Origin: Candidatus Omnitrophota bacterium
Lineage (GTDB): Bacteria; Omnitrophota; Gorgyraeia; Zapsychrales; JAKLDJ01
Direction: 5' to 3'
Assembly: GCA_022703585.1 (NCBI GenBank)
Contig: JAKLDJ010000003.1
Coordinates: 14,250 to 78,249, forward strand
DNA: 64,000 nt
Shown: piece by piece, positions 1 through 64,000 of the stretch
How the letters are laid out: each line of letters starts with the position of its first letter
Position numbering within the stretch: the stretch's first letter is position 1
The notes under the pieces: model-generated
What the model saw: the letters and a program-made list of their open reading frames with translations, nothing else
Database searches by the model: none
What the model was told of the DNA's origin: nothing
Made by a program: the position numbers and the translations under genes

Positions 1-37
1 TAGGAATAAAAAAAGAGGAAAAAGGGGATTATAAGGG

Positions 38-61
38 GAATTCCGGGGACACGATGCTTAA
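38..61. repeat. 24-nt repeat copy 1 (GAATTCCGGGGACACGATGCTTAA); partial copy at 84-93
   Basis: Read directly: the same motif recurs at 941-964, at 2218-2242 (with a partial tandem copy 2204-2217) and inverted at 161-184. It ends an upstream reading frame as ...EFRGHDA-stop. Confidence 0.8.
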
Positions 62-160
62 TTATCTGTGATTATTCTTATCCGAATTCCGGGTATGTGA
101 GATTGAGGAATCAACAGGGGTGAGGCTCACAAAGCAAAAACCGGGTCCAAAACTTAAGAA

Positions 161-184
161 TTAAGTATTGTGTCCCCGGAACTC
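161..184. repeat. Inverted copy of the 24-nt repeat (TTAAGTATTGTGTCCCCGGAACTC, 1 mismatch)
   Basis: Reverse complement of the 941-964 copy. With copy 1 it forms an inverted-repeat pair around a ~95-bp spacer. Confidence 0.75.
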
Positions 185-517
185 TGTAAGTTAAGCGATG
201 TTGAGCCTGGATGGTGGCAAAATAATTGGTTTATACGATGGGTACCAGAAGGACCAATAAGCCTAGAAGGAAGATGGACGCTTCAAGAACCACCTGAAAC
301 TATGATGTTAATCATAACTGGAAGACCACAGATGCTTGATTGGATATACGAAACTTGGAATATACAGCATGGACATTATGAATTTTTTGGTGGGTCGCTG
401 TGGAATCCATCTTATACTAGACCATTCAATAATAGAGTTTATCAACACATTTCAGTTCCTTATACATGGGATCAACCAGTGATAACCGAACCCCCGCCGC
501 CATTTTGGATAAATTGA
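170..517 (+). CDS. Hypothetical protein (115 aa, Trp/Pro-rich). GTG start lies inside the inverted repeat; may be a toxin-tip-like orphan or not a real gene.
   Basis: ORF with no recognisable motif. Sits inside a repeat-bounded cassette immediately upstream of a 4-TM ORF. Confidence 0.25.
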   Translation: MSPELCKLSDVEPGWWQNNWFIRWVPEGPISLEGRWTLQEPPETMMLIITGRPQMLDWIYETWNIQHGHYEFFGGSLWNPSYTRPFNNRVYQHISVPYTWDQPVITEPPPPFWIN

Positions 518-553
518 TGAGGAAATAATAAAACATAATCGGAGGAACATAAA

Positions 554-964
554 ATGAAATTATTCATTAAGATCAATGGCGTTTTTATATTGATAATTGG
601 AGTTGCGTTGCTATTGCCTGCATTTTTTGGAATAGTGGCGCATTGGCAGAGCATAGGTGACAAAGGATTTTTAATGGTTTATATAAAAGAGAATTACGTA
701 TCTGTTACATCTCTTCTATTATTTCTAATTTTAGGTCTATATTCCGTAATCCAAGGCTATGGGCTAATGGCGAACAGAAAATTTGGTTATAATTTAACCA
801 TATTTATGCCTGTTGCATATCTGTTATTTTTATTGTGCTGGAATGGTAGCTGGGATATCAGAATTTACTATTTCGTTTTATATGCAGTAATTCTTTTTTG
901 TGTATTTCTTACCTCACCAATTAAAAGATATTTTAGGACAGAATTCCGGGGACACAATACTTAA
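554..964 (+). CDS. Small polytopic membrane protein (about 4 TM), putative immunity-type protein; C-terminus ...TEFRGHNT is encoded by the 24-nt repeat
   Basis: Good RBS (GGAGG 8 nt upstream of ATG) and four hydrophobic segments. Its 3' end coincides with repeat copy 941-964. Confidence 0.55.
   Translation: MKLFIKINGVFILIIGVALLLPAFFGIVAHWQSIGDKGFLMVYIKENYVSVTSLLLFLILGLYSVIQGYGLMANRKFGYNLTIFMPVAYLLFLLCWNGSWDIRIYYFVLYAVILFCVFLTSPIKRYFRTEFRGHNT
941..964. repeat. 24-nt repeat copy (GAATTCCGGGGACACAATACTTAA)
   Basis: Direct copy. Supplies the last 8 codons and the stop of ORF 554-964. Confidence 0.8.
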
Positions 965-1026
965 TTATGTTTCTCCCCTGATCTTTGACAATCTTTTTAG
1001 AGGATGTCCCTCGTCCAGGCCGCACT

Positions 1027-1185
1027 CTTTCGCTCTGCTTCGCAGCGAAAGATTGCGGGGCTCGGGATGAATGATTTCAGCAAACTTACGTTCCCGCGAC
1101 CTTCGGTCGCAGTCCGTAAGTTTAGAAATCATTCAACGAAATTCTAACCGCTAAACGTCCGCCAAAATGGCAAGGCCATTTTGGC
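1027..1185. other. Cluster of three stem-loops: 1027-1051; a composite three-helix hairpin 1069-1134; and the perfect palindrome GCCAAAATGGC-AAG-GCCATTTTGGC at 1161-1185
   Basis: Inverted repeats read directly: gaatgatttc/gaaatcattc, aaacttacg/cgtaagttt, cgcgacc-ttcg-ggtcgc. Lies between cassette boundary repeat and RHS fragment. Confidence 0.6.
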
Positions 1186-1888
1186 GAGATCTCGTCATTC
1201 CGCTTATGGCGGAATGACGGACTATACGCTAAACGCTGGTGTGTATTATTATTTCTACGATGGATTGGGAAGTGTCACTGATGTCTCAGATGCGAGGGGG
1301 AATGTGGTGGAGAGCTATTCCTACGATGTTTATGGCCAACCGTCACAGTTATCGACAATAGGCAATAGATATTACTTTACGGGAAGGGAATACGACGAAG
1401 AATCAGGGCTTTATCACTACCGTGCCCGCGCTTACTCGCCGGTGATAGGAAGGTTTTTGCAGAGGGATCCGGTGGGGTATTGGGATAGCATGAATTTGTT
1501 TTCGTATGTGAATAATAATCCAGTGAATTGGGTTGATCCGTGGGGGTTGTGCAAGGGAGATGATGAAACGGGTTGGCTAAATGAGTTAGAAAAGTTATTT
1601 GGGCCTGGAGTTGCTTTTGCCGCTGAAAATAGCGATTCTTTTCCTTCGAATGCGATACCCCCTCGACCACATCAATTTACAAATTCTGAAATTAACTGGT
1701 TTGGAGTAGAATTTGTATTAAGTTTTGCGGCAGGTGTAGCAGGAACTGCTTTTGGCATTACCCATCATCCGTACATCGCACTAGGGGCTTACGGATTAGG
1801 ATTATGGCTGGGCTATCGGACTTATCGCCAATATCGAGAATGGGGACAAGAAAATATTGATGCGTATTTTAATAGGTTAGGAATTTAA
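1181..1888 (+). CDS. Orphan C-terminal fragment of an RHS/YD-repeat protein: RHS repeat-associated core end (YDxxGR...DPWGL) followed by a ~110-aa variable tip with a glycine-zipper-like hydrophobic segment
   Basis: Motifs YSYDVYGQ, YYFTGREYDEESGLYHYRARAYSPVIGRFLQRDPVGY and DPWGL match the canonical RHS core terminus. No N-terminal RHS body is present. Start codon uncertain (TTG 1181 or ATG 1214). Confidence 0.7.
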   Translation: MARSRHSAYGGMTDYTLNAGVYYYFYDGLGSVTDVSDARGNVVESYSYDVYGQPSQLSTIGNRYYFTGREYDEESGLYHYRARAYSPVIGRFLQRDPVGYWDSMNLFSYVNNNPVNWVDPWGLCKGDDETGWLNELEKLFGPGVAFAAENSDSFPSNAIPPRPHQFTNSEINWFGVEFVLSFAAGVAGTAFGITHHPYIALGAYGLGLWLGYRTYRQYREWGQENIDAYFNRLGI

Positions 1889-1920
1889 TACAATAAAGAT
1901 TAATGAAAGGAGCTGTTTAT

Positions 1921-2190
1921 ATGCAAGTATTAAGAAGTCAGTGGCCATTGCTAGTGGCTAGTCTGTTACTCGCAATCGGAGCAATGATTGGGTTTTATGA
2001 ATTAAACAGTAAGATGTATAGCTATCTGATTATGAAGATTACGAAAATGAATCCCGAGGGGAATATAATATATCTTAAAAGATTTTTTTATGCTTGCACA
2101 ATGATTAATTTAACTCAATTATGTATGACTTTCTTTAGCGGGTGCGCTATTGCAGCATTCTTAGCTAATAGGCGTAAAAAGGAAGAATAG
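1921..2190 (+). CDS. Small membrane protein (one TM), putative cognate immunity protein of the RHS tip
   Basis: RBS AAAGGAG 8 nt upstream of ATG 1921. Position immediately 3' of toxin tip. The longer frame from 1903 is less likely. Confidence 0.45.
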   Translation: MQVLRSQWPLLVASLLLAIGAMIGFYELNSKMYSYLIMKITKMNPEGNIIYLKRFFYACTMINLTQLCMTFFSGCAIAAFLANRRKKEE

Positions 2191-2203
2191 TGTCGTTTCT
2201 GCG

Positions 2204-2242
2204 GAATTCCGGGGACAGAATTCCGGGGACACGATACTTTAA
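2204..2242. repeat. 24-nt repeat copy with partial tandem duplication (GAATTCCGGGGACA + GAATTCCGGGGACACGATACTTTAA)
   Basis: Read directly. Closes the RHS-tip/immunity cassette. Confidence 0.8.
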
Positions 2243-2356
2243 AAAAGGGGTCAGCGCCCATTAAATATCTCCTCCGTCATTTGTAAAAGAAAAAGGGGCC
2301 AGCGCCCATTAAATATCCCATCCATCATTAGGAAAAAGGGGTCAGCGCCCTTTTTG
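2241..2356. repeat. Three tandem ~42-bp repeats (AAAAAGGGGYCAGCGCCCATTAAATATC...); the last unit is truncated into a hairpin AAAAAGGG-gtcagcg-CCCTTTTT
   Basis: Units at 2241-2283, 2284-2330 and 2331-2356 read directly. Not CRISPR-like (3 units, degenerate, no spacers). Confidence 0.7.
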
Positions 2357-2608
2357 ACTGAAATTCTATCATCACCATCTGTGTTGTTGGTAAGTCCTTC
2401 GATGATGCTCAGGACAAGCAAGCTTCCCACAACAGAGATGGTGAATTATTCAGCTTACTCTCTTCGTCGCAAATGAAACGAAAGTAAGGAGGGGGGCCCC
2501 GCCGTAAAAGCGGCGGGGCCCAGCGCCTGCCCTAACTTGCCAAGCGCCTCACCACGTGGTATTCTTATTGCGTCCCTTAACAGATTTTAAAAACGAGGTA
2601 TCGCTAAA

Positions 2609-4615
2609 ATGAAAGACAGGAATTATATTATTAAAGGAAGTTTGGGCATCCTTTTGCTGCTGTTCTCAGCAGCGGCCGGTTCTCCGGCGCAGGCTTCTCT
2701 TATCAATCCGGTTATGGTCCAGGGCCGACAGTTATTGGTGGACTTTGACGGGAATGATATTTATGAGCCGTATATGATCAGGGGAGTTGCCTATAATCCT
2801 TATCCGGTAGGTGTTTTTCCGACAGAATGGGGGACATGCGAGTATTGTGCGGGCGGGGTGCCTTCAGGTTGTTTTTATAGTTCGGCCGGAGACGGGGGAT
2901 ATGCCTGTTCGGTCGAACATCCGCCGACTGACCCCGGCCAAAACGGTGGCCCTGTGCATCCCTGGGGAGGGCAATCCTGCGGCGGTGTGTTGCCTTTTCC
3001 TAATTTGTGCGTCAATCTTTTTGACCGAGGGGATGTTAATCTGGACAGGGATTTTCAAAAGTTAGTGACGATGAACGTCAACACCATCCGCACCTGGGAA
3101 AAGGTCACGCCGACACTTTTAGCAAAAGCCAATCAATACGGAATCAAGGTTATTGCCGGTTACTGGATAGGCGAGGTCACGGATTTTAGCGACCCCGGAA
3201 CCCAGGTGGGTGCCTTAAAAAATGATTTTCGAAATTATATCCAGCATATGGTTGCCGACCCGAATTTTTCCGCCGTTCTTTTTGTGGCTATCGGCAACGA
3301 AAACAATTACCACTATTACTTGCCCGGTGATCCCCGGCCTCCCGAGGCTCCCTATTGTTATTTTTCGCCCAGCGATGGGCCCGAAACCGGGAATTTGTAC
3401 AGTTGGTACTTTCTGGTTAATCAGTTAGCCGGCGTGGCTAAAGGCGTTATTGGCATGAACAGGCCGGTGGCGGCGGTTAACGGCGACATAGTAGAAATCG
3501 GCCAGGCGATTTATTATGCCGATGACAGCCACATGGCCAATCTTGATATTTGGGGTGTGAATGTCTATCGGGGAATTTCTTTCGGCAATTTATTTACGAA
3601 TTTTGCCAGCCACAGCCAAAAGCCGCTATGGATTTCCGAGTGCGGGGTTGACGCGGTCTCGATGAATGATTTTTATGATGCCCCTCCGGATCCTCCCTAT
3701 GATCCCCAAGACGGGCAAGAAGCCCCGGAAACACAAGCCCGGTGGAATGCTGTTCAGTGGCGGGAGATTGTGATGAATCGTACGATTGCCATTGGTGCTA
3801 CCTATATGGAATATTCGGATGAATGGTGGAAGGGTGTTGTCCAAGACCAATATCATTGGGATTCCTTTACCCGGGAGCACAATTATTCAGGTATTTGCCA
3901 CCAATACGAGCCTTCCGTGGGAGTTTTGCCCGACAGCTACTTTAACGAAGAATGGTGGGGCCTGATGGAGGCCTCGACGGATCAAGGGCCGGGCGTTGAT
4001 ACTCTGGTTGAGCGCGATGCGTATTATGCGCTACGCGATAATTTTACCTGCGATAGCGAGCCTAACGTGTTTTATACGGGGCCGTATAACAGCAGAAGCT
4101 GTGACGGGACATACGCGTGTTGTCCGACGGCAAGCAAGATGGCCAAAAACGGCCAATGTGTCGCAAGTTGCGGCGGCTGTTTCCTTGCCGGAACCCCCAT
4201 ATCCATGGCAGACGGTTCTTTCAGGCCGATTGAATCGATTAAAATCGGCGATATGGTTTTGGCTTATGATGAAACAAGCGGTCAAATTAAACCCGATGAA
4301 GTCACCAATGTCTTTAACCATCCCAAAGAAGATAACTACCTTATTATTAACGGCCAGCTTAAAGTCACGCCGATTCATTCCGTCCTGAGTAAAGGGGAGT
4401 GGCGGCCGATCGGAGAGCTTAAAGTGGGGGATACTCTGACCGACCCGGCAGGTAAAGACATCTCTATTGTCAGCATTGTTCCGGTTCAGGAAAAAATCGA
4501 TATCTTTAATTTTGAAACCAGTCCGCACCATACCTATATTGCCGGCGGGTATGTTGTGCATAATCGGAAAATGGATATACACTTCGCCGTATTTCCGGAA
4601 GGCGGGGAGCGATGA
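2609..4615 (+). CDS. Secreted clan GH-A (GH5-like) glycoside hydrolase with Cys-rich insert and a C-terminal Hint (Hedgehog/intein-like) autoprocessing domain (about 4178-4564)
   Basis: Signal peptide (MKDRNYIIKGSLGILLLLFSAAAGSPAQA). Candidate acid/base motif IGNENN and nucleophile motif WISECG. The Hint block opens with CFLAGTPI and closes with GGYVVHN, followed by a 16-aa tail. Confidence 0.75.
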   Translation: MKDRNYIIKGSLGILLLLFSAAAGSPAQASLINPVMVQGRQLLVDFDGNDIYEPYMIRGVAYNPYPVGVFPTEWGTCEYCAGGVPSGCFYSSAGDGGYACSVEHPPTDPGQNGGPVHPWGGQSCGGVLPFPNLCVNLFDRGDVNLDRDFQKLVTMNVNTIRTWEKVTPTLLAKANQYGIKVIAGYWIGEVTDFSDPGTQVGALKNDFRNYIQHMVADPNFSAVLFVAIGNENNYHYYLPGDPRPPEAPYCYFSPSDGPETGNLYSWYFLVNQLAGVAKGVIGMNRPVAAVNGDIVEIGQAIYYADDSHMANLDIWGVNVYRGISFGNLFTNFASHSQKPLWISECGVDAVSMNDFYDAPPDPPYDPQDGQEAPETQARWNAVQWREIVMNRTIAIGATYMEYSDEWWKGVVQDQYHWDSFTREHNYSGICHQYEPSVGVLPDSYFNEEWWGLMEASTDQGPGVDTLVERDAYYALRDNFTCDSEPNVFYTGPYNSRSCDGTYACCPTASKMAKNGQCVASCGGCFLAGTPISMADGSFRPIESIKIGDMVLAYDETSGQIKPDEVTNVFNHPKEDNYLIINGQLKVTPIHSVLSKGEWRPIGELKVGDTLTDPAGKDISIVSIVPVQEKIDIFNFETSPHHTYIAGGYVVHNRKMDIHFAVFPEGGER

Positions 4616-4649
4616 GTTTTTAGGGTATTGAGTGGGATGTGATTTTAAA

Positions 4650-4709
4650 GGGCGCCCCCACTGCTGTCTTGCGACAGCAAGACATGGGGGCGCCCTCTTT
4701 GTTTTATTC
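4650..4709 (+). terminator. Rho-independent terminator (GGGCGCCCCCA...TGGGGGCGCCC stem followed by TCTTTGTTTTATT)
   Basis: GC-rich inverted repeat plus T-run immediately after the GH5-Hint stop. Confidence 0.8.
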
Positions 4710-4767
4710 ATTACCCTTTTGGGGTTTATGCGTAGTTAGTTTACCTAACTATTTTGATTAAATTATA

Positions 4768-4796
4768 TTGACAAAGTAACTAGACTATGTTATATT
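4768..4796 (+). promoter_or_regulatory. Sigma70-type promoter (TTGACA-17-TATATT)
   Basis: Consensus -35 and near-consensus -10 with 17-nt spacer ending 5 nt before ATG 4801. Confidence 0.55.
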
Positions 4797-4800
4797 TCAA

Positions 4801-5124
4801 ATGAGCTTAAAGAAAGGGTTCTCCATGAGGAAAGAATCTGCTGAGAAATTCGACGTGTTCATTAAACCGGAGGATCCGGTTTATGTTATTGGCGTCGTAA
4901 GCCAGATCGTCAATATCCCCATTTGGACACTGCGGAAACTCGACGAGATGGGAGTTGTTCAGCCGATACGGATAGGGAAGAAGACGCGCTGTTATTCTAA
5001 GATACAGATTCAGAAGCTTAGCTATGTGCATTATTTGATGGAAGACAAACATGTGAATATTAGCGGTATTAAAGTAATCTTAGAAATAGGAGGTGGTGTG
5101 GAGAAGAAGGAAGACGGGCTGTAA
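4801..5124 (+). CDS. MerR-family HTH transcriptional regulator (HspR-like heat-shock regulator)
   Basis: HTH segment YVIGVVSQIVNIPIWTLRKLDEMGVV is typical of MerR/HspR. Located directly upstream of hsp20. Confidence 0.6.
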   Translation: MSLKKGFSMRKESAEKFDVFIKPEDPVYVIGVVSQIVNIPIWTLRKLDEMGVVQPIRIGKKTRCYSKIQIQKLSYVHYLMEDKHVNISGIKVILEIGGGVEKKEDGL

Positions 5125-5253
5125 GCTAAAATTTTTTTATCTTGAATTTGGCACTTAATACATCAGAGTGCTAATAGTAAAGAAGGCTGGAAAAGGTTGT
5201 CCTGCTGGCTGGTGGGTTTAAAAATTAAACTTAAAACAATACGGAGGTGTAGC

Positions 5254-5703
5254 ATGACACTAATTAATTGGAGGCCAAAGAGTGTTGATTTGTTTCGGGA
5301 ATTGGACGATGCTCAAAGCCATCTGCTCGGGCTGACGATGTTCCCCGGCCTAGAGAAGGGTTTTTTAAAAGGTGGCTGGCCGGCACTGGATGTTGAGGAA
5401 GATAAAAATAACATCAGCGTAAAGGCTGACCTTCCCGGACTAAAGCAGGAAGAAATTGAAATCAGCGTTGACGAAGATGGCATGCTTACAATCAAGGGTG
5501 AGAGGAAGTCAGAAGTTGAAAGCAAAGACAAGAATTATCATAAAGTTGAGAGAGCCTATGGGGCGTTTGAGCGGAGCCTTAGAATCGGCGTTCCCATCGA
5601 CAGAGAAAAGGTCAAGGCGGCTTACAAAAATGGTGTGTTGGAAGTTACCTTGCCTAAAATCGAGAAGACAAAACCGAAGCAGATCAAGGTGGATGTGAAT
5701 TAG
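5254..5703 (+). CDS. hsp20: Hsp20/alpha-crystallin family small heat-shock protein
   Basis: Alpha-crystallin domain (DVEEDKNNISVKADLPGLKQEEIEISVDEDGMLTIKGER...LEVTLPK). RBS GGAGG before ATG 5254. The longer frame from 5197 is rejected. Confidence 0.9.
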   Translation: MTLINWRPKSVDLFRELDDAQSHLLGLTMFPGLEKGFLKGGWPALDVEEDKNNISVKADLPGLKQEEIEISVDEDGMLTIKGERKSEVESKDKNYHKVERAYGAFERSLRIGVPIDREKVKAAYKNGVLEVTLPKIEKTKPKQIKVDVN

Positions 5704-5717
5704 ATTGAAGCGCGGGA

Positions 5718-5755
5718 GGGCGCCCCGCACCCAGCTTGCTGGGTGCGGGGCGCCC
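5718..5755. repeat. 38-bp GC-rich perfect palindromic hairpin (GGGCGCCCCGCACCCAGC-tt-GCTGGGTGCGGGGCGCCC), member of a repeated element family
   Basis: Arms are identical to those of the hairpin at 54802-54838; only the loop differs. Terminator-like position after hsp20 but no downstream T-run. Confidence 0.75.
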
Positions 5756-5787
5756 CAAAAATCATCACGGAGTGAGAAATAGCATAG

Positions 5788-5815
5788 TTGACACTCCACT
5801 GTTATTTGATATAAT
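5788..5815 (+). promoter_or_regulatory. Sigma70 promoter of the hrcA-grpE-dnaK-dnaJ operon (TTGACA-16-TATAAT)
   Basis: Consensus hexamers read directly, immediately upstream of the CIRCE operator. Confidence 0.65.
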
Positions 5816-5821
5816 ACCCCC

Positions 5822-5848
5822 TTAGCACTCTGGCGATTGGAGTGCCAG
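5822..5848 (+). promoter_or_regulatory. CIRCE operator (HrcA binding site) TTAGCACTC-N9-GAGTGCCAG
   Basis: Matches CIRCE consensus TTAGCACTC-N9-GAGTGCTAA with 2 mismatches in the right arm. Located between promoter and hrcA. Confidence 0.8.
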
Positions 5849-5942
5849 TTGGAAGCCATCAGTCGTCAGCTCTCAGCTTTCAGCCTCTAATAGCAGCTGA
5901 AGGCTGATGACCGAAAGCTGATAGCTAAACGGAGAAAAACAA

Positions 5943-6677
5943 ATGACTCCACGCAAAAACGATTCCCAGGCAAGGAAAGACAGGGTCCTTGCGATTGTTG
6001 TCGACCAGTATATCAAAAATGTGACGCCGGTCGGTTCCAGCTTTATCGTCCAGGAATATCATCTGGATTTAAGCCCGGCGACGGTGCGCAACATTCTGGC
6101 CGAACTGGAAGAGGAAGGATTTCTGTCGCATCCGCACACCTCGGCCGGGCGCGTTCCCACGCAACGGGGTTATCGCTATTTTGTCGACCACCTGATGAAC
6201 GAGATACAGCTTTTAAAGGAAGAAAAAGAGCGTATTCAGGCCGAATACCGCCGCGGGGTTAAGGAATTAGAAAAGCTCTTGGAAAAAACCTCTGAAGTCA
6301 TTTCTGATCTAACGCATTACACCAGCATTGTTTCGATTGACGGCGGCGAAAAGATGTTTTGTAAGGGCATTAGTTTTGTTGCCGGCTATCCCGAATTTCA
6401 TAATTTTGAGCGTATTAAACATATTATTCACGCGCTCGAAGAGAAAGAGCACATTCTGGAAGTCATCAACCGTGCCCTGGAAAAGAAGATTCAGATCTTT
6501 ATCGGAAGCGAAATTGCCTGTGAAGATATCGAAGGTTGCTCTCTGGCGATATCAAGTTTTAAGAAAGAAAACGGCCCCAGCGGGCGTATTGCGGTTTTAG
6601 GCCCCACCCGGATGGACTACGAGCGGGTGGTTTCAACGCTTGATTATTTCTCGAAATTGATGAAAGAGATTTTATAA
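5943..6677 (+). CDS. hrcA: Heat-inducible transcription repressor HrcA (short form, 244 aa)
   Basis: N-terminal wHTH and the segment VGSSFIVQEYHLDLSPATVRNILAELEEEGFLSHPHTSAGRVPTQRGYRYFVDHLM match the HrcA signature. Confidence 0.9.
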   Translation: MTPRKNDSQARKDRVLAIVVDQYIKNVTPVGSSFIVQEYHLDLSPATVRNILAELEEEGFLSHPHTSAGRVPTQRGYRYFVDHLMNEIQLLKEEKERIQAEYRRGVKELEKLLEKTSEVISDLTHYTSIVSIDGGEKMFCKGISFVAGYPEFHNFERIKHIIHALEEKEHILEVINRALEKKIQIFIGSEIACEDIEGCSLAISSFKKENGPSGRIAVLGPTRMDYERVVSTLDYFSKLMKEIL

Positions 6678-6697
6678 GTAGGTATAAAGGAAAAAAT

Positions 6698-7393
6698 ATG
6701 TCTGATGCGAGTGAGAAAATGAAACCGTCGCAAGAAAAACAGGATGAAGTGCTCAAGCAAGAGCAACCCGGGCTTGAGCCCGAAGCCCCCATAGAATCTT
6801 TAGGCGAAAAGAAAGAAGGGCCTAAAAAAGGCGAAGGCAAGAAGGAGAAATCTTTCTTCTCAAAAGAAAAGACAATCGCGCTTAAGGAATCCGAGTATGA
6901 CAAGCTTGTGCACGAAGCCGCGGAATTTAAGGATAAATACGTGCGGCTGTTGGCGGAGTTTGATAATGTCCGCAAGCGCACCGACCGCGAAAAACAGGAA
7001 TTTGTTAAATATGCCAACGAAGGTCTGCTGGCGCAGTTTTTAGCGATCTTAGACGATTTGGAAAGATCCGTCGAGGCGGCTAAAGCCAAGCACGAAGATT
7101 ACGATGCTTTTTTAAAAGGGATCGAAATGGTGATGGCGCATGTTTACGAGTTATTAAAGAAAAACAACGTCAAACCTATCGAGGCGAAAGGGAAAATGTT
7201 CGATCCTCATCTTCACGAGGCCTTGATGCAGGAAGAGACGGATCAATTTAAGGAAGGGGCTATTGTCGAGGAATTTCAAAAAGGTTATTTTTTTGACAAT
7301 CATGTTATTCGCACGGCAAAAGTGAAAGTGGCAACTGCTAAAACCGCAAAAGGTATCGCAAAGGACGCAAAAGAAGAACAACCAAACAACTAA
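6698..7393 (+). CDS. grpE: Nucleotide exchange factor GrpE
   Basis: Motif YVRLLAEFDNVRKRTDREKQEF and operon position. Confidence 0.9.
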   Translation: MSDASEKMKPSQEKQDEVLKQEQPGLEPEAPIESLGEKKEGPKKGEGKKEKSFFSKEKTIALKESEYDKLVHEAAEFKDKYVRLLAEFDNVRKRTDREKQEFVKYANEGLLAQFLAILDDLERSVEAAKAKHEDYDAFLKGIEMVMAHVYELLKKNNVKPIEAKGKMFDPHLHEALMQEETDQFKEGAIVEEFQKGYFFDNHVIRTAKVKVATAKTAKGIAKDAKEEQPNN

Positions 7394-7425
7394 AATTGAT
7401 TTTATATTAAAAAGCGAGGTGTGTT

Positions 7426-9375
7426 ATGGCTAGAGTTATCGGAATCGACTTAGGAACATCCAATTCAGCGGCAGCGGTTATGGAGGGTGGACGCCCGGCG
7501 ATTATCCCGTCGGCAGAAGGCGCCGGGGTAGCGTCGGGTAAGGCGTTTCCGTCATTTGTTGCCTTTACCAAAGACGGGCAGCGTTTAGTCGGCGAGCCGG
7601 CGCGGCGTCAGGCAGCGATTAATTCCGAAGGGACCATTTACGCGGCCAAACGCAAAATGGGCAGCGATTTTAAATTTAAGGTTTTCGGAAAAGATTATTC
7701 GCCGCAGCAGGTCAGCGCGTTTCTCTTGCAAAAGATCAAAGCTGATGCCGAGAAATATTTAGGCGATAAGGTCGAAGAGGCGGTCATTACTGTTCCCGCG
7801 TATTTTAACGACAATCAGCGTCAGGCGACCAAGGACGCGGCGGAGATTGCCGGGTTAAAGGCCCTGCGTATTATTAATGAACCGACAGCCGCTTGTTTGG
7901 CATACGGTTTGGATAAAGCCGGCAAAGAGCAAAAGATTTTGGTCTTTGACTTGGGCGGCGGGACGCTGGATGTTACCATCCTGGAAATGGGTTGGGATGA
8001 CAGCCACAAGGCGGCGACCTTTGAGGTTCTCTCGACCAGCGGCGACACCCAGCTGGGCGGTACCGACATGGACAATGTTTTGATTGATCACATCATCAAT
8101 CAATTCAAAAAAGAATCGGGAATTGATTTAAAGAATGACAAAATGGCTTTTCAAAGATTGCGCGAAGCGGCGGAAAAAGCCAAGGTCGAGCTTTCCAGTA
8201 CGGTTTCAACCGATATCAACCTGCCGTTTATTACCGCGGATTCGAGCGGGCCAAAACATTTAACCATGACCATTGACCGGGCAAAACTCGATGACCTTGT
8301 TTCTTCGATCGTTGACCGTTGCCGCGGCCCGGTGGCACAGGCCATTAAGGACGCATCAAATAAGGCCGGCAAGGATGTCAAAATTGACAAGGTTATCTTA
8401 GTCGGCGGCCCCACCCGTATGCCCATTGTTCAGAAATTTGTTGAGCAGGCGATCGGGCAAAAAATCGAGCGCGGCATCGATCCCATGGAATGCGTGGCTT
8501 TAGGCGCGGCGGTCCAGGCGGCGATCATTAAAGGCGACGCCAAAGAGGTTTTGCTATTGGACGTGACCCCGTTATCGCTGGGTATTGAAACGCTGGGCGG
8601 GATTGCGACAAAGTTAATTGAGCGCAATACGACCATTCCCACAAAAAAGAGCCAGATCTTTTCGACCGCCGAAGATAATCAGCCGGCGGTGACCATTCGG
8701 GTTTTGCAAGGCGAGCGGCAAATGGCCAATGACAATACCGAATTAGGCCGGTTTGATTTAGTCGGCTTGCCTCCGGCGCCGCGCGGCGTTCCTCAAATTG
8801 AGGTTGCCTTTGATATTGATGCCGACGGCATCGTGCATGTTTCCGCGAAAGATAAGGGAACCGGTAAAGAGCAATCGATTAAAATCACCGCTCCCAAGAA
8901 ACTCTCCGAGGAAGAAATCCAGAAAATGGTCAAAGAGGCGGAAAAATTTGCCGAGGATGACAAAAAGAAAAAAGAAGAAGTGGAGATCCTTAATCAGGCG
9001 AATACCTTTGTCTACGCGACCGAGAAGTCTTTAAAAGAATACGGCGATAAGGTTTCGCAGGCTGACCGGGCGAATATTGAGCAAGAGCTTAATTCGCTTA
9101 AAGAGGCGATTAAAAATAAGGACCAGGGTAAAATCAAATCCGGCATGGAATCGCTTCAAAAAGCGGCACATAAATTGGCCGAAGAGATTTACAAGGCCAC
9201 GGCCGCGCAACAGGCCCAGGGCGGTCAAACTGGGACCGGTGGCGCAAGTGGTGCCGGGCCGCAGGCCGATATGAATGCCGGCGGCAGCAGTTCCGGTGCG
9301 GATGAAGGTCCCAAAAAAGGCAAGAAAGACGATATCATCGACGCCGATTTTAAGGCGGAGGATGATAAGAAATAA
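7426..9375 (+). CDS. dnaK: Chaperone DnaK (Hsp70)
   Basis: [30 protein letters not shown] and other Hsp70 signatures. Confidence 0.97.
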
Positions 9376-9456
9376 ACAAAGCTATCGGCTATCAGCTTTC
9401 AGCTATCAGCAAAAGCTTTTAGCTGTAAGCTGACCGCTGTAAGCTGAAAGCCGGAA

Positions 9457-10608
9457 ATGAAAAAAGACTACTACCAAATCTTAGGCGTACAAAAAAGCGC
9501 AAGCTTAGAAGAAATTAAAAAAGCATATCGAAGTCTCGCCCTGTCCCATCACCCTGACCGGGTTCCAACGGAAATGAAAAAAGAGGCCGAGGAGAAATTT
9601 AAAGAAATCTCCGAGGCCTATGCTGTTTTATCCGATCCGCAAAAGCGCGCCATGTACGACCAGTACGGCCATTCCGGAATCGACCAGCGCTATACATCCG
9701 AGGACATTTTTAAAGGAGCGGATTTTAGCAGTATTTTTGAAGGGTTATCGGATTTTGGCTTGGGCGGCGGTTTATTTGACCAAATCTTTGGGGATGTTTT
9801 TGGGTCGGGTTCTTCTTCGGGGCGCGGGCGCCGTGTCCGCCGGGGCAGGGATATTCACTATGAAACGGAATTAACTTTAGAAGAGGCTTTTAGCGGTATA
9901 AAGAAAAATGTTAAAGTTCCGCGTCACGAAACCTGCACCGATTGTAACGGAACAGGTGCCAAGCCCGGAAGTAAGTCTAAAACCTGTCCTGCCTGTCGCG
10001 GCCAAGGGGCCGTGATTACAAATTTGGGCGGTTTTGGCCGCATCCAGCAGACCTGTCCTCAATGCCGGGGTGAAGGAAAAATTATTTCCGAATACTGTCC
10101 TAAATGCCAGGGGCAGGGAGCGGTGCGTGTTACCAGAAATATTGAAGTCCAGTTTCCTGCGGGCGTTGACAGCAATTCTCAGCTGAGGGTGAGAGGCGAA
10201 GGCGAGGGTAGTGCCGGCGGCAAAGGGGATTTGTATATCTCCATTGCGGTTAAGCAGCATCCGACTTTTCAAAGAGAAGGAAGCGATCTTTATATGCAGC
10301 TGCCGGTTAGTTTTATCAAGGCGGCCTTAGGCGGTGAAGTATCTGTTCCTACTTTAAACGGCAAGGTAAGCATGTCCATACCGGCCGGTACGCAGAGCGG
10401 AAAGACTTTTCGTCTTAAGGGAAAGGGCATGCCAGATCTTCATCTTCATACCCCGGGCGACCAATACGTGCAGGTGATGTTGCAGGTGCCGGTGCGGTTA
10501 TCGAGTGAGCAGAGAAGGATTTTGGAAGAATATGCAAAAGTTAGCGGTGGGGATGATGTCTCGGGCAGTGATTCTTTGGCGGAAAAGATAAAGAAAGCGT
10601 TTAAATAA
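9457..10608 (+). CDS. dnaJ: Chaperone DnaJ
   Basis: J-domain (DYYQILGV...HPD), G/F region, four CxxCxGxG zinc-finger repeats. Confidence 0.95.
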
Positions 10609-10659
10609 GTTTTGCATGTGATTTTGAACGCAGTGGCAACATATGAACAGGTCATTATG

Positions 10660-12486
10660 GATATTCTTTTCCTCGTCTTTAACGCACTTATTTTCATCCG
10701 GTACTTCTACATCCTTCCTGGCTGGGGAATAGGGCGCGTCTCCGAGAAATTATTTTTGGCATATTTATTAACAACGATCCAAATCATAGGAACATTACTT
10801 CTTTTGGGGGCGATCGGATGGCTGCGTCCCTTCGAGGCTGTGGCCTTAAATGCGATAATTATTCTGTTTCTCCATTATTTTTCTTATCCTGTCCAGGCTG
10901 TTAGATGCAAGGGGAGGGCATGGAGGGAAATTGTAGCGCCGCTTTCAAGCAAGATTATCATTATCGCGGTTACGGCGGTCTTAGGATGGCTGTTGGCTTG
11001 CGCCTATTTTCTCCCTCCCCGAGACATTGACGATCTTACCTACCATCTTCCGTTTATTTATGAATCAATCCAACGCGGAATATGGGTTCTTCTTCCGACC
11101 GACTTGCGGATTCATTTTGCGTATCCGATGAATGCAGAAGTTTTCTTTTCCTGGCCGGTTCTTTTCTTAGGGGACACGCGATGGGTGGATGCGGCGCAGA
11201 TTCCCGTCGGGGCATGGACAGCCGGTATCATTTATTTGTTTGCACGGCACTTTGGGCTTCGCCGCGCAAGAGCTTTTTTCTTATCCGGAATTTTCTTTTT
11301 AACCCCTCTCGTGATTGCGCATATGAGGACTAATTATGTTGATCTTCTGTCGGCAGGATTTCTTTTAAGCAGCCTCTATCTAATGACTCGTTTTTTTGTA
11401 ACGACAAGAAAAATTTATGCCAGGCTTGCATTTCTTTCGATCGGCGCAATGATGGGGATAAAATACCATTTGTTATTTTGGGGATTAATTCTGGGGCTTG
11501 GTCTTCTTTTCGTATTGGCACGCAAAAACTGGAAGAGTGATTTTTTGTGGGGACTCTTCGCGATGGCAGGATTGGGGCTGGGATGGCATTTAAGAAATTA
11601 CTGGCTTTTTTCGGATTGGATTTATCCGGCTCGAGTAACAGCATCGGCCTGGGGACTGGGACAGCAATCCCTGCCGGAAATGCTTATCTCGATCCCTGAT
11701 AAGCTTGTTGAGGGCGGCTGGTTCGGGCTGTTTTGCGGCCCCGCTGCTTTTCTTTCATGGATTTTTCTGGGATGGCGTTTTCTCTATAGAAAACACAGGA
11801 TGAAAAAAGGAGAGGTGCTGCTTTTTGGAGTCGCGCTGTCGTTTTTCTTAATCGTTATCCCCATCGGGAAAGACGAGTACCAATGGATCGGGCCGAGGAT
11901 TCTCCTGGTAGCCTGGCCGATTATTTTATTATTCTTTGGAAGGGTTATTTTTCTTCTTAACCGGAAGCCTTGGATTCGTAAATTGATAATTGCCTTCTGT
12001 TTTCTGGGAATTGCGTGGGACGCGATGTCTAGCCCTCTTATGCCGCAACCTTTTAAACCGATGAAGTCAGGGCAGTCAGAATTCGAATATTATCACTATG
12101 CATCGGGGTATGTGGGATTCGTAGGCTCCTACCCGGGCATTTTAGATATCATGACCCAGTCTCTCCCCAGGGGGTCGACAATCTTTTTAGCGGTATCCGG
12201 GGGGCATTCTTTTAGCGCGCCATTTTACGGACGTTTTTTACAGGCTAGAATCGTGAATTTTGATCCCCGATTCGAAGGGGATCCTGACTTTCTTGTTTAC
12301 TATACTATTTCTCCCGAACCGTTGACGTATATCGGAAAATATCGAAAAACATTAACTGAAGCCGTGTCCTCAGAGTATAGGGAAGTTTTTTCCGGCCCAG
12401 GCGGCAGAATTTTTGCTCATCCCAGGGTCCTAGGGGCTTGGCGCCGATTTATTCTGGGCGATAGGCAGATCCTAAAACACGAGTAG
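10660..12486 (+). CDS. Polytopic membrane protein, GT-C fold glycosyltransferase candidate (ArnT/PMT-like). Alternative TTG start at 10612.
   Basis: More than 10 hydrophobic helices followed by a soluble C-terminal region. Directly followed by a Dpm1-like polyprenyl-phosphate sugar synthase. Confidence 0.5.
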   Translation, partial: DILFLVFNALIFIRYFYILPGWGIGRVSEKLFLAYLLTTIQIIGTLLLLGAIGWLRPFEAVALNAIIILFLHYFSYPVQAVRCKGRAWREIVAPLSSKIIIIAVTAVLGWLLACAYFLPPRDIDDLTYHLPFIYESIQRGIWVLLPTDLRIHFAYPMNAEVFFSWPVLFLGDTRWVDAAQIPVGAWTAGIIYLFARHFGLRRARAFFLSGIFFLTPLVIAHMRTNYVDLLSAGFLLSSLYLMTRFFVTTRKIYARLAFLSIGAMMGIKYHLLFWGLILGLGLLFVLARKNWKSDFLWGLFAMAGLGLGWHLRNYWLFSDWIYPARVTASAWGLGQQSLPEMLISIPDKLVEGGWFGLFCGPAAFLSWIFLGWRFLYRKHRMKKGEVLLFGVALSFFLIVIPIGKDEYQWIGPRILLVAWPIILLFFGRVIFLLNRKPWIRKLIIAFCFLGIAWDAMSSPLMPQPFKPMKSGQSEFEYYHYASGYVGFVGSYPGILDIMTQSLPRGSTIFLAVSGGHSFSAPFYGRFLQARIVNFDPRFEGDPDFLVYYTISPEPLTYIGKYRKTLTEAVSSEYREVFSGPGGRIFAHPRVLGAWRRFILGDRQILKHE

Positions 12487-12492
12487 AAAACT

Positions 12493-13185
12493 ATGACGAA
12501 GGTGTCCGTAATCATTCCTGTTTATAACGAAGAAAAAACGATTGCGCGCGTTATGGACCGTGTTGTTTCGGCGGCGCTCCCTTCGGGCGTGGAGCGAGAA
12601 GTAATCGTTGTCTCCGACGGGTCAAAGGACCAGACCAATGAGATCTTAGCGTTTTATCAAAATCATCCGTTAGTTAAGGTTTTCTTTCAGGAGAACCAAG
12701 GAAAGACGGCCGCGCTGCGCAGCGGTGTTGCCAGGGCGACAGGGGATATTATCCTTATCCAGGACGCCGATTTGGAATATGACCCGGCGCAGTATCCCGT
12801 TCTTTTGCTCCCGATTTTGGAGAAAAAAGCAGATGTTGTTTACGGCTCCCGTTTCTTGGGATCGATTAGGAAAATGATGCTTATTAATCGGTTGGCCAAT
12901 ATTGTTTCTAATATTACCCTGCGGTTGCTTTACGGGGTTAATCTTACCGATGTTAATACCGGTTTTAAGGTTTTTAGAAGAGATATTCTTCAAGCGGTAA
13001 ATATTTGTTCAAGAAATTTTGCGTTTGAGACCGAAGTAACGGTTAAGCTGATTAAGCAGGGAATAAAGATTATCGAAGTCCCTATCGAGTATACGGCACG
13101 CTCCACGCAAGAAGGCAAGAAAATTAATTGGCTTCGGGCGCTGGAGATGTTTTGGCCGATTATCCGGTATCGTTTTAAGGATTAA
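12493..13185 (+). CDS. GT2 family polyprenyl-phosphate glycosyltransferase (Dpm1/GtrB-like, soluble form)
   Basis: [14 protein letters not shown]...[12 protein letters not shown]...QDADLEYDP motifs of GT-A fold GT2. Confidence 0.8.
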
Positions 13186-13322
13186 TATGGCCGGGGATAT
13201 GTATTTTGTCCTCTGGCATTGCCTGGAGTGGAGGCATGCCGTGTTACGCAGATTCTATCTGCATGCGATCATCCGGGCTATCGGCGTTTAATGAAAAATA
13301 AATAGAAAGGATGCTAAGAACA

Positions 13323-13607
13323 ATGCCAACATATCAATATGAATGTTCTGCCTGCGGCCATCAATTAGAGGCCTTTCAGTCGATGACCGAAAAGAAGCTC
13401 AAAAAGTGCCCCAAGTGCGGCAAAAACAGCCTGGACCGCTTGATCGGCTCGGGTACCGGGATTATTTTCAAAGGCAGCGGCTTTTATGAAACCGATTATA
13501 AGAGAAAAGAGCAAGCCCAAACTGATTCCTCAAAGGCTTCTTCCCACTCGGGTTCATGCTGTAGTTCGTGTCCCCATAACCCCAAGGCATCCGCCGGTAA
13601 GAAATAA
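13323..13607 (+). CDS. FmdB-family zinc-ribbon regulatory protein
   Basis: MPTYQYECSACGH...KCPKCG, a CxxC-N-CxxC zinc ribbon typical of FmdB. Confidence 0.7.
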   Translation: MPTYQYECSACGHQLEAFQSMTEKKLKKCPKCGKNSLDRLIGSGTGIIFKGSGFYETDYKRKEQAQTDSSKASSHSGSCCSSCPHNPKASAGKK

Positions 13608-13613
13608 CCCAAA

Positions 13614-14015
13614 ATGCCCTCTTTTGACCGAATGAAGTTTCTCAGATTTTGGTTTCCTGTTCTTTCGTATTCTGCTATTATTTTCTATGTATCTTCCCAG
13701 CCGTATTTGAATTTGCCTCTTGGGAATCTGATTTCGGACAAAATATATCATTCAGGCGAGTACGCTGTTTTAGGATTTCTATTTTGCCGGGCCCTATACG
13801 GGACACACGGTTTTCTACCAAAAGGTAAAATTCTTCTTTTTGTTATTTTGTTTTGTTTCTTTTACGGGGCAAGCGATGAACTTCACCAAATGTTTGTCCC
13901 TGGCCGGCAGATGGACGCTGGTGATTTGCTGTCCGATGCCATCGGTGGCTTTTTGGGAGGGTGGTTGTATCCCCTTAGGAAATTCTGGTCTTATTCTACT
14001 TCGCATAGGCAATAA
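13614..14015 (+). CDS. VanZ-like family membrane protein
   Basis: Motif ASDELHQMFVPGRQMDAGDLLSDAIGGFLGG and four TM segments. Confidence 0.7.
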   Translation: MPSFDRMKFLRFWFPVLSYSAIIFYVSSQPYLNLPLGNLISDKIYHSGEYAVLGFLFCRALYGTHGFLPKGKILLFVILFCFFYGASDELHQMFVPGRQMDAGDLLSDAIGGFLGGWLYPLRKFWSYSTSHRQ

Positions 14016-14020
14016 GAATG

Positions 14021-14075
14021 ATAGTATATGCTTCGTAGAATATCTCTTGGAATAATTCTCCGAAGCATATACTAT
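14021..14075. other. Long inverted repeat/hairpin (ATAGTATATGCTTCG...CGAAGCATATACTAT, 15-bp perfect arms, about 25-nt loop)
   Basis: Read directly. Between vanZ-like stop and the DUF1015 gene. Terminator- or operator-like. Confidence 0.6.
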
Positions 14076-14139
14076 TGGCTCCCGTTAGTAATGCGAAGGA
14101 GAATAAAACACATCTAACGCACGCGAGGTTCTCCATATC

Positions 14140-15408
14140 ATGTCTCAAATAAAACCGTTTAAAGCTATCCATTACAATCAGGAAAAAGTAGGGGACCTTT
14201 CAAAAGTCACCTGCCCGCCGTACGACGTGATTTCCTCCGAGGAGAAAATCCGTTATCACAATCTGCACCCCAATAACTATATTCATGTCCTTCTGGGTTT
14301 GGAGAAAGAAAACGACAACGCCGAAGAAAATAAATATACCCGGGCTAAAAAAATATTCAAAGAATGGTTAAAGCAAGGCATTCTTCAAGAAGACGCCAAG
14401 CCGGCGATGTATTATTACAAACAGGAATATACTGTTCGCGGAGAAAAACACAGCCGCTTGGGGTTTATTTCTCTCATGCGTATTCAGGATGAAAAAGGCG
14501 AGGCGAAAATCTTTCCCCATGAAAATGTCCAATCCAAAGCTAAAGAAGACAGGCTCAAGCTTTGGCGGGCTTTGAAGATCAATTGCAGCCCTATCTTTGT
14601 GTGCTTTTCCGATAAGGATAAAAAGGTTGAGAAGATTTTTAGCCAGAAAGTTTGCCTGACCGCTCCTTGTGCTGACATCATCGACAGTGACCGGGTCAGC
14701 CATCGATTATGGCGGCTGGACGATGAGGCCTTGATTAGCGAGATCCAGAATTCCCTGGAAGGGCAAAATCTTTTTATTGCCGACGGCCATCACCGCTATG
14801 AAGTCGGCCGGGAGTACCGCCGGCTTGAATTGGCTCGGGGAGATGAACACACCGGAGAAGAGCCGTACAACTTTATTATGACCTATTTTACCAGCATTGA
14901 TTCCCGCGATCTTTTGATTCTGCCGATTCACCGGGTGATCAAATCTCTTAAAGCCCCGCTCGATTTCCTGGAAGAATTTTTTAAGATCGATAAGATTAAG
15001 ACCAAAGAGGATTTTCAGATCCTCTTAGCCAAGGCAGGGCAGAACGAGCATGCCTTCGGGCTTTATACCCGGGAAGGGATGAAGTTATTGCGGCTAAAAA
15101 ACAGGCTTTTAATCGACCGTTATATTAAAGAAGGCTCAAAGGAATTCCGCAGCCTTGATGCGACGATCCTAAAGAATTTTGTTTTAGACCGCGTGGGGAT
15201 CCATCACGAAGATATCACTTACGTTAAGGATTTTGATCTGGCGCTGGATATGGTCAATAATCATCAGGCGGATGTAAGTTTTATTATGAACTCGGTTAAG
15301 GTTTCGCAGCTTAAAACGATTGCCTTAAGCGGTGAGCGCATGCCGCCCAAAACGACGTATTTTTATCCCAAGGTCCTGTCGGGGCTAACCATCCATAACT
15401 TGGAATAG
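14140..15408 (+). CDS. DUF1015 family protein
   Basis: N-terminus MSQIKPFKAIHYN and length about 420 aa are typical of DUF1015. Confidence 0.6.
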   Translation: MSQIKPFKAIHYNQEKVGDLSKVTCPPYDVISSEEKIRYHNLHPNNYIHVLLGLEKENDNAEENKYTRAKKIFKEWLKQGILQEDAKPAMYYYKQEYTVRGEKHSRLGFISLMRIQDEKGEAKIFPHENVQSKAKEDRLKLWRALKINCSPIFVCFSDKDKKVEKIFSQKVCLTAPCADIIDSDRVSHRLWRLDDEALISEIQNSLEGQNLFIADGHHRYEVGREYRRLELARGDEHTGEEPYNFIMTYFTSIDSRDLLILPIHRVIKSLKAPLDFLEEFFKIDKIKTKEDFQILLAKAGQNEHAFGLYTREGMKLLRLKNRLLIDRYIKEGSKEFRSLDATILKNFVLDRVGIHHEDITYVKDFDLALDMVNNHQADVSFIMNSVKVSQLKTIALSGERMPPKTTYFYPKVLSGLTIHNLE

Positions 15409-15429
15409 AAGGGTTTAAAAGGATTTTCT

Positions 15430-16275
15430 ATGCCGCTATTCGGAAAAGACAAGTACACTCTGGTTAAGCTGAGAAAGAAGGAAATTCCCGACGGCCTGTG
15501 GACGAAATGCCCAGACTGCGAAAGCCCCATCTATAACAAGACCCTCAAGGACAATTTTAACGTCTGCGCCAAATGCAATTTTCACATGACCTTAACCTCT
15601 AAAGAGCGCACTGCCCTGCTTATTGATGAAGGCACTTTTGAGGAAAGTGACGCTAATCTTTCCTCGACTGATCCGCTGGATTTTAAAGGCCCCAAGACGT
15701 ATAAAGAAAAAATAAAGAGCGACCAGGACATAACCGGTCTTAGCGATGCCGTTATTACCGGGACCGGGAATCTTAACGGTAAGCGGATCGCTTTTGCGGT
15801 TACCGACTCGCGGTTTATCATGGGTTCCATGGGTTCCGTTGTCGGGGAAAGGATAACGCGTATTACCGAATACGCCACAAAAAATAAGCTGCCGCTGGTC
15901 ATTGTTTCCGGTTCGGGCGGAGGCGCGCGGATGTATGAAGGAGTCTTTTCCTTGATGCAGATGGCCAAAACCTGTGCCGCTCTTTCCCGGCATCACGACG
16001 AAAATTTATTATATATCTCGGTATTAACCAACCCTACGATGGCAGGAATCATGGCTTCCTTTGCCGGGGTAGGGGATGTTATTATCGCCGAGCCCAAAGC
16101 CCTGATTGGTTTTACCGGCCCGCGCGTTATCGAGCAGACCATTCGCCAAAAGTTGCCGGAGGGTTTTCAGAAATCCGAGTTTTTGTTGGCGCACGGGCTT
16201 ATTGATATGATCGTTCCCCGCAAAGAGCTCAAAGGGACCATCGAAAAGATTATTGATTATTTCCAATCTTCTTGA
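15430..16275 (+). CDS. accD: Acetyl-CoA carboxylase carboxyltransferase subunit beta
   Basis: N-terminal Zn ribbon CPDCESPIYNKTLKDNFNVCAKCNFH and carboxyltransferase domain. Confidence 0.9.
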   Translation: MPLFGKDKYTLVKLRKKEIPDGLWTKCPDCESPIYNKTLKDNFNVCAKCNFHMTLTSKERTALLIDEGTFEESDANLSSTDPLDFKGPKTYKEKIKSDQDITGLSDAVITGTGNLNGKRIAFAVTDSRFIMGSMGSVVGERITRITEYATKNKLPLVIVSGSGGGARMYEGVFSLMQMAKTCAALSRHHDENLLYISVLTNPTMAGIMASFAGVGDVIIAEPKALIGFTGPRVIEQTIRQKLPEGFQKSEFLLAHGLIDMIVPRKELKGTIEKIIDYFQSS

Positions 16276-16361
16276 AGCGGCCCGGGCAATTCGTCCGGAA
16301 AAGAGTTTGCTGCTGCGGCTTAAATGAATTTTGTTCCGATAAAGAAACGTGTTTTTGGGAA

Positions 16362-16390
16362 AGGCCGCGGATTCGTTTCCGCTTTTTTAA
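16362..16390 (+). terminator. Rho-independent terminator after accD (GCGGA-ttcgtt-TCCGC + TTTTTT)
   Basis: Hairpin plus T-run read directly. Confidence 0.6.
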
Positions 16391-16414
16391 GAAACTGCAG
16401 AATGACAAAATGCC

Positions 16415-17518
16415 ATGGCACAAGTTAGCTTAAAAGGTGTCAGCAAGATTTACAAAGGCGGCATTAAAGCTGTTGATAACGTCACTTTAGGCGTAGAAAA
16501 CAGAGAATTCCTGGTTCTGGTCGGTCCTTCGGGGTGCGGAAAATCAACGACGTTGCGGATGATTGCCGGCCTGGAGGATGTCAGTGAAGGCAAGATTTGG
16601 ATTGAAGACAGAATTGTCAATGATGTTCCCGCCAAAGACCGCAATATCGCCATGGTCTTTCAAAATTACGCCCTCTATCCGCATATGACTGTCTTTGAAA
16701 ATATGGCCTTTGGTCTAAAGTTAAGGCATTATCCCAAGGAAGAGGTGATCCGTCGCGTGCACGAAGCCGCGGAGGTCCTGGGAATTAAAAAAATGCTGGA
16801 TAGGCGTCCCCGGCAGCTCTCCGGCGGGGAACGTCAAAGGGTCGCGGTTGGCCGCGCGATTGTCCGCAAACCCCTGGTCTTTCTGTTTGATGAGCCCTTA
16901 AGCAACCTCGACGCAAAGATGCGTGTATCCATGCGCGCCGAGATTCATAAATTACGCTTAAGACTTCAAACCACCTTTATCTATGTTACTCACGATCAGA
17001 CCGAGGCCATGACTTTAGGAGATCGCATTGCCGTTATGAAGGATGGTCAAATCCAGCAATGCGCGGATCCGATTGACGTCTATGATAAACCTGCGAATAA
17101 ATTCGTCGCCGGATTTATCGGTTCTCCGCCGATCAACTTTCTAAACGGGCGTATTATCCAGAAAGAACGAAAATATTATTTTGATGAAGGTGGATTTCAA
17201 GTTAAAATAGGTGAAGAAATGCACTCTTCTGTTGCGCCGTATCTCGGGAAAGAAGTAAGCTTTGGTATTCGAGCAGAAGATATTTACGACAAACTGTTTA
17301 CTTCTTTGGCATCCCCAGAGAATACTGTCCGAGCGACTTGCGAAGTAGTCGAGCCGATGGGTTCCGAGGTGTACGTGCATTTGAATACGGGCAAACACAC
17401 TTTTGTGGCACGTGTCGGGGCTCACGACAGGCCGGAAGTCAATCGCGATATGGACTTGGTGTTTGACATGAGCAAGGTGCACTTTTTTGATAAAGATACC
17501 GAAAAAACGATCATCTAA
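16415..17518 (+). CDS. ABC transporter ATP-binding protein, MalK/UgpC/MsmX-like sugar importer ATPase (orphan, no permease nearby)
   Basis: Walker A GPSGCGKST, LSGGERQRVAVGRA, a regulatory C-terminal domain, and the motif FQNYALYPHMTVFENMAFGL. Confidence 0.9.
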   Translation: MAQVSLKGVSKIYKGGIKAVDNVTLGVENREFLVLVGPSGCGKSTTLRMIAGLEDVSEGKIWIEDRIVNDVPAKDRNIAMVFQNYALYPHMTVFENMAFGLKLRHYPKEEVIRRVHEAAEVLGIKKMLDRRPRQLSGGERQRVAVGRAIVRKPLVFLFDEPLSNLDAKMRVSMRAEIHKLRLRLQTTFIYVTHDQTEAMTLGDRIAVMKDGQIQQCADPIDVYDKPANKFVAGFIGSPPINFLNGRIIQKERKYYFDEGGFQVKIGEEMHSSVAPYLGKEVSFGIRAEDIYDKLFTSLASPENTVRATCEVVEPMGSEVYVHLNTGKHTFVARVGAHDRPEVNRDMDLVFDMSKVHFFDKDTEKTII

Positions 17519-18782
17519 TCTTTACTTCCTGCCCATTTCTTTCTTTTTCATTCTCCTGGTCAGCCTCTTTATCTATGCCTTTAAATTCAATCCGCATTTT
17601 TTCCTTATCTTAGGGTTGTCTCAAATTATTATTCTTTTCTTTTTATTCCGTTTTCGACAGTATCTGGTCAATTTCCAGGGGGAGATCGAATTGAAACAGC
17701 AGGATTGCGCCGAAAAGGCCAATCTCCTGCAATCCGGGGCGGAAAACGAGCGGCTTGTCCTGGAATCCTACCGCAAGAAAATCATCAGCTATTCGCATCT
17801 TAAGAATTTAACCGAAGATTTAAGCATGTGCCTTTCCCAGGAAGATACCTCGAACACTCTTTCCGAGGAGGTCAACCGGTTATTCGGGGATGAAGATGTT
17901 ACGACGATCCTGTATCTCTTTCATTCTAAGACGGGAGAGCTGGGTTTGACTGCTTCTCAAAAAGGGCAGATGCAGATCAATTTGAAATCCAAAAAAGGGG
18001 ATGTCTTCGATGAATGGGTGGTCAGGGCCCTGCAGCCATTGATTATCGAGGATACTAAAACAGACTTTCGTTTTGATGCCGAAAAGATTAATGCCGAAGA
18101 AGTGCGAGTCGTCCGTTCTCTTATCAGTGTTCCTTTGATGATTGGCAATAAGGCCCTGGGGATTCTGCGTGTCGACAGCCCTAAGCCCAACCATTTTATA
18201 ACCGAAGACTTAAGGTTTCTTACTACCGTTGGAGACCTGGGGGCCGTGGCCATTGAGAATGCGCAGCTCTACGAGCGGGTTGAAGAACTCGCCATACGCG
18301 ACGGCCTAACCGGACTTTACCTCAGGCGGCATTTTCTCGAACGGATGGCGGAGGAGGTTAGTAGGGAATTCCGGAAAAAGAAGGAGTTGTCGTTCTTGAT
18401 GATTGACCTGGATAAATTTAAACAGTATAACGACCAGTTTGGGCACATCGCCGGCGATATTGTTCTTAAAACAGTGGGGATGATTCTGCTGGAGACTTTT
18501 CGTGACCCGGGAAATTTGATTTGTCGTTTCGGAGGGGAAGAGTTTGGCGTGCTTTTGCCGGATTGCCCCAAGGAGGAGGCTGTTAAATTGGCCGAGGACT
18601 TAAGAAAGAGAATCGCCAAGCAGGAAATTATTTTACGCCGTGAAAAAACCCGCATTACGGTTTCTGTCGGAGTGGCTGCCTTTCCTACGGATGCCCAGAC
18701 GCGGGAAGATTTAATTCAAAAGGCGGATCGTGCGCTCTATAAAGCAAAAAGCGAAGGAAGAAACAAAGTATGTTTTGACTAG
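17487..18782 (+). CDS. Membrane-anchored GAF-GGDEF diguanylate cyclase (TTG start as called overlaps upstream gene; true start probably downstream)
   Basis: GGEEF active-site motif (CRFGGEEFGVLL); N-terminal TM helices. Confidence 0.75.
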   Translation: MIKIPKKRSSNLYFLPISFFFILLVSLFIYAFKFNPHFFLILGLSQIIILFFLFRFRQYLVNFQGEIELKQQDCAEKANLLQSGAENERLVLESYRKKIISYSHLKNLTEDLSMCLSQEDTSNTLSEEVNRLFGDEDVTTILYLFHSKTGELGLTASQKGQMQINLKSKKGDVFDEWVVRALQPLIIEDTKTDFRFDAEKINAEEVRVVRSLISVPLMIGNKALGILRVDSPKPNHFITEDLRFLTTVGDLGAVAIENAQLYERVEELAIRDGLTGLYLRRHFLERMAEEVSREFRKKKELSFLMIDLDKFKQYNDQFGHIAGDIVLKTVGMILLETFRDPGNLICRFGGEEFGVLLPDCPKEEAVKLAEDLRKRIAKQEIILRREKTRITVSVGVAAFPTDAQTREDLIQKADRALYKAKSEGRNKVCFD

Positions 18783-18796
18783 CCGTTTTAGCTGAC

Positions 18797-19783
18797 GTGT
18801 TATTGGTGGCCGTTGTTTTTTATTCGGCCAAGAAATTCGTGGGAGAACGCCAGGCGCGCCTTCTTAAGAAAGTTGATTATGCGCAGGCGGGCTGTGAAGC
18901 GCTTATCCGGCAGAAAGAAAAAATTACCTTAGAGAAGATGGCGCTCGAAAGACAGGCCAAGGAAATTTTTATCCTTTATGAAATGACCAAGGAGATTACG
19001 AAGAAGGCCAGCGAGCAAGAGGCCTTTGAGGCGTTTAAGGAGAAACTAAAGGAAAATGTTACCTATCGCACCTGCCGGTTTATCGGAGTTTCTTCGGATG
19101 AGCTTAAGGAATTCGAGAATTCAAAATCCCATTTTATTTTCCTGCTTAAAAGCAAGAAAGAAAGGCTTGGCTATCTTGTGCTTGAGGGGTTGTCCGAGCG
19201 GGACGTAGAAAAGGTCTCTATCCTGGGGAATCAATTTGCGCTGGCATTGCGCCGGGTCAAGCTCTATGAGGAGATTGAGGAGCTAGCGATTACCGATAGC
19301 CTTACCGGGGTCCACACACGCCGCTATCTTTTGCGCCGGCTGGAAGAAGAATTGAAGCGTTCGGAAAGCCGCGATATTGACCTGTCGGTATTGATGGCCG
19401 ATGTTGATCATTTCAAGAATTTTAACGATCGATACGGCCATCTGGTGGGGGATCAGATACTTCGGTTTATCGGAGAGCTCATCAGAGAAAATATTCGCGA
19501 AATTGATATTGTCGGACGCTACGGGGGCGAAGAGTTTTGTGTTATCCTCCCCGATACTGACCGCGACGGGGCCAATTTTGCCGCCGAGCGTATCCGTTCG
19601 GCCATAGAAAAGACACCGGTTAAGGCGTATGATATTACTTTGCATGTGACAATCAGTATCGGCGTCTCGGTCTTTCCGGGTGACGGCAAGAACTTAGAGG
19701 AAGTCATCGACAAGGCCGATTGGGCCCTTTATCGGGCAAAGAAAAAGGGGCGCAATTGCGTTTGTTCTTTCGGTGTTTATTAA
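18797..19783 (+). CDS. GGDEF diguanylate cyclase with N-terminal GAF-like sensor
   Basis: GRYGGEEFCVILP motif. Paralogous to the preceding gene. Confidence 0.8.
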   Translation: MLLVAVVFYSAKKFVGERQARLLKKVDYAQAGCEALIRQKEKITLEKMALERQAKEIFILYEMTKEITKKASEQEAFEAFKEKLKENVTYRTCRFIGVSSDELKEFENSKSHFIFLLKSKKERLGYLVLEGLSERDVEKVSILGNQFALALRRVKLYEEIEELAITDSLTGVHTRRYLLRRLEEELKRSESRDIDLSVLMADVDHFKNFNDRYGHLVGDQILRFIGELIRENIREIDIVGRYGGEEFCVILPDTDRDGANFAAERIRSAIEKTPVKAYDITLHVTISIGVSVFPGDGKNLEEVIDKADWALYRAKKKGRNCVCSFGVY

Positions 19784-19917
19784 TATTATTACAAAAATAA
19801 ATATATCTTAATAAATCTCCCCTCTTTAAAAGCCCCCAAACGGTCAAATTTTTATTCCCAAATAGCTACACAAAGTCTTGAATGACTTCTGCTTTTAATG
19901 TAAAATAAACCAAAATT

Positions 19918-20844
19918 ATGAGAAAATCAGTTTTAGCCATAGATGTCGGTGGGACAAATATAAAGCTGGGTTTGGTGAGCCCTTCCGGTCACATTCTTTC
20001 CCGAACTAATTTACCCACAACAAGTTTTATCCGAAGAAAAGAAAATCTCATCGGGGCGGTTGTATCCGCAAGCCGCAGGATTATCGCCGAAAACCGGCTA
20101 AACAACAAGGATGTTTTAGGGATCGGTATCGGTTTGCCCGGATTGGTGGATGCGCGTCACGGCACAGTTGAAGTTTTAACCAATATCCCCGGCTGGAAGA
20201 ATGTCCCTTTAAAAAAGATTATTGAATCAAGGCTCAAGATTCCCGCCTTTGTAGATAATGACGCCAACGTCGTCACCTTAGGCGAATGGAGATTTGGGGC
20301 GGGCCACGGCTTTAAAAACATGATTTGTATTACGCTCGGAACCGGTGTGGGCGGGGGCCTGGTTATTGATAACACCCTTTATCGGGGGGAAGGATTTAGC
20401 GCCGGCGAGATCGGCCATATTCCGCTCAATGAGACGGGCTTAAAGTGTAACTGCGGCGGATACGGATGTTTAGAAACGTATATTGGTAATCAGCGGCTTT
20501 TAAAAAGAGCAAGAATTGTTTTTAAGGACAATGATATTTCATTGGAAGAAATATCCAGGTTAGCCTCCCGCAAAAACAGAATAGCGCTCCGGTTTTGGAA
20601 AGAGGTTGCGGTTCATTTAGGCAACGGTCTAGCCGGTGTTGTCAACCTGCTTAATCCGCGCTGTATTGTTATCGGCGGCGGGATTTCTAATGCCCATCAG
20701 TACCTGTTTAAAACAATCCGCGAAACGCTTTTACAGCGTGCCTTAAGAACTCCTGCGGGGATGGTAAAAATTGTTAAAGCAAAATTAGGCAGCGATGCCG
20801 GTCTTATCGGAGCACAGGTTTTAGTTCACGATGCCCTATTATAG
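19918..20844 (+). CDS. ROK family sugar kinase (glucokinase-like)
   Basis: LAIDVGGTNIKLGLV plus ROK zinc motif CNCGGYGCLETY. Confidence 0.85.
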   Translation: MRKSVLAIDVGGTNIKLGLVSPSGHILSRTNLPTTSFIRRKENLIGAVVSASRRIIAENRLNNKDVLGIGIGLPGLVDARHGTVEVLTNIPGWKNVPLKKIIESRLKIPAFVDNDANVVTLGEWRFGAGHGFKNMICITLGTGVGGGLVIDNTLYRGEGFSAGEIGHIPLNETGLKCNCGGYGCLETYIGNQRLLKRARIVFKDNDISLEEISRLASRKNRIALRFWKEVAVHLGNGLAGVVNLLNPRCIVIGGGISNAHQYLFKTIRETLLQRALRTPAGMVKIVKAKLGSDAGLIGAQVLVHDALL

Positions 20845-23020
20845 AAATAGTTTTTATTATTCTCGTCAAAGATGGCTGATCCTTTCGGCCGCCTGTATCG
20901 TCATCCTTGCCTTGGCATGCCCGGCGCGTGTTTGCGTTGCTCAAATGGAGATGCCGGATCTTTCCAAAACGGATCTCGAATCGGATAGCGCCGGCCCGGT
21001 GGAACTTAATGGCGATCAAATGGAGTTTGTCCGGGAAAGCAATACCGTGATTGCCAAGGGCCACGTTGTTATTACCCGGGGAAAAACAAAATTAACCTGT
21101 GACCGGGTCGAATTTTCCCGCGATAGCAAGACAGCTATTGCGGAAGGAAATGTCATCTTAAGTTCTCCCCAAGGGAGGATAGCGGGCGAGGCCTTGACTT
21201 TTGATTTCGGGAAAATGCAGGGAAGTTTCGCCGGGGCAAAAATAAATTTTAGCCCCTATTATGGCGCGGGAAAATCTGTGGCAAAAATCGCCGATAATCA
21301 TATACAGATGAAAGAAGGGTATATGACGACCTGCGATTTGGATAAGCCGCATTTTAAAATGCATACCAAGAAAATCGATATTTATCCCAAAGACAAGGTT
21401 GTCGCGAATAATGTCAAAATGTTTGTCGGCAAAGTGCCGGTTATCTATATCCCCAAATATACGCAGCGCCTGGACGATAAAAGGCCGCGGGTGATTTATA
21501 CTCCGGGCTATGATAAAGAATGGGGTGCTTTCTTACTGACCCAGTGGCGCTATTATTTGACCGAGAACGTTAAGGGGACAATCCATTTGGATTATCGCGA
21601 CCGCAAAGGGTTTGCCCCGGGGCTTGATTTGAAATACGAGACTCCTAAAATGGGCGAGGGTATTGTGCGTCTTTATTATATGAATGAATTAAATGTCCAG
21701 CGAAAATATTTTTGGGAAGATAAAGAAGGCAAGACGCGGTATGCTGAGCGGTATAAGGGAGAATGGCGGCATAAATGGGCTGTCGACCAAACGACCGATG
21801 TCACCTGGCAATATTACAAGCTGAGCGATGCTTCTTTTCTTAAGGATTACTATAAGCGTGAATACGAAAAAGATTCCAATCCGCCGACGTATTTTTTGTT
21901 AACCAAGACCATTCCCAGCGGAACCTTAAGCTTTCGCACCGATGCCCGGGTTAATCATTTTGTCACGGCAACGGAGCGCCTGCCGCAAATCCGCTATGAT
22001 ATGACCAACCAGAAAATAGGCGACACGGGATTTTATTTTAGAAGTGCCAACGAGTTTGTGAATTTGGCCAACAAATATCCCTCGCCAACAGAGGTAAGGC
22101 AAGAGACAAAGCGCCTGGATTCGGACAGCCGCCTGTCCTACCCGCTTAAAATTTCGTTTATCGAGATGACCCCTTTTGTCGGAGGACGGCAGACCTATTA
22201 CAGCAAGACCAATGACCGCTCCCGGTACCATATTCTTCGGGGGATATTTACAACCGGCGCTGACTTGAGCACAAAGTTCTTTAAAATATACGACACCAAA
22301 GGGGATATCTGGGGGATAGAGGTCAACCGTTTGCGGCATATTATTACGCCGTCTGTCGCCTACCAATATACTCATACGCCAACGGTTCCCGCCACCTCTC
22401 TGGATTATTTTGATTCCGTGGACACCCTGACGAGATCCCACACTATCCTGTTCTCGCTCGAAAATAAGCTACAAACAAAGCGGAAAGATGCCACGGTCGA
22501 TTTGCTCAGGGCTGTTGTTGACACAACCTTGCGCCTGAAAGAAGACGCCGGTAAAGGGGGGTTTGACCATTATCGCTCGGATATACAGTTTAAACCGGCT
22601 GATTGGCTCACCTTTAATTCCGATTCGGATTATGACGTTCACGAAGAAAAGCTGTCTTCGGCAAATTTTGAAATTTATCTCAATGACGGGGATAAATGGT
22701 CCCTGGCATTCGGTAAACGCTACACCATCGATGTCGACGATCAAATAACCACAGAGTTTAATTACAAAATTAATCCAAAATGGAAATTTAAGTCATACGG
22801 CAGATTTGATATCAATCACGGGCTGCTTAAGGAGCAGGAATTCATGGTCACCCGGGATCTGCATTGTTGGGAAATGGATATTGCTTATAACGAAACCCGC
22901 GGCGCGGGCAGCGAGATCTGGCTGGTTTTCCGGCTCAAGGCGTTTCCGGATATGGTCCTTGATTTTAGCAATAGTTTCCATAAGCGGAAAGCGGGTTCGC
23001 AAAGTTCGGAAGGGCAATAA
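20831..23020 (+). CDS. lptD: LPS-assembly protein LptD (OstA family)
   Basis: N-terminal OstA/LptA-like jellyroll and a long C-terminal beta-barrel with the typical C-terminal region (DLHCWEMDIAYNETRG...). Confidence 0.8.
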   Translation: MPYYRNSFYYSRQRWLILSAACIVILALACPARVCVAQMEMPDLSKTDLESDSAGPVELNGDQMEFVRESNTVIAKGHVVITRGKTKLTCDRVEFSRDSKTAIAEGNVILSSPQGRIAGEALTFDFGKMQGSFAGAKINFSPYYGAGKSVAKIADNHIQMKEGYMTTCDLDKPHFKMHTKKIDIYPKDKVVANNVKMFVGKVPVIYIPKYTQRLDDKRPRVIYTPGYDKEWGAFLLTQWRYYLTENVKGTIHLDYRDRKGFAPGLDLKYETPKMGEGIVRLYYMNELNVQRKYFWEDKEGKTRYAERYKGEWRHKWAVDQTTDVTWQYYKLSDASFLKDYYKREYEKDSNPPTYFLLTKTIPSGTLSFRTDARVNHFVTATERLPQIRYDMTNQKIGDTGFYFRSANEFVNLANKYPSPTEVRQETKRLDSDSRLSYPLKISFIEMTPFVGGRQTYYSKTNDRSRYHILRGIFTTGADLSTKFFKIYDTKGDIWGIEVNRLRHIITPSVAYQYTHTPTVPATSLDYFDSVDTLTRSHTILFSLENKLQTKRKDATVDLLRAVVDTTLRLKEDAGKGGFDHYRSDIQFKPADWLTFNSDSDYDVHEEKLSSANFEIYLNDGDKWSLAFGKRYTIDVDDQITTEFNYKINPKWKFKSYGRFDINHGLLKEQEFMVTRDLHCWEMDIAYNETRGAGSEIWLVFRLKAFPDMVLDFSNSFHKRKAGSQSSEGQ

Positions 23021-23102
23021 AAAGAAATTTCTTGTAGTGTAGTGTGCGATCGTTTGAGATTTTTTTGAGAATGATAAAATAAAATTAAGAGGGAGACAGA
23101 CG

Positions 23103-24428
23103 GTGAATATTGCTATTGTCGGTTCGGGATACGTAGGGCTGGTGACGGGGGTTTGCCTGGCGCAAATCGGGCACAGGGTCATTTGCGTGGATAATGATCC
23201 GGAAAAAATTAAAAAACTAAAGAAGCTGCAGATACCGATTTTTGAACCCGGTTTAAAAGAAATGCTGCGCCGTAACGTTAAACAAAAGAGGCTTTTCTTT
23301 ACCGACTCAATCAGGGAAGCGGCAAAAAAGTCGATGGTGATATTTATCGCGGTCGGAACTCCGCCAAAAGAAAGCGGCGAGGCCGATCTGATTTATGTCG
23401 AAAACGTCTCGCGGGAAATTGCCGCGGGGATGGATTCTTATAAATTGATTGTGGAAAAATCGACCGTTCCCGCCGCGACAGGGCAGAGGATTACGCAGAC
23501 TATTCGGATGAATCTGCCTAAGAAGTATAAAGAAAACAGCAAAAACGTGATGAATTTTGACGTAGCCTCTAACCCCGAATTCTTAAGGGAAGGTTCGGCA
23601 ATCAAAGATTTTATGCACCCCGACAGGATCGTGATTGGGGTTCAGTCCAAACGGGCCGAAGGCCTGCTCAAAGAAATTTACAAGCCGTTAAAGGCTAACG
23701 TTGTCGTTACGGACATGAATTCGGCGGAGTTGATCAAACATGCCTCTAATGCCTTTTTGGCTACCAAGATATCTTTTGCCAATGCCCTAAGCCAGATCTG
23801 CGGCCGCGTGGGGGCGGATATTCTTCAGGTAACAGAAGGGATGGGCCTCGACCGGCGCATCGGCAAGGATTTCTTGAATGCAGGTATCGGCTATGGCGGT
23901 AGTTGTTTTCCTAAGGACGTGGCGGCTTTTATTCACTTAAGCGAAAAGAGCGGCTATGATTTTTCTCTTCTCAAGGAAGTGCATAATATTAACGAATACC
24001 AAAAATTGTCATTTATTAAACTCATCGAAGACAAATTATGGATTTTAAAGAATAAGACTATCGGTGTTTGGGGGTTGTCGTTTAAGCCTCAAACCGATGA
24101 CATGCGTAACGCCCCCACGGTCGATATTATTAACGCGCTCGAAAACGAGGGCGCTAAAATAAAGGCCTATGACCCGCAGGCAATGTCCAAGGCAAAGCAA
24201 TCTTTAAAGAAGGTGATTTTCTGTAAAGATGCGTATGCGGCTGTGCGGGGGTGCGATTGCCTGCTTTTGTTGACCGAATGGGATGAATTTAAGAACGCGG
24301 ATTTTAAGAGAGTTAAACGGCTTATGCGCCATGCGATGATCTTCGACGGAAGAAATCTGCTTAATCGCGAGACTATTGCCAAGTTGGGCTTTGAATATTT
24401 TGGGGTTGGCCGCGGTAAAGTTTTGTAA
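23103..24428 (+). CDS. ugd: UDP-glucose 6-dehydrogenase (GTG start)
   Basis: MNIAIVGSGYVGLVTGVCLA Rossmann motif and catalytic GGSCFPKD. Confidence 0.85.
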   Translation: MNIAIVGSGYVGLVTGVCLAQIGHRVICVDNDPEKIKKLKKLQIPIFEPGLKEMLRRNVKQKRLFFTDSIREAAKKSMVIFIAVGTPPKESGEADLIYVENVSREIAAGMDSYKLIVEKSTVPAATGQRITQTIRMNLPKKYKENSKNVMNFDVASNPEFLREGSAIKDFMHPDRIVIGVQSKRAEGLLKEIYKPLKANVVVTDMNSAELIKHASNAFLATKISFANALSQICGRVGADILQVTEGMGLDRRIGKDFLNAGIGYGGSCFPKDVAAFIHLSEKSGYDFSLLKEVHNINEYQKLSFIKLIEDKLWILKNKTIGVWGLSFKPQTDDMRNAPTVDIINALENEGAKIKAYDPQAMSKAKQSLKKVIFCKDAYAAVRGCDCLLLLTEWDEFKNADFKRVKRLMRHAMIFDGRNLLNRETIAKLGFEYFGVGRGKVL

Positions 24429-24482
24429 GTTTTAAAAAATTGATTTTAGTTTCTTTATTTTCCTCAAGGACGGGGGAGAAGC

Positions 24483-25223
24483 ATGAAAGGTGTTATTCTA
24501 GCCGGTGGCATGGGAAAACGTTTGGAGCCGTTAACGCGGATTACCAATAAACATCTTTTACCGGTCTACAACCGGCCGATGATTTATTACCCTATTCAGA
24601 CGCTCATTGAGGCCGGGGTTAGAAATATCTTGATTGTTACCGGGGGCAATAATGCCGGTGATTTCTTAAAGCTGTTGGGTAACGGAGAAGATTTCGGCAT
24701 TAAGGGAATCCAGTATGCGTATCAGCAAGGGGAAAATGGTATTGCCGATGCCTTAAGATTGGCGGAGCATTTTGCCGGGCACGATAAGATTATAGTTATT
24801 TTAGGCGATAATGTTTTGGACAGTCCGATTAAAAGTTTTGTCGATGAATTTAGGCGGCAAAAGAATGGCGCGCGGATTTTGATAAAAAAGGTTCCGGACC
24901 CTGAGCGATTCGGCGTGGTAAAGTTTAAGGGAGAAAAGATTGTTTCCATTATTGAGAAGCCCAAGGTTCCGCCGTCAGAATATGCCGTGACCGGGATTTA
25001 TATGTACGACAAGACTGTTTTTGAATTTATCAAGAAGCTCAAGCCTTCGCGGCGGGGAGAGCTGGAAATTACCGATGTGAACAATATGTATTTAAGGAAG
25101 AAACAGCTTTCTTACAATGTGCTCGAAGGAAATTGGACAGATTGCGGGACGTTTCACTCGCTGTACCGGGCCAATCGGGTTATGGCTATGAAATATGCAA
25201 AAAATAGAACTCACGATAAATAA
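24483..25223 (+). CDS. Sugar-1-phosphate nucleotidyltransferase (short RmlA-like form)
   Basis: MKGVILAGGMGKRLEPLTRITNKHLLPV signature. Confidence 0.75.
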   Translation: MKGVILAGGMGKRLEPLTRITNKHLLPVYNRPMIYYPIQTLIEAGVRNILIVTGGNNAGDFLKLLGNGEDFGIKGIQYAYQQGENGIADALRLAEHFAGHDKIIVILGDNVLDSPIKSFVDEFRRQKNGARILIKKVPDPERFGVVKFKGEKIVSIIEKPKVPPSEYAVTGIYMYDKTVFEFIKKLKPSRRGELEITDVNNMYLRKKQLSYNVLEGNWTDCGTFHSLYRANRVMAMKYAKNRTHDK

Positions 25224-25256
25224 CGTCGGGACAATAAACAAAATAGGATTGGTTTT

Positions 25257-26558
25257 ATGCCGGAAATTTTAAGAAAAAAGATCGTTTCAAAGAACGCAAA
25301 GATTGCCGTTATCGGCTTAGGTTACGTCGGGCTTCCTTTGGCGGTTAGCTTTGCCAAGGTGGGGTTTAAGGTTTTCGGCCTGGACAAAGACCGTGACCGT
25401 GTCGAACGGCTTAAAAAGAAGCAAAGTTATATTCTCGATGTGGATTCAAAGGAGATTGCGCGCCTGGTCAAAAGCCGCCGTCTTGAGGCCTCGACCGATT
25501 TCAACCTTTTGCGCGGAGCCGATGTTATCCTGATCTGCGTTCCGACTCCCTTAAAGGGAAAATACACGCCGGACATCTCTTTTATTCTTAGCGCTGTCCG
25601 TACGACCCAGAAATTCATAAAAAAAGGCACGTTGGTTGTTTTAGAGAGTACAACCTATCCCGGCACGACACGCGAACTGGTTAAGCCCGAACTGGAAAAA
25701 AGCGGCTTAAAAAGCGAAAAAGATTTTTATCTGGCTTTTTCTCCGGAGCGCATCGATCCCGGCAATAAGAATTATAGCGTCACAAAGATTTCCAAGGTCG
25801 TCGGGGGCTTAAGCGTGCACTCGAGTGAATTGACCAGGATACTTTACGAAAAGATCATCAAGAAAGTTCACGTTGTTTCATCGGCCGAGGCCGCGGAAAT
25901 GACGAAGTTGTTGGAAAATTCTTTTCGTATCATCAATATCGGGTGGATTAACGAGATAGCCATGATGTGCCACAAGCTTAAAATCAACGTCTGGGAAGTG
26001 ATTGAGGCTGCCAAGACCAAGCCCTTTGGGTTTATGCCTTTCTTTCCCGGCTTGGGAGTGGGGGGCCATTGCATACCGGAAGATCCCCTGTACCTTTATT
26101 GGAAGGCGAAATTGCACGGCTTTAACTCTAAATTCATTAAACTCGCGGCGGATATCAACTCCAATATGCCCCAATATGTTATTGACCGCCTGGAGGCTGT
26201 CTTAAGAAAGAACCACAAGGCGCTTAAAAATGCAAGGATGCTTGTTATCGGCGTTACCTACAAGAAAGATGTGAAAGATTTAAGAAAATCACCTTCCTTA
26301 AAATTGATAGAGCTTCTTAAGGGCACTCGGTGCAAGGTTGACTATTTTGATCCTTTAATTCCGTATCTGAATATCGGGGTTTTGCACATGAACTCAATGA
26401 AACTGACCCAGGCAAATTTATCTCGTTATGACTGCGTAGTCATTGCGACAGACCACAGCAGTATTGATTACGCATTTTTGCTTAAATACTCAAAAGTCAT
26501 TTTTGATACGCGCAACGTTTATCGGGGCGCTAAAAGCAATAAAGTCGTAAGATTGTAA
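25257..26558 (+). CDS. Nucleotide-sugar dehydrogenase (UDP-GlcNAc/ManNAc 6-dehydrogenase-like, WbpA/WecC family)
   Basis: KIAVIGLGYVGLPLAVSFA Rossmann motif and catalytic Cys region GGHCIPEDP. Confidence 0.8.
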   Translation: MPEILRKKIVSKNAKIAVIGLGYVGLPLAVSFAKVGFKVFGLDKDRDRVERLKKKQSYILDVDSKEIARLVKSRRLEASTDFNLLRGADVILICVPTPLKGKYTPDISFILSAVRTTQKFIKKGTLVVLESTTYPGTTRELVKPELEKSGLKSEKDFYLAFSPERIDPGNKNYSVTKISKVVGGLSVHSSELTRILYEKIIKKVHVVSSAEAAEMTKLLENSFRIINIGWINEIAMMCHKLKINVWEVIEAAKTKPFGFMPFFPGLGVGGHCIPEDPLYLYWKAKLHGFNSKFIKLAADINSNMPQYVIDRLEAVLRKNHKALKNARMLVIGVTYKKDVKDLRKSPSLKLIELLKGTRCKVDYFDPLIPYLNIGVLHMNSMKLTQANLSRYDCVVIATDHSSIDYAFLLKYSKVIFDTRNVYRGAKSNKVVRL

Positions 26559-26601
26559 TTCTTTCTAACAAAAGATCGTAGAGATTAAAGAGAGGGCATC
26601 T

Positions 26602-27546
26602 ATGTCGAGAAACAAGAAAACAATTCTCATAACCGGCGGGGCCGGTTTTGTCGGGAGCCATCTATGTGACCGGTTTTTTAATGACGGGTTTAAGGTTATT
26701 TGTGTCGATAATCTGATTACGGGTAATAAAGCCAACATCATTCATCTTTTGGGAAGGCCGGGATTTCAATTCATCAAACAGAATGTCTCAAACGGAATTG
26801 ATGCTCCCGGCGGCATTGATTATGTCCTGCATTTTGCGTCGCCGGCCAGCCCGGTTGACTACATCAATCTTCCTATTCCCACGTTAAAGGTAGGTGCCTT
26901 GGGTACTCACAAAGCCTTAGGGGTAGCCAAGAAGAATAAGGCAACTTTCCTCCTGGCTTCTACTTCCGAGGTTTACGGCGACCCTCTGGAACATCCGCAA
27001 AAAGAGACCTACTGGGGGCATGTGAACCCCGTGGGCCCGCGCAGTGTCTATGATGAGGCCAAGCGTTTTGCCGAGGCCCTGACCATGGCCTATCGCCGGG
27101 TTCATAAAATAAACACCAAGATCATAAGGATCTTTAACACCTACGGGCCTCGCATGCGTATCAAAGACGGGCGGGTGGTGCCTAATTTTATCGACCAGGT
27201 GATGCATAATAAACCCCTAACAGTTTACGGAGACGGTAAGCAGACGCGGTCGTTTTGTTATGTCTCGGATATGGTTGATGGAATTGTCCGGTTATTATTT
27301 TCAAATTGCTCAACGCCGGTTAATATCGGTAACCCTAAAGAGTTTACTATCCTCGAGCTGGCAAAGCTCATCACCCAATTGACCGGTAAAAAGGTAGGGA
27401 TTGTTTATAAGCCCTTGCCCGTCGATGACCCCAAGCAAAGGCGGCCGGATATTACTCTCGCCAAAACAAAATTACGCTGGACGCCTAAAGTAGAATTAAA
27501 AGAGGGTTTAAGCCAGACGCTGCGTTGGTTTATGGAAAACGCGTAG
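26602..27546 (+). CDS. uxs: UDP-glucuronate decarboxylase (UDP-xylose synthase)
   Basis: [18 protein letters not shown]...[10 protein letters not shown] and [11 protein letters not shown] (YxxxK); length 314 aa. Confidence 0.75.
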
Positions 27547-27621
27547 CTTAAAGGCCGGATCCCCTCAGGTATCTTTACGGTTTCGTAAGCAATCCGTAAA
27601 ATATCCTCGATATTTTTCCCT

Positions 27622-29424
27622 ATGTGCGGTATCGCAGGAATTCTAACCAAACAGCAAGATTGCTCGAGTCTTATCGAATCGATGGGCGCTTCATTAAACC
27701 ATCGCGGCCCTGACGGCCGAGGGCTTTTTATTGATAAGGAGCAGGGCGTTTATTTAAGCCATAACCGCCTTTCCATTATCGATCTTTCCTCTAATGCCCG
27801 CCAACCGATTTATAGCGAAGACAATAATGTTTTAGCTGTTGTTAACGGCGAGATATACAACTTTACCGATTTAAGGGAACATCTCAAACAAAAGGGGCAT
27901 CAATTTCGCTCTACCGGTGACTCGGAGGTGGTTGTTCATGCCTACGAGCAGTGGGGCGAGGATTTTGTCAATAGGCTCGACGGGATGTTCGCGTTCTGTC
28001 TTTGGGATAAAAAAGAAAATAAGCTGGTCCTTGCCCGGGATGCCATCGGCATCAAACCACTTTATTTTTTAAGAACGGATAAGATTCTTGTCTTCGCCTC
28101 GGAGATTAAGGCCTTTCTTCAGCTGCCAAAGAAATTATACACTCCAACGATTAGCCGGCTTGCGGCCCAAACTCTTCTTACCTTTTCCATCATCCCTCAA
28201 GATAACCTGACTATTTTAGAGGGAATCGAGAAATTGCCGCCCGGACATATGCTGATCGCCGGAAACGGCGAAGTGAAATTTAAAGAATTCTGGAAGCTAA
28301 ACTCTAGCGGCATAGAGGCTACGATAAGTTTTTCGGATGCCTGCGGTCAATTGGAAGAAAGACTGCTAAAGGCTGTTAAGGCGCATCTGCAGAGCGATGT
28401 CGGCCTTGGCGTCCTTCTTTCCGGCGGGGTAGACTCGAGCCTTATTGCGGCCATGGCTGCCAAAGTTCTTAAAGAGCCGATTTTGACTTTTACCGCAGGC
28501 TTTGACCATCCTAAGGATGAGCGTTCTTATGCGGAATCTGTTGCCAGGAGTTTGGGGTCTCGCCATATTTCTTTTACGATCAATCCCAATGAGGTATTCC
28601 TAAAAATCGAAGAATTAATGGAGAGCTTTGACGATCTTTCTTCCGTCGACGGTGGTTTTATTACAACGTTTCTTATCGCACAGAGAATAAAACAGTCCGG
28701 CATTAAGGTTGTTTTAAGCGGAGAGGGAGCGGATGAGATTTTTGGCGGCTATCCGTGGTTTATGCTGGCCGATTTTCCTTTTAATATTTTGCCGCAGGGG
28801 CTAAGAAACAGATTGTACTATTGCCGGATATCAAAAAATCTTACGCGTCCCGGTGTTTCTCTTGGGAGTGCTCTGATGAACGATTTTATAGGCAGCCTTA
28901 ACCAAGAAGACATTTTCCGCCAAGTGTCCGGATTTGAGATTCGTCGTCAATTGCCTAACAGTTTCTTGATGAAAGTCGATAAGGCTGCGATGGCGCACGG
29001 AGTTGAAGTCCGGGTACCGTATCTGGCGAAGGAGATTGTTGAATTTGTTTATAACTTGCCCAAGGATTTTAAACGGCGGAGGAGGGTAATGAAATTCGGA
29101 CGTGTCGAAGGCAAATCTATCCTCAGATGCGTTGCCCAGAAATATATCTCTCGGGAAATCGCCTTTCGCCGGAAACAGGGTTTTATGCTGCCGGTTGACC
29201 GGGTGCTTCAATCTAACGGGGATAAAGTGCGAAGTTATCTGCTGGAGCCAAATAGCTTCGCTCGAAACATGTTGGAAGCGAAGGAATTAGAGGATTTATT
29301 GAGCCCTCGCGGGTGTTCGGTTTTTCCATTTTCAAAGCAAAAAGAGGCGCTTCTCTGGAGGCTGTTTGTTCTGGAGATTTGGCATAAAAAGTTTCTGAAA
29401 ATGAGCGAAAACAGGCAATTTTAG
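27622..29424 (+). CDS. asnB: Asparagine synthetase (glutamine-hydrolysing) family amidotransferase (AsnB/WbpS-like)
   Basis: N-terminal MCGIAGIL (Ntn Cys2) and synthetase domain SGGVDSS. Confidence 0.85.
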   Translation: MCGIAGILTKQQDCSSLIESMGASLNHRGPDGRGLFIDKEQGVYLSHNRLSIIDLSSNARQPIYSEDNNVLAVVNGEIYNFTDLREHLKQKGHQFRSTGDSEVVVHAYEQWGEDFVNRLDGMFAFCLWDKKENKLVLARDAIGIKPLYFLRTDKILVFASEIKAFLQLPKKLYTPTISRLAAQTLLTFSIIPQDNLTILEGIEKLPPGHMLIAGNGEVKFKEFWKLNSSGIEATISFSDACGQLEERLLKAVKAHLQSDVGLGVLLSGGVDSSLIAAMAAKVLKEPILTFTAGFDHPKDERSYAESVARSLGSRHISFTINPNEVFLKIEELMESFDDLSSVDGGFITTFLIAQRIKQSGIKVVLSGEGADEIFGGYPWFMLADFPFNILPQGLRNRLYYCRISKNLTRPGVSLGSALMNDFIGSLNQEDIFRQVSGFEIRRQLPNSFLMKVDKAAMAHGVEVRVPYLAKEIVEFVYNLPKDFKRRRRVMKFGRVEGKSILRCVAQKYISREIAFRRKQGFMLPVDRVLQSNGDKVRSYLLEPNSFARNMLEAKELEDLLSPRGCSVFPFSKQKEALLWRLFVLEIWHKKFLKMSENRQF

Positions 29425-29587
29425 CTGTTTTACCGTATGTTTCTGGGTGCCTAAATGATTTCTTGGAATCTGAATAGTTGGTTGCATTTAGAAAGCATTT
29501 TCGGTATACTAACGATGTTTCTTTTGGCGCCGAATGACCTTATCAATAGGCCATTTTCATTAATTAGATAGAGGCAAAATAGTCTCC

Positions 29588-30214
29588 ATGTTCCCTAAAC
29601 CCACGCTAACTAAAGAAGATATCGTCAAGTTCGAAAACGAGATCGCCGAAATCTTTGCCACCGGCGCTATTAGGGCCCCGGTGCATCTTCGCGCCGGCAG
29701 GGAAGATCAATTGATTGAGATTTTTAAGAACAATCACATCGGCCCCCAGGATTATGTGTTTGGTTTTTGGGATTCCCACGAATTGGCGCTTCTAAAAGGC
29801 GTCCCCCGGGAGGAAGTTAAAAAGGCTATTCTTGAAGGGAGAAGCATTTCGCTCTGTTTTCCCCAATACAATGTTTTCTGTTCCGGCATTGTCGGAAGCC
29901 TTATGGGAACAGCGGTCGGTGTTGGCTGGGCCTTAAAAAAGCAGAACAAAAAAGGCAAGGCGTATCTCTTTTGCGGCGATATGTCGTCGGAAACCGGTAT
30001 ATTCCATGAGGCGGTTAAATATGCTTACAATTTCGATTTGCCGGTTGTTTTTGTTGTCTGCGACAACGGCTTAAGTGTCATGACTAAAACCCGGGAGGTG
30101 TGGGGTAGTGATGAACCCTGGTTTAAGGGCACCAAATACGAGAAGAAAATCATTTATTTTAAGTATGTTAACGGCTATCCCCACTCGGGCTTAGGAAAAT
30201 TGATCAAATTCTAA
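29588..30214 (+). CDS. Thiamine-diphosphate-dependent enzyme, TPP-binding (PP) subunit of a split E1/transketolase-like enzyme
   Basis: TPP motif CGDMSSETGIFHEAVKYAYNFDLPVVFVVCDNG (GDG-X-N-like). Confidence 0.65.
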   Translation: MFPKPTLTKEDIVKFENEIAEIFATGAIRAPVHLRAGREDQLIEIFKNNHIGPQDYVFGFWDSHELALLKGVPREEVKKAILEGRSISLCFPQYNVFCSGIVGSLMGTAVGVGWALKKQNKKGKAYLFCGDMSSETGIFHEAVKYAYNFDLPVVFVVCDNGLSVMTKTREVWGSDEPWFKGTKYEKKIIYFKYVNGYPHSGLGKLIKF

Positions 30215-30215
30215 T

Positions 30216-30752
30216 ATGAAATACTTCGACGAACTTAAAAGAACGATGGAGTGGCTTGCACAGCAACCCCATACGCTATTTGTCGGGCAAACGGTTGCCG
30301 GGCCCGGGACTTTCATGTTCCAGACTTTGAGGGATGTCTCACCGGAAAAAACCTTGGAAATGCCTATTAATGAAAGTTTTCAAATGCAGTTTTCTATCGG
30401 ATTGGCCTTAGCCGGCTATGTGCCTATCTCGGTTTATCCGCGCCAGAATTTTCTGCTGATCGCGGTTTCGGATATGGTCAACATGCTGGATAAGATCCCG
30501 GCCATTAGCGATAATAAAGTGATCCCTAAAGTCATTATAAGGGTAGCGGTCGGGCCCGACGCGCCGGTTCATCCCGGCCATCAGCATGTGGGTAATTATG
30601 CCGAGGCCTTTAGAAAGATGTTTGGTTGGATCGAAGTCGTCGAATTAAATGAGCCTCAGGAGATTTTTCCGGCCTATAAGCATGCCCTGGAACGAACGGA
30701 CAATAAATCGACGCTTCTTATTGAGCACGGGAATTATTACAATCAAAAGTAG
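30216..30752 (+). CDS. Thiamine-diphosphate-dependent enzyme, pyrimidine-binding (Pyr) subunit
   Basis: ESFQMQFSIGLALAG pyrimidine-domain-like motif. ATG follows the upstream stop by 1 nt (translational coupling). Confidence 0.6.
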   Translation: MKYFDELKRTMEWLAQQPHTLFVGQTVAGPGTFMFQTLRDVSPEKTLEMPINESFQMQFSIGLALAGYVPISVYPRQNFLLIAVSDMVNMLDKIPAISDNKVIPKVIIRVAVGPDAPVHPGHQHVGNYAEAFRKMFGWIEVVELNEPQEIFPAYKHALERTDNKSTLLIEHGNYYNQK

Positions 30753-30756
30753 CCTT

Positions 30757-31695
30757 ATGAATCATAATTCTGCCATTTTAGTCGTCGGCCATGACGACAT
30801 TATCGACAATTCGCTTTTTAATTATTTTAAGGCGCATAACTTTAAGAAGGTATATTCTTCATTCCGTGCGGGTTTGGATGTGCTTAATCAGGGGGCGGTG
30901 CGGTCTTTTTTAAAGTCTAAAAGAATCGATTATGTTTTTTTATCCTCGACGCGCTCAGGGGGTATTGCCGCGAATCAGAAGTACGCGGCTGAGTTTATTT
31001 ATAGCAATCTGGAAAGCCAAAATAACATTATCCACGCTTCCTATCAATCCAACGTCAAGAAACTGATGTATTTTGCCGGGTCGTGCGCTTATCCAAAAGA
31101 AACGCCCCAGCCCATTAAAGAAAAATATTTGTTAACCGGCCCCTTGGAGAGTACCAGCGAGCCGTATTCTGTCGCCAAGATTGCCGGCATAAAGCTGTGT
31201 CAGGCTTATAAAAGGCAATACGGCTTTAACACTGTTGTCGCTGTTCCTTCGACAATTTACGGCCCCGGAAGCGATGTCGATATTACCACCGCCCACGTGA
31301 TCGGGGCTTTGATCGGAAAGTTTCACGAGGCTAAATCCCGCAATAAAAACGAGGTTGTTGTTTGGGGCAGCGGAAAACCGCGCCGGGAATTTCTCTATGC
31401 GGATGATTTTGTCGATGCCTGTCTGTTTTTGATGAATACGTATGAAGATGCCGAAATGATTAATGTCGGCTGCGGTTTTGACGTGTCGATTAAAGAGTTG
31501 GCGGAGATGATTGCGGAAGTATCGGGATTTAAGGGGAAAATCGTTTTTGACCGGACGAAACCCGACGGCACCATGCGTAAGCTCATGGACAATAGCCGCA
31601 TCAAGCGCCTGGGCTGGAGGCCGAAGATTGGCTTAAAGGAAGGGATTAAGAAAACATACGATTGGTACGCACAGACAAAGGAGTCCAAGAGATGA
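30757..31695 (+). CDS. GDP-L-fucose synthase-like NAD(P)-dependent epimerase/reductase (Fcl/WcaG family; possibly a GDP-6-deoxyheptose reductase)
   Basis: Fcl-like segments LVVGHDD..., YPKETPQPIKEKYLLTGPLESTSEPYSVAKIAG and KLCQAYKRQYGFN. The long upstream frame from 30649 is rejected. Confidence 0.75.
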   Translation: MNHNSAILVVGHDDIIDNSLFNYFKAHNFKKVYSSFRAGLDVLNQGAVRSFLKSKRIDYVFLSSTRSGGIAANQKYAAEFIYSNLESQNNIIHASYQSNVKKLMYFAGSCAYPKETPQPIKEKYLLTGPLESTSEPYSVAKIAGIKLCQAYKRQYGFNTVVAVPSTIYGPGSDVDITTAHVIGALIGKFHEAKSRNKNEVVVWGSGKPRREFLYADDFVDACLFLMNTYEDAEMINVGCGFDVSIKELAEMIAEVSGFKGKIVFDRTKPDGTMRKLMDNSRIKRLGWRPKIGLKEGIKKTYDWYAQTKESKR

Positions 31696-32624
31696 AGATT
31701 TTAGTGACGGGCGGCGCCGGCTATATCGGCTCGGTTTTGGTTCCTGCTCTTTTAAAAAAAGGGCACAAGGCTGTTGTTCTCGATAATTTTATGTATAACC
31801 AAACCCCCTTGCTGGATTGCTGTTACGATAAAAACTTAGAAATCATCAGGGGGGATGTGCGTAATAAATCCCTGGTGACTAAACTCATTAAAGATGTGGA
31901 CGCCATTTTTCCTTTGGCGTGTCTAACCGGGGCGCCCTTATGCAACAAAGACCCTATTGCTGCCCAGACGGTTATTTACGATGCCGTTAAAATGATCCTG
32001 GATTTAAGAAGCAAAGAACAAATTGTTATTTTCCCGACGACCAACAGCGGTTACGGGGTAGGCCAAAAAGGAAAATTTTGTACGGAAAAAACCCCTTTAA
32101 AACCTATTTCGCTTTACGGCCAGTTAAAAGTCAAAGCAGAAAATGATATTTTGGATGCCGGCAATGCGATTACCTTAAGGCTGGCGACGGCCTTTGGGAT
32201 GAGCCCGCGCATGCGCTTGGATTTATTGGTTAATGATTTTACCTACAGGGCTGTCTATGACCGTTTTATCGTATTATTCGAAGCGCATTTTAAGAGGAAT
32301 TTTATCCATGTGCGTGATGTGGCCAAGGCCTTTATTCACTGCCTGGATAACTTTAGCAAGATGAAAAATGAGCCTTACAATGTAGGCTTAAGCGATGCCA
32401 ATTTAAGCAAGCAGGAGTTGTGCGAGGAAATCAAGAAACACGTGCCGGAGTTCTATTTTGTGGAGTCCGCTGTCGGTGAGGACCCGGACAAAAGGGACTA
32501 TATTGTCAGCAATGAAAAAATAGAGAAAGCCGGTTTTCGTCCTGACGTCTCCATATCGGATGGTATCAGGGAGCTGGTAAAAGGGTATCAGATTATCAAG
32601 AGAAATCAATTTGCCAACGTTTAG
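31692..32624 (+). CDS. NAD-dependent epimerase/dehydratase family protein
   Basis: MKILVTGGAGYIGSVLV Rossmann motif and YGQLK (YxxxK). Confidence 0.75.
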   Translation: MKILVTGGAGYIGSVLVPALLKKGHKAVVLDNFMYNQTPLLDCCYDKNLEIIRGDVRNKSLVTKLIKDVDAIFPLACLTGAPLCNKDPIAAQTVIYDAVKMILDLRSKEQIVIFPTTNSGYGVGQKGKFCTEKTPLKPISLYGQLKVKAENDILDAGNAITLRLATAFGMSPRMRLDLLVNDFTYRAVYDRFIVLFEAHFKRNFIHVRDVAKAFIHCLDNFSKMKNEPYNVGLSDANLSKQELCEEIKKHVPEFYFVESAVGEDPDKRDYIVSNEKIEKAGFRPDVSISDGIRELVKGYQIIKRNQFANV

Positions 32625-32696
32625 CCCTATAGTATAATGGGCGCATTAAATCGTCGATGAGGAAAGCAAGTTTTCTTCTCCAATAAGGAAAAGTTA

Positions 32697-34208
32697 ATGT
32701 CTAAGAATGTCGATGTTGTTTTGATTAAAACCAACAGCCAGAAGAGGATTTATCAGGACTTAAGCGAAGATTTTACAGGGATAGAACCTCCTCTGTGGCT
32801 TGCACTTACAGCAGCAACCTTGCGGGGGCAAGGGTTTTCGGTTATGGCTATTGATGCCGAAGCCGAAGATTTGAATATCAAAGAGACTATTCAGAAAACC
32901 CTCGAACACAAACCCCTCCTGGTGGCGATTGTTGTTTCCGGAACCAATCCTTCGGCGTCAACCATGAATATGATAGGCGCCAGCGAGGTATTGGGCCAGT
33001 TTAAGGAAGCATCCCCCGGCACCCCGATAGTCCTTTCCGGGCTTCACCCTTCGGCGTTGCCGGAACGGACCATGAGAGAAGAAAGTACGGATTTTGTCAT
33101 CGAGGGTGAGGGTTTTTTGACCTATGCCGAATTGTTGAAGGCCCTTAAGGGTGGGAAAAAACTTGGGGAAGATTTTCAGATTAAAGGATTATGGTATAAG
33201 AAGAATGGAAAAATTATTTCTAATCCCCGTGCTCCTAATGTTGCCGATTTAGGAACGCTGCCGATGCCGGCATGGGACCTTCTTCCCATGGTGCGGTATC
33301 GTGCCCACAACTGGCATTGTTTCCAGAGTATTGACGAGCGCGAACCTTACGGCGTAATTTATACCAGCTTGGGGTGCCCTTTTAGCTGCAGTTTCTGCTG
33401 CATCAATGTTACGTTCGGAGGCTCCGGTATCCGCTACCGTCCGCCGCAAAAGGTTGCCGAAGAAATCGATTTTCTCGCCAAGAATTACGGGGTCAAGAAT
33501 ATAAAGATCTTAGACGAAATCTTTGTGCTTAAACCCGCTCATGTCATTGAGCTTTGCGACCGCATTATTGCCTTGGGTCATAATCTGAATTTCTGGGTTT
33601 ACGGAAGAATCGATACGGTCAGAGAAGACCTGCTGAAGAAAATGAAAGAGGCAGGGATGAATTGGATTGCCTACGGTATCGAATCCGGCAGTAAAAAAGT
33701 GCGCGACGGTGTTTCCAAGGGGCGGTTTGACCAGGAGACGATAAAAAGAGTGGTTAAAACAACCCATAGCGTCGGCATGCACATCGTAGCCAATTTTATT
33801 TTTGGCCTTCCGGACGATGATGAAGAGACGATGCAGGAGACATTGGACCTGGCCAAAGAGCTTAACTGCGAATACAGCAATTTCTATTGCGCGATGGCTT
33901 ATCCGGGATCGCAATTATATAAAGACGCGATTGCCCAGGGGGTACCGCTGCCCAAGACATGGGCGGGGTATTCGCAGTTTAGCGAAGAGACATTTCCGCT
34001 TCCTACCAAGCATATATCCGGTGCCCAGGTACTGCGTTTCCGGGATAAGGCATTCGATAATTATTACAGCGATCCCAAATATCTGGATATGATGATGGAA
34101 AAATTCGGTTCCAGGACGGTGGAGCATATTAAGAAAATGTGTTCGGTTAAATTGCGCCGGAAATATGCCGGAGAGGATAAAGAGGTCCATTCTAACAGGT
34201 TATCTTAA
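32697..34208 (+). CDS. B12-binding domain radical SAM enzyme (class B radical SAM methyltransferase-like)
   Basis: N-terminal cobalamin-binding Rossmann region and radical SAM CxxxCxxC motif (GCPFSCSFCC). Confidence 0.8.
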   Translation: MSKNVDVVLIKTNSQKRIYQDLSEDFTGIEPPLWLALTAATLRGQGFSVMAIDAEAEDLNIKETIQKTLEHKPLLVAIVVSGTNPSASTMNMIGASEVLGQFKEASPGTPIVLSGLHPSALPERTMREESTDFVIEGEGFLTYAELLKALKGGKKLGEDFQIKGLWYKKNGKIISNPRAPNVADLGTLPMPAWDLLPMVRYRAHNWHCFQSIDEREPYGVIYTSLGCPFSCSFCCINVTFGGSGIRYRPPQKVAEEIDFLAKNYGVKNIKILDEIFVLKPAHVIELCDRIIALGHNLNFWVYGRIDTVREDLLKKMKEAGMNWIAYGIESGSKKVRDGVSKGRFDQETIKRVVKTTHSVGMHIVANFIFGLPDDDEETMQETLDLAKELNCEYSNFYCAMAYPGSQLYKDAIAQGVPLPKTWAGYSQFSEETFPLPTKHISGAQVLRFRDKAFDNYYSDPKYLDMMMEKFGSRTVEHIKKMCSVKLRRKYAGEDKEVHSNRLS

Positions 34209-34217
34209 GAGGTTTCT

Positions 34218-35222
34218 ATGATTATCAGCCGTACGCCTTTTCGTGTTTCGTTTTTTGGTGGAGGGACTGACTATCCGGGGTGGTTTAACGGAAATAAGGG
34301 AGCGGTTTTAGCCACCACCATCGATAAATACTGCTATATCACCTGCCGTTATCTTCCGCCGTTTTTTGAACATAAATCGCGGATTATCTATTCAAGGATG
34401 GAACATGTCCAGGTCAGCGTTGATGAAATCCAGCATCCGGCGGTGCGCGAGGTGTTGAAATTTCTTAATATTCACGAGGGAATCGAGATTCATCACGACG
34501 GCGATCTTCCGGCACGCACGGGGTTGGGGTCAAGCTCTTCTTTTACGGTGGGACTTTTGAATGCCCTCTATGCGCTTAAAGGTATCATGGTCACCAAAGA
34601 ACGCCTGGCGCAAGAAGCGATTCTTATCGAGCAGGAAAAGTGTCAAGAAAATGTCGGATGCCAGGATCAAACCCTTGCCGCCTATGGGGGATTTAATTGC
34701 ATAGAATTCGGAGGCAGCGAACATTTGCAGGTCAGAAAGGTTACGCTTCCACGCGAGAGGTTGAATGCATTGCAGGACCACCTGATGATGTTTTTCACCG
34801 GTTTCTCTCGTACGGCCTCCGAGATTGCCGCCCATCAAGTTCAAAATATTCCTAACAAGACAAAAGAATTAACCGAAATGTACCAAATGGTTACAAAGGC
34901 TGTCGATATTTTAAACAGCAATGACGACTTGGACCGATTTGGAAAACTGCTTCACGAGAGCTGGAAGCTAAAACGAAGCCTTTCGAACAAGGTGAGTACT
35001 TCCCACATCGATGAATTATATAATGCCGCACTCCAGGCCGGGGCACAGGGCGGGAAGCTGCTGGGGGCGGGGGGCGGCGGTTTTCTTTTGCTTTTTGTCC
35101 ACCCGGATAAGCAAAAGAAGGTAAGGGAACAGTTTAAAAATCTTCTTTCAATACCTTTTCGGTTTGAGAACTTAGGTACCCAGATTATTTTTTACCAGCC
35201 CGGTACCGGAAAAGTCGTCTAA
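34218..35222 (+). CDS. GHMP family sugar kinase (HddA-like D-glycero-D-manno-heptose 7-phosphate kinase candidate)
   Basis: GHMP motif GLGSSSSFTVGLLNAL; N-terminus MIISRTPFRVSFFGGGTD. Confidence 0.7.
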   Translation: MIISRTPFRVSFFGGGTDYPGWFNGNKGAVLATTIDKYCYITCRYLPPFFEHKSRIIYSRMEHVQVSVDEIQHPAVREVLKFLNIHEGIEIHHDGDLPARTGLGSSSSFTVGLLNALYALKGIMVTKERLAQEAILIEQEKCQENVGCQDQTLAAYGGFNCIEFGGSEHLQVRKVTLPRERLNALQDHLMMFFTGFSRTASEIAAHQVQNIPNKTKELTEMYQMVTKAVDILNSNDDLDRFGKLLHESWKLKRSLSNKVSTSHIDELYNAALQAGAQGGKLLGAGGGGFLLLFVHPDKQKKVREQFKNLLSIPFRFENLGTQIIFYQPGTGKVV

Positions 35223-35238
35223 GCCGTGTCTAGCGCCT

Positions 35239-35946
35239 ATGTTAAGAGATAGGGATGTTTTTATTTTATGCGGAGGCCTGGGGACTCGGCTGCGCGCGGA
35301 AATCAGCGACCGGCCCAAGGTCCTGGCCGAAATTGACGGCCAGCCTTTTTTGGGGATTCTGCTGGATTATTTAGCCGGTCAGGGGTTTACCCGGTTCATT
35401 CTGGGGACGGGCTATAAATCTGAGCAGATTGAATCATTCTGCCGGGATAAAAAATCAAATCTCTCCGTCATTTTTTCAAGGGAAGATGAGCCTCTTGGTA
35501 CCGGCGGTGCCATCAAATATGCCAAGGCGCTGATTAATAGCGATGTTTTCTTTGCCCTCAACGGCGATTGTTTTTGTCCGATTGATTTTGCCCAGATGCT
35601 CAAATCTCACGTCCGGCATGAAGCCTGTGCCACTTTGGCCGTCTCCGACGTTTCGGAAAAACAGGATTTTGGCGCTATCCTGCTGGGGCCGGCCGATAAA
35701 ATTCTGAATTTCTCGGAAAAATCAACAGATCCGTCGGCAAAATATGTCAGTGCCGGCATCTATTGTTTTAATAAGGATATTTTTAAATTTATGCCGGCCA
35801 AGAAGAATTTCTCGATTGAGACGGAATTCTTTCCCGATATGGTCGGAAAAGATTTTTACGGCTTTAAGGCAGGCCACGAATTTATCGATATCGGAACACC
35901 CGATAGGCTTAAAAGGGCTAAAGATTTTCTGATGAAAGGCAGGTAG
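35239..35946 (+). CDS. Sugar-1-phosphate nucleotidyltransferase (HddC-like heptose-1-phosphate guanylyltransferase candidate)
   Basis: FILCGGLGTRLRAEISDRPKVLAEI signature; adjacent to GHMP kinase. Confidence 0.7.
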   Translation: MLRDRDVFILCGGLGTRLRAEISDRPKVLAEIDGQPFLGILLDYLAGQGFTRFILGTGYKSEQIESFCRDKKSNLSVIFSREDEPLGTGGAIKYAKALINSDVFFALNGDCFCPIDFAQMLKSHVRHEACATLAVSDVSEKQDFGAILLGPADKILNFSEKSTDPSAKYVSAGIYCFNKDIFKFMPAKKNFSIETEFFPDMVGKDFYGFKAGHEFIDIGTPDRLKRAKDFLMKGR

Positions 35947-35949
35947 AAG

Positions 35950-37152
35950 TTGTCTAAAAAGATGAAAGTCCCTTTTGGGGCAATGACCATTACGCCGCAT
36001 GCACGGGACCTTGTCAACAAGGCGCTCGATTCGACCCGGGTCTCGGGTGGGCAGTATGTCCATGAATTTGAAGATCGTTTTGCCAAGTTGGTGGGTGTGC
36101 GCCATGCGGTTGCTTTAAGTAGCGGCACGGATGCAGATATATTAGCTATGGCGGTATTGTACGACTTTGGCGCTCATCGTGGCGACGAAATTATTGTCCC
36201 CGCCTTGTCGTTTGTGGCGACGGGCAATGCGGTCTTGCACGCTGGATTCAAACCGGTATTTGTTGATATTAAAAGAGAAACGCTGAATATCGATCCTGAA
36301 AAAATTGAAGCGGCTATTACCAAAAAGACACGCGCCATCATGCCGGTGCATTTAATGGGAAAACCGGCGCCGATGGAGGCGATCAATGCGATCGCTAAAA
36401 AGCATAAGTTATTTGTTATTGAAGATGCGGCCGAAGCCCACGGCGCTGTTTATAAAGGCAAGAATGTAGGGCTATGGTCGGATATGGCAGCCTACAGCAC
36501 CTATGTCGCCCATATTATAACCACCATTGAAGGCGGTATTGTCACCACCAACCGCGAAGATTTTGCCGAAATCTTACGTTCGCTGCGGGCTCACGGGCGC
36601 GCCTGCAAATGTGATGTCTGCGTGGTTAATACGAATTCCGGTTATTGCGCCAAGCGATTCAAATACGGCAAGGACATACGGTTTGTTTTTGAGCGTGTGG
36701 GTTATTCGGCCAAGATGAACGAGCTGGAGGCGGCGATCGGACTGGGAAGCCTAACGCTTTATCATAAGATTATCGAAAAAAGGCGGCATAACCTGCTGAC
36801 GATGATTGAGCGGCTTAAGGAATTTGATCAGTATCTGACAACCATTGAAGAAGAAAAAGACGAGAGAATTGGGCCGCATGCGTTTCCTATTGTTGTCAAA
36901 GAAGGGGCGCCTTTTACGCGTGATGAGTTTGTTAGCTTTCTAGAGAAGAATGGCATTGATTCACGAGACCTGTTTTCTTCCATGCCTACCCAGTGTCCGG
37001 GATTTTCTTTCTTGGGCTATAAGCTGGGGGACTTTCCCAATGCCGAATTTATGGGCACCCAGGGCCTGCATATCGGCGTGCACCAGGATATCAATGACGA
37101 ACATATTGATTATGTCATGGATACCATCCGCGCATTCCTAAAATCTCAATGA
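35950..37152 (+). CDS. DegT/DnrJ/EryC1/StrS family PLP-dependent sugar aminotransferase (TTG start; alternative ATG 35962)
   Basis: DegT-like fold; ALSSGTDADILAMAVL and catalytic Lys region. Confidence 0.8.
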   Translation: MSKKMKVPFGAMTITPHARDLVNKALDSTRVSGGQYVHEFEDRFAKLVGVRHAVALSSGTDADILAMAVLYDFGAHRGDEIIVPALSFVATGNAVLHAGFKPVFVDIKRETLNIDPEKIEAAITKKTRAIMPVHLMGKPAPMEAINAIAKKHKLFVIEDAAEAHGAVYKGKNVGLWSDMAAYSTYVAHIITTIEGGIVTTNREDFAEILRSLRAHGRACKCDVCVVNTNSGYCAKRFKYGKDIRFVFERVGYSAKMNELEAAIGLGSLTLYHKIIEKRRHNLLTMIERLKEFDQYLTTIEEEKDERIGPHAFPIVVKEGAPFTRDEFVSFLEKNGIDSRDLFSSMPTQCPGFSFLGYKLGDFPNAEFMGTQGLHIGVHQDINDEHIDYVMDTIRAFLKSQ

Positions 37153-37167
37153 GGACGGTGTATCCTT

Positions 37168-38280
37168 ATGCGCATTGCTATTAACTGCCGTTCTTTTTTA
37201 AAGCAGCATTATGCAGGCATCGGCCGTTATGGCTACAATCTTGTCAAGAATTTAGCCGCAATAGACCGCGAAAATCAGTATCTTCTTTATGTCAAGAAAA
37301 GACTTTTTGACTCTCGGCGGGTCACGCCGCATTTTGACGCCGGGAATTTCTCTGTTAAAAGAGATTTCTTTAACCGCGGCCTCGCCAGGACGCTGGGTGC
37401 GGTTGACATCTACCATTCGCTTAGCCCTGATTTTTTAGACATTGATTGCGAAAGAATTATTGTCACTATTCACGACCTGATCTATAAGGCTTATCCGCAA
37501 GGGCACACACAGGAAACGCTGGATTTAAGCGAGCGCTATTTTCAGGATATTCTTCAAAAAGCCAAGAAAATCATATGCCCTTCGCAGCATACGCTCGATG
37601 ATTTTCTTAAATATTTTCCGGTGGACCGTAATAAGGTGTGCCGAATTTATTCGGGGGTCGACAAAAACGAATTCTATCCTCTTGAGCCCCAGGAACGTGT
37701 CATTGCCGAGAAGGTTATTGCCGCCAAAGGGATCAAGGAGCCGTTCATTCTTTTTGTAGGGACTATTGAGCCACGAAAGAATCTTAAGAATTTAGTGCAC
37801 GCGTATATTCAGCTAAGGAAAAGAAAACAATTTTACGGAAAATTAGTTGTTGTCGGCATGAAAGGCTGGATGAACGATGAAGCTTCTGATCTGATCGAGC
37901 AGGGCGGCTTTAAAAATGATATTATCCTTTTGGGATATTTGACGAATCAGGAGCTATGCTATTGCTACAATCTTGCCGAAGTTTTTGTGTTTCCTTCGTT
38001 TTATGAGGGGTTTGGTTTTCCTATTTTGGAAGCGTTTAGCTGCGGGGCGGCGGTGGTTACCTCCAATCGTTCCTCCTGCGGAGAGATTGCCGGTAACGGT
38101 GCCGCCATTATTAATCCCGATGATCCGGCGATGATAGCGGATATGGTAGCACGTATGATCAATGATAAGCATTTTAAAGAGGACTTCAGGCAAAAGGGTT
38201 TAAAACGCGCCGAAGAATTTTCATTTTTAAAAACCGCCCGGGAAACGCTTCGCGTGTATGAAGAGATTTACCGTAGTTAA
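37168..38280 (+). CDS. Glycosyltransferase family 4 (GT-B)
   Basis: C-terminal EGFGFPILEAFSCGAAVVTS motif. Confidence 0.8.
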   Translation: MRIAINCRSFLKQHYAGIGRYGYNLVKNLAAIDRENQYLLYVKKRLFDSRRVTPHFDAGNFSVKRDFFNRGLARTLGAVDIYHSLSPDFLDIDCERIIVTIHDLIYKAYPQGHTQETLDLSERYFQDILQKAKKIICPSQHTLDDFLKYFPVDRNKVCRIYSGVDKNEFYPLEPQERVIAEKVIAAKGIKEPFILFVGTIEPRKNLKNLVHAYIQLRKRKQFYGKLVVVGMKGWMNDEASDLIEQGGFKNDIILLGYLTNQELCYCYNLAEVFVFPSFYEGFGFPILEAFSCGAAVVTSNRSSCGEIAGNGAAIINPDDPAMIADMVARMINDKHFKEDFRQKGLKRAEEFSFLKTARETLRVYEEIYRS

Positions 38281-38292
38281 GGATTTGGACCG

Positions 38293-39138
38293 ATGAAAGT
38301 CAGCGGATTTACCATTGTACGTAATGCCGTCAAATACAACTATCCGGTTGTTGAGTCTATAAAATCTATTTTACCGATTTGCGATGAATTTATCGTTAAT
38401 GTCGGCGACAGTGAAGACGAGACGCTTTCTCTAATCCGGTCTTTAAACAGCCCCAAAGTCCGCATGATCCAAAGGCGATGGGATATGAGCCGCCGGCCTG
38501 AAGTTTTATCGATAGAAACGAATCAGGCGCTTAAAGAATGCAAAGGCGACTGGGCTTTTTATCTGCAGTCCGATGAAATGATTCATGAAGATGATTTGCC
38601 GAAGCTAAAAAAATGCATGACGCGTTATTGGCAGGATGCCAGCGTCGATGCCCTGCGCTTTAGATGGCTTCACTTTTACGGGAGTTTTTGGCGTTACCGT
38701 ATCGATGCCGGCTGGTATCAAAAGCAGGACCGGATTATCCGCAATAACGGCAAGATCGAGTCCTGCGGCGATGCTTTTTCTTTTCGCCGTGTGGATGGCA
38801 AGCCCTTACGCTCGAAGGCGTCGGGGTGTTTTTTGTATCATTACGGCTGGGTTCAGCCCGGCGAGGTCATGCGCCAGCGGCGGCGTAATGCTGAAAGTAT
38901 CGGGTTTGTCAAGCTGGACGCGCAAGAAAAAGAGGAGAGTTATTCTTTCGGAGATTTAAACCGGTTTCCGGCGTATTTTGGCAGTCACCCCAAGGTTATG
39001 AAGGAATATATCGCCGGGCATGCGTTAAGCAGCGAAGACGAGAAAACGATTAACAGGAAATATTGGTTTCATCCGGCTAAAATTCTTAAGTTGAGATTCA
39101 AGACATCAAAACGGATTAAAGAAAAGATTTCCGATTAA
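38293..39138 (+). CDS. Hypothetical protein, possible GT-A-like glycosyltransferase (Glyco_tranf_2_4-like N-terminus)
   Basis: FTIVRNAVKYNYPVVESIKSILPICDEFIVNVGDSED resembles GT2_4 family starts. Weak call. Confidence 0.35.
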   Translation: MKVSGFTIVRNAVKYNYPVVESIKSILPICDEFIVNVGDSEDETLSLIRSLNSPKVRMIQRRWDMSRRPEVLSIETNQALKECKGDWAFYLQSDEMIHEDDLPKLKKCMTRYWQDASVDALRFRWLHFYGSFWRYRIDAGWYQKQDRIIRNNGKIESCGDAFSFRRVDGKPLRSKASGCFLYHYGWVQPGEVMRQRRRNAESIGFVKLDAQEKEESYSFGDLNRFPAYFGSHPKVMKEYIAGHALSSEDEKTINRKYWFHPAKILKLRFKTSKRIKEKISD

Positions 39139-39162
39139 AGCCCCGAAGGGGCAACGAGCGCT

Positions 39163-39885
39163 ATGAAATCAAACGTCTTAAAAAAACGGACTGAAAAATT
39201 CCGCGGCTTCTTGAATCTTTTGTATTCAGGGGCTTTTTTGCGCTTTACCAGGCTTAATCGGAATCGCTTATTACGCCAGACTCGAACGCTGGGAATTGAC
39301 CGGCTTCATATCGGTTGCGGCAATATTTTGCTTGAAGGCTGGCTGAATATTACTTACGAGATGCGCGAGAAATACGGGGAAATCAAAGAAAGAAACGGCC
39401 GGTGGTGGCTTAATTACGATGTCCGCAAACAATTGCCTTTTGATGATAACACGATCCAATACATCGCCGGGAGCCATTTTATCGAACATCTGGATTTAAA
39501 CGAAGGCATGGATTTCTTTAAGGAAGCCTTTCGGGTTATGAAAAAAGGCGGCGTTATCCGGGTGAGCTGCCCTGACTTGGAGATTTATGCGCGTCATTAT
39601 GTTTCCGGAAATAAGGAATTCTTTGAGAATCCCTTTATCCGCCAGGCCTGCACGTTTAAGAATGCCGTAACAAACGGAGAAATTTTTGCCGCGAAGGCAT
39701 ACGATAGCGGCGGGGCCCACAAATGGTTTTATGATTTTAATTCATTGAAGCATGTTCTGGAGTTGGCCGGATTTCATCAGGTAAAAAAAGTCGGCCGCCT
39801 GCAAGGGCAGGTCCCCGACGTGCAAAGAATCGAACCGGCCGAGCGGGAGATTGAAACATCTTACGCCGAGGCCGTCAAGCCCTAG
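39163..39885 (+). CDS. Class I SAM-dependent methyltransferase
   Basis: Methyltransferase fold motifs (HIGCGN..., MKKGGVIRVSCPDLE). Confidence 0.65.
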   Translation: MKSNVLKKRTEKFRGFLNLLYSGAFLRFTRLNRNRLLRQTRTLGIDRLHIGCGNILLEGWLNITYEMREKYGEIKERNGRWWLNYDVRKQLPFDDNTIQYIAGSHFIEHLDLNEGMDFFKEAFRVMKKGGVIRVSCPDLEIYARHYVSGNKEFFENPFIRQACTFKNAVTNGEIFAAKAYDSGGAHKWFYDFNSLKHVLELAGFHQVKKVGRLQGQVPDVQRIEPAEREIETSYAEAVKP

Positions 39886-39999
39886 GCTTTCTTTGAGGCT
39901 CGGGAGTTCAACAGAAGGAATGATCAAGGGCCGAGATGTTTTCGATCGATAGGTTTCCGAAACTCGGTGTTGCGCATTCGATAACAATAGGAGGGGGCA

Positions 40000-40821
40000 T
40001 TGATTGAAGCGTTCAGAAAATCATGGTGGATTGCTAAAAAGAGTGCCAATTTACTGATTGTCAGCATCCGGGTGTTTGTCTACTGCTTGATCCACCCCAA
40101 GAAGCTCTTTGAATTTACATTTTCTATTTTTTCAACCATAAACAAATTCTATCAATCTTCGCATGGCCGCCTGCTGGATTTCAAGACAACAAAAATATTT
40201 CAGGATCTTAATAAAAATCCTGTTTTTGCGCGTTGTAACTTTTTTCTAGCTGATTCGACAGTCACCCATCTCGCCGAGATACACATCTTAGCCACGTTGA
40301 CATGCTACCTGAAACCTAAAAGAATTTTTGAAATCGGGACTTACAACGGATTTACAACCCTGCATTTTGCCTACAACAGCCCGGGGGATTGCACGATTTA
40401 TACGTTAGATTTACCGCCGCATTACGATACCGAATATAAAAATAAGTCTTCTGAATATTCTTATGATGATTGGTTGGTCGTGCAGCTTAGCATGGACCAT
40501 ATTGCCAAAAGAATATTCAAGGGGGATCCTAATGCCGCAAAAATAAAAGAGCTTTTTGGGGATTCGGCAACTTTTGATTTCTCGCCATATTACGGGAAGA
40601 TCGACCTGATCTTTATTGACGGTAGCCATTCCTATCCGTACATTAAATCAGATACAGAAAATGCATTTAAAATGCTCTCGGATACCGGCATTATTGTCTG
40701 GCATGATTTTGATTATGTGATCCATAAGGATGTTTTTCGATATTTAAATGAGCTGTCAAAGGAGCGTAAGATTTATTCGATAGCGAATACGCGATTTGCC
40801 GTTTTCGGAAACTCTCTGTAG
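40000..40821 (+). CDS. Class I SAM-dependent methyltransferase (O-methyltransferase family 3/TylF-like)
   Basis: RIFEIGTYNGFTTLHFA and IDLIFIDGSHSYPYIKSDTENAFKMLSDTGIIVWHD motifs. Confidence 0.7.
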   Translation: MIEAFRKSWWIAKKSANLLIVSIRVFVYCLIHPKKLFEFTFSIFSTINKFYQSSHGRLLDFKTTKIFQDLNKNPVFARCNFFLADSTVTHLAEIHILATLTCYLKPKRIFEIGTYNGFTTLHFAYNSPGDCTIYTLDLPPHYDTEYKNKSSEYSYDDWLVVQLSMDHIAKRIFKGDPNAAKIKELFGDSATFDFSPYYGKIDLIFIDGSHSYPYIKSDTENAFKMLSDTGIIVWHDFDYVIHKDVFRYLNELSKERKIYSIANTRFAVFGNSL

Positions 40822-40836
40822 AAATTATCCTGCGCC

Positions 40837-42591
40837 ATGATCAAAAAAATACTGATGAGTTGGAACAATTTCTTTTCGTCTTTATCCAATAAGCCGAGCC
40901 TGTGGGATGCGTTTGTTCTGTCTTTCTTCGTTATTCTTGTCACCTGGCATCCTTTTTATTTGCATGGCCGGATTAACATCTTTGAGAATGGGCTGTATTT
41001 GCCCGGCATTGATGCGATTTTGCGCGGCCAAGTCCCCTACAGGGACTTTTTTTATTTACGCGGGCCTTTTGAGATATATGTTCCGGCGGGGTTGATGGCG
41101 ATTTTTGGGACACATCTGGGAGTCCTCTCAACCTATTTCTATGTCGGTACGGTTTTAACCCTGATCCTTTGCGTCTTTTTGGCAAAGGAACTTTATGCGA
41201 CGCGCTTGTTCCTTTATGTGGCAGTTCCTGTCTTGGCGGCCAGGACGTTTCCCCGGGTTGTTTTTACATATTGGGGCGGGATGCGGTTTGTTCTCGGATT
41301 ATTGGCCGTATGGTGCGCGGTTAAATTCTTTAAAAGCCAAAAGCTCCGGTGGCTGTTCTTCGCCGGATGCGTTACTTCCTGCGCCCTATTGACGAGTGTT
41401 GATATCGGTGTTTGTGCGGCTGCCGGGGTTATGGCAGCACTGTTACTTTCGCTCATATTCCGGCCTCGAGAGCAGCGCTCGGCTCTTAAGCCGCTTGCCA
41501 TATTTATATTGGGCATATTGTTCGTTGCGATTCCTTGCGGTGTTTATTTGATTGCGGCGGGGTCATTTTTTAACTATGTCGATACAACCCTTACGGTTGT
41601 TTCGGGTATTCCGAAAATCTTAAATCCTGAACTCCTGCCGGTTGCACCTCGCAATTTTACTGAAGTGTTTTGGGCGATGGTCAACCCGTCCAATAAGAAT
41701 TTTCGGCATATGACGCCGGTGTATTTTTATTTACTGATAATCATTTATATGATTTTTCAGATAAAAAACCGTAAGCTAACCTCAAAAAGCTTAATCATTG
41801 CTTGTCTTGCTGTTTACGGAATAGTTCTTTATAAGTCTTCGTTTTATGCCATTTGGGGGTCTAAGTTCGAAATGGCGCTCCAACCGGAGAAGATTTTATT
41901 GTTTTTTATCTTCGAGAGAATCTATTTTCTCTTAAAGGAAAGAAAGCAGGTGGCTGTCCCCGGATCCGCCTTTTTAAAGGCGCCGCAGGCAGATGCCGGC
42001 CGCCTGAGAACGCGCCTGGTTAATACCGCTCTCGTTTTTTTTATTATCTTTTCTTTGGGGTATTCCATAAACCATTACACAAAGCGGTTTTTTGTTTTTA
42101 GGTGGATTAAAAATGTTCTGTCGCATAAAGATACTTCCGGCCTGCTGCCTTTTAAGAAAGATGATGCCCGGCCGTTACGAATCGAACGCGCCAAAGGGAT
42201 TATCGTTCCTGTTTTGCAGGCGGATGAATTGGAGGCAGTGGTTGATTTTATTCAAAAGAATACAGGGAACAGTGAAGTTGTCTTTATGTACCAGGAATTA
42301 GGGGCGTACAGTTTCTTTGTTGATCGGCCTTTCTTAGGGCGGTTTCCCGGCGCCGATTTTTCCTGGTATAAGGAAAAATGGCACAAGGAGTTTATCGCAG
42401 ATTTTAAGCGCGTAAAACCAAAATATATTGTGATATCCCGCGAAATACCTTTAAGCTGGAAGGAGATCTTTTTTACTCTTTCGGAGAATAAAAAGAAGTT
42501 TGACGAAGTCATGGATATCATCAAATCGGATTATGCATTGGTGCATACGACACCCCTGTCCTATATTTACGAAATACGAAAGCCACGATGA
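40837..42591 (+). CDS. Large polytopic membrane protein with C-terminal soluble domain (candidate glycan polymerase or GT-C transferase)
   Basis: About 12 hydrophobic helices in the first 400 aa, then a hydrophilic tail. No recognisable catalytic motif. Confidence 0.4.
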   Translation: MIKKILMSWNNFFSSLSNKPSLWDAFVLSFFVILVTWHPFYLHGRINIFENGLYLPGIDAILRGQVPYRDFFYLRGPFEIYVPAGLMAIFGTHLGVLSTYFYVGTVLTLILCVFLAKELYATRLFLYVAVPVLAARTFPRVVFTYWGGMRFVLGLLAVWCAVKFFKSQKLRWLFFAGCVTSCALLTSVDIGVCAAAGVMAALLLSLIFRPREQRSALKPLAIFILGILFVAIPCGVYLIAAGSFFNYVDTTLTVVSGIPKILNPELLPVAPRNFTEVFWAMVNPSNKNFRHMTPVYFYLLIIIYMIFQIKNRKLTSKSLIIACLAVYGIVLYKSSFYAIWGSKFEMALQPEKILLFFIFERIYFLLKERKQVAVPGSAFLKAPQADAGRLRTRLVNTALVFFIIFSLGYSINHYTKRFFVFRWIKNVLSHKDTSGLLPFKKDDARPLRIERAKGIIVPVLQADELEAVVDFIQKNTGNSEVVFMYQELGAYSFFVDRPFLGRFPGADFSWYKEKWHKEFIADFKRVKPKYIVISREIPLSWKEIFFTLSENKKKFDEVMDIIKSDYALVHTTPLSYIYEIRKPR

Positions 42592-44024
42592 AAATTTCCC
42601 TGATATTCCCATGCTGGACACATGTCTTTGAATCGCTGTCAGAGGTAGCCAATAGTGCTTCAACCTTTCCGCCGCTCAATTTGGCCTACTTGGCTGCTAT
42701 CGCCGAAGAAAACGGGCATACGGTGCAGTTGATTGACGGCGAGGCGGAGCATCTGACCGTTGCTGAAGTGACGGCGCGGGTCAAAGAATTTTCTCCGGAT
42801 CTGATCGGCATGACCGCCACCACTCCGCTTTTTCACAATGTCGTAGCCCAGGCCGAGGCCCTGAAGGCGGCGCTGAGTGTTCCCATTATTGTTGGAGGGC
42901 CGCATGTTACTTATTTTAAAGAGAAGGTTTTCCGTGATCTGTTTGATTATTTTGTCATCGGACAGTGCGAGGGAACCTTTGCTTCTTTTCTGGAGGCGTT
43001 TGCGTCGAAGCAAGATATTTCAAGAATTCCCGGAATTTTATACAGGAAGAATGGGGGAATCCTATTTACGGGAGAAAATCCGCAAATTGTGAATCTTGAT
43101 GAAGTCCCGGTTCCCGCGCGCTGGCTTCTGAAAAAAGATTTATACCAGTTGGGGACATTGCGCGGCAAGAAAGTATATACGTCCATCATGACGTCGCGCG
43201 GATGCCCGTTTAAATGCGTTTTTTGCAGCACATCAATTTACGGAAAACACATCCGCAGAAGATCAATCGATAATACCATTAGCGAAATGAGGCACATTAC
43301 GGATGAGCTGGGTATCGGTCATTTGTTTGTCCTTGACGAGACGATGACCCTTGACCGCAAGTACATGCTGGCTCTCTGCGACGCCATCAAAAAGAATAAT
43401 ATAAAAATGACATGGGAATGCGGCACACGGGCAAACTTAATCGACGAAGAACTGATCGCCCGAATGGTGGAAAGCGGCTTAATCAGGATTTCTTTTGGGC
43501 TCGAGAGCGCTGATTTAAGAGTCCGCGATATTATTAAGAAAGAAGTACCGCTGGAAAGTTACGAAGCCGCGAATAAAATAACAAACAAATACGGGGTGGA
43601 AACCATTAACTCCGTGATGCTGGGTTTACCCGGCGATACACATGAGAGCATAGAAAAAACAATCACTTTTGTGCGTGATTCGCGCGTCATAGAACATGCA
43701 ACGTTTGGCATTGCGATACCCTATCCCGGTTCGGAGATGTATGATATGGCAGTGCGAGGGGATCATGGGCTTAAACTTGAGACGCAGGATTTTTCCCGGT
43801 ACCAGCGTTACGGTTCGGCAGTCATGAGCGTCAACGGTATTTCTCCCCAGGAATTGATAAGCCTTCAGAAAAAGGGTTTGATGCGGATCTACTTTGTTCC
43901 CTGGCGCATTATCCCGGTTATTAAAAGGTTTGGTGTCAGGCGCTTGATGAAACCTTTTTTTACTTCTCTGTGGTCGATTATTCGCGAAAAATTATCGTTG
44001 CCGTCTCGACAGAAGAAGTCATAA
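42588..44024 (+). CDS. B12-binding domain radical SAM enzyme (second copy)
   Basis: Radical SAM motif SRGCPFKCVFC. N-terminal B12-binding-like Rossmann region. Confidence 0.8.
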   Translation: MKISLIFPCWTHVFESLSEVANSASTFPPLNLAYLAAIAEENGHTVQLIDGEAEHLTVAEVTARVKEFSPDLIGMTATTPLFHNVVAQAEALKAALSVPIIVGGPHVTYFKEKVFRDLFDYFVIGQCEGTFASFLEAFASKQDISRIPGILYRKNGGILFTGENPQIVNLDEVPVPARWLLKKDLYQLGTLRGKKVYTSIMTSRGCPFKCVFCSTSIYGKHIRRRSIDNTISEMRHITDELGIGHLFVLDETMTLDRKYMLALCDAIKKNNIKMTWECGTRANLIDEELIARMVESGLIRISFGLESADLRVRDIIKKEVPLESYEAANKITNKYGVETINSVMLGLPGDTHESIEKTITFVRDSRVIEHATFGIAIPYPGSEMYDMAVRGDHGLKLETQDFSRYQRYGSAVMSVNGISPQELISLQKKGLMRIYFVPWRIIPVIKRFGVRRLMKPFFTSLWSIIREKLSLPSRQKKS

Positions 44025-44095
44025 GCCAGGAAAAAAAGGGCAGCTGAAAAACTTAATCGCAACAACAATATTACCGGATCACCCAATTTTCGTTT

Positions 44096-45160
44096 ATGTT
44101 TAAGAAAATCTTGATTGTTAACATTTTTGGCATCGGCGACGTCCTTTTTACCACGCCGCTTGTCAGCAATATCAAAAGTAATTTTACCGATGTTTTTATC
44201 GGCTATGTCTGTAACGCCAGGGCGGCGGCGGTTTTGGCGGATAATCCCAAGATTGATAAGATTTTTATTTACGAGAGGGATGAATTTAACACGCTTTACA
44301 AGAAGTCAGGCATTCAGTTTCTAAAAAAGATGAATTCTCTTTTAAGCGCGATAAGAAACGAAGGTTTCGATGTAGGCTTAGATTTATCATTAAACGGTAA
44401 TGTCAGTTTTTTGATGGCGTTGGCCGGCATCAAACGCAGGATAGGGTTTAATTATAAAAACCGCAGTCTTTGGCTCACGGAAAAGGTTAATCTGGACGGC
44501 TATGCCCGAAAACATGTCGTGGAGTACTACCTGGAGCTGTTAGCGCGATTGGGTGTGCCGGCTGATCAGAACCGGATCGAACTGTTTTCTTCGCGGGATG
44601 ATTGCGCGTGGGCGGAACAATTTTTTTCTGATCATAAAATAAGCCCCAAAGATTTTCCCGTTTGTATTATTCCCGGGGGCGGGGCGAGCTGGGGAAAGGA
44701 CGCTGGCTACAAACGCTGGCCGGAGAAACAATTCGCACTTTTAGCCGATAAAATGGTTGAAAAATTTTCCGCAAAAGTTATACTGTTGGGAGATCAAAAC
44801 GAAAAAGAGCTCTGCCGGGCAGTGAAAGAAGCCATGAAGTCCGATTGCCTCGATATTGCCGGCGAAACGACGATTCCGCAGATGGCGGCGCTCCTGGCAA
44901 AATGCAAATTGGCGATTGCTAATGACGGCGGCCCTCTGCATGTGGCGGTTGCCGTGGGCACCAAGACAGTATCGATCTTCGGGCCGGTCGATGAATATGT
45001 CTACGGTCCGTATCCCAAAGATAATCATACGGTGATTCAAAAAGATATTGCCTGCCGGCCGTGTTACCGGCGTTTTCGTTTGGCGGATTGCCAGCACCAT
45101 CATTGTATTAATTCACTCGGCGTTCATGAAGTCTTTGAGAAAATAAAGGAGAGTCTATGA
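44096..45160 (+). CDS. Glycosyltransferase family 9 (ADP-heptose:LPS heptosyltransferase-like)
   Basis: N-terminal LIVNIFGIGDVLFTTPLVSNIK and C-terminal ANDGGPLHVAVAVGTKTVSIFGP, typical of GT9. Confidence 0.8.
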   Translation: MFKKILIVNIFGIGDVLFTTPLVSNIKSNFTDVFIGYVCNARAAAVLADNPKIDKIFIYERDEFNTLYKKSGIQFLKKMNSLLSAIRNEGFDVGLDLSLNGNVSFLMALAGIKRRIGFNYKNRSLWLTEKVNLDGYARKHVVEYYLELLARLGVPADQNRIELFSSRDDCAWAEQFFSDHKISPKDFPVCIIPGGGASWGKDAGYKRWPEKQFALLADKMVEKFSAKVILLGDQNEKELCRAVKEAMKSDCLDIAGETTIPQMAALLAKCKLAIANDGGPLHVAVAVGTKTVSIFGPVDEYVYGPYPKDNHTVIQKDIACRPCYRRFRLADCQHHHCINSLGVHEVFEKIKESL

Positions 45161-46269
45161 AGGTAACGTTTATCGATTTTACCAAACAAAATAAAGATAT
45201 CGAAAAGGAAGTTGAAAAGGGTTTTAAGCAGGTTATTAAAGATGCGAGTTTCATTTTAGGCAAAGACGTTGCCCGGTTCGAAAAAGAATTTTCCCAATAC
45301 TGCGGCGTCTCTTACGGCATCGGGGTTAATTCGGGGACGGACGCGTTGCACTTAGCGGTCAGGGCCCTGGATATCGGCCCCGGGGATGAGGTTATTTTAC
45401 CGTCGTTCACTTTTATTGCGACAGCCTTAGCGGTTTCGTATACGGGAGCCAAAACAGTTTTTGCGGATATTGCCGAGGATACCTACAATATTGATCCGCA
45501 AAAAATCGAAAAACTTATTACCAAGAAAACAAAAGCTATTATCGCGGTGCATCTCTACGGCCAGTCGGCGGATATGGAAGAAATACAAAAAATTGCCAAG
45601 AAATATAATCTAAAGATTATTGAAGATTCGGCCCAGGCCCACGGCGCTCTTTACCGGGGCAAGAAAATCGGTTCTTCCGGTGACGTTGCCTGTTTCAGCT
45701 TTTACCCGACCAAGGGGCTCGGTGCCTACGGAGACGGGGGGATGGTTATTACCCAGGACAAGTCGATTTACGAAAAAGTGCTTATGCTGCGCGATTACGG
45801 CCGTGTGGGGCGTTACAATCATGTCGTCAAAGGCTACAATTCGCGCCTGGATACTTTACAGGCTATTGTCTTATCCGCTAAATTAAAGCATTTGGATCAA
45901 TGGAATAAAATGCGCACCGAAGTTGCTGCCCGCTATTGCCGGATTCTTAGCGGTATCGAGGGCATCAAGGCGCCGACCATAAAGAATGACCGGACACACA
46001 CCTTCCAAACATTTGCCATTCGCGTCAAAGGCAAAAGAGATAAGGTCTGTGAGGGTTTAAAAGCGAAAGGCGTGACCTCGCTGATTCATTACCCGATTCC
46101 TTTACATCTTCAGGAAGCGTATAAGGAGTTGGGTCATAAGAAAGGTGATTTTCCTGTTTCGGAAATGGTGGCAGGCGAAATCCTTTCTCTGCCGATGTTT
46201 CCGCATATGCGTAAGAATCAAGTCGAATATGTCTGTAGCTCAATTAAGGACCTGATGAAAAATGGCTAA
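45157..46269 (+). CDS. DegT/DnrJ/EryC1/StrS family PLP-dependent sugar aminotransferase (second copy)
   Basis: VILPSFTFIATALAVSYTGAKTVFADI and Lys motif region. Confidence 0.85.
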   Translation: MKVTFIDFTKQNKDIEKEVEKGFKQVIKDASFILGKDVARFEKEFSQYCGVSYGIGVNSGTDALHLAVRALDIGPGDEVILPSFTFIATALAVSYTGAKTVFADIAEDTYNIDPQKIEKLITKKTKAIIAVHLYGQSADMEEIQKIAKKYNLKIIEDSAQAHGALYRGKKIGSSGDVACFSFYPTKGLGAYGDGGMVITQDKSIYEKVLMLRDYGRVGRYNHVVKGYNSRLDTLQAIVLSAKLKHLDQWNKMRTEVAARYCRILSGIEGIKAPTIKNDRTHTFQTFAIRVKGKRDKVCEGLKAKGVTSLIHYPIPLHLQEAYKELGHKKGDFPVSEMVAGEILSLPMFPHMRKNQVEYVCSSIKDLMKNG

Positions 46270-47029
46270 ATTACCCCTGACGGTTGTTGTCCTTACCAAA
46301 AACGAAGAGAACAATATTGAAGAATGCCTGGGAAGTGTCTACGGCTGGGCGGACGAGCTTATTGTTGTCGATGATGAAAGCAGCGACCGCACCGTCGAGT
46401 TAGCGAAGAAATTTACCGACAAGATTCTTCATCGTAAAATGGACAACGAAGGCATTCATCGTAACTGGGCATACGCGAAAGCTAAAAACGAGTGGGTCTT
46501 AAGCCTTGATGCGGATGAAATTGCCTCCGAAGAATTAAAGAAGGAAATCTCCGAAACTCTTAGCGATACGAAATTCCACGCGTTTTCCATTCCGCTGCGC
46601 AATTATATCGGAAATTACTGGGTGCAGCATGGCGGCTGGTATCCGGCCGGAAAGCTGCGCCTTTTTATTAAAAGCCGTTTTAAATATGAGGAAGTCGAGG
46701 TTCATCCCCGGGTTTTCTTAGACGGAGAAACAGGCCATTTGACCAAAGACATTATTCATAAAGGCTATCCGGATTTTGAGCATTTCTTGGCGAGTTTGAA
46801 CCGGCAGACAACGTTGGAGGCCCGTAAATGGGTTCAGACGGGCAGAACAATGTCTACCGGGCGCGCCATCTGGCGCACCTTGGACCGGTTTCCGCGCCAT
46901 TTTATCGGCAAGAAAGGCTACAAGGACGGATTCATCGGTTTTATGATCGCTTTTTTTGCTTCGCTCTACCAGATTATGAGCTACGCCAAATATTGGGAAT
47001 TAAAACACAATCAGAAGAAACAATCCTAG
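46262..47029 (+). CDS. Glycosyltransferase family 2
   Basis: LTVVVLTKNEENNIEECL...LIVVDDESSDRT. Confidence 0.8.
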   Translation: MAKLPLTVVVLTKNEENNIEECLGSVYGWADELIVVDDESSDRTVELAKKFTDKILHRKMDNEGIHRNWAYAKAKNEWVLSLDADEIASEELKKEISETLSDTKFHAFSIPLRNYIGNYWVQHGGWYPAGKLRLFIKSRFKYEEVEVHPRVFLDGETGHLTKDIIHKGYPDFEHFLASLNRQTTLEARKWVQTGRTMSTGRAIWRTLDRFPRHFIGKKGYKDGFIGFMIAFFASLYQIMSYAKYWELKHNQKKQS

Positions 47030-47046
47030 GGGTTTTCGCGAAATTT

Positions 47047-56654: not shown

Positions 56655-57602
56655 CTATTTTTGTTCGTATTTCTTTCGCACGCTGAATAACGGCCTTTGC
56701 TTGACTTCGATATATAACCTGCCGATGTATTCTCCGATTAACCCCAAAACCAAAAGCTGAAAACCGCTGAATGCCAGAATGGGCAGCATGGTTGAGGCCC
56801 AGCCGGGAATAACGTTCGTTGAAAATTTGATGTAAAGGACCCAAAAAATCCCTGCCAGTGCCGCGGCGCACATAAATAATCCCAAAAAGGCTGCCAGCCT
56901 TAAAGGGACATAACTAAAAGAAGTGATTCCGTCCAGCGATAAAGAGAATAGAGAGCCGATATTGAATTTTGACCGGCCGGCCTTACGGGGTTGACGGTCA
57001 TAATAGACGTGCGCATGGCGCGACTCGAGCTTTAAAATCATCGCCCGGATAAACCGGTTTCTTTCGGATAGTTCATTAAATTCATTGACCAGCGATCTTG
57101 CCATCAGCCGAAAATCACCGTGATTGTAGACGACTTCTACTCCTAAGAGTTTCAGCAGCCGGTAGTAATTCTCAGAAAAAAACCTCTTTAAGAAAGAATC
57201 TGCCGAGCGGTTCTTGCGGATTCCTAAAACGAGGTCATACTCCTGCTCGTAGAACGAGATCATTTCCCCGATCTTCTCCGGCGGGTCCTGAAGGTCGGCA
57301 TCGATCGTAATAACGGCATCACCTTTTGAATGAAAAAGCCCGGCTGAAATCGACCCCTGATATCCGAAATCACGGCGCAGGGAAATAATGTTCATGTGCC
57401 TGTCAGATTCAAAAATGCCTTCAAGAACCTTCAGGGTTTTATCCGTAGAACCGTTATCGACATAGACGAGTTCGTAATCCGCGCATTTTTTATTGGCGAT
57501 TAACTCTCCTAAGATATCGGTCAGCCTTTTATGGGTCTGCGGCAAAGCCTCTTGTTCGTTGTGGCAGGGGATAACGATGGAAAGTAATTTAATATTTCTC
57601 AC
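56655..57602 (-). CDS. GT2 polyprenyl-phosphate glycosyltransferase with C-terminal TM helices (GtrB/ArnC-like)
   Basis: LSIVIPCHNEQEAL...VYVDNGSTDKT, and two C-terminal TM segments. Confidence 0.8.
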   Translation of the reverse strand: MRNIKLLSIVIPCHNEQEALPQTHKRLTDILGELIANKKCADYELVYVDNGSTDKTLKVLEGIFESDRHMNIISLRRDFGYQGSISAGLFHSKGDAVITIDADLQDPPEKIGEMISFYEQEYDLVLGIRKNRSADSFLKRFFSENYYRLLKLLGVEVVYNHGDFRLMARSLVNEFNELSERNRFIRAMILKLESRHAHVYYDRQPRKAGRSKFNIGSLFSLSLDGITSFSYVPLRLAAFLGLFMCAAALAGIFWVLYIKFSTNVIPGWASTMLPILAFSGFQLLVLGLIGEYIGRLYIEVKQRPLFSVRKKYEQK

Positions 57603-57635
57603 CTAAGACACTCCTTTTTTAAATAGCGTATCATT

Positions 57636-58955
57636 TTACCGGCTGTATTTACCGACAAATGTGTTGATTGTTTTGACCACATATTTGATCATCGGCGGGG
57701 TGATGCCCGGATATACACCGATCCAAAAGGATTGGTTCATGACTGTATCCGTATTTTTTAAATCCCCGACGATTCTAAAATCGATGTTTTTATAGGCCGG
57801 CTGTTTGGTCAGGTTGCCGCCGAATAAAAGGCGCGTGGCAATTTTGTGTTCTTCGAGATAGTGCACTAAATCATTCCGGGAAAAAGGAACTTTAGGGCGG
57901 ATGGTTATAAGAAATCCGAACCAGCTGGGCTCGCTATTGTCCGCAGGCTGAGGCAGGATAAGAAAATCTTCTAAAGGCACAAGGCCGGAGCGCAATAATT
58001 CCCAGTTGCGTTGGCGTATTTTGATAAAACGTTTTAATTTCTTAAGCTGGGCCAATCCGACGGCTGCCTGCATATCCGTTATTTTAAAATTATAACCGAC
58101 ATGGGAATAGACGTATTTATGGTCATAGCCGTAGGGGAGGCTGCCCAGCTGCCACTCAAATCTTTTCCTACAGGTATTATCTCTGCCGGTATCGCACCAG
58201 CAATCGCGTCCCCAGTCTCGAAACGAGCAGACGATTTTCTTTAATTTCGGATTATTGGTGAGGACGCATCCGCCTTCGCCCATGGTGATGTGATGAGCCG
58301 GATAGAAGCTTAAAGCCGCCAGGTCGCCAAAGGTACCGGTCCATTGCCCCCGGTGGATGGAACCTAAGGCGTCGCAATTGTCTTCAATCAGCCAAAGGTT
58401 ATTCTCGTGTGCTATTTTGACAATTTCTTCGACGGCAAAAGGATTTCCCAGCGTGTGCGCTAAAATAATGGCTTTTGTTCTTGAGCTTAAAGCGCTTTTA
58501 ATAAGGTTGGGGTCGGCATTGTAGGTTTTCGGCTCGATGTCAACAAAGACCGGCTTTAGCTTATTCTGAATAATAGGGTTGACTGTCGTGGGGAATCCCG
58601 CGGCGGTTGTAATCACTTCGTCTCCGGCTTTAAGGCTGCGCCCTTCCAATAAAGGCGATGTCAGGGCAGAAACTGCCAGCAGATTCGCGGACGAGCCGGA
58701 ATTGCAAAGCGCGGAAAACTTTATTCCCATCAATCGGCTGATTTCTTTCTCAAAACTTTCAGCGTAACGGCCGGTTGTTAACCAGAAATCCAGTGAGGCA
58801 TCGACCAAGTTTGTTAATTCCTCGGCGTCAAAAAATCTGCCTCCAACCGGTATGGGTGTTACCCCGGGGATAAAAGCAGGAGGATTAAATTCTGCAGCGT
58901 AGAATTCTTTTACTTTCCCCAGAATAGATTCTCTTAATTCTTTACTTTTAGCCAT
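57636..58955 (-). CDS. ddhC: CDP-6-deoxy-D-xylo-4-hexulose-3-dehydrase (E1; RfbH/DdhC-like PMP-dependent DegT-fold enzyme)
   Basis: Long-form (439 aa) N-terminus [17 protein letters not shown]...[18 protein letters not shown] matches the RfbH family, not the short DegT aminotransferases. Confidence 0.7.
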
Positions 58956-58961
58956 GATTTT

Positions 58962-59948
58962 TTACTTTTCCGTGTAAGCCGGATATTTTATGCGGTTTTC
59001 CTTAAACCAGGAAATAGTTTTCTCTAAGCCGTCCCGCAGGATTGTTTGGGCGCTCCAGCCTAATTTATTTTTTGCTTTTGAAGGGTCGCCCGATTGCATC
59101 CATAACTCGGAGGCGCGGTACGGCAGTGCCCCGAATAAAGGACGGGCGCGGCTGCCGGTCAATTCGATAATTGTGGCTACGACTTCTTTGATGGATACGG
59201 CTTGGCCGGTGGTTAAATTAAACGTCTCTCCCTCGATGCCGGGGAAGGCGGCAGCCGCGCAAAATCCTTCCGCAACATCTCCAATAAAAACAAAATCTCT
59301 TTTTTGCTCTCCGCCGGTCAGTTTTATATCTTTACCGCCGATAATGCTGTTGATGACATGAGGGACCAGGCGGTAAGATGCCTCAAAGGGACCGTAGGCA
59401 GTAAAGGGGCGCAGGGTAACGACGGGTAAATTGTACTTTTGGTGGAAGGTATTGACCAGTATCCACGCCGATGCCTTGGATGCGCCGTATTCCGAGCTAG
59501 GGTTGGGTGGAGTATTTTCGGCGAGAAGGTTTCCCTGGCCGTACTCGAAACAGGAGCCGCAATAAATAAAGCGCTCACTCTTTAACATCTGCGCCAGGCG
59601 CAGCATCGCCAGCGTGCCCATGATATTGGTCTGTATCATGGCAGGGGCATCTTGCTTGTTCTGGTCGACGCCCGCGGCCCCCAGATGGAAAATAATTTGG
59701 GTGCCTGATAATGACGGTTGGATTTTTTCGGGGTCAAGGTCGTTTAAATCGGCGTTGATGATTTCGATTTTACTGAGGATATCCTGTATCCTCCAAAAGT
59801 CGGAGGAATGTCGCGCAAGAATAGTGACACGGCAACCGCTATCAACCAGTTTCCGGGCAAGATGTGAGCCGATAAAGCCAGTGGCGCCCGTTAGTAAGAC
59901 TTTCTTGCCGTGCAGAGAGTTATTGTTTTTTTGATAGGAAGTCATCAT
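58962..59948 (-). CDS. NAD-dependent epimerase/dehydratase (candidate CDP-3,6-dideoxyhexose synthase/epimerase)
   Basis: KKVLLTGATGFIGSHL, YGASKASAE-like YxxxK. Embedded between ddhB and ddhC. Confidence 0.65.
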   Translation of the reverse strand: MMTSYQKNNNSLHGKKVLLTGATGFIGSHLARKLVDSGCRVTILARHSSDFWRIQDILSKIEIINADLNDLDPEKIQPSLSGTQIIFHLGAAGVDQNKQDAPAMIQTNIMGTLAMLRLAQMLKSERFIYCGSCFEYGQGNLLAENTPPNPSSEYGASKASAWILVNTFHQKYNLPVVTLRPFTAYGPFEASYRLVPHVINSIIGGKDIKLTGGEQKRDFVFIGDVAEGFCAAAAFPGIEGETFNLTTGQAVSIKEVVATIIELTGSRARPLFGALPYRASELWMQSGDPSKAKNKLGWSAQTILRDGLEKTISWFKENRIKYPAYTEK

Positions 59949-60945
59949 ACCAGCGGATGGTTTCGGTTAGACCGCTTTTTAAGCCAAATTGAGGTTTCCA
60001 GTGCACCATTTTTCTTATCTTTGCCGAAGAAAGATGCTGCGAATGGATTTCTCCTTTTGCGCAATTGATTATTTTTGGTTTTATACGGGAGCAACCCATT
60101 AGTTTTTGAATGATTTTAACCAGCTGCATGACGGTCAGCGGTGATTCGTTGCTAATATTAAAGGCTTCGCCCCAAAGTTTTTTATTCTTTAGGTTTTGCG
60201 CAAGGTAGATATAAGCCCGGCAGACGTCTTTCACATAAATGTAATCGCGTATGTAGCTTCCGTCGCTGCGAATTATGGGGCGTTCATTTTCTAAAAGAGA
60301 GCGGATGGTGGCAGGGACGATACGGCTCCAGTTTAAATCCCCTCCGCCGTAAATGTTGCCGCAGCGGACAATCACGACCGGCAGATCGTAGGTGTGATAA
60401 TAAGACTGGGCCAGAAGATCGGCGCAGCTTTTGGAAACCTCATAAGGATAGCGTCCGCGCAAAGGCATATTTTCCTTGTAGGGCAATCGGGGTTGTTCAC
60501 CGTAGGCCTTGTCGCTGGAAGCGATGATAATTTGTCGCACGGAATTTTTATAAATACGGCACGCCTCCAAAAGATTATAGGTGCCGCGGATATTGGATTC
60601 AAACGTTGCCAGGGGAGAATGGTAGGCGGTATCGACAATGGCCTGGGCGGCCAAATGAAAAACTGTGTCAATCTTATGCCGGCTAAGAATGCGTTTAAGC
60701 AAGCCAAAATCTTCCAGCTTGCCGTAAATGGCCGTCACGCGTTTGACGTCACCGCTTCGGTAAAATTCGGATTTTGGCTCGATGTCCCGAATAAGAACGA
60801 CGACCTTTGCCGATAGGGCGAGCAGGTCTTTGACCAGCCAGGAACCGACGATTCCTGTCGGGCCCGTGACCAGGACTTTTCGATTTTTCCAGAATTTCTT
60901 ATTTAGTTTTTCCAGATTTTCCAAGGGGCATGTCCTTCTTTCCAA
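59920..60945 (-). CDS. ddhB: CDP-glucose 4,6-dehydratase
   Basis: FWKNRKVLVTGPTGIVGSWL N-terminus typical of RfbG, YEVSKSCAD (YxxxK). Confidence 0.75.
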   Translation of the reverse strand: MERRTCPLENLEKLNKKFWKNRKVLVTGPTGIVGSWLVKDLLALSAKVVVLIRDIEPKSEFYRSGDVKRVTAIYGKLEDFGLLKRILSRHKIDTVFHLAAQAIVDTAYHSPLATFESNIRGTYNLLEACRIYKNSVRQIIIASSDKAYGEQPRLPYKENMPLRGRYPYEVSKSCADLLAQSYYHTYDLPVVIVRCGNIYGGGDLNWSRIVPATIRSLLENERPIIRSDGSYIRDYIYVKDVCRAYIYLAQNLKNKKLWGEAFNISNESPLTVMQLVKIIQKLMGCSRIKPKIINCAKGEIHSQHLSSAKIRKMVHWKPQFGLKSGLTETIRWYDDFLSKKQ

Positions 60946-61613
60946 AGGGCTTCCAGTGAGCGCAAATCCCTTAAGGTGTCAACGCATTGCCAGAAATCAG
61001 GGTGGCGGTAAGCCGCCAGTTGTTTCTCTTGGGCTAATTGTTCCAAGGGTTGCCGCTCAAACATGATTTTATCGTTTTCAATGTATTCTAAGGTCTTCGG
61101 TTCCAAGACAAAAAAACCTCCGTTAATCCAGCCTTCGCCGATTTGAGGTTTTTCGGTAAAGCGGCTAACAAGGTCTCCTTCGAATTCGAGGCCGCCAAAG
61201 CGTGCCGGAGGCCGGACCGCGGTAACGGTAGCCAGTTTTTTATTTTTGCGGTGAAATGAAATCAGGCTGTTGATATCGATATTCGCGACACCGTCGCCGT
61301 AGGTCATAAGAAAAGGTTCGTTTTTGATGAAGGGGGCGAGTTTCTTAAGGCGGCCGCCGGTTCCGGTTTTTGGGCCGGTGTCGACACAATGAATACTCCA
61401 GCCGTTTGCTGGCGGGTTCAGGAAATAGTTCTTGATGATCTCGCCCTTGTAGCCTAGCGCGATAATGAATTCTTTATGGCCGGCGGCCGCATAGATATTC
61501 ATGATGTGCCAGAGAATAGGCCGGTTGCCGACTTCTACCATTGGTTTGGGCTTAATATCTGTTTCTTCGGCGAGCCGCGTTCCTTGTCCGCCTGCCAAAA
61601 TGACTACTTTCAT
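60903..61613 (-). CDS. ddhA: Glucose-1-phosphate cytidylyltransferase
   Basis: MKVVILAGGQGTRLAEETDIKPKPMVEVGNRPILWHIMNIY, an RfbF signature. Confidence 0.8.
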   Translation of the reverse strand: MKVVILAGGQGTRLAEETDIKPKPMVEVGNRPILWHIMNIYAAAGHKEFIIALGYKGEIIKNYFLNPPANGWSIHCVDTGPKTGTGGRLKKLAPFIKNEPFLMTYGDGVANIDINSLISFHRKNKKLATVTAVRPPARFGGLEFEGDLVSRFTEKPQIGEGWINGGFFVLEPKTLEYIENDKIMFERQPLEQLAQEKQLAAYRHPDFWQCVDTLRDLRSLEALWKEGHAPWKIWKN

Positions 61614-62065
61614 AGGGCTATTCGTTTTTCTTATTTTTGTAGAGCGGCATGAGAGAGTTAAATTTTGTAAAGTAATCTCACCTTGCCTTTAGATGGTGAG
61701 TATTATAACACGCCGTCATTCTTATGGTTAAAAGAAAGTTAAAACGTTACATCAGGGGCTGCAGTTTCTTTTTATGGCGCCGGCGTCAAGCCGTTAACGA
61801 TCTTGCCGGGCCTCAGGGTGTTTTGACTGATTAAATGTTTTCCGGCCTGTGCAGGTGCGGTGCCTTATTCTTGGGGATCTTTTATCAAGTGTTCTTCAAA
61901 GGAAAGGAAGGAAGAAGCTGTTTAGGCTGGTACCTTCGATTTGTCAGCAAAATAGGCTAAAAACGTATCATTTCTTATTTTTCAGTTAGACGAAATACGG
62001 AGAAAATAATGTTTTTATTAAGCATCTAAGTAGATGTTTATCAATCATTTGCAGGCAATTAATGC

Positions 62066-62111
62066 TTGACAAAATCCGGACTTTCTCATAGTATGTTCAA
62101 TATTTGAACAT
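62066..62111 (+). promoter_or_regulatory. Sigma70 promoter (TTGACA-17-TAGTAT) overlapped by perfect palindrome ATGTTCAA-TAT-TTGAACAT (62092-62110)
   Basis: Read directly. The palindrome spans the -10/+1 region upstream of the wHTH regulator gene. Confidence 0.55.
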
Positions 62112-62156
62112 GGTTCTTTAGGCTAGGAATATCCATATAAACCCAATAATTTCCCC

Positions 62157-62696
62157 ATGCTTGACGAACGAGAATTTGAATTGATTAATATCGTCGGGGC
62201 CGAGATTGCCTCCAGCCAGCGCGACCTATCCCGTCGTCTAAACCTTTCCCTGGGAATGACCAATATGCTCCTCCGGCGGCTTATTGCCAAAGGATATATA
62301 CGCATCCGTCAGTTAAACCAGAAAAAGATTGACTACATCCTTACCCCCGAAGGCTTTAAAGAAAAAATGCGTAAATCCGTAAAGTACACCCTTAAGACAA
62401 TTAACTCCATTGGCCTTATCAAAGAGCGGTTTAAGGCTTTATTAAAAGAGCTGTATGAAAAAGGGGAGCGTAAATTTCTTATTCTTGGTGAATCGGATTT
62501 AGCTTCCTTGATTGAAGTGGCTGTGCGTGAACTTTCCCTCAAGGATTGCCATGTCGAGCGGATTAAAGATCTGCCGAGTAATGGCGCAGACGGAACTATT
62601 CTTGTCTGCCAAGAGGATGTTTTTGACAAGATTCCTGCGCAGAAAAAAGTCGATTTGATTCATGAGCTGGCGAAGGGGCATAATTTTCTTAATTAA
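62157..62696 (+). CDS. Winged-helix (MarR-like) transcriptional regulator with uncharacterised C-terminal domain
   Basis: N-terminal wHTH (LINIVGAEIASSQRDLSRRLNLSLGMTNMLLRRLIAKGYI). Confidence 0.55.
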   Translation: MLDEREFELINIVGAEIASSQRDLSRRLNLSLGMTNMLLRRLIAKGYIRIRQLNQKKIDYILTPEGFKEKMRKSVKYTLKTINSIGLIKERFKALLKELYEKGERKFLILGESDLASLIEVAVRELSLKDCHVERIKDLPSNGADGTILVCQEDVFDKIPAQKKVDLIHELAKGHNFLN

Positions 62697-62722
62697 AGCG
62701 TTTAATTCGAAAGGATAACTCG

Positions 62723-63763
62723 ATGCTGAACAATAAAACAATTTTAATCACCGGCGGTACAGGATCACTCGGCAAAAAACTAGTCCAGATCATCCTGCAG
62801 GAATATAAACCGGCCAAATTGATCATCTTCAGCCGGGATGAACTAAAACAATTTGAGATGGCCCAGAAATGGGACCCGAACAAATACCCGTGTCTTCGCT
62901 ATATGATTGGAGATGTTCGGGACAGGGACAGGCTTAAAATGGCTTTTAACGGAGTGGATTACGTCATTCATGCGGCGGCGTTGAAACATGTGCCGAAGGG
63001 TGAGTACGACCCGGAAGAGTTTATCAAGACAAACGTTTTGGGAGCGATGAGTGTTATTGATGCCGCATTAGACGCGAATGTAAAGAAAATCGTTGCCCTA
63101 TCAACTGATAAAGCCTGTAACCCGATTAATTTATACGGGGCAACCAAGCTTTGTGCCGATAAATTATTTACCGCAGCCAATGTCTATTCGGGAGGCCGGG
63201 CCACTCGCTTTGCGGTTGTCCGCTACGGTAATGTCCTGGGCAGCCGGGGCTCCGTCATCCCATTCTTTAAAGAACGTGTTAAGACGGGTGTATTGCCGAT
63301 TACCGATGAGCGAATGACCAGATTCTGGATCACCCTGGGCCAGGCGGCTCATTTTGTTCTTGAGTCATTGTCAAAATCTAAAGGGGGAGAGATTTTTGTT
63401 CCGCGAATTCCCTCGATGAAAATCGTGGATTTGGCCAAGGCGATCGGTCCAACGTGCAAAATTAAAATAATCGGTGTTCGTCCGGGAGAGAAAATTCACG
63501 AAATATTGATCAGTGAAGACGAGGCGCGCAACGCGGTTCAGTTTAAGGAATGCTATATCGTTCAATCGAATTCAAAATTACAAAAAGACCTTTTAAAAGG
63601 CGGTCCTGGCCGCGGCCGTTTGTGCCCGGAAGGATTCAAATATACGTCCGAAACCAATTCAGACTGGCTGACGGTGAAAGAATTAACGCGCTTAGTCGAT
63701 CAGATTGCTGATGACTATACCATCGAGAAGTCCCGTTGGTCCATGAACGATGTACCTCAATAA
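62723..63763 (+). CDS. pseB: UDP-N-acetylglucosamine 4,6-dehydratase (inverting) PseB/FlaA1-like
   Basis: [48 protein letters not shown], all PseB hallmarks. Confidence 0.8.
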   Translation: MLNNKTILITGGTGSLGKKLVQIILQEYKPAKLIIFSRDELKQFEMAQKWDPNKYPCLRYMIGDVRDRDRLKMAFNGVDYVIHAAALKHVPKGEYDPEEFIKTNVLGAMSVIDAALDANVKKIVALSTDKACNPINLYGATKLCADKLFTAANVYSGGRATRFAVVRYGNVLGSRGSVIPFFKERVKTGVLPITDERMTRFWITLGQAAHFVLESLSKSKGGEIFVPRIPSMKIVDLAKAIGPTCKIKIIGVRPGEKIHEILISEDEARNAVQFKECYIVQSNSKLQKDLLKGGPGRGRLCPEGFKYTSETNSDWLTVKELTRLVDQIADDYTIEKSRWSMNDVPQ

Positions 63764-63768
63764 GAGCG

Positions 63769-64000
63769 ATGATGAAAAAAAATCTTCTTGTAACCGGCGT
63801 TAGCGGTTTACTGGGCAGCAATCTGGCGTATGTCTTAAAGGACAAATACCGTATTCTCGGGCTTTATCATGCGCATGAGGTCATGATTAAGGGCGTCCAG
63901 GCACAGAAGGCGGATATCTTATCACCGGATTCCGTTAGGAGCGCGTTGGTATCGTTTGATCCCGACGCCGTTATTCATTGTGCCGCGAATGCCGATGTGG
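63769..64000 (+). CDS. NAD(P)-dependent sugar oxidoreductase (RmlD-like), 5' partial at window end
   Basis: MMKKNLLVTGVSGLLGSNL Rossmann motif; truncated by the window edge. Confidence 0.5.
   Translation, partial: MMKKNLLVTGVSGLLGSNLAYVLKDKYRILGLYHAHEVMIKGVQAQKADILSPDSVRSALVSFDPDAVIHCAANADV

Follow-up and report, generated by a model that had tools for sequence, protein, structure and literature searches.

The 24-nt motif GAATTCCGGGGACAC[G/A]AT[G/A]CTTAA that punctuates the genes at the left end of the window (the whole 64-kb stretch of DNA analyzed here) is very probably the terminal inverted repeat (TIR) of a TIRYT/TIRtron element, and its copies there are most likely non-autonomous relatives of a TIRtron upstream, seated between the genes of an rhs locus. 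The motif is, in our reading, not a dedicated cassette-exchange site, as the initial annotation had proposed, whereas its orphan-cassette reading of the neighboring genes holds. The main effect of the result is to dispose of a false lead, since the repeat found at the cassette borders is the end of a known, little-studied TIRYT family; what it adds is a TIRtron in Omnitrophota, set in a standard rhs orphan array. The motif copies in the window are as follows:

38-61, forward strand, motif copy (sequence match)
84-93, 10-nt partial copy
161-184, reverse strand (inverted), motif copy with one mismatch
941-964, forward strand, motif copy (sequence match)
2204-2217, 14-nt partial copy in tandem
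2218-2241, forward strand, motif copy with one mismatch

These positions, including the partial copies at 84-93 and 2204-2217, had been annotated correctly and lie far above chance, at which 0.00 copies of the 24-mer and 0.09 copies of the 15-mer would be expected, and the 64-kb window contains no further copy beyond 38-61, 161-184, 941-964, and 2204-2241. The 29-nt arms 159-187 and 938-966 are 97% complementary, and the arms 38-63 and 159-184 are 88% complementary. The TIR contains GGGGACAC, which fits GGGGWSAS, the 8-nt consensus of the published TIRs (PMC3733652); a literature search with the motif string itself found nothing relevant.

The stretch that extends the contig leftward (L001, numbered in its own coordinates) carries a 754-bp IS-like unit at 4366-5119, about 2.3 kb left of the window, which encodes a 219-aa Y1/HUH transposase and is bracketed by the motif in the form of 26-nt inverted repeats:

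L001 4366-4391, forward strand, left TIR of the full element
L001 5094-5119, reverse strand, right TIR of the full element

The two TIRs match at 24 of 26 nt, and the inner 23 are identical. A recombinase had been predicted to the left of the window, and this motif-bracketed Y1 tyrosine transposase bears the prediction out. The protein matches Pfam Y1_Tnp with 53.6 bits (cutoff, 23); the HUH motif reads NHVHL, and the catalytic tyrosine is located in RYVERNPV, both being conserved in an alignment with five homologues. It shares 53% identity over 216 aa (E value, 6e-87) with GSU2396, a published TIRYT listed in Additional file 5 of the 2013 study in which Di Nocera, De Gregorio, and Rocco described TIRtrons and TIRYT (PMC3733652). 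NCBIfam ranks REP_Tyr_transpos (1e-16) above IS200 (3e-4), and the score against the RAYT family NF047646 is 61.1 bits, under its cutoff of 80. The C terminus forms a conserved extension of about 80 aa (TGRPLG...KPGPK) in which a Pfam HTH match is absent at an E value of ≤0.1, and a phmmer search against PDB sequences gave no match. No target duplication is visible at the junctions of the full element, as expected for Y1 enzymes. An IS200/IS605 identity was considered and rejected, because the score against the IS200 family NF033573 misses the threshold (20.9 versus 55 bits) and the element has TIRs, which IS200/IS605 elements lack, their hairpins being subterminal.

As in the TIRtrons, a Y1/HUH transposase of about 220 aa with a C-terminal extension is encoded by a gene bracketed by long TIRs with GGGGWSAS, and further TIRs are dispersed singly, as dimers, and in groups. 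The differences are that the host phylum Omnitrophota is outside the published examples found and that the copies here cluster within an rhs array. TIRtrons and TIRYT probably correspond to subclass 2.1 TnpA-REP of Quentin et al. 2018, the members of which have a C-terminal HTH-like extension (PMC6006769). The REP/REPIN-RAYT systems (Nunvar 2010; Bertels & Rainey 2011, PMC3116915; Ton-Hoang 2012) also have a related Y1 enzyme, their gene-less repeats are likewise mostly inverted, hairpin-forming pairs in intergenic DNA, and the gene is flanked by inverted repeat copies as it is here; however, the transposase scores under the RAYT cutoff (61 versus 80), and the TIR is common to many phyla, whereas REP sequences are lineage-specific.

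Comparison with the full element resolves the gene-less copies in the window into the following parts:

38-184, forward strand, miniature, internally deleted TIRtron of 147 bp
38-63, left TIR of the miniature element
84-93, partial TIR of the miniature element
100-160, last ~20 transposase codons of the miniature element (IEESTGVRLTKQKPGPKLKN-stop), matching the full gene at 95% over 21 aa
159-184, inverted, right TIR of the miniature element
941-968, forward strand, solo TIR, 100% identical across 29 nt with the full element's left TIR
2189-2241, forward strand, hairpin doublet made up of a degenerate inverted TIR arm (2189-2209), a 14-nt partial TIR (2204-2217), and a full TIR (2218-2241)
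2242-2350, forward strand, 48-bp tandem repeat in 2.4 copies, carrying AAAAGGGGTCAGCGCCC

The miniature element folds as a panhandle in single-stranded DNA (-26.1 kcal/mol; z, -3.8), and the doublet gives -14 kcal/mol (z, -5.4), while the solo TIR alone does not fold (z, -0.3). Ten other pairs of a forward and an inverted TIR, found elsewhere, have spacers of 25 to 139 nt. The partial-plus-full arrangement of 2189-2241 also occurs in other phyla (loci L048, L013, L044, and L097), and the AAAAGGGGTCAGCGCCC of the tandem repeat fits GGGGWSAS as well.

Beyond this locus, at least 120 loci, spread over about a dozen phylum-level groups, contain the 21-mer TTCCGGGGACACRATRCTTAA as an exact match. 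TIRYT homologues adjoin it in 16 loci; where the alignment exceeds 80 aa, their identity is 24 to 55%. Unlike the TIRtrons as published, in which the consensus covers 8 nt, 21 to 23 nt of the TIR are near-perfectly conserved across these groups while the transposases have diverged to between a quarter and a half identity, which suggests a very tightly constrained protein-DNA recognition site; such an invariant TIR could serve directly as a substrate when TIRYT biochemistry is first attempted. The 121 loci, L001 included, contain 213 TIR-like copies. A forward TIR, a spacer, and an inverted TIR form the dominant arrangement (34 of 68 neighboring pairs), with spacers of 4 to 37 nt in 27 pairs and 86 to 139 nt in 4, the other 3 being full elements of about 700 to 790 nt. 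Because the copies are mostly REPIN-like hairpin dimers, TIRYTs would be mechanistically closer to RAYT/REPIN than their name suggests. TIR sites lie inside long open reading frames (ORFs) in 8% of cases, compared with 69% of random positions, and within 40 nt of a gene 3' end in 32%, compared with 10%. RHS sequence is present in only 2 of the 120 other loci. The further copies of the motif are mostly in unrelated intergenic settings and rarely near RHS, and this, together with its identity as a known TIR, speaks against a dedicated cassette-exchange site.

The genes around the copies belong to a classic rhs locus of a Candidatus Omnitrophota metagenome-assembled genome, extending to the left of the window. 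The full-length secreted RHS protein (1365 aa), which has its own immunity gene, is encoded 6.5 kb upstream of the second of two orphan core-tip/immunity modules, with orphan module 1 located in between; the full-length protein has a Sec signal peptide, DUF6531, and RHS repeats. The full-length RHS expected on this side by the initial annotation is therefore present, and the PAAR domain expected with it is missing. The window contains the following genes of the locus:

1-34, forward strand, 3' end of the 108-aa, three-TM immunity-like gene of orphan module 1 (L001 7100-7426)
170-517, forward strand, 115-aa ORF (ORF115) with a GTG start inside the inverted motif (right TIR)
554-964, forward strand, gene of a 136-aa protein (ORF136) with a GGAGG ribosome site
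1181-1888, forward strand, orphan rhs fragment 2, with core homology from about 1241
1921-2190, forward strand, immunity-like gene of 89 aa (95 aa if read from 1903) with an AAGGAG ribosome site

The sequence supports a displaced (orphan) rhs core-tip and immunity module at 1181-2190, in which the tip is a putative toxin; the earlier proposal of such a module agrees with the full-length RHS gene and the intervening orphan found upstream. ORF 1181-1888 matches the RHS-associated core model TIGR03696 with 89.3 bits (cutoff, 32.5) over residues 48 to 123 and reaches the core end DPWGL at aa 123, after which a Gly-rich tip of 112 aa follows. The orphan 2 core has 72% nucleotide identity to the main rhs core over 298 nt, and in an alignment of the main RHS with both orphans, homology extends up to DPxG and divergence begins right after it. 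A homologue search found no relatives of the orphan 2 tip. The RHS core and tip are thus as first described, and the small ORF downstream (1921-2190) has two hydrophobic segments instead of the one assigned to it; its position and membrane character point to a putative immunity gene. The public contigs carrying the locus genes (14 to 17 from several samples, with exact copies of three window proteins) present one single arrangement, so no cassette exchange is seen. The metagenome relatives of a neighboring 668-aa protein are distant only (≤44% identity), and their 604 kb, used as control loci, contain no RHS sequence.

The two ORFs further left are both ORFans, and the toxin/immunity pairing proposed between them is putative. 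ORF 170-517 has no Shine-Dalgarno sequence and no real homologues, two extra matches to eukaryotic retroelement-type proteins being spurious, and its AF2 model, made without an alignment, reaches a pLDDT of 55, which is too low for searching by fold. The gene may not be intact, and we infer that it may be a toxin-tip remnant severed from the rhs core by the element. ORF 554-964 has the four hydrophobic segments originally assigned to it, and the TIR supplies its last 7 codons and stop (...EFRGHNT-stop). No homologues were found, and the NCBI label is hypothetical protein, Candidatus Omnitrophota bacterium; like the other small membrane proteins encoded at the locus, this one is immunity-like. 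Motif-encoded EFRGH(D/N)(A/T)-stop C termini had been claimed for this ORF and for one entering from upstream. The upstream gene (L001 7100-7426) stops at the TAA at 32-34, 3 nt ahead of the motif (frame 2 reads RNKKRGKRGL*GEFRGHDA*), so the claim is correct for ORF 554-964 only. Two pairs at the locus, which abut the right ends of the full element and the miniature copy, are probably tip-remnant/immunity pairs.

Two additional repeats accompany the TIRs, and their copies in the window are the following:

970-991, forward strand, block B tail
996-1139, forward strand, module Y
2359-2538, forward strand, block B copy 4 (multi-hairpin spacer)

The junction and hairpin module at 970-1139 also precedes orphan 1 (96% over 46 nt, with homology then running into the rhs core). 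Block B (about 190 bp, four hairpins) also follows the main immunity gene, the ATPase gene, and ORF145; TIR and block B are homologous as a unit in three copies, and one block B copy is without a TIR. The block B copies are 69 to 77% identical, and compensatory changes are found in 6 of 28 pairs of their hairpins among only 4 copies. The motif does recur with the ~190-bp hairpin block just after cassette ends, in partial agreement with its description as a cassette border; the left boundaries of the orphans are not the motif. Neither the TIR nor block B nor module Y occurs in the remaining 61 kb of the window, and the ~10 TIR copies in the 73 kb of readable genome all fall within the 7.3-kb rhs array. 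Among the immunity-like genes, 4 of 5 have a TIR within 35 nt downstream or overlapping. An Rfam scan (window 1-5000 and L001 2000-10000; E value, ≤1) gave chance-level matches only, a tRNA scan of the window found none, and a promoter/terminator scan showed no excess over shuffles.

It could be argued that TIR plus block B is a functional boundary for cassette capture or exchange, either site-specifically by the Y1 transposase or by homologous recombination between boundary copies, with the locus then forming, downstream of rhs, a cassette array that is integron-like and has no integrase; we consider this unlikely. Five modules (main immunity, ATPase, ORF145, ORF136, and immunity 2) end with TIR and/or block B, the block B hairpins are kept while the sequence changes, the repeats are missing from the rest of the window, and a non-toxin AAA_14/DUF4143 ATPase gene is also enclosed by two TIR-block B copies. 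In Sphingosinicella (L108), furthermore, an orphan rhs tip and its downstream ORF are flanked by an inverted TIR on one side and a degenerate direct TIR on the other. However, across phyla the TIR family is overwhelmingly a feature of unrelated intergenic settings, both orphans begin on the left with module Y or core sequence and not with a TIR, one of the block B copies lacks a TIR, and no structural variants were found among the 14 to 17 contigs; the divergence of the block B copies makes the events old, and elsewhere, segments running from an inverted to a forward TIR are DNA between neighboring elements, or the transposase gene. A version in which TIRYT captures and stacks cassettes at this working boundary downstream of rhs is slightly less likely still. 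It would explain why element ends abut toxin modules both here and in the unrelated Sphingosinicella and, if true, would add a new way in which toxin/immunity arrays are assembled. As in integron arrays, the cassettes here are short and promoterless, and each is followed by a structured hairpin repeat (block B) with structure conserved over sequence; unlike in integrons, block B has four hairpins, mobility is only putative, and IntI, attI, and attC core sites are lacking.

The 97% complementarity of the arms 159-187 and 938-966, and the appearance of the segment as a separate 927-bp contig (L129) in short-read assemblies, would suit an invertible DNA switch at 159-966 bounded by 29-nt inverted repeats. 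We hold this to be very improbable, because neither a serine nor a tyrosine invertase is encoded in 22 kb, the TIRs face outward so that the segment lies between two elements and not within one, and all long contigs have one orientation; the 927-bp contig ends 30 nt into exact repeats of >31 nt, which we infer is the assembly graph expected at k=31. Even more improbable is that the motif is a conserved coding C terminus (EFRGH..) of paralogues, a classical REP, or an integron attC, for all that ORF 554-964 ends in it and the transposase is RAYT-like. The coding reading is refuted by the stop ahead of the motif in the second claimed case, which leaves a single ORF using it, and by the 92% of sites elsewhere that are outside long ORFs; the motif is thus not confined to paralog C termini. 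A classical REP is a 20- to 40-nt imperfect palindrome tagged GTAG or CGTC, and is excluded since a single TIR copy is no palindrome, does not fold, and carries neither tag. With regard to attC, there is no IntI and no Phage_integrase-family gene among the called genes of L001 and L127, and inspection by eye showed no attC-like R''/R' core sites and a motif without GTTRRRY cores.

In the TIRtron reading that we prefer, TIRYT would recognize the hairpin formed by a TIR pair in single-stranded DNA, would cut and rejoin via a 5'-phosphotyrosine link with no target duplications, and could move gene-less TIR pairs in trans, on the model of IS608 TnpA and E. coli TnpA-REP. We know of no demonstrated transposition by any TIRYT, and the mechanism is therefore proposed by analogy. 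Selection would spare TIR copies only between genes, which would account for their location directly behind stop codons, and the TAA triplets in the TIR would terminate any reading frame entering it. The rhs array itself would arise by the usual route, in which new tips recombine via core homology and displace old ones, and additionally by segmental duplication of the ~190-bp block B already with a TIR at its 5' edge.

IS-like H-rpt elements (ISAs1 family) sit habitually at the downstream end of E. coli Rhs elements; they are transposable and are not part of the toxin system. H-rpt has a DDE transposase and no miniature derivatives, in contrast to the Y1/HUH element here. The rhs loci with orphan core-tip/immunity modules are well known (Jackson 2009; Poole 2011; Koskiniemi 2014). 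The present locus resembles them in its variable tip after DPxGL, its small downstream immunity gene, and orphans that keep a core piece and have no start codon; it differs in its main RHS, which has a Sec signal peptide in place of PAAR, in toxin and immunity roles that are predicted, and in that a Y1 element, an ATPase gene, and a repeated hairpin block are interspersed in the array.

Two observations count against the view of a plain element. The TIRs here are denser and more regular than at most other loci, and in L108 a TIR directly abuts an rhs core fragment, with RHS in 2 of the 120 other loci and in 0 of the control.

A re-scan of the window recovered the 24-nt repeat (GAATTCCGGGGACAC[G/A]AT[G/A]CTTAA) at the positions assigned to it by the initial annotation, whose observation is largely confirmed.

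38-61, +, motif copy
161-184, −, motif copy, one mismatch
941-964, +, motif copy
2218-2241, +, motif copy, one mismatch
2204-2217, partial copy in tandem, 14 nt
84-93, partial copy, 10 nt

Shuffled sequences predict 0.00 chance matches for a 24-mer and 0.09 for a 15-mer, and the scan of the whole 64-kb window gave no further copies. Inverted pairs are formed by 38-63 and 159-184 (26 nt, 88%), by 159-187 and 938-966 (29 nt, 97%), and by 2218-2238 with a degenerate arm at 2189-2209. Two details were revised: the ORF entering from the left, said to end inside the motif, stops at TAA 32-34, 3 nt short of it (frame 2 at the left edge reads ...KRGKRGL*GEFRGHDA*), and in the small ORF downstream of the rhs tip the hydrophobic segments number two, instead of the single transmembrane segment.

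The window was extended leftward with contig DAOOUB010000002.1 (L001; GCA_035390605.1, 549 kb), found via the identical 668-aa product of 2609-4615; window positions equal L001 positions minus 7392. The full-length RHS gene and the recombinase whose presence upstream had been raised are both there, and the genes run toward the window in this order.

Full-length RHS gene, 1365 aa: signal peptide, DUF6531, RHS repeats
Membrane protein, 86 aa
L001 2654-3895, AAA_14/DUF4143 ATPase gene
L001 4440-5099, Y1_Tnp gene, 219 aa
Two small ORFs, 80 aa and 145 aa (ORF145)
First orphan rhs fragment, then a 108-aa membrane protein whose final codons are window 1-34

In the second orphan, 1181-1888, the RHS-associated core (TIGR03696, 89.3 bits) extends as far as DPWGL and gives way to an unrelated 112-aa tip. 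Because it aligns with the main rhs gene and the first orphan as far as DPxG, all three diverging directly after, its reading as an orphan cassette is correct. It does not come from misassembly of an intact RHS gene. The ATPase gene lies in the array between two copies of the TIR-block B unit described below, and is thus a “cassette” without a toxin, framed by the same repeats. Immediately downstream of the array, 2609-4615 (+) encodes a 668-aa secreted protein of polymorphic-toxin type. Its residues 534-658 form a HINT domain of the pretoxin kind (PF07591, 52 bits), only about 10 residues follow, and a toxin tip seems to be lacking; relatives from metagenomes reach no more than 44% identity.

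About 10 motif copies are found in L001, all within 2371-9624, and two of them bracket the Y1_Tnp gene in inverted orientation (4366-4391, +; 5094-5119, −); their inner 23 nt are identical, and the stop codon of the gene falls within the right repeat. In the encoded protein, NHVHL is the HUH motif and RYVERNPV contains the catalytic tyrosine; its best NCBIfam match is REP_Tyr_transpos (1e-16, under the family cutoff), with a far worse IS200 score. The name TIRtron was given to RAYT-like genes with a long terminal inverted repeat (TIR) on either side, and the name TIRYT to their enzymes; the TIRs share the motif GGGGWSAS and belong to families with single, dimeric or grouped copies (Di Nocera et al. 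2013, PMC3733652), and TIRYTs were equated with subclass 2.1 by Quentin et al. 2018 (PMC6006769). The window repeat likewise has GGGGACAC, and GSU2396, a TIRYT aligned in the supplement of Di Nocera et al. 2013, shares 53% identity with the Y1_Tnp protein over 216 residues (E 6e-87). The Y1_Tnp/motif unit matches exactly the arrangement already described as a TIRtron. The C-terminal 20 residues of the L001 protein are encoded again at window 100-160, with the inverted motif next to them; therefore, 38-184 is an internally deleted, 147-bp element.

The exact-match scan for TTCCGGGGACACRATRCTTAA, with one genome per species, matched at least 120 stretches. The matches listed include Omnitrophota (many), Gamma-, Alpha-, and Zetaproteobacteria, Desulfobacterota-type lineages, Planctomycetota, Clostridia, Elusimicrobia, Desantisbacteria, Spirochaetota, Nitrospirae, Saccharibacteria, WOR-3, and Bdellovibrionales, with TIRYT homologues in 16 loci (L001 included). 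Their commonest layout is head-to-head, TIR(+)-spacer-TIR(−), with spacers of 4 to 37 nt (n = 27) or 86 to 139 nt (n = 4, the class into which the 95-nt spacer of the window's mini-element falls) and full elements of about 700 to 790 nt (n = 3). Folding predictions give long hairpins in single-stranded DNA for head-to-head pairs and no fold for a solo copy. Among the matches listed, 8% of TIR sites lie within long ORFs, versus 69% of random positions, and 32% lie within 40 nt of a gene 3' end, versus 10%; partial duplications of the outer TIR resembling 2204-2217 recur in other phyla. The motif is thus a mobile-element feature found across the family and is not restricted to toxin cassettes.

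In about a dozen phylum-level groups, a 21- to 23-nt TIR is exact though the TIRYTs beside it, among the matches listed, are 24 to 55% identical (>80 aa aligned), a conservation well beyond the 8-nt published consensus GGGGWSAS. REPIN-like hairpin dimers with 4- to 37-nt loops are the main form (for instance, L031 1981-2030, L009, L032, L053, and L114). A TIRtron and some solo TIRs have identical flanks, and so apparently orthologous sites, in two different Omnitrophota MAGs (L012 versus L092, L032 versus L053), which suggests that TIR copies persist through speciation, as REPIN copies likewise do. Element and locus type are both known already, and the window locus is therefore a further example of each in an under-studied phylum; only the cross-phylum TIR invariance and the structured block B deserve a further look.

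The anatomy of the element and its TIRYT family membership are plain. By analogy with the established Y1/HUH enzymes IS608 TnpA and E. coli TnpA-REP, the enzyme would recognize the TIR-pair hairpin in single-stranded DNA, cleave and rejoin through a phosphotyrosine intermediate, and leave no target duplication behind; none is visible at the inspected element junctions. Gene-less TIR pairs would be acted on in trans. An ORF running into a TIR ends there because of TAA triplets at the inner end. The cassette array itself is best accounted for by the usual rhs model: core homology lets new tips in, and old tips are displaced. Besides this, the segment made up of TIR and block B was duplicated.

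Of the gene pair next to the mini-element, ORF 170-517 has a GTG start within the inverted TIR, no ribosome site, and a poor single-sequence structure model; searches of 5.8 billion clustered proteins and 1.8 billion cluster representatives gave it no homologue. A strong ribosome site precedes ORF 554-964, which has four hydrophobic segments, in line with the four transmembrane segments claimed for it, and no homologue in the protein database search. This layout is repeated just after the full element, where an ORF starting within the TIR (L001 5105-5347) is followed by a gene that has a ribosome site and encodes a small membrane protein (L001 5355-5792), and the bona fide immunity genes of the rhs locus are all small membrane proteins. 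Most economically, both pairs would be toxin-tip remnants with their immunity genes, cut from rhs cores by the element.

Block B, about 170 to 190 bp with four consecutive hairpins, occurs in four copies in the rhs array (69 to 77% identity).

L001 2437-2581, after the main immunity gene
L001 4176-4337, after the ATPase gene
L001 5795-5968, after ORF145
Window 2359-2538, after the last immunity gene

Three of the four carry the TIR at the identical 5' edge, and TIR and block B were therefore duplicated as a unit. The hairpins are retained despite sequence change (compensatory in 6 of 28 pairs among the 4 copies), and block B, which has no Rfam match, could act either as structured RNA or terminator, or as a structure for recombination in single-stranded DNA. 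The recurrence of block B after genes of the array, three times with the TIR, favors the TIR (with block B) being a boundary or capture site for cassettes. So does a Sphingosinicella MAG (L108 345-2343), where a tRNA gene, a transposase 3' remnant, an inverted TIR, an orphan rhs core-tip, and a 216-aa ORF follow in order, remnant and TIR directly abutting the core-tip, with a degenerate direct TIR 1 kb on; a Planctomycetota MAG (L024) has an rhs tip and, 2.2 kb downstream, a TIRtron that neighbors an IS256-like fragment. RHS occurs in 2 of 120 TIR loci among the matches listed versus 0 of 59 loci, which are hints and not statistics, and 604 kb of control loci around relatives of the 668-aa protein contain neither TIR nor RHS; TIRtrons may recurrently co-locate with rhs loci, in numbers too small for a test. 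However, the left edges of the orphans are not TIRs, one block B copy has none, the copies are old, and the arrangement is the same in all 14 to 17 public contigs carrying these genes. Given these points on both sides, the boundary or capture role is kept as a minority alternative and is quite unlikely. The initial interpretation is thus half right: the orphan rhs modules stand, and the dedicated cassette-exchange repeat gives way to a known mobile-element end.

The solo TIR at 941-968 is followed by a 22-nt block B tail, and the junction of this tail with module Y lies upstream of both orphans in identical arrangement. Module Y is a long-hairpin module (GAATGATTTC..ACTTACG / CGTAAGT..GAAATCATTC; window 996-1139, L001 6030-6227) that precedes both orphan rhs fragments, with two copies before the first. 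The remainder of the window contains no TIR, block B, or module Y, and about 180 other loci contain neither block B nor module Y, save one 29-nt module Y match in L101. A 48-bp tandem repeat (2.4 copies, 2242-2350), with a single relative downstream of the ATPase gene (L001 3908-3925), resembles the start of block B in one half and in the other carries AAAAGGGGTCAGCGCCC, a second sequence matching GGGGWSAS, and may represent the TIR of another TIRYT family.

Follow-up and report, generated by a model that had tools for sequence, protein, structure and literature searches.

Results

The locus and its transcription unit

The window, which is the whole stretch of 64,000 nucleotides that was analysed, carries on its forward strand a complete open reading frame of 668 codons plus stop (2609..4615, + strand), coinciding exactly with the one named in the original prediction and encoding a putatively exported clan GH-A enzyme with a C-terminal Hint domain. 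The ATG at 2609 is the first start codon of the frame and has a GAGG some 10 nt on its 5' side, and an identical protein (P0001) bears the NCBI annotation 'Hint domain-containing protein [Candidatus Omnitrophota bacterium]'. The 668-aa product is built of five parts, namely a signal peptide, a GH-A glycosidase, a six-Cys module, a Hint domain of 129 aa and a tail of 16 aa. Downstream of the gene lies an intrinsic terminator (4649..4707, + strand) consisting of a 20-bp GC-rich hairpin (4649-4696) and a U-run; its RNA fold reaches -40.7 kcal/mol (z = -7.0), a stability equalled by none of 200 shuffled sequences, and a MerR gene comes after it. Because of this terminator, the GH-Hint gene is best regarded as its own transcription unit, apart from the MerR and heat-shock genes. 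A six-frame phmmer search of the 64-kb window found no further copy of the Hint domain.

The N-terminus, read by inspection, is that of a typical Sec signal, with a K/R n-region, a LGILLLLFSAAA core and AQA|S at residues 27-30, so that the cleavable signal peptide claimed at the outset may be placed at residues 1-29 (MKDRNYIIKGSLGILLLLFSAAAGSPAQA|S; 2609..2695, + strand). A helix spans residues 2-23 in the AF2 model, and homologs possess equivalent hydrophobic N-termini; the GH-Hint protein is predicted to be exported by Sec.

The glycosidase domain

Residues ~32-485 (2702..4063, + strand) form a clan GH-A (beta/alpha)8 catalytic domain, as indicated by a family profile run against the PDB, by Foldseek and by Pfam searches of family members. 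The profile matches GH158 (2e-24, with partial coverage), GH157 (6e-22), GH72 (6e-16) and GH2 (1e-14), while Foldseek places the model, a TIM barrel matching GH157, GH158, GH2, GH72 and GH35, closest to GH157 (5e-13) and GH158 (6e-12). Family members pass the Pfam cutoffs for Glyco_hydro_2_C and Glyco_hydro_72; the protein itself matches no GH model of Pfam (at E<=1) or of NCBIfam. The predicted acid/base, Glu231 (GNE231NN; 3299..3301, + strand), is nearly invariant together with N230 among 35 family members, and the pair aligns with the GNE motif of GH158. The predicted nucleophile, Glu344 (WISE344CG; 3638..3640, + strand), is likewise nearly invariant in the family alignment; its counterpart in LaGH157 is Glu224, which carries the mutation in the complex with laminaritriose, 9G4N. 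The defining features of clan GH-A are thus all found, i.e. a (beta/alpha)8 barrel in which strand 4 is followed by the Asn-Glu acid/base and strand 7 by the nucleophilic Glu, and the barrel model agrees with the clan assignment that had been made from the motifs IGNENN and WISECG, both located where they had been reported. The label GH5-like has to be abandoned: GH5 occurs neither among the best 60 PDB profile matches nor among the best 50 Foldseek matches, no Pfam GH model matches the protein, and the closest families are GH158, GH157, GH72 and GH2 instead.

The best matches by both sequence profile and fold are the endo-beta-1,3-glucanases of GH157 and GH158 and the beta-1,3-glucanosyltransferases of GH72, all of which have the GNE acid/base and SE nucleophile motifs in common with the protein, GH72 also resembling it in having a C-terminal Cys-rich module; in contrast to all three, it carries clade-specific Cys-rich insertions. 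Its sequence predicts a retaining clan GH-A glycosidase, and beta-1,3-glucans are the substrates of the nearest relatives that have been characterised. Identity to GH157 and GH158 is only ~13%, and it is on this level of identity that the reading of beta-1,3-glucan as the substrate rests.

Two Cys-rich regions had been predicted, an insertion and a second linker, and both are present with six Cys each. The insertion, delimited by alignment of family members (residues 77-135; 2837..3013, + strand), is specific to a clade, being found in this protein and in P0002-P0007 and missing from P0008, P0010 and P0011; its model confidence is low (pLDDT 50-70). The second, C-terminal module (C481...C521; 4049..4177, + strand) ends in Gly-Gly immediately before the Hint domain, is modelled with short strands at pLDDT 82-89 and is recognised by the motif SCDG..ACC......K.K.G.C...C, which is kept both in orthologs with and in orthologs without Hint.

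The Hint domain and its tail

Pfam, sequence matches in the PDB, Foldseek and conservation concur in identifying a Hint domain of the type-A BIL (bacterial intein-like) / PT-HINT kind from Cys524 to Asn652 (129 aa; 4178..4564, + strand). All on the + strand are block A, represented by Cys524 (4178-4180), block B, T587-x-x-H590 (4367-4378), and block G, His651-Asn652 (4559-4564); the motif CFLAGTPI starts at Cys524 and GGYVVHN ends at Asn652, 16 residues before the C-terminus, just as first read. Pfam PT-HINT (PF07591) scores 52.3 bits over residues 534-658 (gathering cutoff 27.7, E=9e-14), a significant match of the kind by which the original prediction had proposed to check itself. Matches of phmmer in the PDB are to BIL domains and mini-inteins, including 8w20, 2lwy (a C. 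thermocellum BIL, E=9e-7) and 6tmm (Tetrahymena BIL2), and a library search with the Hint domain returned 17,135 matches at E<=1e-3; agreement on this scale is far removed from chance. The AF2 model, with pLDDT 82-97 over most of the domain and lower values at residues 651-660, superposes on the BIL structures 2lwy and 6y75 with an rmsd of 1.6-2.4 A, the Foldseek TM being 0.86 for 2lwy, 0.81 for 6y75 and 0.81 for 1mi8. Positions C1, T64, H67, H128 and N129 of the domain are invariant among 23 relatives, and the terminal His-Asn is so throughout the class (57/57). The C-terminal Hint claimed for this secreted glycosidase is therefore genuine, with every catalytic residue present and fused to a putatively exported clan GH-A enzyme.

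Type-A BIL domains are defined by a Cys or Ser as N-terminal nucleophile, a TxxH in block B, a C-terminal His-Asn of the intein kind and the lack both of Cys/Ser/Thr at +1 and of a homing endonuclease (PMC4031507), and the bacterial proteins in whose variable regions BIL domains occur are non-conserved and typically secreted (PMC7765530). By its sequence (Cys1, TxxH, His-Asn, Arg at +1, no endonuclease) the domain would be a type-A BIL by the published definition, and its location as an optional C-terminal module among positional orthologs, on exported cargo, is that of a BIL domain as well. Of the BIL/Hedgehog-type affinity originally put forward, then, the first half stands and the second does not: Pfam Hint (PF01079) reaches 25.1, below its cutoff of 29.7, no extension resembling a sterol-recognition region is present, and the His-Asn is invariant.

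The absence of an endonuclease had been rightly noted, as follows from the 129 aa of the domain; the accompanying statement that nothing extein-like continues beyond it overlooked a conserved tail. This tail has 16 aa here (RKMDIHFAVFPEGGER; 4565..4612, + strand), with Arg at +1 and Lys at +2 and hence no C/S/T nucleophile at +1, and is disordered in the AF2 model (pLDDT <50). All six GH-Hint fusions possess such a tail, 10-17 aa long and starting with RK or MK. Across the wider class of terminal Hint domains, Cys1 is present in 68/69 relatives and Lys at +1/+2 in 63/69, C/S/T occupies +1 in just 2/69, and the tail has a median length of 14 aa, remaining at <=25 aa in 57/69. No motif of a sorting signal (a transmembrane segment or a PEP-CTERM-like sequence) was seen in the tails, which show only the leading K/RK and Gly/Pro/acidic-rich ends. 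Conservation of the tail and of Lys at +1/+2 argues that cleavage at the C-terminal junction matters too.

An optional module on positional orthologs and on other exported proteins

The GH gene occupies a slot upstream of the hrcA-grpE-dnaK operon in which positional orthologs either carry the Hint domain, as do P0002 and P0011 in addition to the protein studied here, or lack it, as do P0004, P0006 and P0009, whose sequences end a few residues past the same Cys module. The Hint domain therefore behaves as an optional, shuffled C-terminal module. Across five GH-Hint fusions the identities are of similar size for the GH (47-67%) and the Hint (41-74%) parts, and the junction C-x-x-C-G-G|C-F-L/V is conserved among the fusions, which we count, at the level of sequence, as speaking for selection on the Hint module. 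A single gain of Hint within the GH family is not borne out, given that Hint-bearing members fall into two GH clades with Hint-less ones nested inside and that the Hint and GH trees are incongruent, although both are NJ trees of short alignments, calculated without bootstrap and indicative only. No partner gene beside the GH-Hint genes is conserved across loci, P0008 and P0010 lying in unrelated contexts. Members of the GH family that have no Hint domain carry Dockerin_1, CHU_C or Por_Secre_tail in the C-terminal slot; that of P0006 is dockerin-like by eye and received no Pfam confirmation at E<=1e-3. Upstream of the GH-Hint gene, at 1181-1888, lies an Rhs-core fragment (TIGR03696, E=2e-25). 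A polymorphic-toxin link through this remnant was rejected, the fragment being absent from five syntenic loci (P0002, P0011, P0004, P0006 and P0009) and neither a toxin nor an immunity gene being encoded downstream of the Hint domain.

The same Hint domain with a short tail also caps subtilases, beta-helix proteins, adhesin repeats and type IV pilin-like proteins, and there are several copies per Omnitrophota genome. Every identified cargo is of extracellular type (Ig-like, FG-GAP, PKD, cadherin, beta-helix, subtilase, C25, pilin-like), and most complete Hint-capped relatives have signal peptides or pilin-type N-termini. Searches of the accessible literature yielded no description of an extreme-C-terminal Hint cap with a short tail and nothing relevant on Hint or inteins in Omnitrophota or on Hint domains of pilins; the shared cap suggests a so far undescribed route by which surface proteins of this phylum are processed or attached.

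Discussion

Relation to known Hint systems

So far BIL and PT-HINT domains have mainly been seen as elements of toxin release or of 'variability', and to our knowledge their biological role outside toxins has not been clear since 2003. Type-A BIL domains, reportedly described by Amitai et al. 2003 and Dassa et al. 2004, resemble the present domain in length (~130 aa), in Cys1, TxxH and His-Asn, in the lack of a +1 nucleophile and of an endonuclease and in their place in variable parts of secreted bacterial proteins, the fit to the C. thermocellum domain 2LWY being the closer one (rmsd 1.6 A). In contrast to them, the class described here sits at the extreme C-terminus, has a tail of ~14 aa with conserved Lys at +1/+2 and caps many unrelated exported Omnitrophota proteins. 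The PT-HINT of polymorphic toxins (PF07591; CdiA, Rhs and MafB-type; PDB 8W20) has the same fold and catalytic blocks but is defined as lying N-terminal to the toxin that it releases, whereas our protein continues for 16 aa only, without toxin or immunity gene, and is set in a conserved housekeeping chromosomal context. The BIL2 of Tetrahymena thermophila BUBL (6TMM/6Y75; Foldseek E=7e-13 at only 26% identity) likewise has Cys1 and a terminal Asn but is eukaryotic and cytoplasmic, with ubiquitin-like flanks, a cargo absent from our class. There, the epsilon-amine of a Lys resolves the thioester into an isopeptide (PMC8616854), which provides a functional precedent for the Lys conserved behind His-Asn in our class.

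Further parallels lie outside the BIL domains. Hedgehog Hog is also a C-terminal Hint on a secreted protein, whose Cys1 thioester releases and modifies the N-terminal domain; Hog is without a terminal His-Asn and carries a sterol-recognition region. Dockerins, the T9SS CTD and LPXTG/sortase signals resemble the Hint cap in being placed on many different exported proteins per genome, and C-terminal sorting and anchoring modules hold this very slot in relatives of the GH family. Sortase works via a thioester, too, which an amine then resolves. All of these sorting and anchoring systems need a separate partner or enzyme, whereas the Hint domain, for which anchoring is hypothetical here, would be self-contained.

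A putative autoprocessing module

Taking the sequence evidence together, we consider it reasonably probable that an optional, shuffled type-A BIL module on a Sec-exported GH-A enzyme processes both of its own junctions after export. Once the protein is exported and folded, Cys524 would attack the carbonyl of Gly523 in an N-to-S acyl shift, leaving the enzyme held on the Hint domain by a thioester, and cyclisation of Asn652, assisted by His651, would cut off the 16-residue tail. The thioester could then be resolved by water, giving plain release of an enzyme ending in ...CVASCGG, or by an adjacent amine, i.e. the freed alpha-amino group of the tail or the conserved Lys at +1/+2, in which case the Hint domain would be excised and the short tail retained on the enzyme; by either route the mature enzyme would lack Hint. 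We infer all three elements of this scheme, namely that the chemistry occurs, the order of its steps and the destination of the thioester. Such a course agrees with BIL-A chemistry, in which a thioester is formed at the N-terminal side, the C-terminal junction is cut through cyclisation of Asn and cleavage products dominate, with some ligation via the freed amine (PMC4031507, PMC7664689). Three considerations speak against autoprocessing: the self-excised product would be nearly the same as the Hint-less orthologs, leaving the selective benefit unexplained; simple self-removal does not predict a strict limitation to exported cargo; and Cys524 has C521 three residues before it and 15 other Cys in the protein as a whole, so that a disulfide could trap it in the oxidising compartment for which the protein is destined.

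Transfer, ligation and other readings

The original prediction had envisaged transfer of the enzyme to a cell-surface acceptor. On such a reading the thioester would be taken by an external nucleophile, for instance an amine of the bacterium's envelope or of the surface of a host or prey cell, and the enzyme, together with the other Hint-capped proteins, would become covalently anchored, in a self-contained analogue of sortase anchoring or Hedgehog cholesterolysis. We keep this as a minority reading of rather low probability. The uniformly extracellular nature of the identified cargo is consistent with it, as are the several Hint copies per genome, reminiscent of sorting signals, the sorting and anchoring modules in the same slot of Hint-less GH relatives, and the ATP-independent conjugation by which the structurally close Tetrahymena BIL2 joins its upstream domain to Lys residues in other proteins (PMC8616854). 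On the other hand, the invariant His-Asn and the constant tail with Lys at +1/+2 would be superfluous for Hedgehog-type transfer and point to an intramolecular partner, a region for adduct recognition is absent after the Hint domain, no neighbouring gene is conserved across loci, and the Hint-less orthologs manage without it.

More doubtful still is the general proposal that a self-contained C-terminal 'Hint cap' (Cys1 ... His-Asn-Lys plus a tail of ~14 aa) serves Omnitrophota and a few other lineages as an enzyme-free and ATP-free device by which exported proteins at large are ligated. Were this so, the C-terminus of the cargo would become a thioester captured by the Lys beside the scissile Asn, as an isopeptide, or by Lys or amine groups of the envelope or of host cells, with display or covalent attachment of glycosidases, proteases, adhesins and pilins as the outcome.

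It is very improbable that the domain is a canonical intein or an inactive Hint retained for structure or binding. It does share the fold of mini-inteins and matches intein profiles weakly, but every such profile remains under its curated cutoff, Arg653 leaves no Cys/Ser/Thr at +1, no homing endonuclease is present, and the domain sits, away from any conserved catalytic site, at the very C-terminus of a secreted and non-essential enzyme, where Hint-less orthologs simply end; the invariance of Cys1, TxxH and HN, for its part, speaks against an inactive domain. Weakest of all and largely refuted is the decayed polymorphic toxin, in which a PT-HINT would once have preceded a C-terminal toxin now lost: the top Pfam family is indeed the 'pretoxin' HINT, the top PDB sequence match, 1,368 aa long, has its Hint in an internal position, and the Rhs-core fragment lies just upstream, but six independent GH-Hint fusions and most of the wider class retain their short tails, the Hint catalytic residues are intact, a strong terminator and then the MerR gene follow instead of an immunity gene, and the Rhs fragment is missing from the syntenic loci.

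Implications

The protein defines a class of terminal Hint domains with a conserved Lys past the scissile Asn and a short tail, recurring on many exported proteins in a phylum that is poorly understood and probably host-dependent. Orthologs with and without the cap at the same locus constitute natural controls, and the question of what bacterial Hint domains are for becomes directly testable on one small recombinant protein; if amines do capture the thioester, protein engineering could gain from the module a compact tag that ligates itself. The enzyme part, in turn, marks an unclassified GH-A lineage near the families active on beta-1,3-glucan.

Results

The gene at 2609..4615(+) is an unbroken reading frame of 668 codons in the ORF listing, whose first in-frame start codon, ATG 2609, has a GAGG ~10 nt upstream; because its stop codon is followed by a 20-bp GC-rich hairpin (4649-4696; fold energy -40.7 kcal/mol, z = -7 by RNA folding) and then a U-run, it is read as its own transcription unit. 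A check of the sequence found every motif quoted in the original prediction in place: a Sec-type N-terminus (residues 1-29, AQA|S), a glycoside hydrolase (GH) domain with GNE231NN and WISE344CG, two parts with six Cys each (an insertion at residues 77-135 and a module from C481 to C521), and a Hint domain that opens with Cys524-Phe-Leu-Ala-Gly-Thr and closes with His651-Asn652, followed by RKMDIHFAVFPEGGER. An identical public protein is titled 'Hint domain-containing protein [Candidatus Omnitrophota bacterium]'.

That this C-terminal domain is a genuine Hint is borne out by Pfam, where the query scores 52.3 bits against PT-HINT (gathering cutoff 27.7) and narrowly passes the Vint cutoff; at 129 aa it leaves no room for an endonuclease, as had been claimed. 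The Hint_2, intein and Hog-type Hint families all remain under cutoff, the last of which, together with the terminal His-Asn, tells against the Hedgehog-type Hint originally proposed, and NCBIfam returns intein matches only, all sub-threshold. Among PDB sequences, the top match is 8w20 (E=3e-10), a protein of 1,368 aa in which the Hint is internal; the other leading matches are the BIL (bacterial intein-like) domain of Clostridium thermocellum (2lwy; E=9e-7), BIL2 of Tetrahymena BUBL (6tmm/6y75) and the RecA and DnaB mini-inteins. In an AlphaFold2 model built from a 35-sequence family alignment (mean pLDDT 81.8; 82-97 over most of the Hint, <50 in the tail), the Hint superimposes by Foldseek on 2lwy with a TM of 0.86 and an rmsd of 1.6 A, and on BIL2 with a TM of 0.81. 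Besides Cys1 and the terminal His-Asn, it has a block B Thr587-x-x-His590 and a block F-like NFETSPHHTYIA, and its +1 residue, the first after the terminal Asn, is Arg. Type-A BIL domains are defined in reviews by an intein-like His-Asn without a +1 nucleophile; they form an N-terminal thioester, undergo Asn cyclisation and yield mainly cleavage, with some ligation via the freed amine (PMC4031507, PMC7664689, PMC7765530). Since the features in that definition are those of the query, its Hint appears, as far as sequence can tell, to be type-A in every respect, and by sequence criteria we place it in the type-A BIL / PT-HINT family. It is not an intein (the +1 residue and the sub-cutoff intein profiles speak against a canonical one), nor a Hog domain, nor does it belong to the pre-toxin functional class, the context after which PF07591 is named and which it does not share.

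The scope of this class was gauged by searching query residues 510-668 against 1.84 billion representative proteins, which gave 17,135 matches at E<=1e-3 and 183 at E<=1e-30. Among the best 150 matches, 69 single-Hint proteins with intact ends almost always begin with Cys (68/69), whereas only two show C, S or T at +1; that position holds Lys in 43 cases and Arg in another 11, and Lys occupies +1 or +2 in 63 of the 69, against a background frequency of 4.8%. Their tails have a median of 14 aa, with 57 at <=25 aa, and 57/57 Hint relatives keep the terminal His and Asn. The cargos, i.e. the parts N-terminal to the Hint, are mutually unrelated and include He_PIG and Big_9 Ig-like domains, FG-GAP, PKD, cadherin and beta-helix, as well as subtilase S8 with an I9 propeptide, peptidase C25, TadE and N-methyl pilin motifs. 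A scan with a single peptide pattern, one genome per species, recovered 42 loci, the majority in MAGs and SAGs of Candidatus Omnitrophota, some of whose genomes have 4-5 loci each, and the remainder in Planctomycetales-labelled MAGs, Thermoplasmata archaea, Myxococcota, Bdellovibrionales and Eisenbacteria; by eye, most complete ORFs have a signal peptide at the N-terminus or else G|FTLxE, as in type IV pilins, and some pilin-like proteins carry tandem Hint pairs. Within the window, the query's Hint is the only copy.

On the GH enzyme, the Hint is an optional module. Two database homologs, P0002 (65% identical) and P0011 (39%), lie in loci syntenic with the window, which share the order SPOR/TPR - miaA - hflX - (ABC-F) - GH-Hint - MerR - chaperones - hrcA - grpE - dnaK - dnaJ, and the close relatives P0004, P0006 and P0009 occupy the same slot upstream of MerR/hrcA-grpE-dnaK without a Hint, ending 10-30 residues past the common six-Cys module. 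The C-terminus of P0006 instead resembles a dockerin repeat by eye, for which Pfam gave no confirmation; remoter relatives have Dockerin_1, CHU_C or Por_Secre_tail (Pfam) in this slot. In all six GH-Hint fusions found (the query, P0002, P0008, P0010/L014, P0011 and L006) the junction reads C-x-x-C-G-G|C-F-L/V and the tail, 10-17 aa long, opens with RK or MK; across five fusions, identities are comparable in the two parts (GH 47-67%, Hint 41-74%). In neighbour-joining trees, which are unbootstrapped and built on short alignments, Hint-less members nest within two GH clades that contain Hint-bearing ones, and the GH and Hint trees are incongruent: L006 clusters with P0008 by its GH part and with the query by its Hint, and the Hint of P0010 clusters with that of L007, another cargo (1,148 aa) encoded by the P0010 genome, with a near-identical tail (RKLNYTIAFGDGNGTR vs RKLNFTIAVDGNGSNY). 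These patterns indicate, short of proof, that the module has been shuffled among cargos. At the syntenic position in the genome of P0009 (L049 7001-10276), two tandem paralogous Hint-less GH genes of the query's family encode 515 and 510 aa.

The enzyme itself belongs to clan GH-A, as originally predicted. Pfam and NCBIfam GH models do not match the query's N-terminal 520 residues; a family profile from 35 of its 231 homologs, in which N230, E231 and E344 are almost invariant, matches GH158 (2e-24), GH157 LaGH157 (6e-22), BuGH158 (4e-17), GH72 Gas2 (6e-16) and GH2 glucuronidases (1e-14) in the PDB. Foldseek ranks GH157, GH158, GH2 and GH72 on top for the model, and members of the family score above cutoff for Pfam Glyco_hydro_2_C and Glyco_hydro_72. 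The label 'GH5-like' has to be given up, GH5 being absent from the best 60 PDB matches of the profile. We take the enzyme to be retaining, from established knowledge of the clan. Query Glu344 aligns with LaGH157 Glu224, the position mutated for laminaritriose trapping in 9G4N. The enzyme's closest characterised relatives act on beta-1,3-glucans, and PMC10637969 counts GH157 and GH158 as beta-1,3-glucanase families; because identity is ~13%, this putative substrate is only suggested. The module C481-C521 (4049-4177; SCDG..ACC......K.K.G.C...C), which closes the GH domain, is kept in orthologs with and without a Hint, is modelled as short strands, and is like the GH72 Cys-rich C-terminal module in position only.

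Discussion

The catalytic residues of the query Hint are complete and under purifying selection, its cargo is exported, and the module is dispensable for the orthologous enzyme. By analogy with BIL-A biochemistry, an N-to-S acyl shift at Gly523|Cys524 would be followed by cyclisation of Asn652, which would free the short, disordered tail with its leading basic pair, and the thioester would then be resolved by water or a neighbouring amine. Because the His-Asn is invariant, the tail universal and the Lys conserved, we argue that the C-terminal reaction is probably functional and that the nucleophile may be intramolecular, either the freed alpha-amine or a Lys epsilon-amine. By established structural knowledge, both junctions come together at the active site in all Hint folds, so that a +1/+2 Lys would necessarily lie near the thioester. 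Tetrahymena BIL2, a close structural match, produces such a Lys isopeptide (PMC8616854).

Alternatively, the thioester could be transferred to an external acceptor, thereby anchoring the cargo covalently, a rival reading that suits the exclusively extracellular cargos and the C-terminal slot held in common with dockerin and T9SS domains; however, it leaves the conserved His-Asn-Lys and the tail unexplained and comes without a conserved partner gene. The features of the Hint, the synteny and fusions, and the statistics of the wider class all but exclude both a decayed polymorphic toxin and an intein, whether true or dead.

In the searchable literature we found no account of a terminal Hint that combines a conserved His-Asn-Lys with a tail of ~14 aa, of Hints capping many exported Omnitrophota proteins, or of a facultative Hint on an orthologous GH-A enzyme, and an earlier partial description of these features is possible. 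While the chemistry will not surprise an intein specialist, the query Hint offers a clean, testable system for the long-open role of bacterial Hints outside toxins.

Several further arrangements were observed. In L016, L017 and L031 (Omnitrophota and 'Planctomycetia' MAGs), short pilin-like proteins with G|FTLxE N-termini carry two tandem Hints separated by Lys and one residue only (…AHN-K-G/P-C-L-L…); single-Hint pilin-like proteins occur in L011, L012, L018 and L029, among others. Giant proteins of 2,000-4,000 aa (L030, L033, L034, L037, L038 and L042, from Thermoplasmata archaeal MAGs, and P0121, P0126 and P0130) hold several related Hints, either dispersed or arranged in tandem, with a maximum of 6 by domain count or 9 matched stretches by protein search; the archaeal contig CAZQXW010000006.1 bears several such genes, and the +1 residue in these giants is chiefly Ala, not Lys.

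Around the gene itself, an orphan Rhs C-terminal fragment (1181-1888 (+); TIGR03696 RHS-associated core, E=2e-25) ends in an uncharacterised tip of ~110 aa and is followed by a 95-aa membrane protein (1903-2190 (+)) that could be its immunity partner; upstream, another small ORF is paired with a 136-aa multi-pass membrane protein (170-517 and 554-964). This region has a GC of 0.41 vs ~0.46 and is missing from the orthologs' syntenic loci. Immediately downstream of the GH gene come a MerR-type regulator and the Hsp20/ClpB-hrcA-grpE-dnaK-dnaJ heat-shock cluster (4801-10608 (+)), an adjacency found in the window and in L001, L048, L049 and L050 at 50-65% protein divergence; because the strong terminator (4649-4696) and a sigma-70-like promoter (4768-4796; 11/12) separate the two units, their linkage may be no more than positional. 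Over 1-64000 the cumulative GC skew climbs monotonically, and nearly all ORFs >=150 aa between 1 and ~54 kb lie on the + strand, consistent with one replichore with strong co-orientation of genes and replication across the window.

Follow-up and report, generated by a model that had tools for sequence, protein, structure and literature searches.

Organization of the locus

The two genes considered here, rSAM1 (32697..34208, 503 aa) and rSAM2 (42588..44024, 478 aa), encode B12-binding-domain radical SAM enzymes and are located in one long glycan operon of Candidatus Omnitrophota, on the + strand like all the other features described below, within a 64 kb window that corresponds to the whole stretch of DNA analysed. 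The context of the operon is that of the cell envelope, with genes for LptD, a GT9 heptosyltransferase, a GmhB-like phosphatase and several glycosyltransferases.

Upstream of rSAM1, two short genes encode the subunits of a thiamine-diphosphate (ThDP) enzyme. The alpha-like subunit (29588..30214, 208 aa) matches Pfam E1_dh (8e-13) and TPP_enzyme_C, and a ThDP-type motif, GD..(x)..DNG, is readable in its translation; the beta-like subunit, corresponding to the PYR domain (30216..30752, 178 aa), matches Transket_pyr with 24 bits (E 3e-5), under the cut-off of 27. The same short alpha-like form and its partner gene are found in the archaeal locus L031, with 43% and 47% identity, respectively. Elsewhere this place in the locus is taken by full-length E1 alpha/beta proteins, split transketolase or YerE/AHAS-like enzymes. 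A thiamine-dependent enzyme is absent from the preliminary description of this DNA.

The following gene (30649..31695) codes for an epimerase-reductase resembling GDP-L-fucose synthase and ColC, with homology starting from about residue 40 of the ORF and 397.6 bits for NCBIfam GDPFucSynFcl, whose cut-off is 500; its PDB matches are GDP-fucose synthases, among them 7m13 and 7anc, which we take to be C. jejuni C4-reductases. It is followed by an SDR (31662..32624, probable start at 31692 with MKILVTGG...) that aligns with PDB 6VO6/6VO8 over 308 residues (411.8 bits, about 62% identity); we identify 6VO6 as C. jejuni Cj1427, the GDP-heptose C4-dehydrogenase, and the SDR displays the close full-length similarity expected of an enzyme of this type. 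The depositor's molecule name for 6VO6 is only 'Putative sugar-nucleotide epimerase/dehydratease'.

Downstream of rSAM1, a GHMP sugar-1-kinase, HddA/WcbL-like (34218..35222), and a sugar-1-phosphate nucleotidyl (guanylyl) transferase, HddC/ManC-like (35239..35946), are found. Their NCBIfam matches are HddA (NF049969, 145.1 bits) and HddC (NF049965, 145.9 bits), whose equivalog cut-offs of 600 and 300 bits are not reached; the kinase also matches the PDB structures of WcbL, 4usk/4usm, at about 1e-39. HddA and HddC are the best-matching types, yet distant ones, so that the exact sugar phosphate is a prediction.

The next gene (35950..37152) has a DegT fold with YVAH where the Lys-type paralog has YPTK, so that His replaces the PLP lysine, as is typical of the PMP/PLP-dependent sugar 3-dehydratases ColD and E1; the top NCBIfam match is RfbH (283 bits), and E1 (3bcx) and ColD are among the PDB matches. 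By this His, the protein is of the dehydratase type and not an aminotransferase. The preliminary description had placed sugar aminotransferases between the two radical SAM genes; only this one DegT protein, of the dehydratase type, is found there, while a true Lys-type aminotransferase does exist downstream of rSAM2 (45157-46269).

GT4 and GT2 glycosyltransferases (37168..39138), identified by Pfam, are kept with the cassette in Omnitrophota, and the GT2 is 64-66% identical in L001-L003. Then come two class I SAM methyltransferases, one matching Methyltransf_11 (39163-39885) and the other both Methyltransf_24 and Methyltransf_3, as an O-methyltransferase (40000-40821); no homologs of either were found in the other loci compared. 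A 584-aa polytopic membrane protein (40837..42591), whose stop and the start of rSAM2 share 4 bases, has at least six hydrophobic segments and a soluble C-terminal portion (about 170 aa); it gave no Pfam or NCBIfam match and no BLASTP similarity to DUF6311. After rSAM2, a block comprising the GT9 heptosyltransferase, the Lys-type DegT aminotransferase, a GT2 and the GmhB-like HAD phosphatase (44096..47622) is syntenic in L001/L002. In this window, rSAM1 is inside the cassette, and rSAM2 belongs to a variable module that also contains a membrane protein and two O-methyltransferase-like genes.

Domain architecture of rSAM1 and rSAM2

Both proteins score above the Pfam gathering thresholds for Radical_SAM (PF04055, 29.5 bits) and B12-binding (PF02310, 32.1 bits), with 71.8 and 58.3 bits for rSAM1 and 83.6 and 72.9 bits for rSAM2. 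The CxxxCxxC motif typical of the radical SAM superfamily is GCPFSCSFCC in rSAM1 (C227/C231/C234) and RGCPFKCVFC in rSAM2 (C206/C210/C213), and the cluster cysteines are invariant among 34 rSAM1 and 35 rSAM2 homologs. AlphaFold2 models (pLDDT 90.0 and 91.7) display a Rossmann-type N-terminus, with alternating beta/alpha elements at residues 7-151 in rSAM1 and 2-139 in rSAM2, followed by a TIM-barrel-like core, which is the architecture of class B enzymes. The assignment of the two ORFs and their motifs given in the preliminary description, as well as that of the two class I methyltransferases, the GHMP kinase and the nucleotidyltransferase between them, is thus borne out by Pfam and, for the radical SAM proteins, by the models; the cobalamin-binding fold, whose absence was held there to speak against its proposal, is present in both.

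The N-terminal domain is of the cobalamin type in both proteins and may bind cobalamin, although AprD4, of related fold, does not (PMC12931638). In the Rossmann domain, the loops that follow beta-1, beta-3 and beta-4 do not vary among the homologs of each protein, and this conservation of the crest is suggestive of a bound cofactor. rSAM1 and rSAM2 share only 27% identity and are members of two subfamilies; homolog searches returned thousands of related proteins for each, mostly metagenomic.

Relationships with characterized families

The top curated profile for both proteins is HpnJ (NCBIfam TIGR03471), with 177.7 bits for rSAM1 and 169.9 bits for rSAM2 and almost full-length alignments (residues 32-470 and 25-447), against an equivalog cut-off of 577.6 bits that neither reaches. 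The same holds for BchE (TIGR02026; 153.3 and 164.1 bits, cut-off 481.35) and for the AprD4-family diol dehydratase profile (NF033070; 102.8 and 130.1 bits, cut-off 500), the latter scoring below both HpnJ and BchE; no bacteriochlorophyll genes are present in the 64 kb window. HpnJ and BchE also score above every methylase model, namely Sden_1168 (128 bits for rSAM1 and 133 for rSAM2), PhpK (83 and 126), HpnR (61 and 111) and QCMT (89 and 96). Since no profile reaches its curated cut-off, no reaction can be assigned by homology.

The best solved structure is AprD4 (PDB 6fd2), both by sequence (E 9e-21 for rSAM1 and 2.4e-28 for rSAM2) and by fold (TM-score 0.71-0.79); other fold matches of the models include TsrM, OxsB, TokK, CysS and MgmA. 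AprD4 acts on a sugar, and rSAM1 and rSAM2 might accordingly be imagined as cobalamin-independent radical dehydratases, abstracting a hydrogen beside a vicinal diol, such as heptose C6/C7, and losing water to give a deoxy-keto sugar that the neighboring SDR would reduce, as in the AprD4/AprD3 pair; an SDR gene is found directly upstream of rSAM1 and is strongly co-conserved, and a Cj1427-type route does not affect the C6/C7 diol (PMC10680097). We consider this quite unlikely: the AprD4 profile scores are far from the cut-off and under those of HpnJ and BchE, the adjacent SDR is already accounted for as the C4-dehydrogenase, the Rossmann-crest conservation points to a cofactor, and the likeness is limited to the radical SAM core, with about 0 bits between the AprD4 N-terminal domain and the rSAM1 and rSAM2 profiles.

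Profile alignments to the cobalamin enzymes TsrM, OxsB and CysS, conversely, reach the N-terminal domain for both proteins, and those to TokK do so with the rSAM2 profile only, while for QCMT the significant alignment is confined to the core. Together with the B12-binding scores and the invariant Rossmann loops, these alignments are consistent with cobalamin-dependent (class B) C-methyltransferases. Methylcobalamin would be the methyl donor, with two SAM used per turnover, and the acceptor an unactivated carbon, either in the heptose-derived sugar or in its acyl branch, while O- or N-methyl groups would come from the two class I methyltransferases; no sequence motif is diagnostic of such methyl transfer. 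Methylation is the commonest known function of this architecture, and sugar precedents are GenK, GenD1, Fms7 and MoeK5 (PMC12931638). The preliminary description had deduced C-methylation from domain architecture alone, and in that form the claim is not supported. HpnJ and BchE are the top profiles and AprD4 the closest structure, none of them a methylase; the clustering with non-methylating families that it named as contrary evidence is partly observed, these families being the nearest ones with profile scores far under the cut-offs. Moreover, S81 of rSAM1 and T78 of rSAM2, both small and polar, align to the lower-axial positions OxsB N186 and TsrM R69, where radical methylases have Trp or Leu (PMC12931638); this argument, for which HMM alignments and a few structures were used, speaks weakly against methylase membership. 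No cobalamin uptake or synthesis genes are found within the 64 kb window, which says nothing about the whole genome.

Conservation of the cassette

rSAM1 orthologs were compared in 80 loci from many bacterial lineages and archaea. Their neighbors include a DegT protein (56 loci), a GHMP kinase (55 loci, 57% identity), the SDR (54 loci, median identity 59%), the Fcl-like enzyme (45 loci) and an NTP-transferase (42 loci); His occupies the PLP position in 55 of the 58 DegT ORFs adjoining rSAM1 orthologs. The most constant partner of rSAM1 is a thiamine-dependent enzyme. Of the 39 loci that have 8 kb or more on both sides, at least 33 contain one, and it takes three unrelated forms, namely E1 alpha/beta (24-28 loci), split transketolase (17 loci) and AHAS/YerE-like (7 loci). 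The same cassette is found on Azospirillum and Solidesulfovibrio plasmids and in Methanoperedens, where it is accompanied by SIS and HAD genes; a cupin C3/C5 epimerase was not seen in it. GmhA- and GmhB-like genes occur in some orthologous loci and, together with the 62% identity of the SDR to 6VO6 and the HddA/WcbL- and HddC-like genes, much strengthen the earlier guess of a heptose-type sugar.

An rSAM2-type gene is found once in the exact slot of rSAM1 (L171) and beside the cassette in L005, L170 and L006. More than one B12-radical SAM paralog is present in 18 of the 80 loci, and this window has two. The Elusimicrobia locus L007 has eight or more B12-binding/Radical_SAM genes, the query and two genes truncated at the locus ends included. 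Several paralogs per locus fit multiple methylations more naturally than one ring closure, and class I methyltransferases often adjoin rSAM2 orthologs; both observations argue for C-methylation, whereas rSAM1 is a core cassette member tied to a ThDP carboligase and not an optional decoration. Overall, C-methylation is possible, though well short of probable.

Large membrane proteins (DUF6311, PMT_2, LPG_synthase_TM) and small GT2 genes of the polyprenyl-phosphate type also adjoin relatives of rSAM2, and lipid-modifying B12-radical SAM families exist, represented among the profile matches by HpnR and ladderane-type models. The substrate could then be a lipid, a polyprenyl carrier or a protein encoded nearby by chance; this is very improbable, in view of the position of rSAM1 among nucleotide-sugar genes in many distant lineages, archaea included, and of the rSAM2-type gene in the same slot in L171.

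Proposed pathway and radical step

Domain architecture, gene content and co-conservation are observed directly. Very probably (about 80%), rSAM1 and rSAM2 carry out the radical reaction in a conserved nucleotide-sugar pathway for GDP-heptose tailoring. From sequence, the pathway is predicted to proceed with the oxidation of GDP-heptose at C4 by the Cj1427-like SDR and the loss of the 3-hydroxyl group on the His-type DegT enzyme, giving a 3-deoxy-4-keto sugar; indeed, Cj1427 and a 3-dehydratase yield GDP-D-glycero-4-keto-3-deoxy-heptose, a combination reported for the C. jejuni enzymes in vitro only (PMC10680097). By analogy with YerE in yersiniose synthesis, the ThDP enzyme would then attach a two-carbon acyl branch, 4-keto sugars being branched by YerE (PMC9306805) and by PDH-like ThDP enzymes (PMC10338323), and the Fcl/ColC-like enzyme would carry out reduction and/or epimerization. 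In the radical step, again by analogy, hydrogen abstraction from the heptose side chain by a 5'-deoxyadenosyl radical may produce a sugar radical that would form or rearrange a C-C bond within the sugar; for example, C7 could attack the acetyl carbonyl to give a five-membered carbocycle, as proposed for HpnJ, the nearest profile family.

Such a non-methylating skeletal step on a thiamine-branched 3-deoxyheptose is tentatively and narrowly favored, C-methylation being about equally plausible. The skeletal step is suggested by the HpnJ and BchE matches and by the small polar residues at the lower-axial alignment; the paralogs and the methyltransferases adjoining rSAM2 orthologs speak against it, as does the fact that we know of no such sugar in the glycan of any organism carrying the cassette. 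Likewise, most characterized B12-domain radical SAM enzymes are methylases (PMC12931638).

Other radical tailoring of the same sugar, such as epimerization at an unactivated carbon (for example C6, from D-glycero to L-glycero), oxidation or decarboxylation, is rather unlikely. Radical SAM sugar epimerases and dehydrogenases do exist, as exemplified by NeoN, HygY, BtrN and DesII, but those known to us have no B12-type domain, and nothing in the cassette points specifically to any of these reactions. An epimerization could nonetheless account for the C6 inversion of GDP-heptoses in some C. jejuni serotypes, which is unexplained (PMC10680097).

A more specific and doubtful form of the skeletal step is that the cassette represents the biosynthetic route to carbocyclic sugars of the caryose type. 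After C4 oxidation and C3 deoxygenation of GDP-heptose, a thiamine-derived acetyl branch at C4 would give 4-C-acetyl-3-deoxyheptose (C9H16O7), an isomer of caryose (4,8-cyclo-3,9-dideoxynonose), and a B12-domain radical SAM enzyme could close the C7-C8 bond by a redox-neutral radical cyclization. Each structural feature of caryose would have a matching gene: the C7+C2 skeleton, the 3-deoxy position, the terminal methyl group, the quaternary C4 and the five-membered carbocycle. Caryose biosynthesis is reported as unknown (PMC9092360); if the reading were true, the envelopes of uncultured bacteria and archaea would commonly contain carbocyclic C9 sugars.

Genes for B12-domain radical SAM enzymes abound in the glycan loci of uncultured microbes, where none has an assigned reaction; two of their subfamilies are now tied to a substrate class, a C4-oxidized and C3-deoxygenated GDP-heptose, and to a thiamine-dependent carboligase, in a cassette spread over at least 80 genomes of many bacterial lineages and archaea. 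For cell-surface glycans each of the two outcomes would be a novelty, be it cobalamin-dependent C-methylation or a radical ring closure or rearrangement leading to a branched or carbocyclic C9 sugar, the latter of which might account for sugars such as caryose; the upstream intermediates are already accessible enzymatically with the published C. jejuni enzymes.

Comparison with known systems

HpnJ, the radical SAM enzyme of hopanoid cyclitol ether formation, to which PtmC and calditol synthase are related, shares the B12-type domain and radical SAM core with rSAM1 and rSAM2. It acts on a sugar, and a radical route to a carbocycle has been proposed for it, although HpnJ itself was never reconstituted (PMC9092360). 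rSAM1 and rSAM2 are not its orthologs (178 and 170 bits against 577.6), no hopanoid genes are found here, and the HpnJ substrate is a lipid-linked glucosamine, whereas rSAM1 and rSAM2 would use a nucleotide-heptose derivative.

AprD4, the radical SAM 1,2-diol dehydratase of apramycin biosynthesis, resembles them as the closest structure, with a sugar substrate and a Rossmann-like N-terminal domain; on the other hand, it binds no cobalamin (PMC12931638), its N-terminal domain has no sequence match to theirs, and their scores with its family profile are far under the cut-off. The class B methylases (TokK, CysS, QCMT/MgmA, GenK, Fom3, MoeK5) have the same two-domain architecture and fold, with only 14-21% identity; the additional C-terminal domains that TokK and CysS carry have no counterpart in rSAM1 and rSAM2, in which a small polar residue, instead of Trp/Leu, aligns to the lower-axial position.

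In the yersiniose-type pathways an E1/ColD-type 3-dehydratase is followed by a ThDP carboligase (YerE, ErwE or MMAR_2332) and by a reductase, and the PDH-like pair EvdU5/EvdS3 offers a second type of carboligase; both the YerE-like and the PDH-E1-like ThDP forms are found in the cassette. The known examples act on CDP- or UDP-linked hexoses or pentoses, and a radical SAM partner is absent from them, while the cassette scaffold would be GDP-heptose, with a putative branching.

As for the capsular GDP-heptose pathway of C. jejuni, neither radical SAM nor thiamine enzymes are known to us from its clusters, and a review of the pathway makes no mention of radical chemistry (PMC10680097). Nevertheless, counterparts of its kinase HddA, guanylyltransferase HddC, C4-dehydrogenase Cj1427, 3-dehydratase and C4-reductases are all present in this locus, the 3-dehydratase of the cassette being of the His type and the reductase Fcl-like.

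Radical SAM proteins and their operon

The two radical SAM proteins, rSAM1 (ORF 32697-34208, 503 aa) and rSAM2 (ORF 42588-44024, 478 aa), are encoded in one plus-strand operon at about 20.8-48.8 kb of the window, which starts with LptD, is followed just beyond its end by PriA, and contains nucleotide-sugar enzymes, glycosyltransferases and a GT9 heptosyltransferase. Both carry B12-binding and Radical_SAM domains, well over Pfam gathering scores, and the CxxxCxxC motifs quoted in the preliminary description are found in each. AlphaFold2 models (pLDDT 90.0 for rSAM1 and 91.7 for rSAM2, from 34 and 35 homologues) revealed an N-terminal Rossmann-type domain followed by a radical SAM barrel in both cases. 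Thus, the initial observation that the two ORFs join a B12-binding domain to a radical SAM enzyme was borne out. The two proteins share only 27% identity. For rSAM2, NCBI holds a 100% identical protein that is encoded in a Candidatus Omnitrophota MAG; the nearest relatives of rSAM1 likewise come from Omnitrophota.

Distribution and gene content of the rSAM1 cassette

A scan for rSAM1 orthologues, with one genome per species, yielded 80 loci with 39-68% identity, mostly at least 44%. In Bacteria they occur in Omnitrophota, Nitrospira, Desulfobacterota, Elusimicrobiota, Planctomycetota (including Kuenenia), Cyanobacteria, Chloroflexota, Verrucomicrobiota, Bdellovibrionota and many Alphaproteobacteria (Magnetospirillum, Azospirillum), as well as in a Coxiella-like endosymbiont and a Pelagibacteraceae single-cell genome; archaeal loci are found in Methanoperedens and in a Nanoarchaeota MAG. 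Within 10 kb of the orthologue, in loci that were selected for having rSAM1, the same genes recur: the SDR (31662-32624 in the window; 54 of 80 loci, median identity 59%), the GHMP kinase (55/80, 57%), a DegT-family gene (56/80, about 30%), an Fcl-like gene (45/80, 41%) and the nucleotidyltransferase (42/80, 35%). Plasmids in Azospirillum lipoferum 4B and Solidesulfovibrio magneticus RS-1 have the same genes in their annotation. A full-text literature search returned no report of this cassette, nor of B12-radical SAM enzymes in loci for O-antigen, capsule or heptose, and the term "radical SAM" was absent from the C. burnetii LPS papers among the matches listed.

All neighbouring ORFs were clustered and representatives scanned, giving the recurrent extra genes of the cassette. 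SIS (GmhA-like), HAD (GmhB-like) and NUDIX genes are occasional neighbours of rSAM1. The NUDIX hydrolase cluster is present in 6 of the 80 loci, and the gene lies beside the kinase and rSAM1 in L004 and on the A. lipoferum and S. magneticus plasmids; it might hydrolyze a nucleotide-sugar ahead of re-activation.

Orthologues of rSAM1 are retained in the Coxiella-like endosymbiont, which has a 997 kb genome and where the SDR-rSAM1 pair stands in surroundings that look degraded, and in the SAR11-type Pelagibacteraceae genome. Both lineages probably depend little, if at all, on cobalamin, in which case rSAM1 might work without this cofactor. Another locus, from the anammox bacterium Candidatus Kuenenia hertensis (about 8068-16497), contains the SDR, Fcl-like gene, rSAM1, kinase, transferase and a DegT gene of the His type described below. 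The S-layer O-glycan of K. stuttgartiensis holds a 174-Da residue of unassigned identity (PMC5088730), whose mass, by our own arithmetic, is also compatible with a C8H14O4 branched deoxy sugar.

A thiamine-dependent enzyme in the cassette

The thiamine diphosphate (ThDP) enzyme found near rSAM1 is of three kinds that are unrelated in architecture: PDH-E1 alpha/beta (24-28 loci), split transketolase (17 loci) and AHAS/YerE-like (7 loci). It is present in at least 33 of the 39 loci having at least 8 kb on either side, and in two of the other six a thiamine enzyme was found by tblastn. A transketolase supplying sedoheptulose 7-phosphate was rejected as the general role, since PDH-E1-like and AHAS/YerE-like enzymes occupy the same slot. 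In the window the enzyme consists of two short subunits (29588-30752) and has kept its ThDP motif intact; a short pair with 43-47% identity also occurs in an archaeal locus (L031), which together with the intact motif argues against the subunits being remnants.

Proposed sugar pathway

The neighbours of rSAM1 resemble enzymes acting on heptoses and deoxy sugars. The SDR has about 62% identity (411.8 bits) to PDB 6VO6/6VO8, the kinase resembles the heptose kinases WcbL and HddA, the transferase resembles HddC, and the Fcl-like gene is akin to GDP-fucose and colitose synthases; the Methanoperedens locus adds GmhA-like and GmhB-like genes and a split transketolase. The DegT ORF (35950-37152), which has E1 and ColD among its PDB matches, carries a His at the position of the PLP lysine, as do 55 of the 58 DegT ORFs adjoining rSAM1 orthologues; this substitution is a signature of the ColD/E1 sugar 3-dehydratases.

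In vitro work by the Raushel group showed that GDP-D-glycero-4-keto-3-deoxy-heptose is formed from GDP-heptose by Cj1427 acting together with a C. jejuni 3-dehydratase (PMC10680097). YerE-type thiamine carboligases canonically take a 3-deoxy-4-keto nucleotide sugar as acceptor, and their products are acyl-branched sugars (PMC9306805); a PDH-like heterodimer has been proposed in such a branching role for everninomicin (PMC10338323). These precedents, together with the neighbour homologies, led us to read the cassette as a pathway in which GDP-heptose would be converted to a 4-keto and then to a 3-deoxy sugar, the 3-deoxy-4-keto sugar would receive a thiamine-dependent C2 branch, and the branched sugar would be reduced or epimerized, with the radical SAM step occurring at some point. 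The part up to the 3-deoxy-4-keto sugar is predicted from homology to characterized enzymes, the branching step by analogy. We consider it probable (about 80%) that rSAM1 and rSAM2 both tailor a GDP-heptose-derived deoxy sugar; a substrate other than a sugar appears very improbable.

rSAM2 and the variable module

Orthologues of rSAM2, with 50-71% identity, were found in Omnitrophota, KSB1, Planctomycetota, Elusimicrobia and Nitrospirae. A metagenome scan returned mostly paralogues at 30-35%. Parts of the heptose cassette are present in five of the seven rSAM2 contexts examined. In a KSB1 locus (L171) exactly the position that rSAM1 holds elsewhere, flanked by the SDR and the kinase, is taken by an rSAM2-type gene (64% identity). 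In L005 and L170 such a gene comes after the cassette, beside a small GT2 and DUF6311 membrane proteins, and in L006 it is followed, about 6.5 kb downstream, by cassette genes. Both types coexist in L015 and L031. In an Elusimicrobia locus (L007), the B12-binding/Radical_SAM genes number at least eight, counting the query and two truncated at the locus ends, and are interleaved with PMT_2-type membrane glycosyltransferases. In L171, a URO-D family gene (14032-15090) lies three genes downstream of the rSAM2-type gene, a single case; this family takes in corrinoid methyltransferases.

Class I methyltransferases tend to adjoin rSAM2 relatives. In the window, the block 39163-44024 (MT11-MT24-membrane protein-rSAM2) stands in place of ManC, found at 16360-17424 in the closest syntenic Omnitrophota genome (L001/L002), and is therefore a variable module; at 40-42 kb, GC content falls to 0.428 and AT skew reaches -0.17. 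The membrane protein (584 aa) is polytopic and has no assigned family; its assignment to DUF6311 was rejected, as BLASTP gave no similarity.

Other sugar genes in the window

The genes upstream of the cassette (23103-29424) code for a UDP-glucose dehydrogenase, an RmlA-like transferase, a second NDP-sugar dehydrogenase, an SDR, whose top profile is dTDP-glucose 4,6-dehydratase with UDP-xylose synthase/ArnA-type weaker, and an AsnB-type amidotransferase; taken together, they suggest that the glycan also carries a uronic acid amide. A second sugar set, on the minus strand (56655-61613), corresponds by profile matches to CDP-3,6-dideoxyhexose genes: RfbF (335 bits) and RfbH (705 bits) are both above cut-off, and are accompanied by a CDP-glucose 4,6-dehydratase-like gene, an SDR and a PgfS/ArnC-like polyprenyl-phosphate GT2. 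At 10612-13185, a 624-aa protein without Pfam match precedes an AglJ/ArnC-like small GT2, which looks like another pairing of a large protein of no assigned family with a polyprenyl-phosphate glycosyltransferase; no similarity was found between the 624-aa and 584-aa proteins. Outside these sets, a 668-aa protein (2609-4615) that has a pretoxin HINT domain at its C-terminus lies upstream of the hrcA-grpE-dnaK-dnaJ heat-shock operon.

The radical SAM reaction and comparison with known enzymes

None of the curated NCBIfam cut-offs was reached by rSAM1, rSAM2, the two methyltransferases or the 584-aa protein. For the radical SAM proteins the top model is HpnJ (178 bits for rSAM1 and 170 for rSAM2; cut-off 578), followed by BchE (153 and 164 bits) and, with lower scores, by a P-methylase family, ApyD, AprD4 and various C-methylase families. 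HpnJ and BchE are carbocycle-forming enzymes and point toward a skeletal reaction, as does the almost obligate association of rSAM1 with a carboligase in the rSAM1-selected loci. Moreover, the alternation of the two subfamilies in one slot suggests that the step is central to the pathway and not a decoration. A non-methylating ring closure or rearrangement is tentatively placed first. As an example, the carbocyclic LPS sugar caryose is reported to have no known biosynthetic route (PMC9092360), and a radical ring closure between C7 and the acetyl carbonyl would give its skeleton; such a closure fits the gene content, though the idea was derived after the fact. Trinickia/Burkholderia caryophylli proteins were absent from the best 120 of thousands of homologues retrieved with a betaproteobacterial orthologue as seed.

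The residue under the corrin is hydrophobic in radical methylases and polar in TsrM (Arg69) and OxsB (Asn186 plus water) (PMC12931638). Ser81 of rSAM1 aligns with both of these residues, and the invariant Thr78 of rSAM2 with OxsB Asn186; a polar residue at the aligned lower-axial position would be in line with a skeletal reaction and is a weak hint against radical methylation. C-methylation, as the preliminary description had proposed, comes close behind with nearly equal probability, and has the base rate in B12-domain radical SAM enzymes of known function, the several paralogues per locus and the O-methyltransferase-like genes nearby on its side. Some other tailoring of the sugar is unlikely.

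In both sequence and fold (Foldseek), the closest solved structure is that of the sugar 1,2-diol dehydratase AprD4, ahead of that of the cobalamin enzymes MgmA/QCMT, TsrM, CysS, OxsB and TokK. A dehydration like that of AprD4 is rather improbable, since the likeness is confined to the catalytic core. The residue two after the third cluster cysteine, Ile236 in rSAM1 and Thr215 in rSAM2, is uninformative. AprD4 does not bind cobalamin (PMC12931638), and no cobalamin genes lie inside the 64 kb window. Invariant loops at the C-terminal ends of the Rossmann strands within each subfamily, together with N-terminal alignments to cobalamin enzymes, favour a real cofactor site in this domain, which in itself does not prove cobalamin binding. 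While profile alignments limit the resemblance to AprD4 to the radical SAM core, those to TsrM, OxsB and CysS reach into the N-terminal domain of both families, and that to TokK does so with the rSAM2 profile only.
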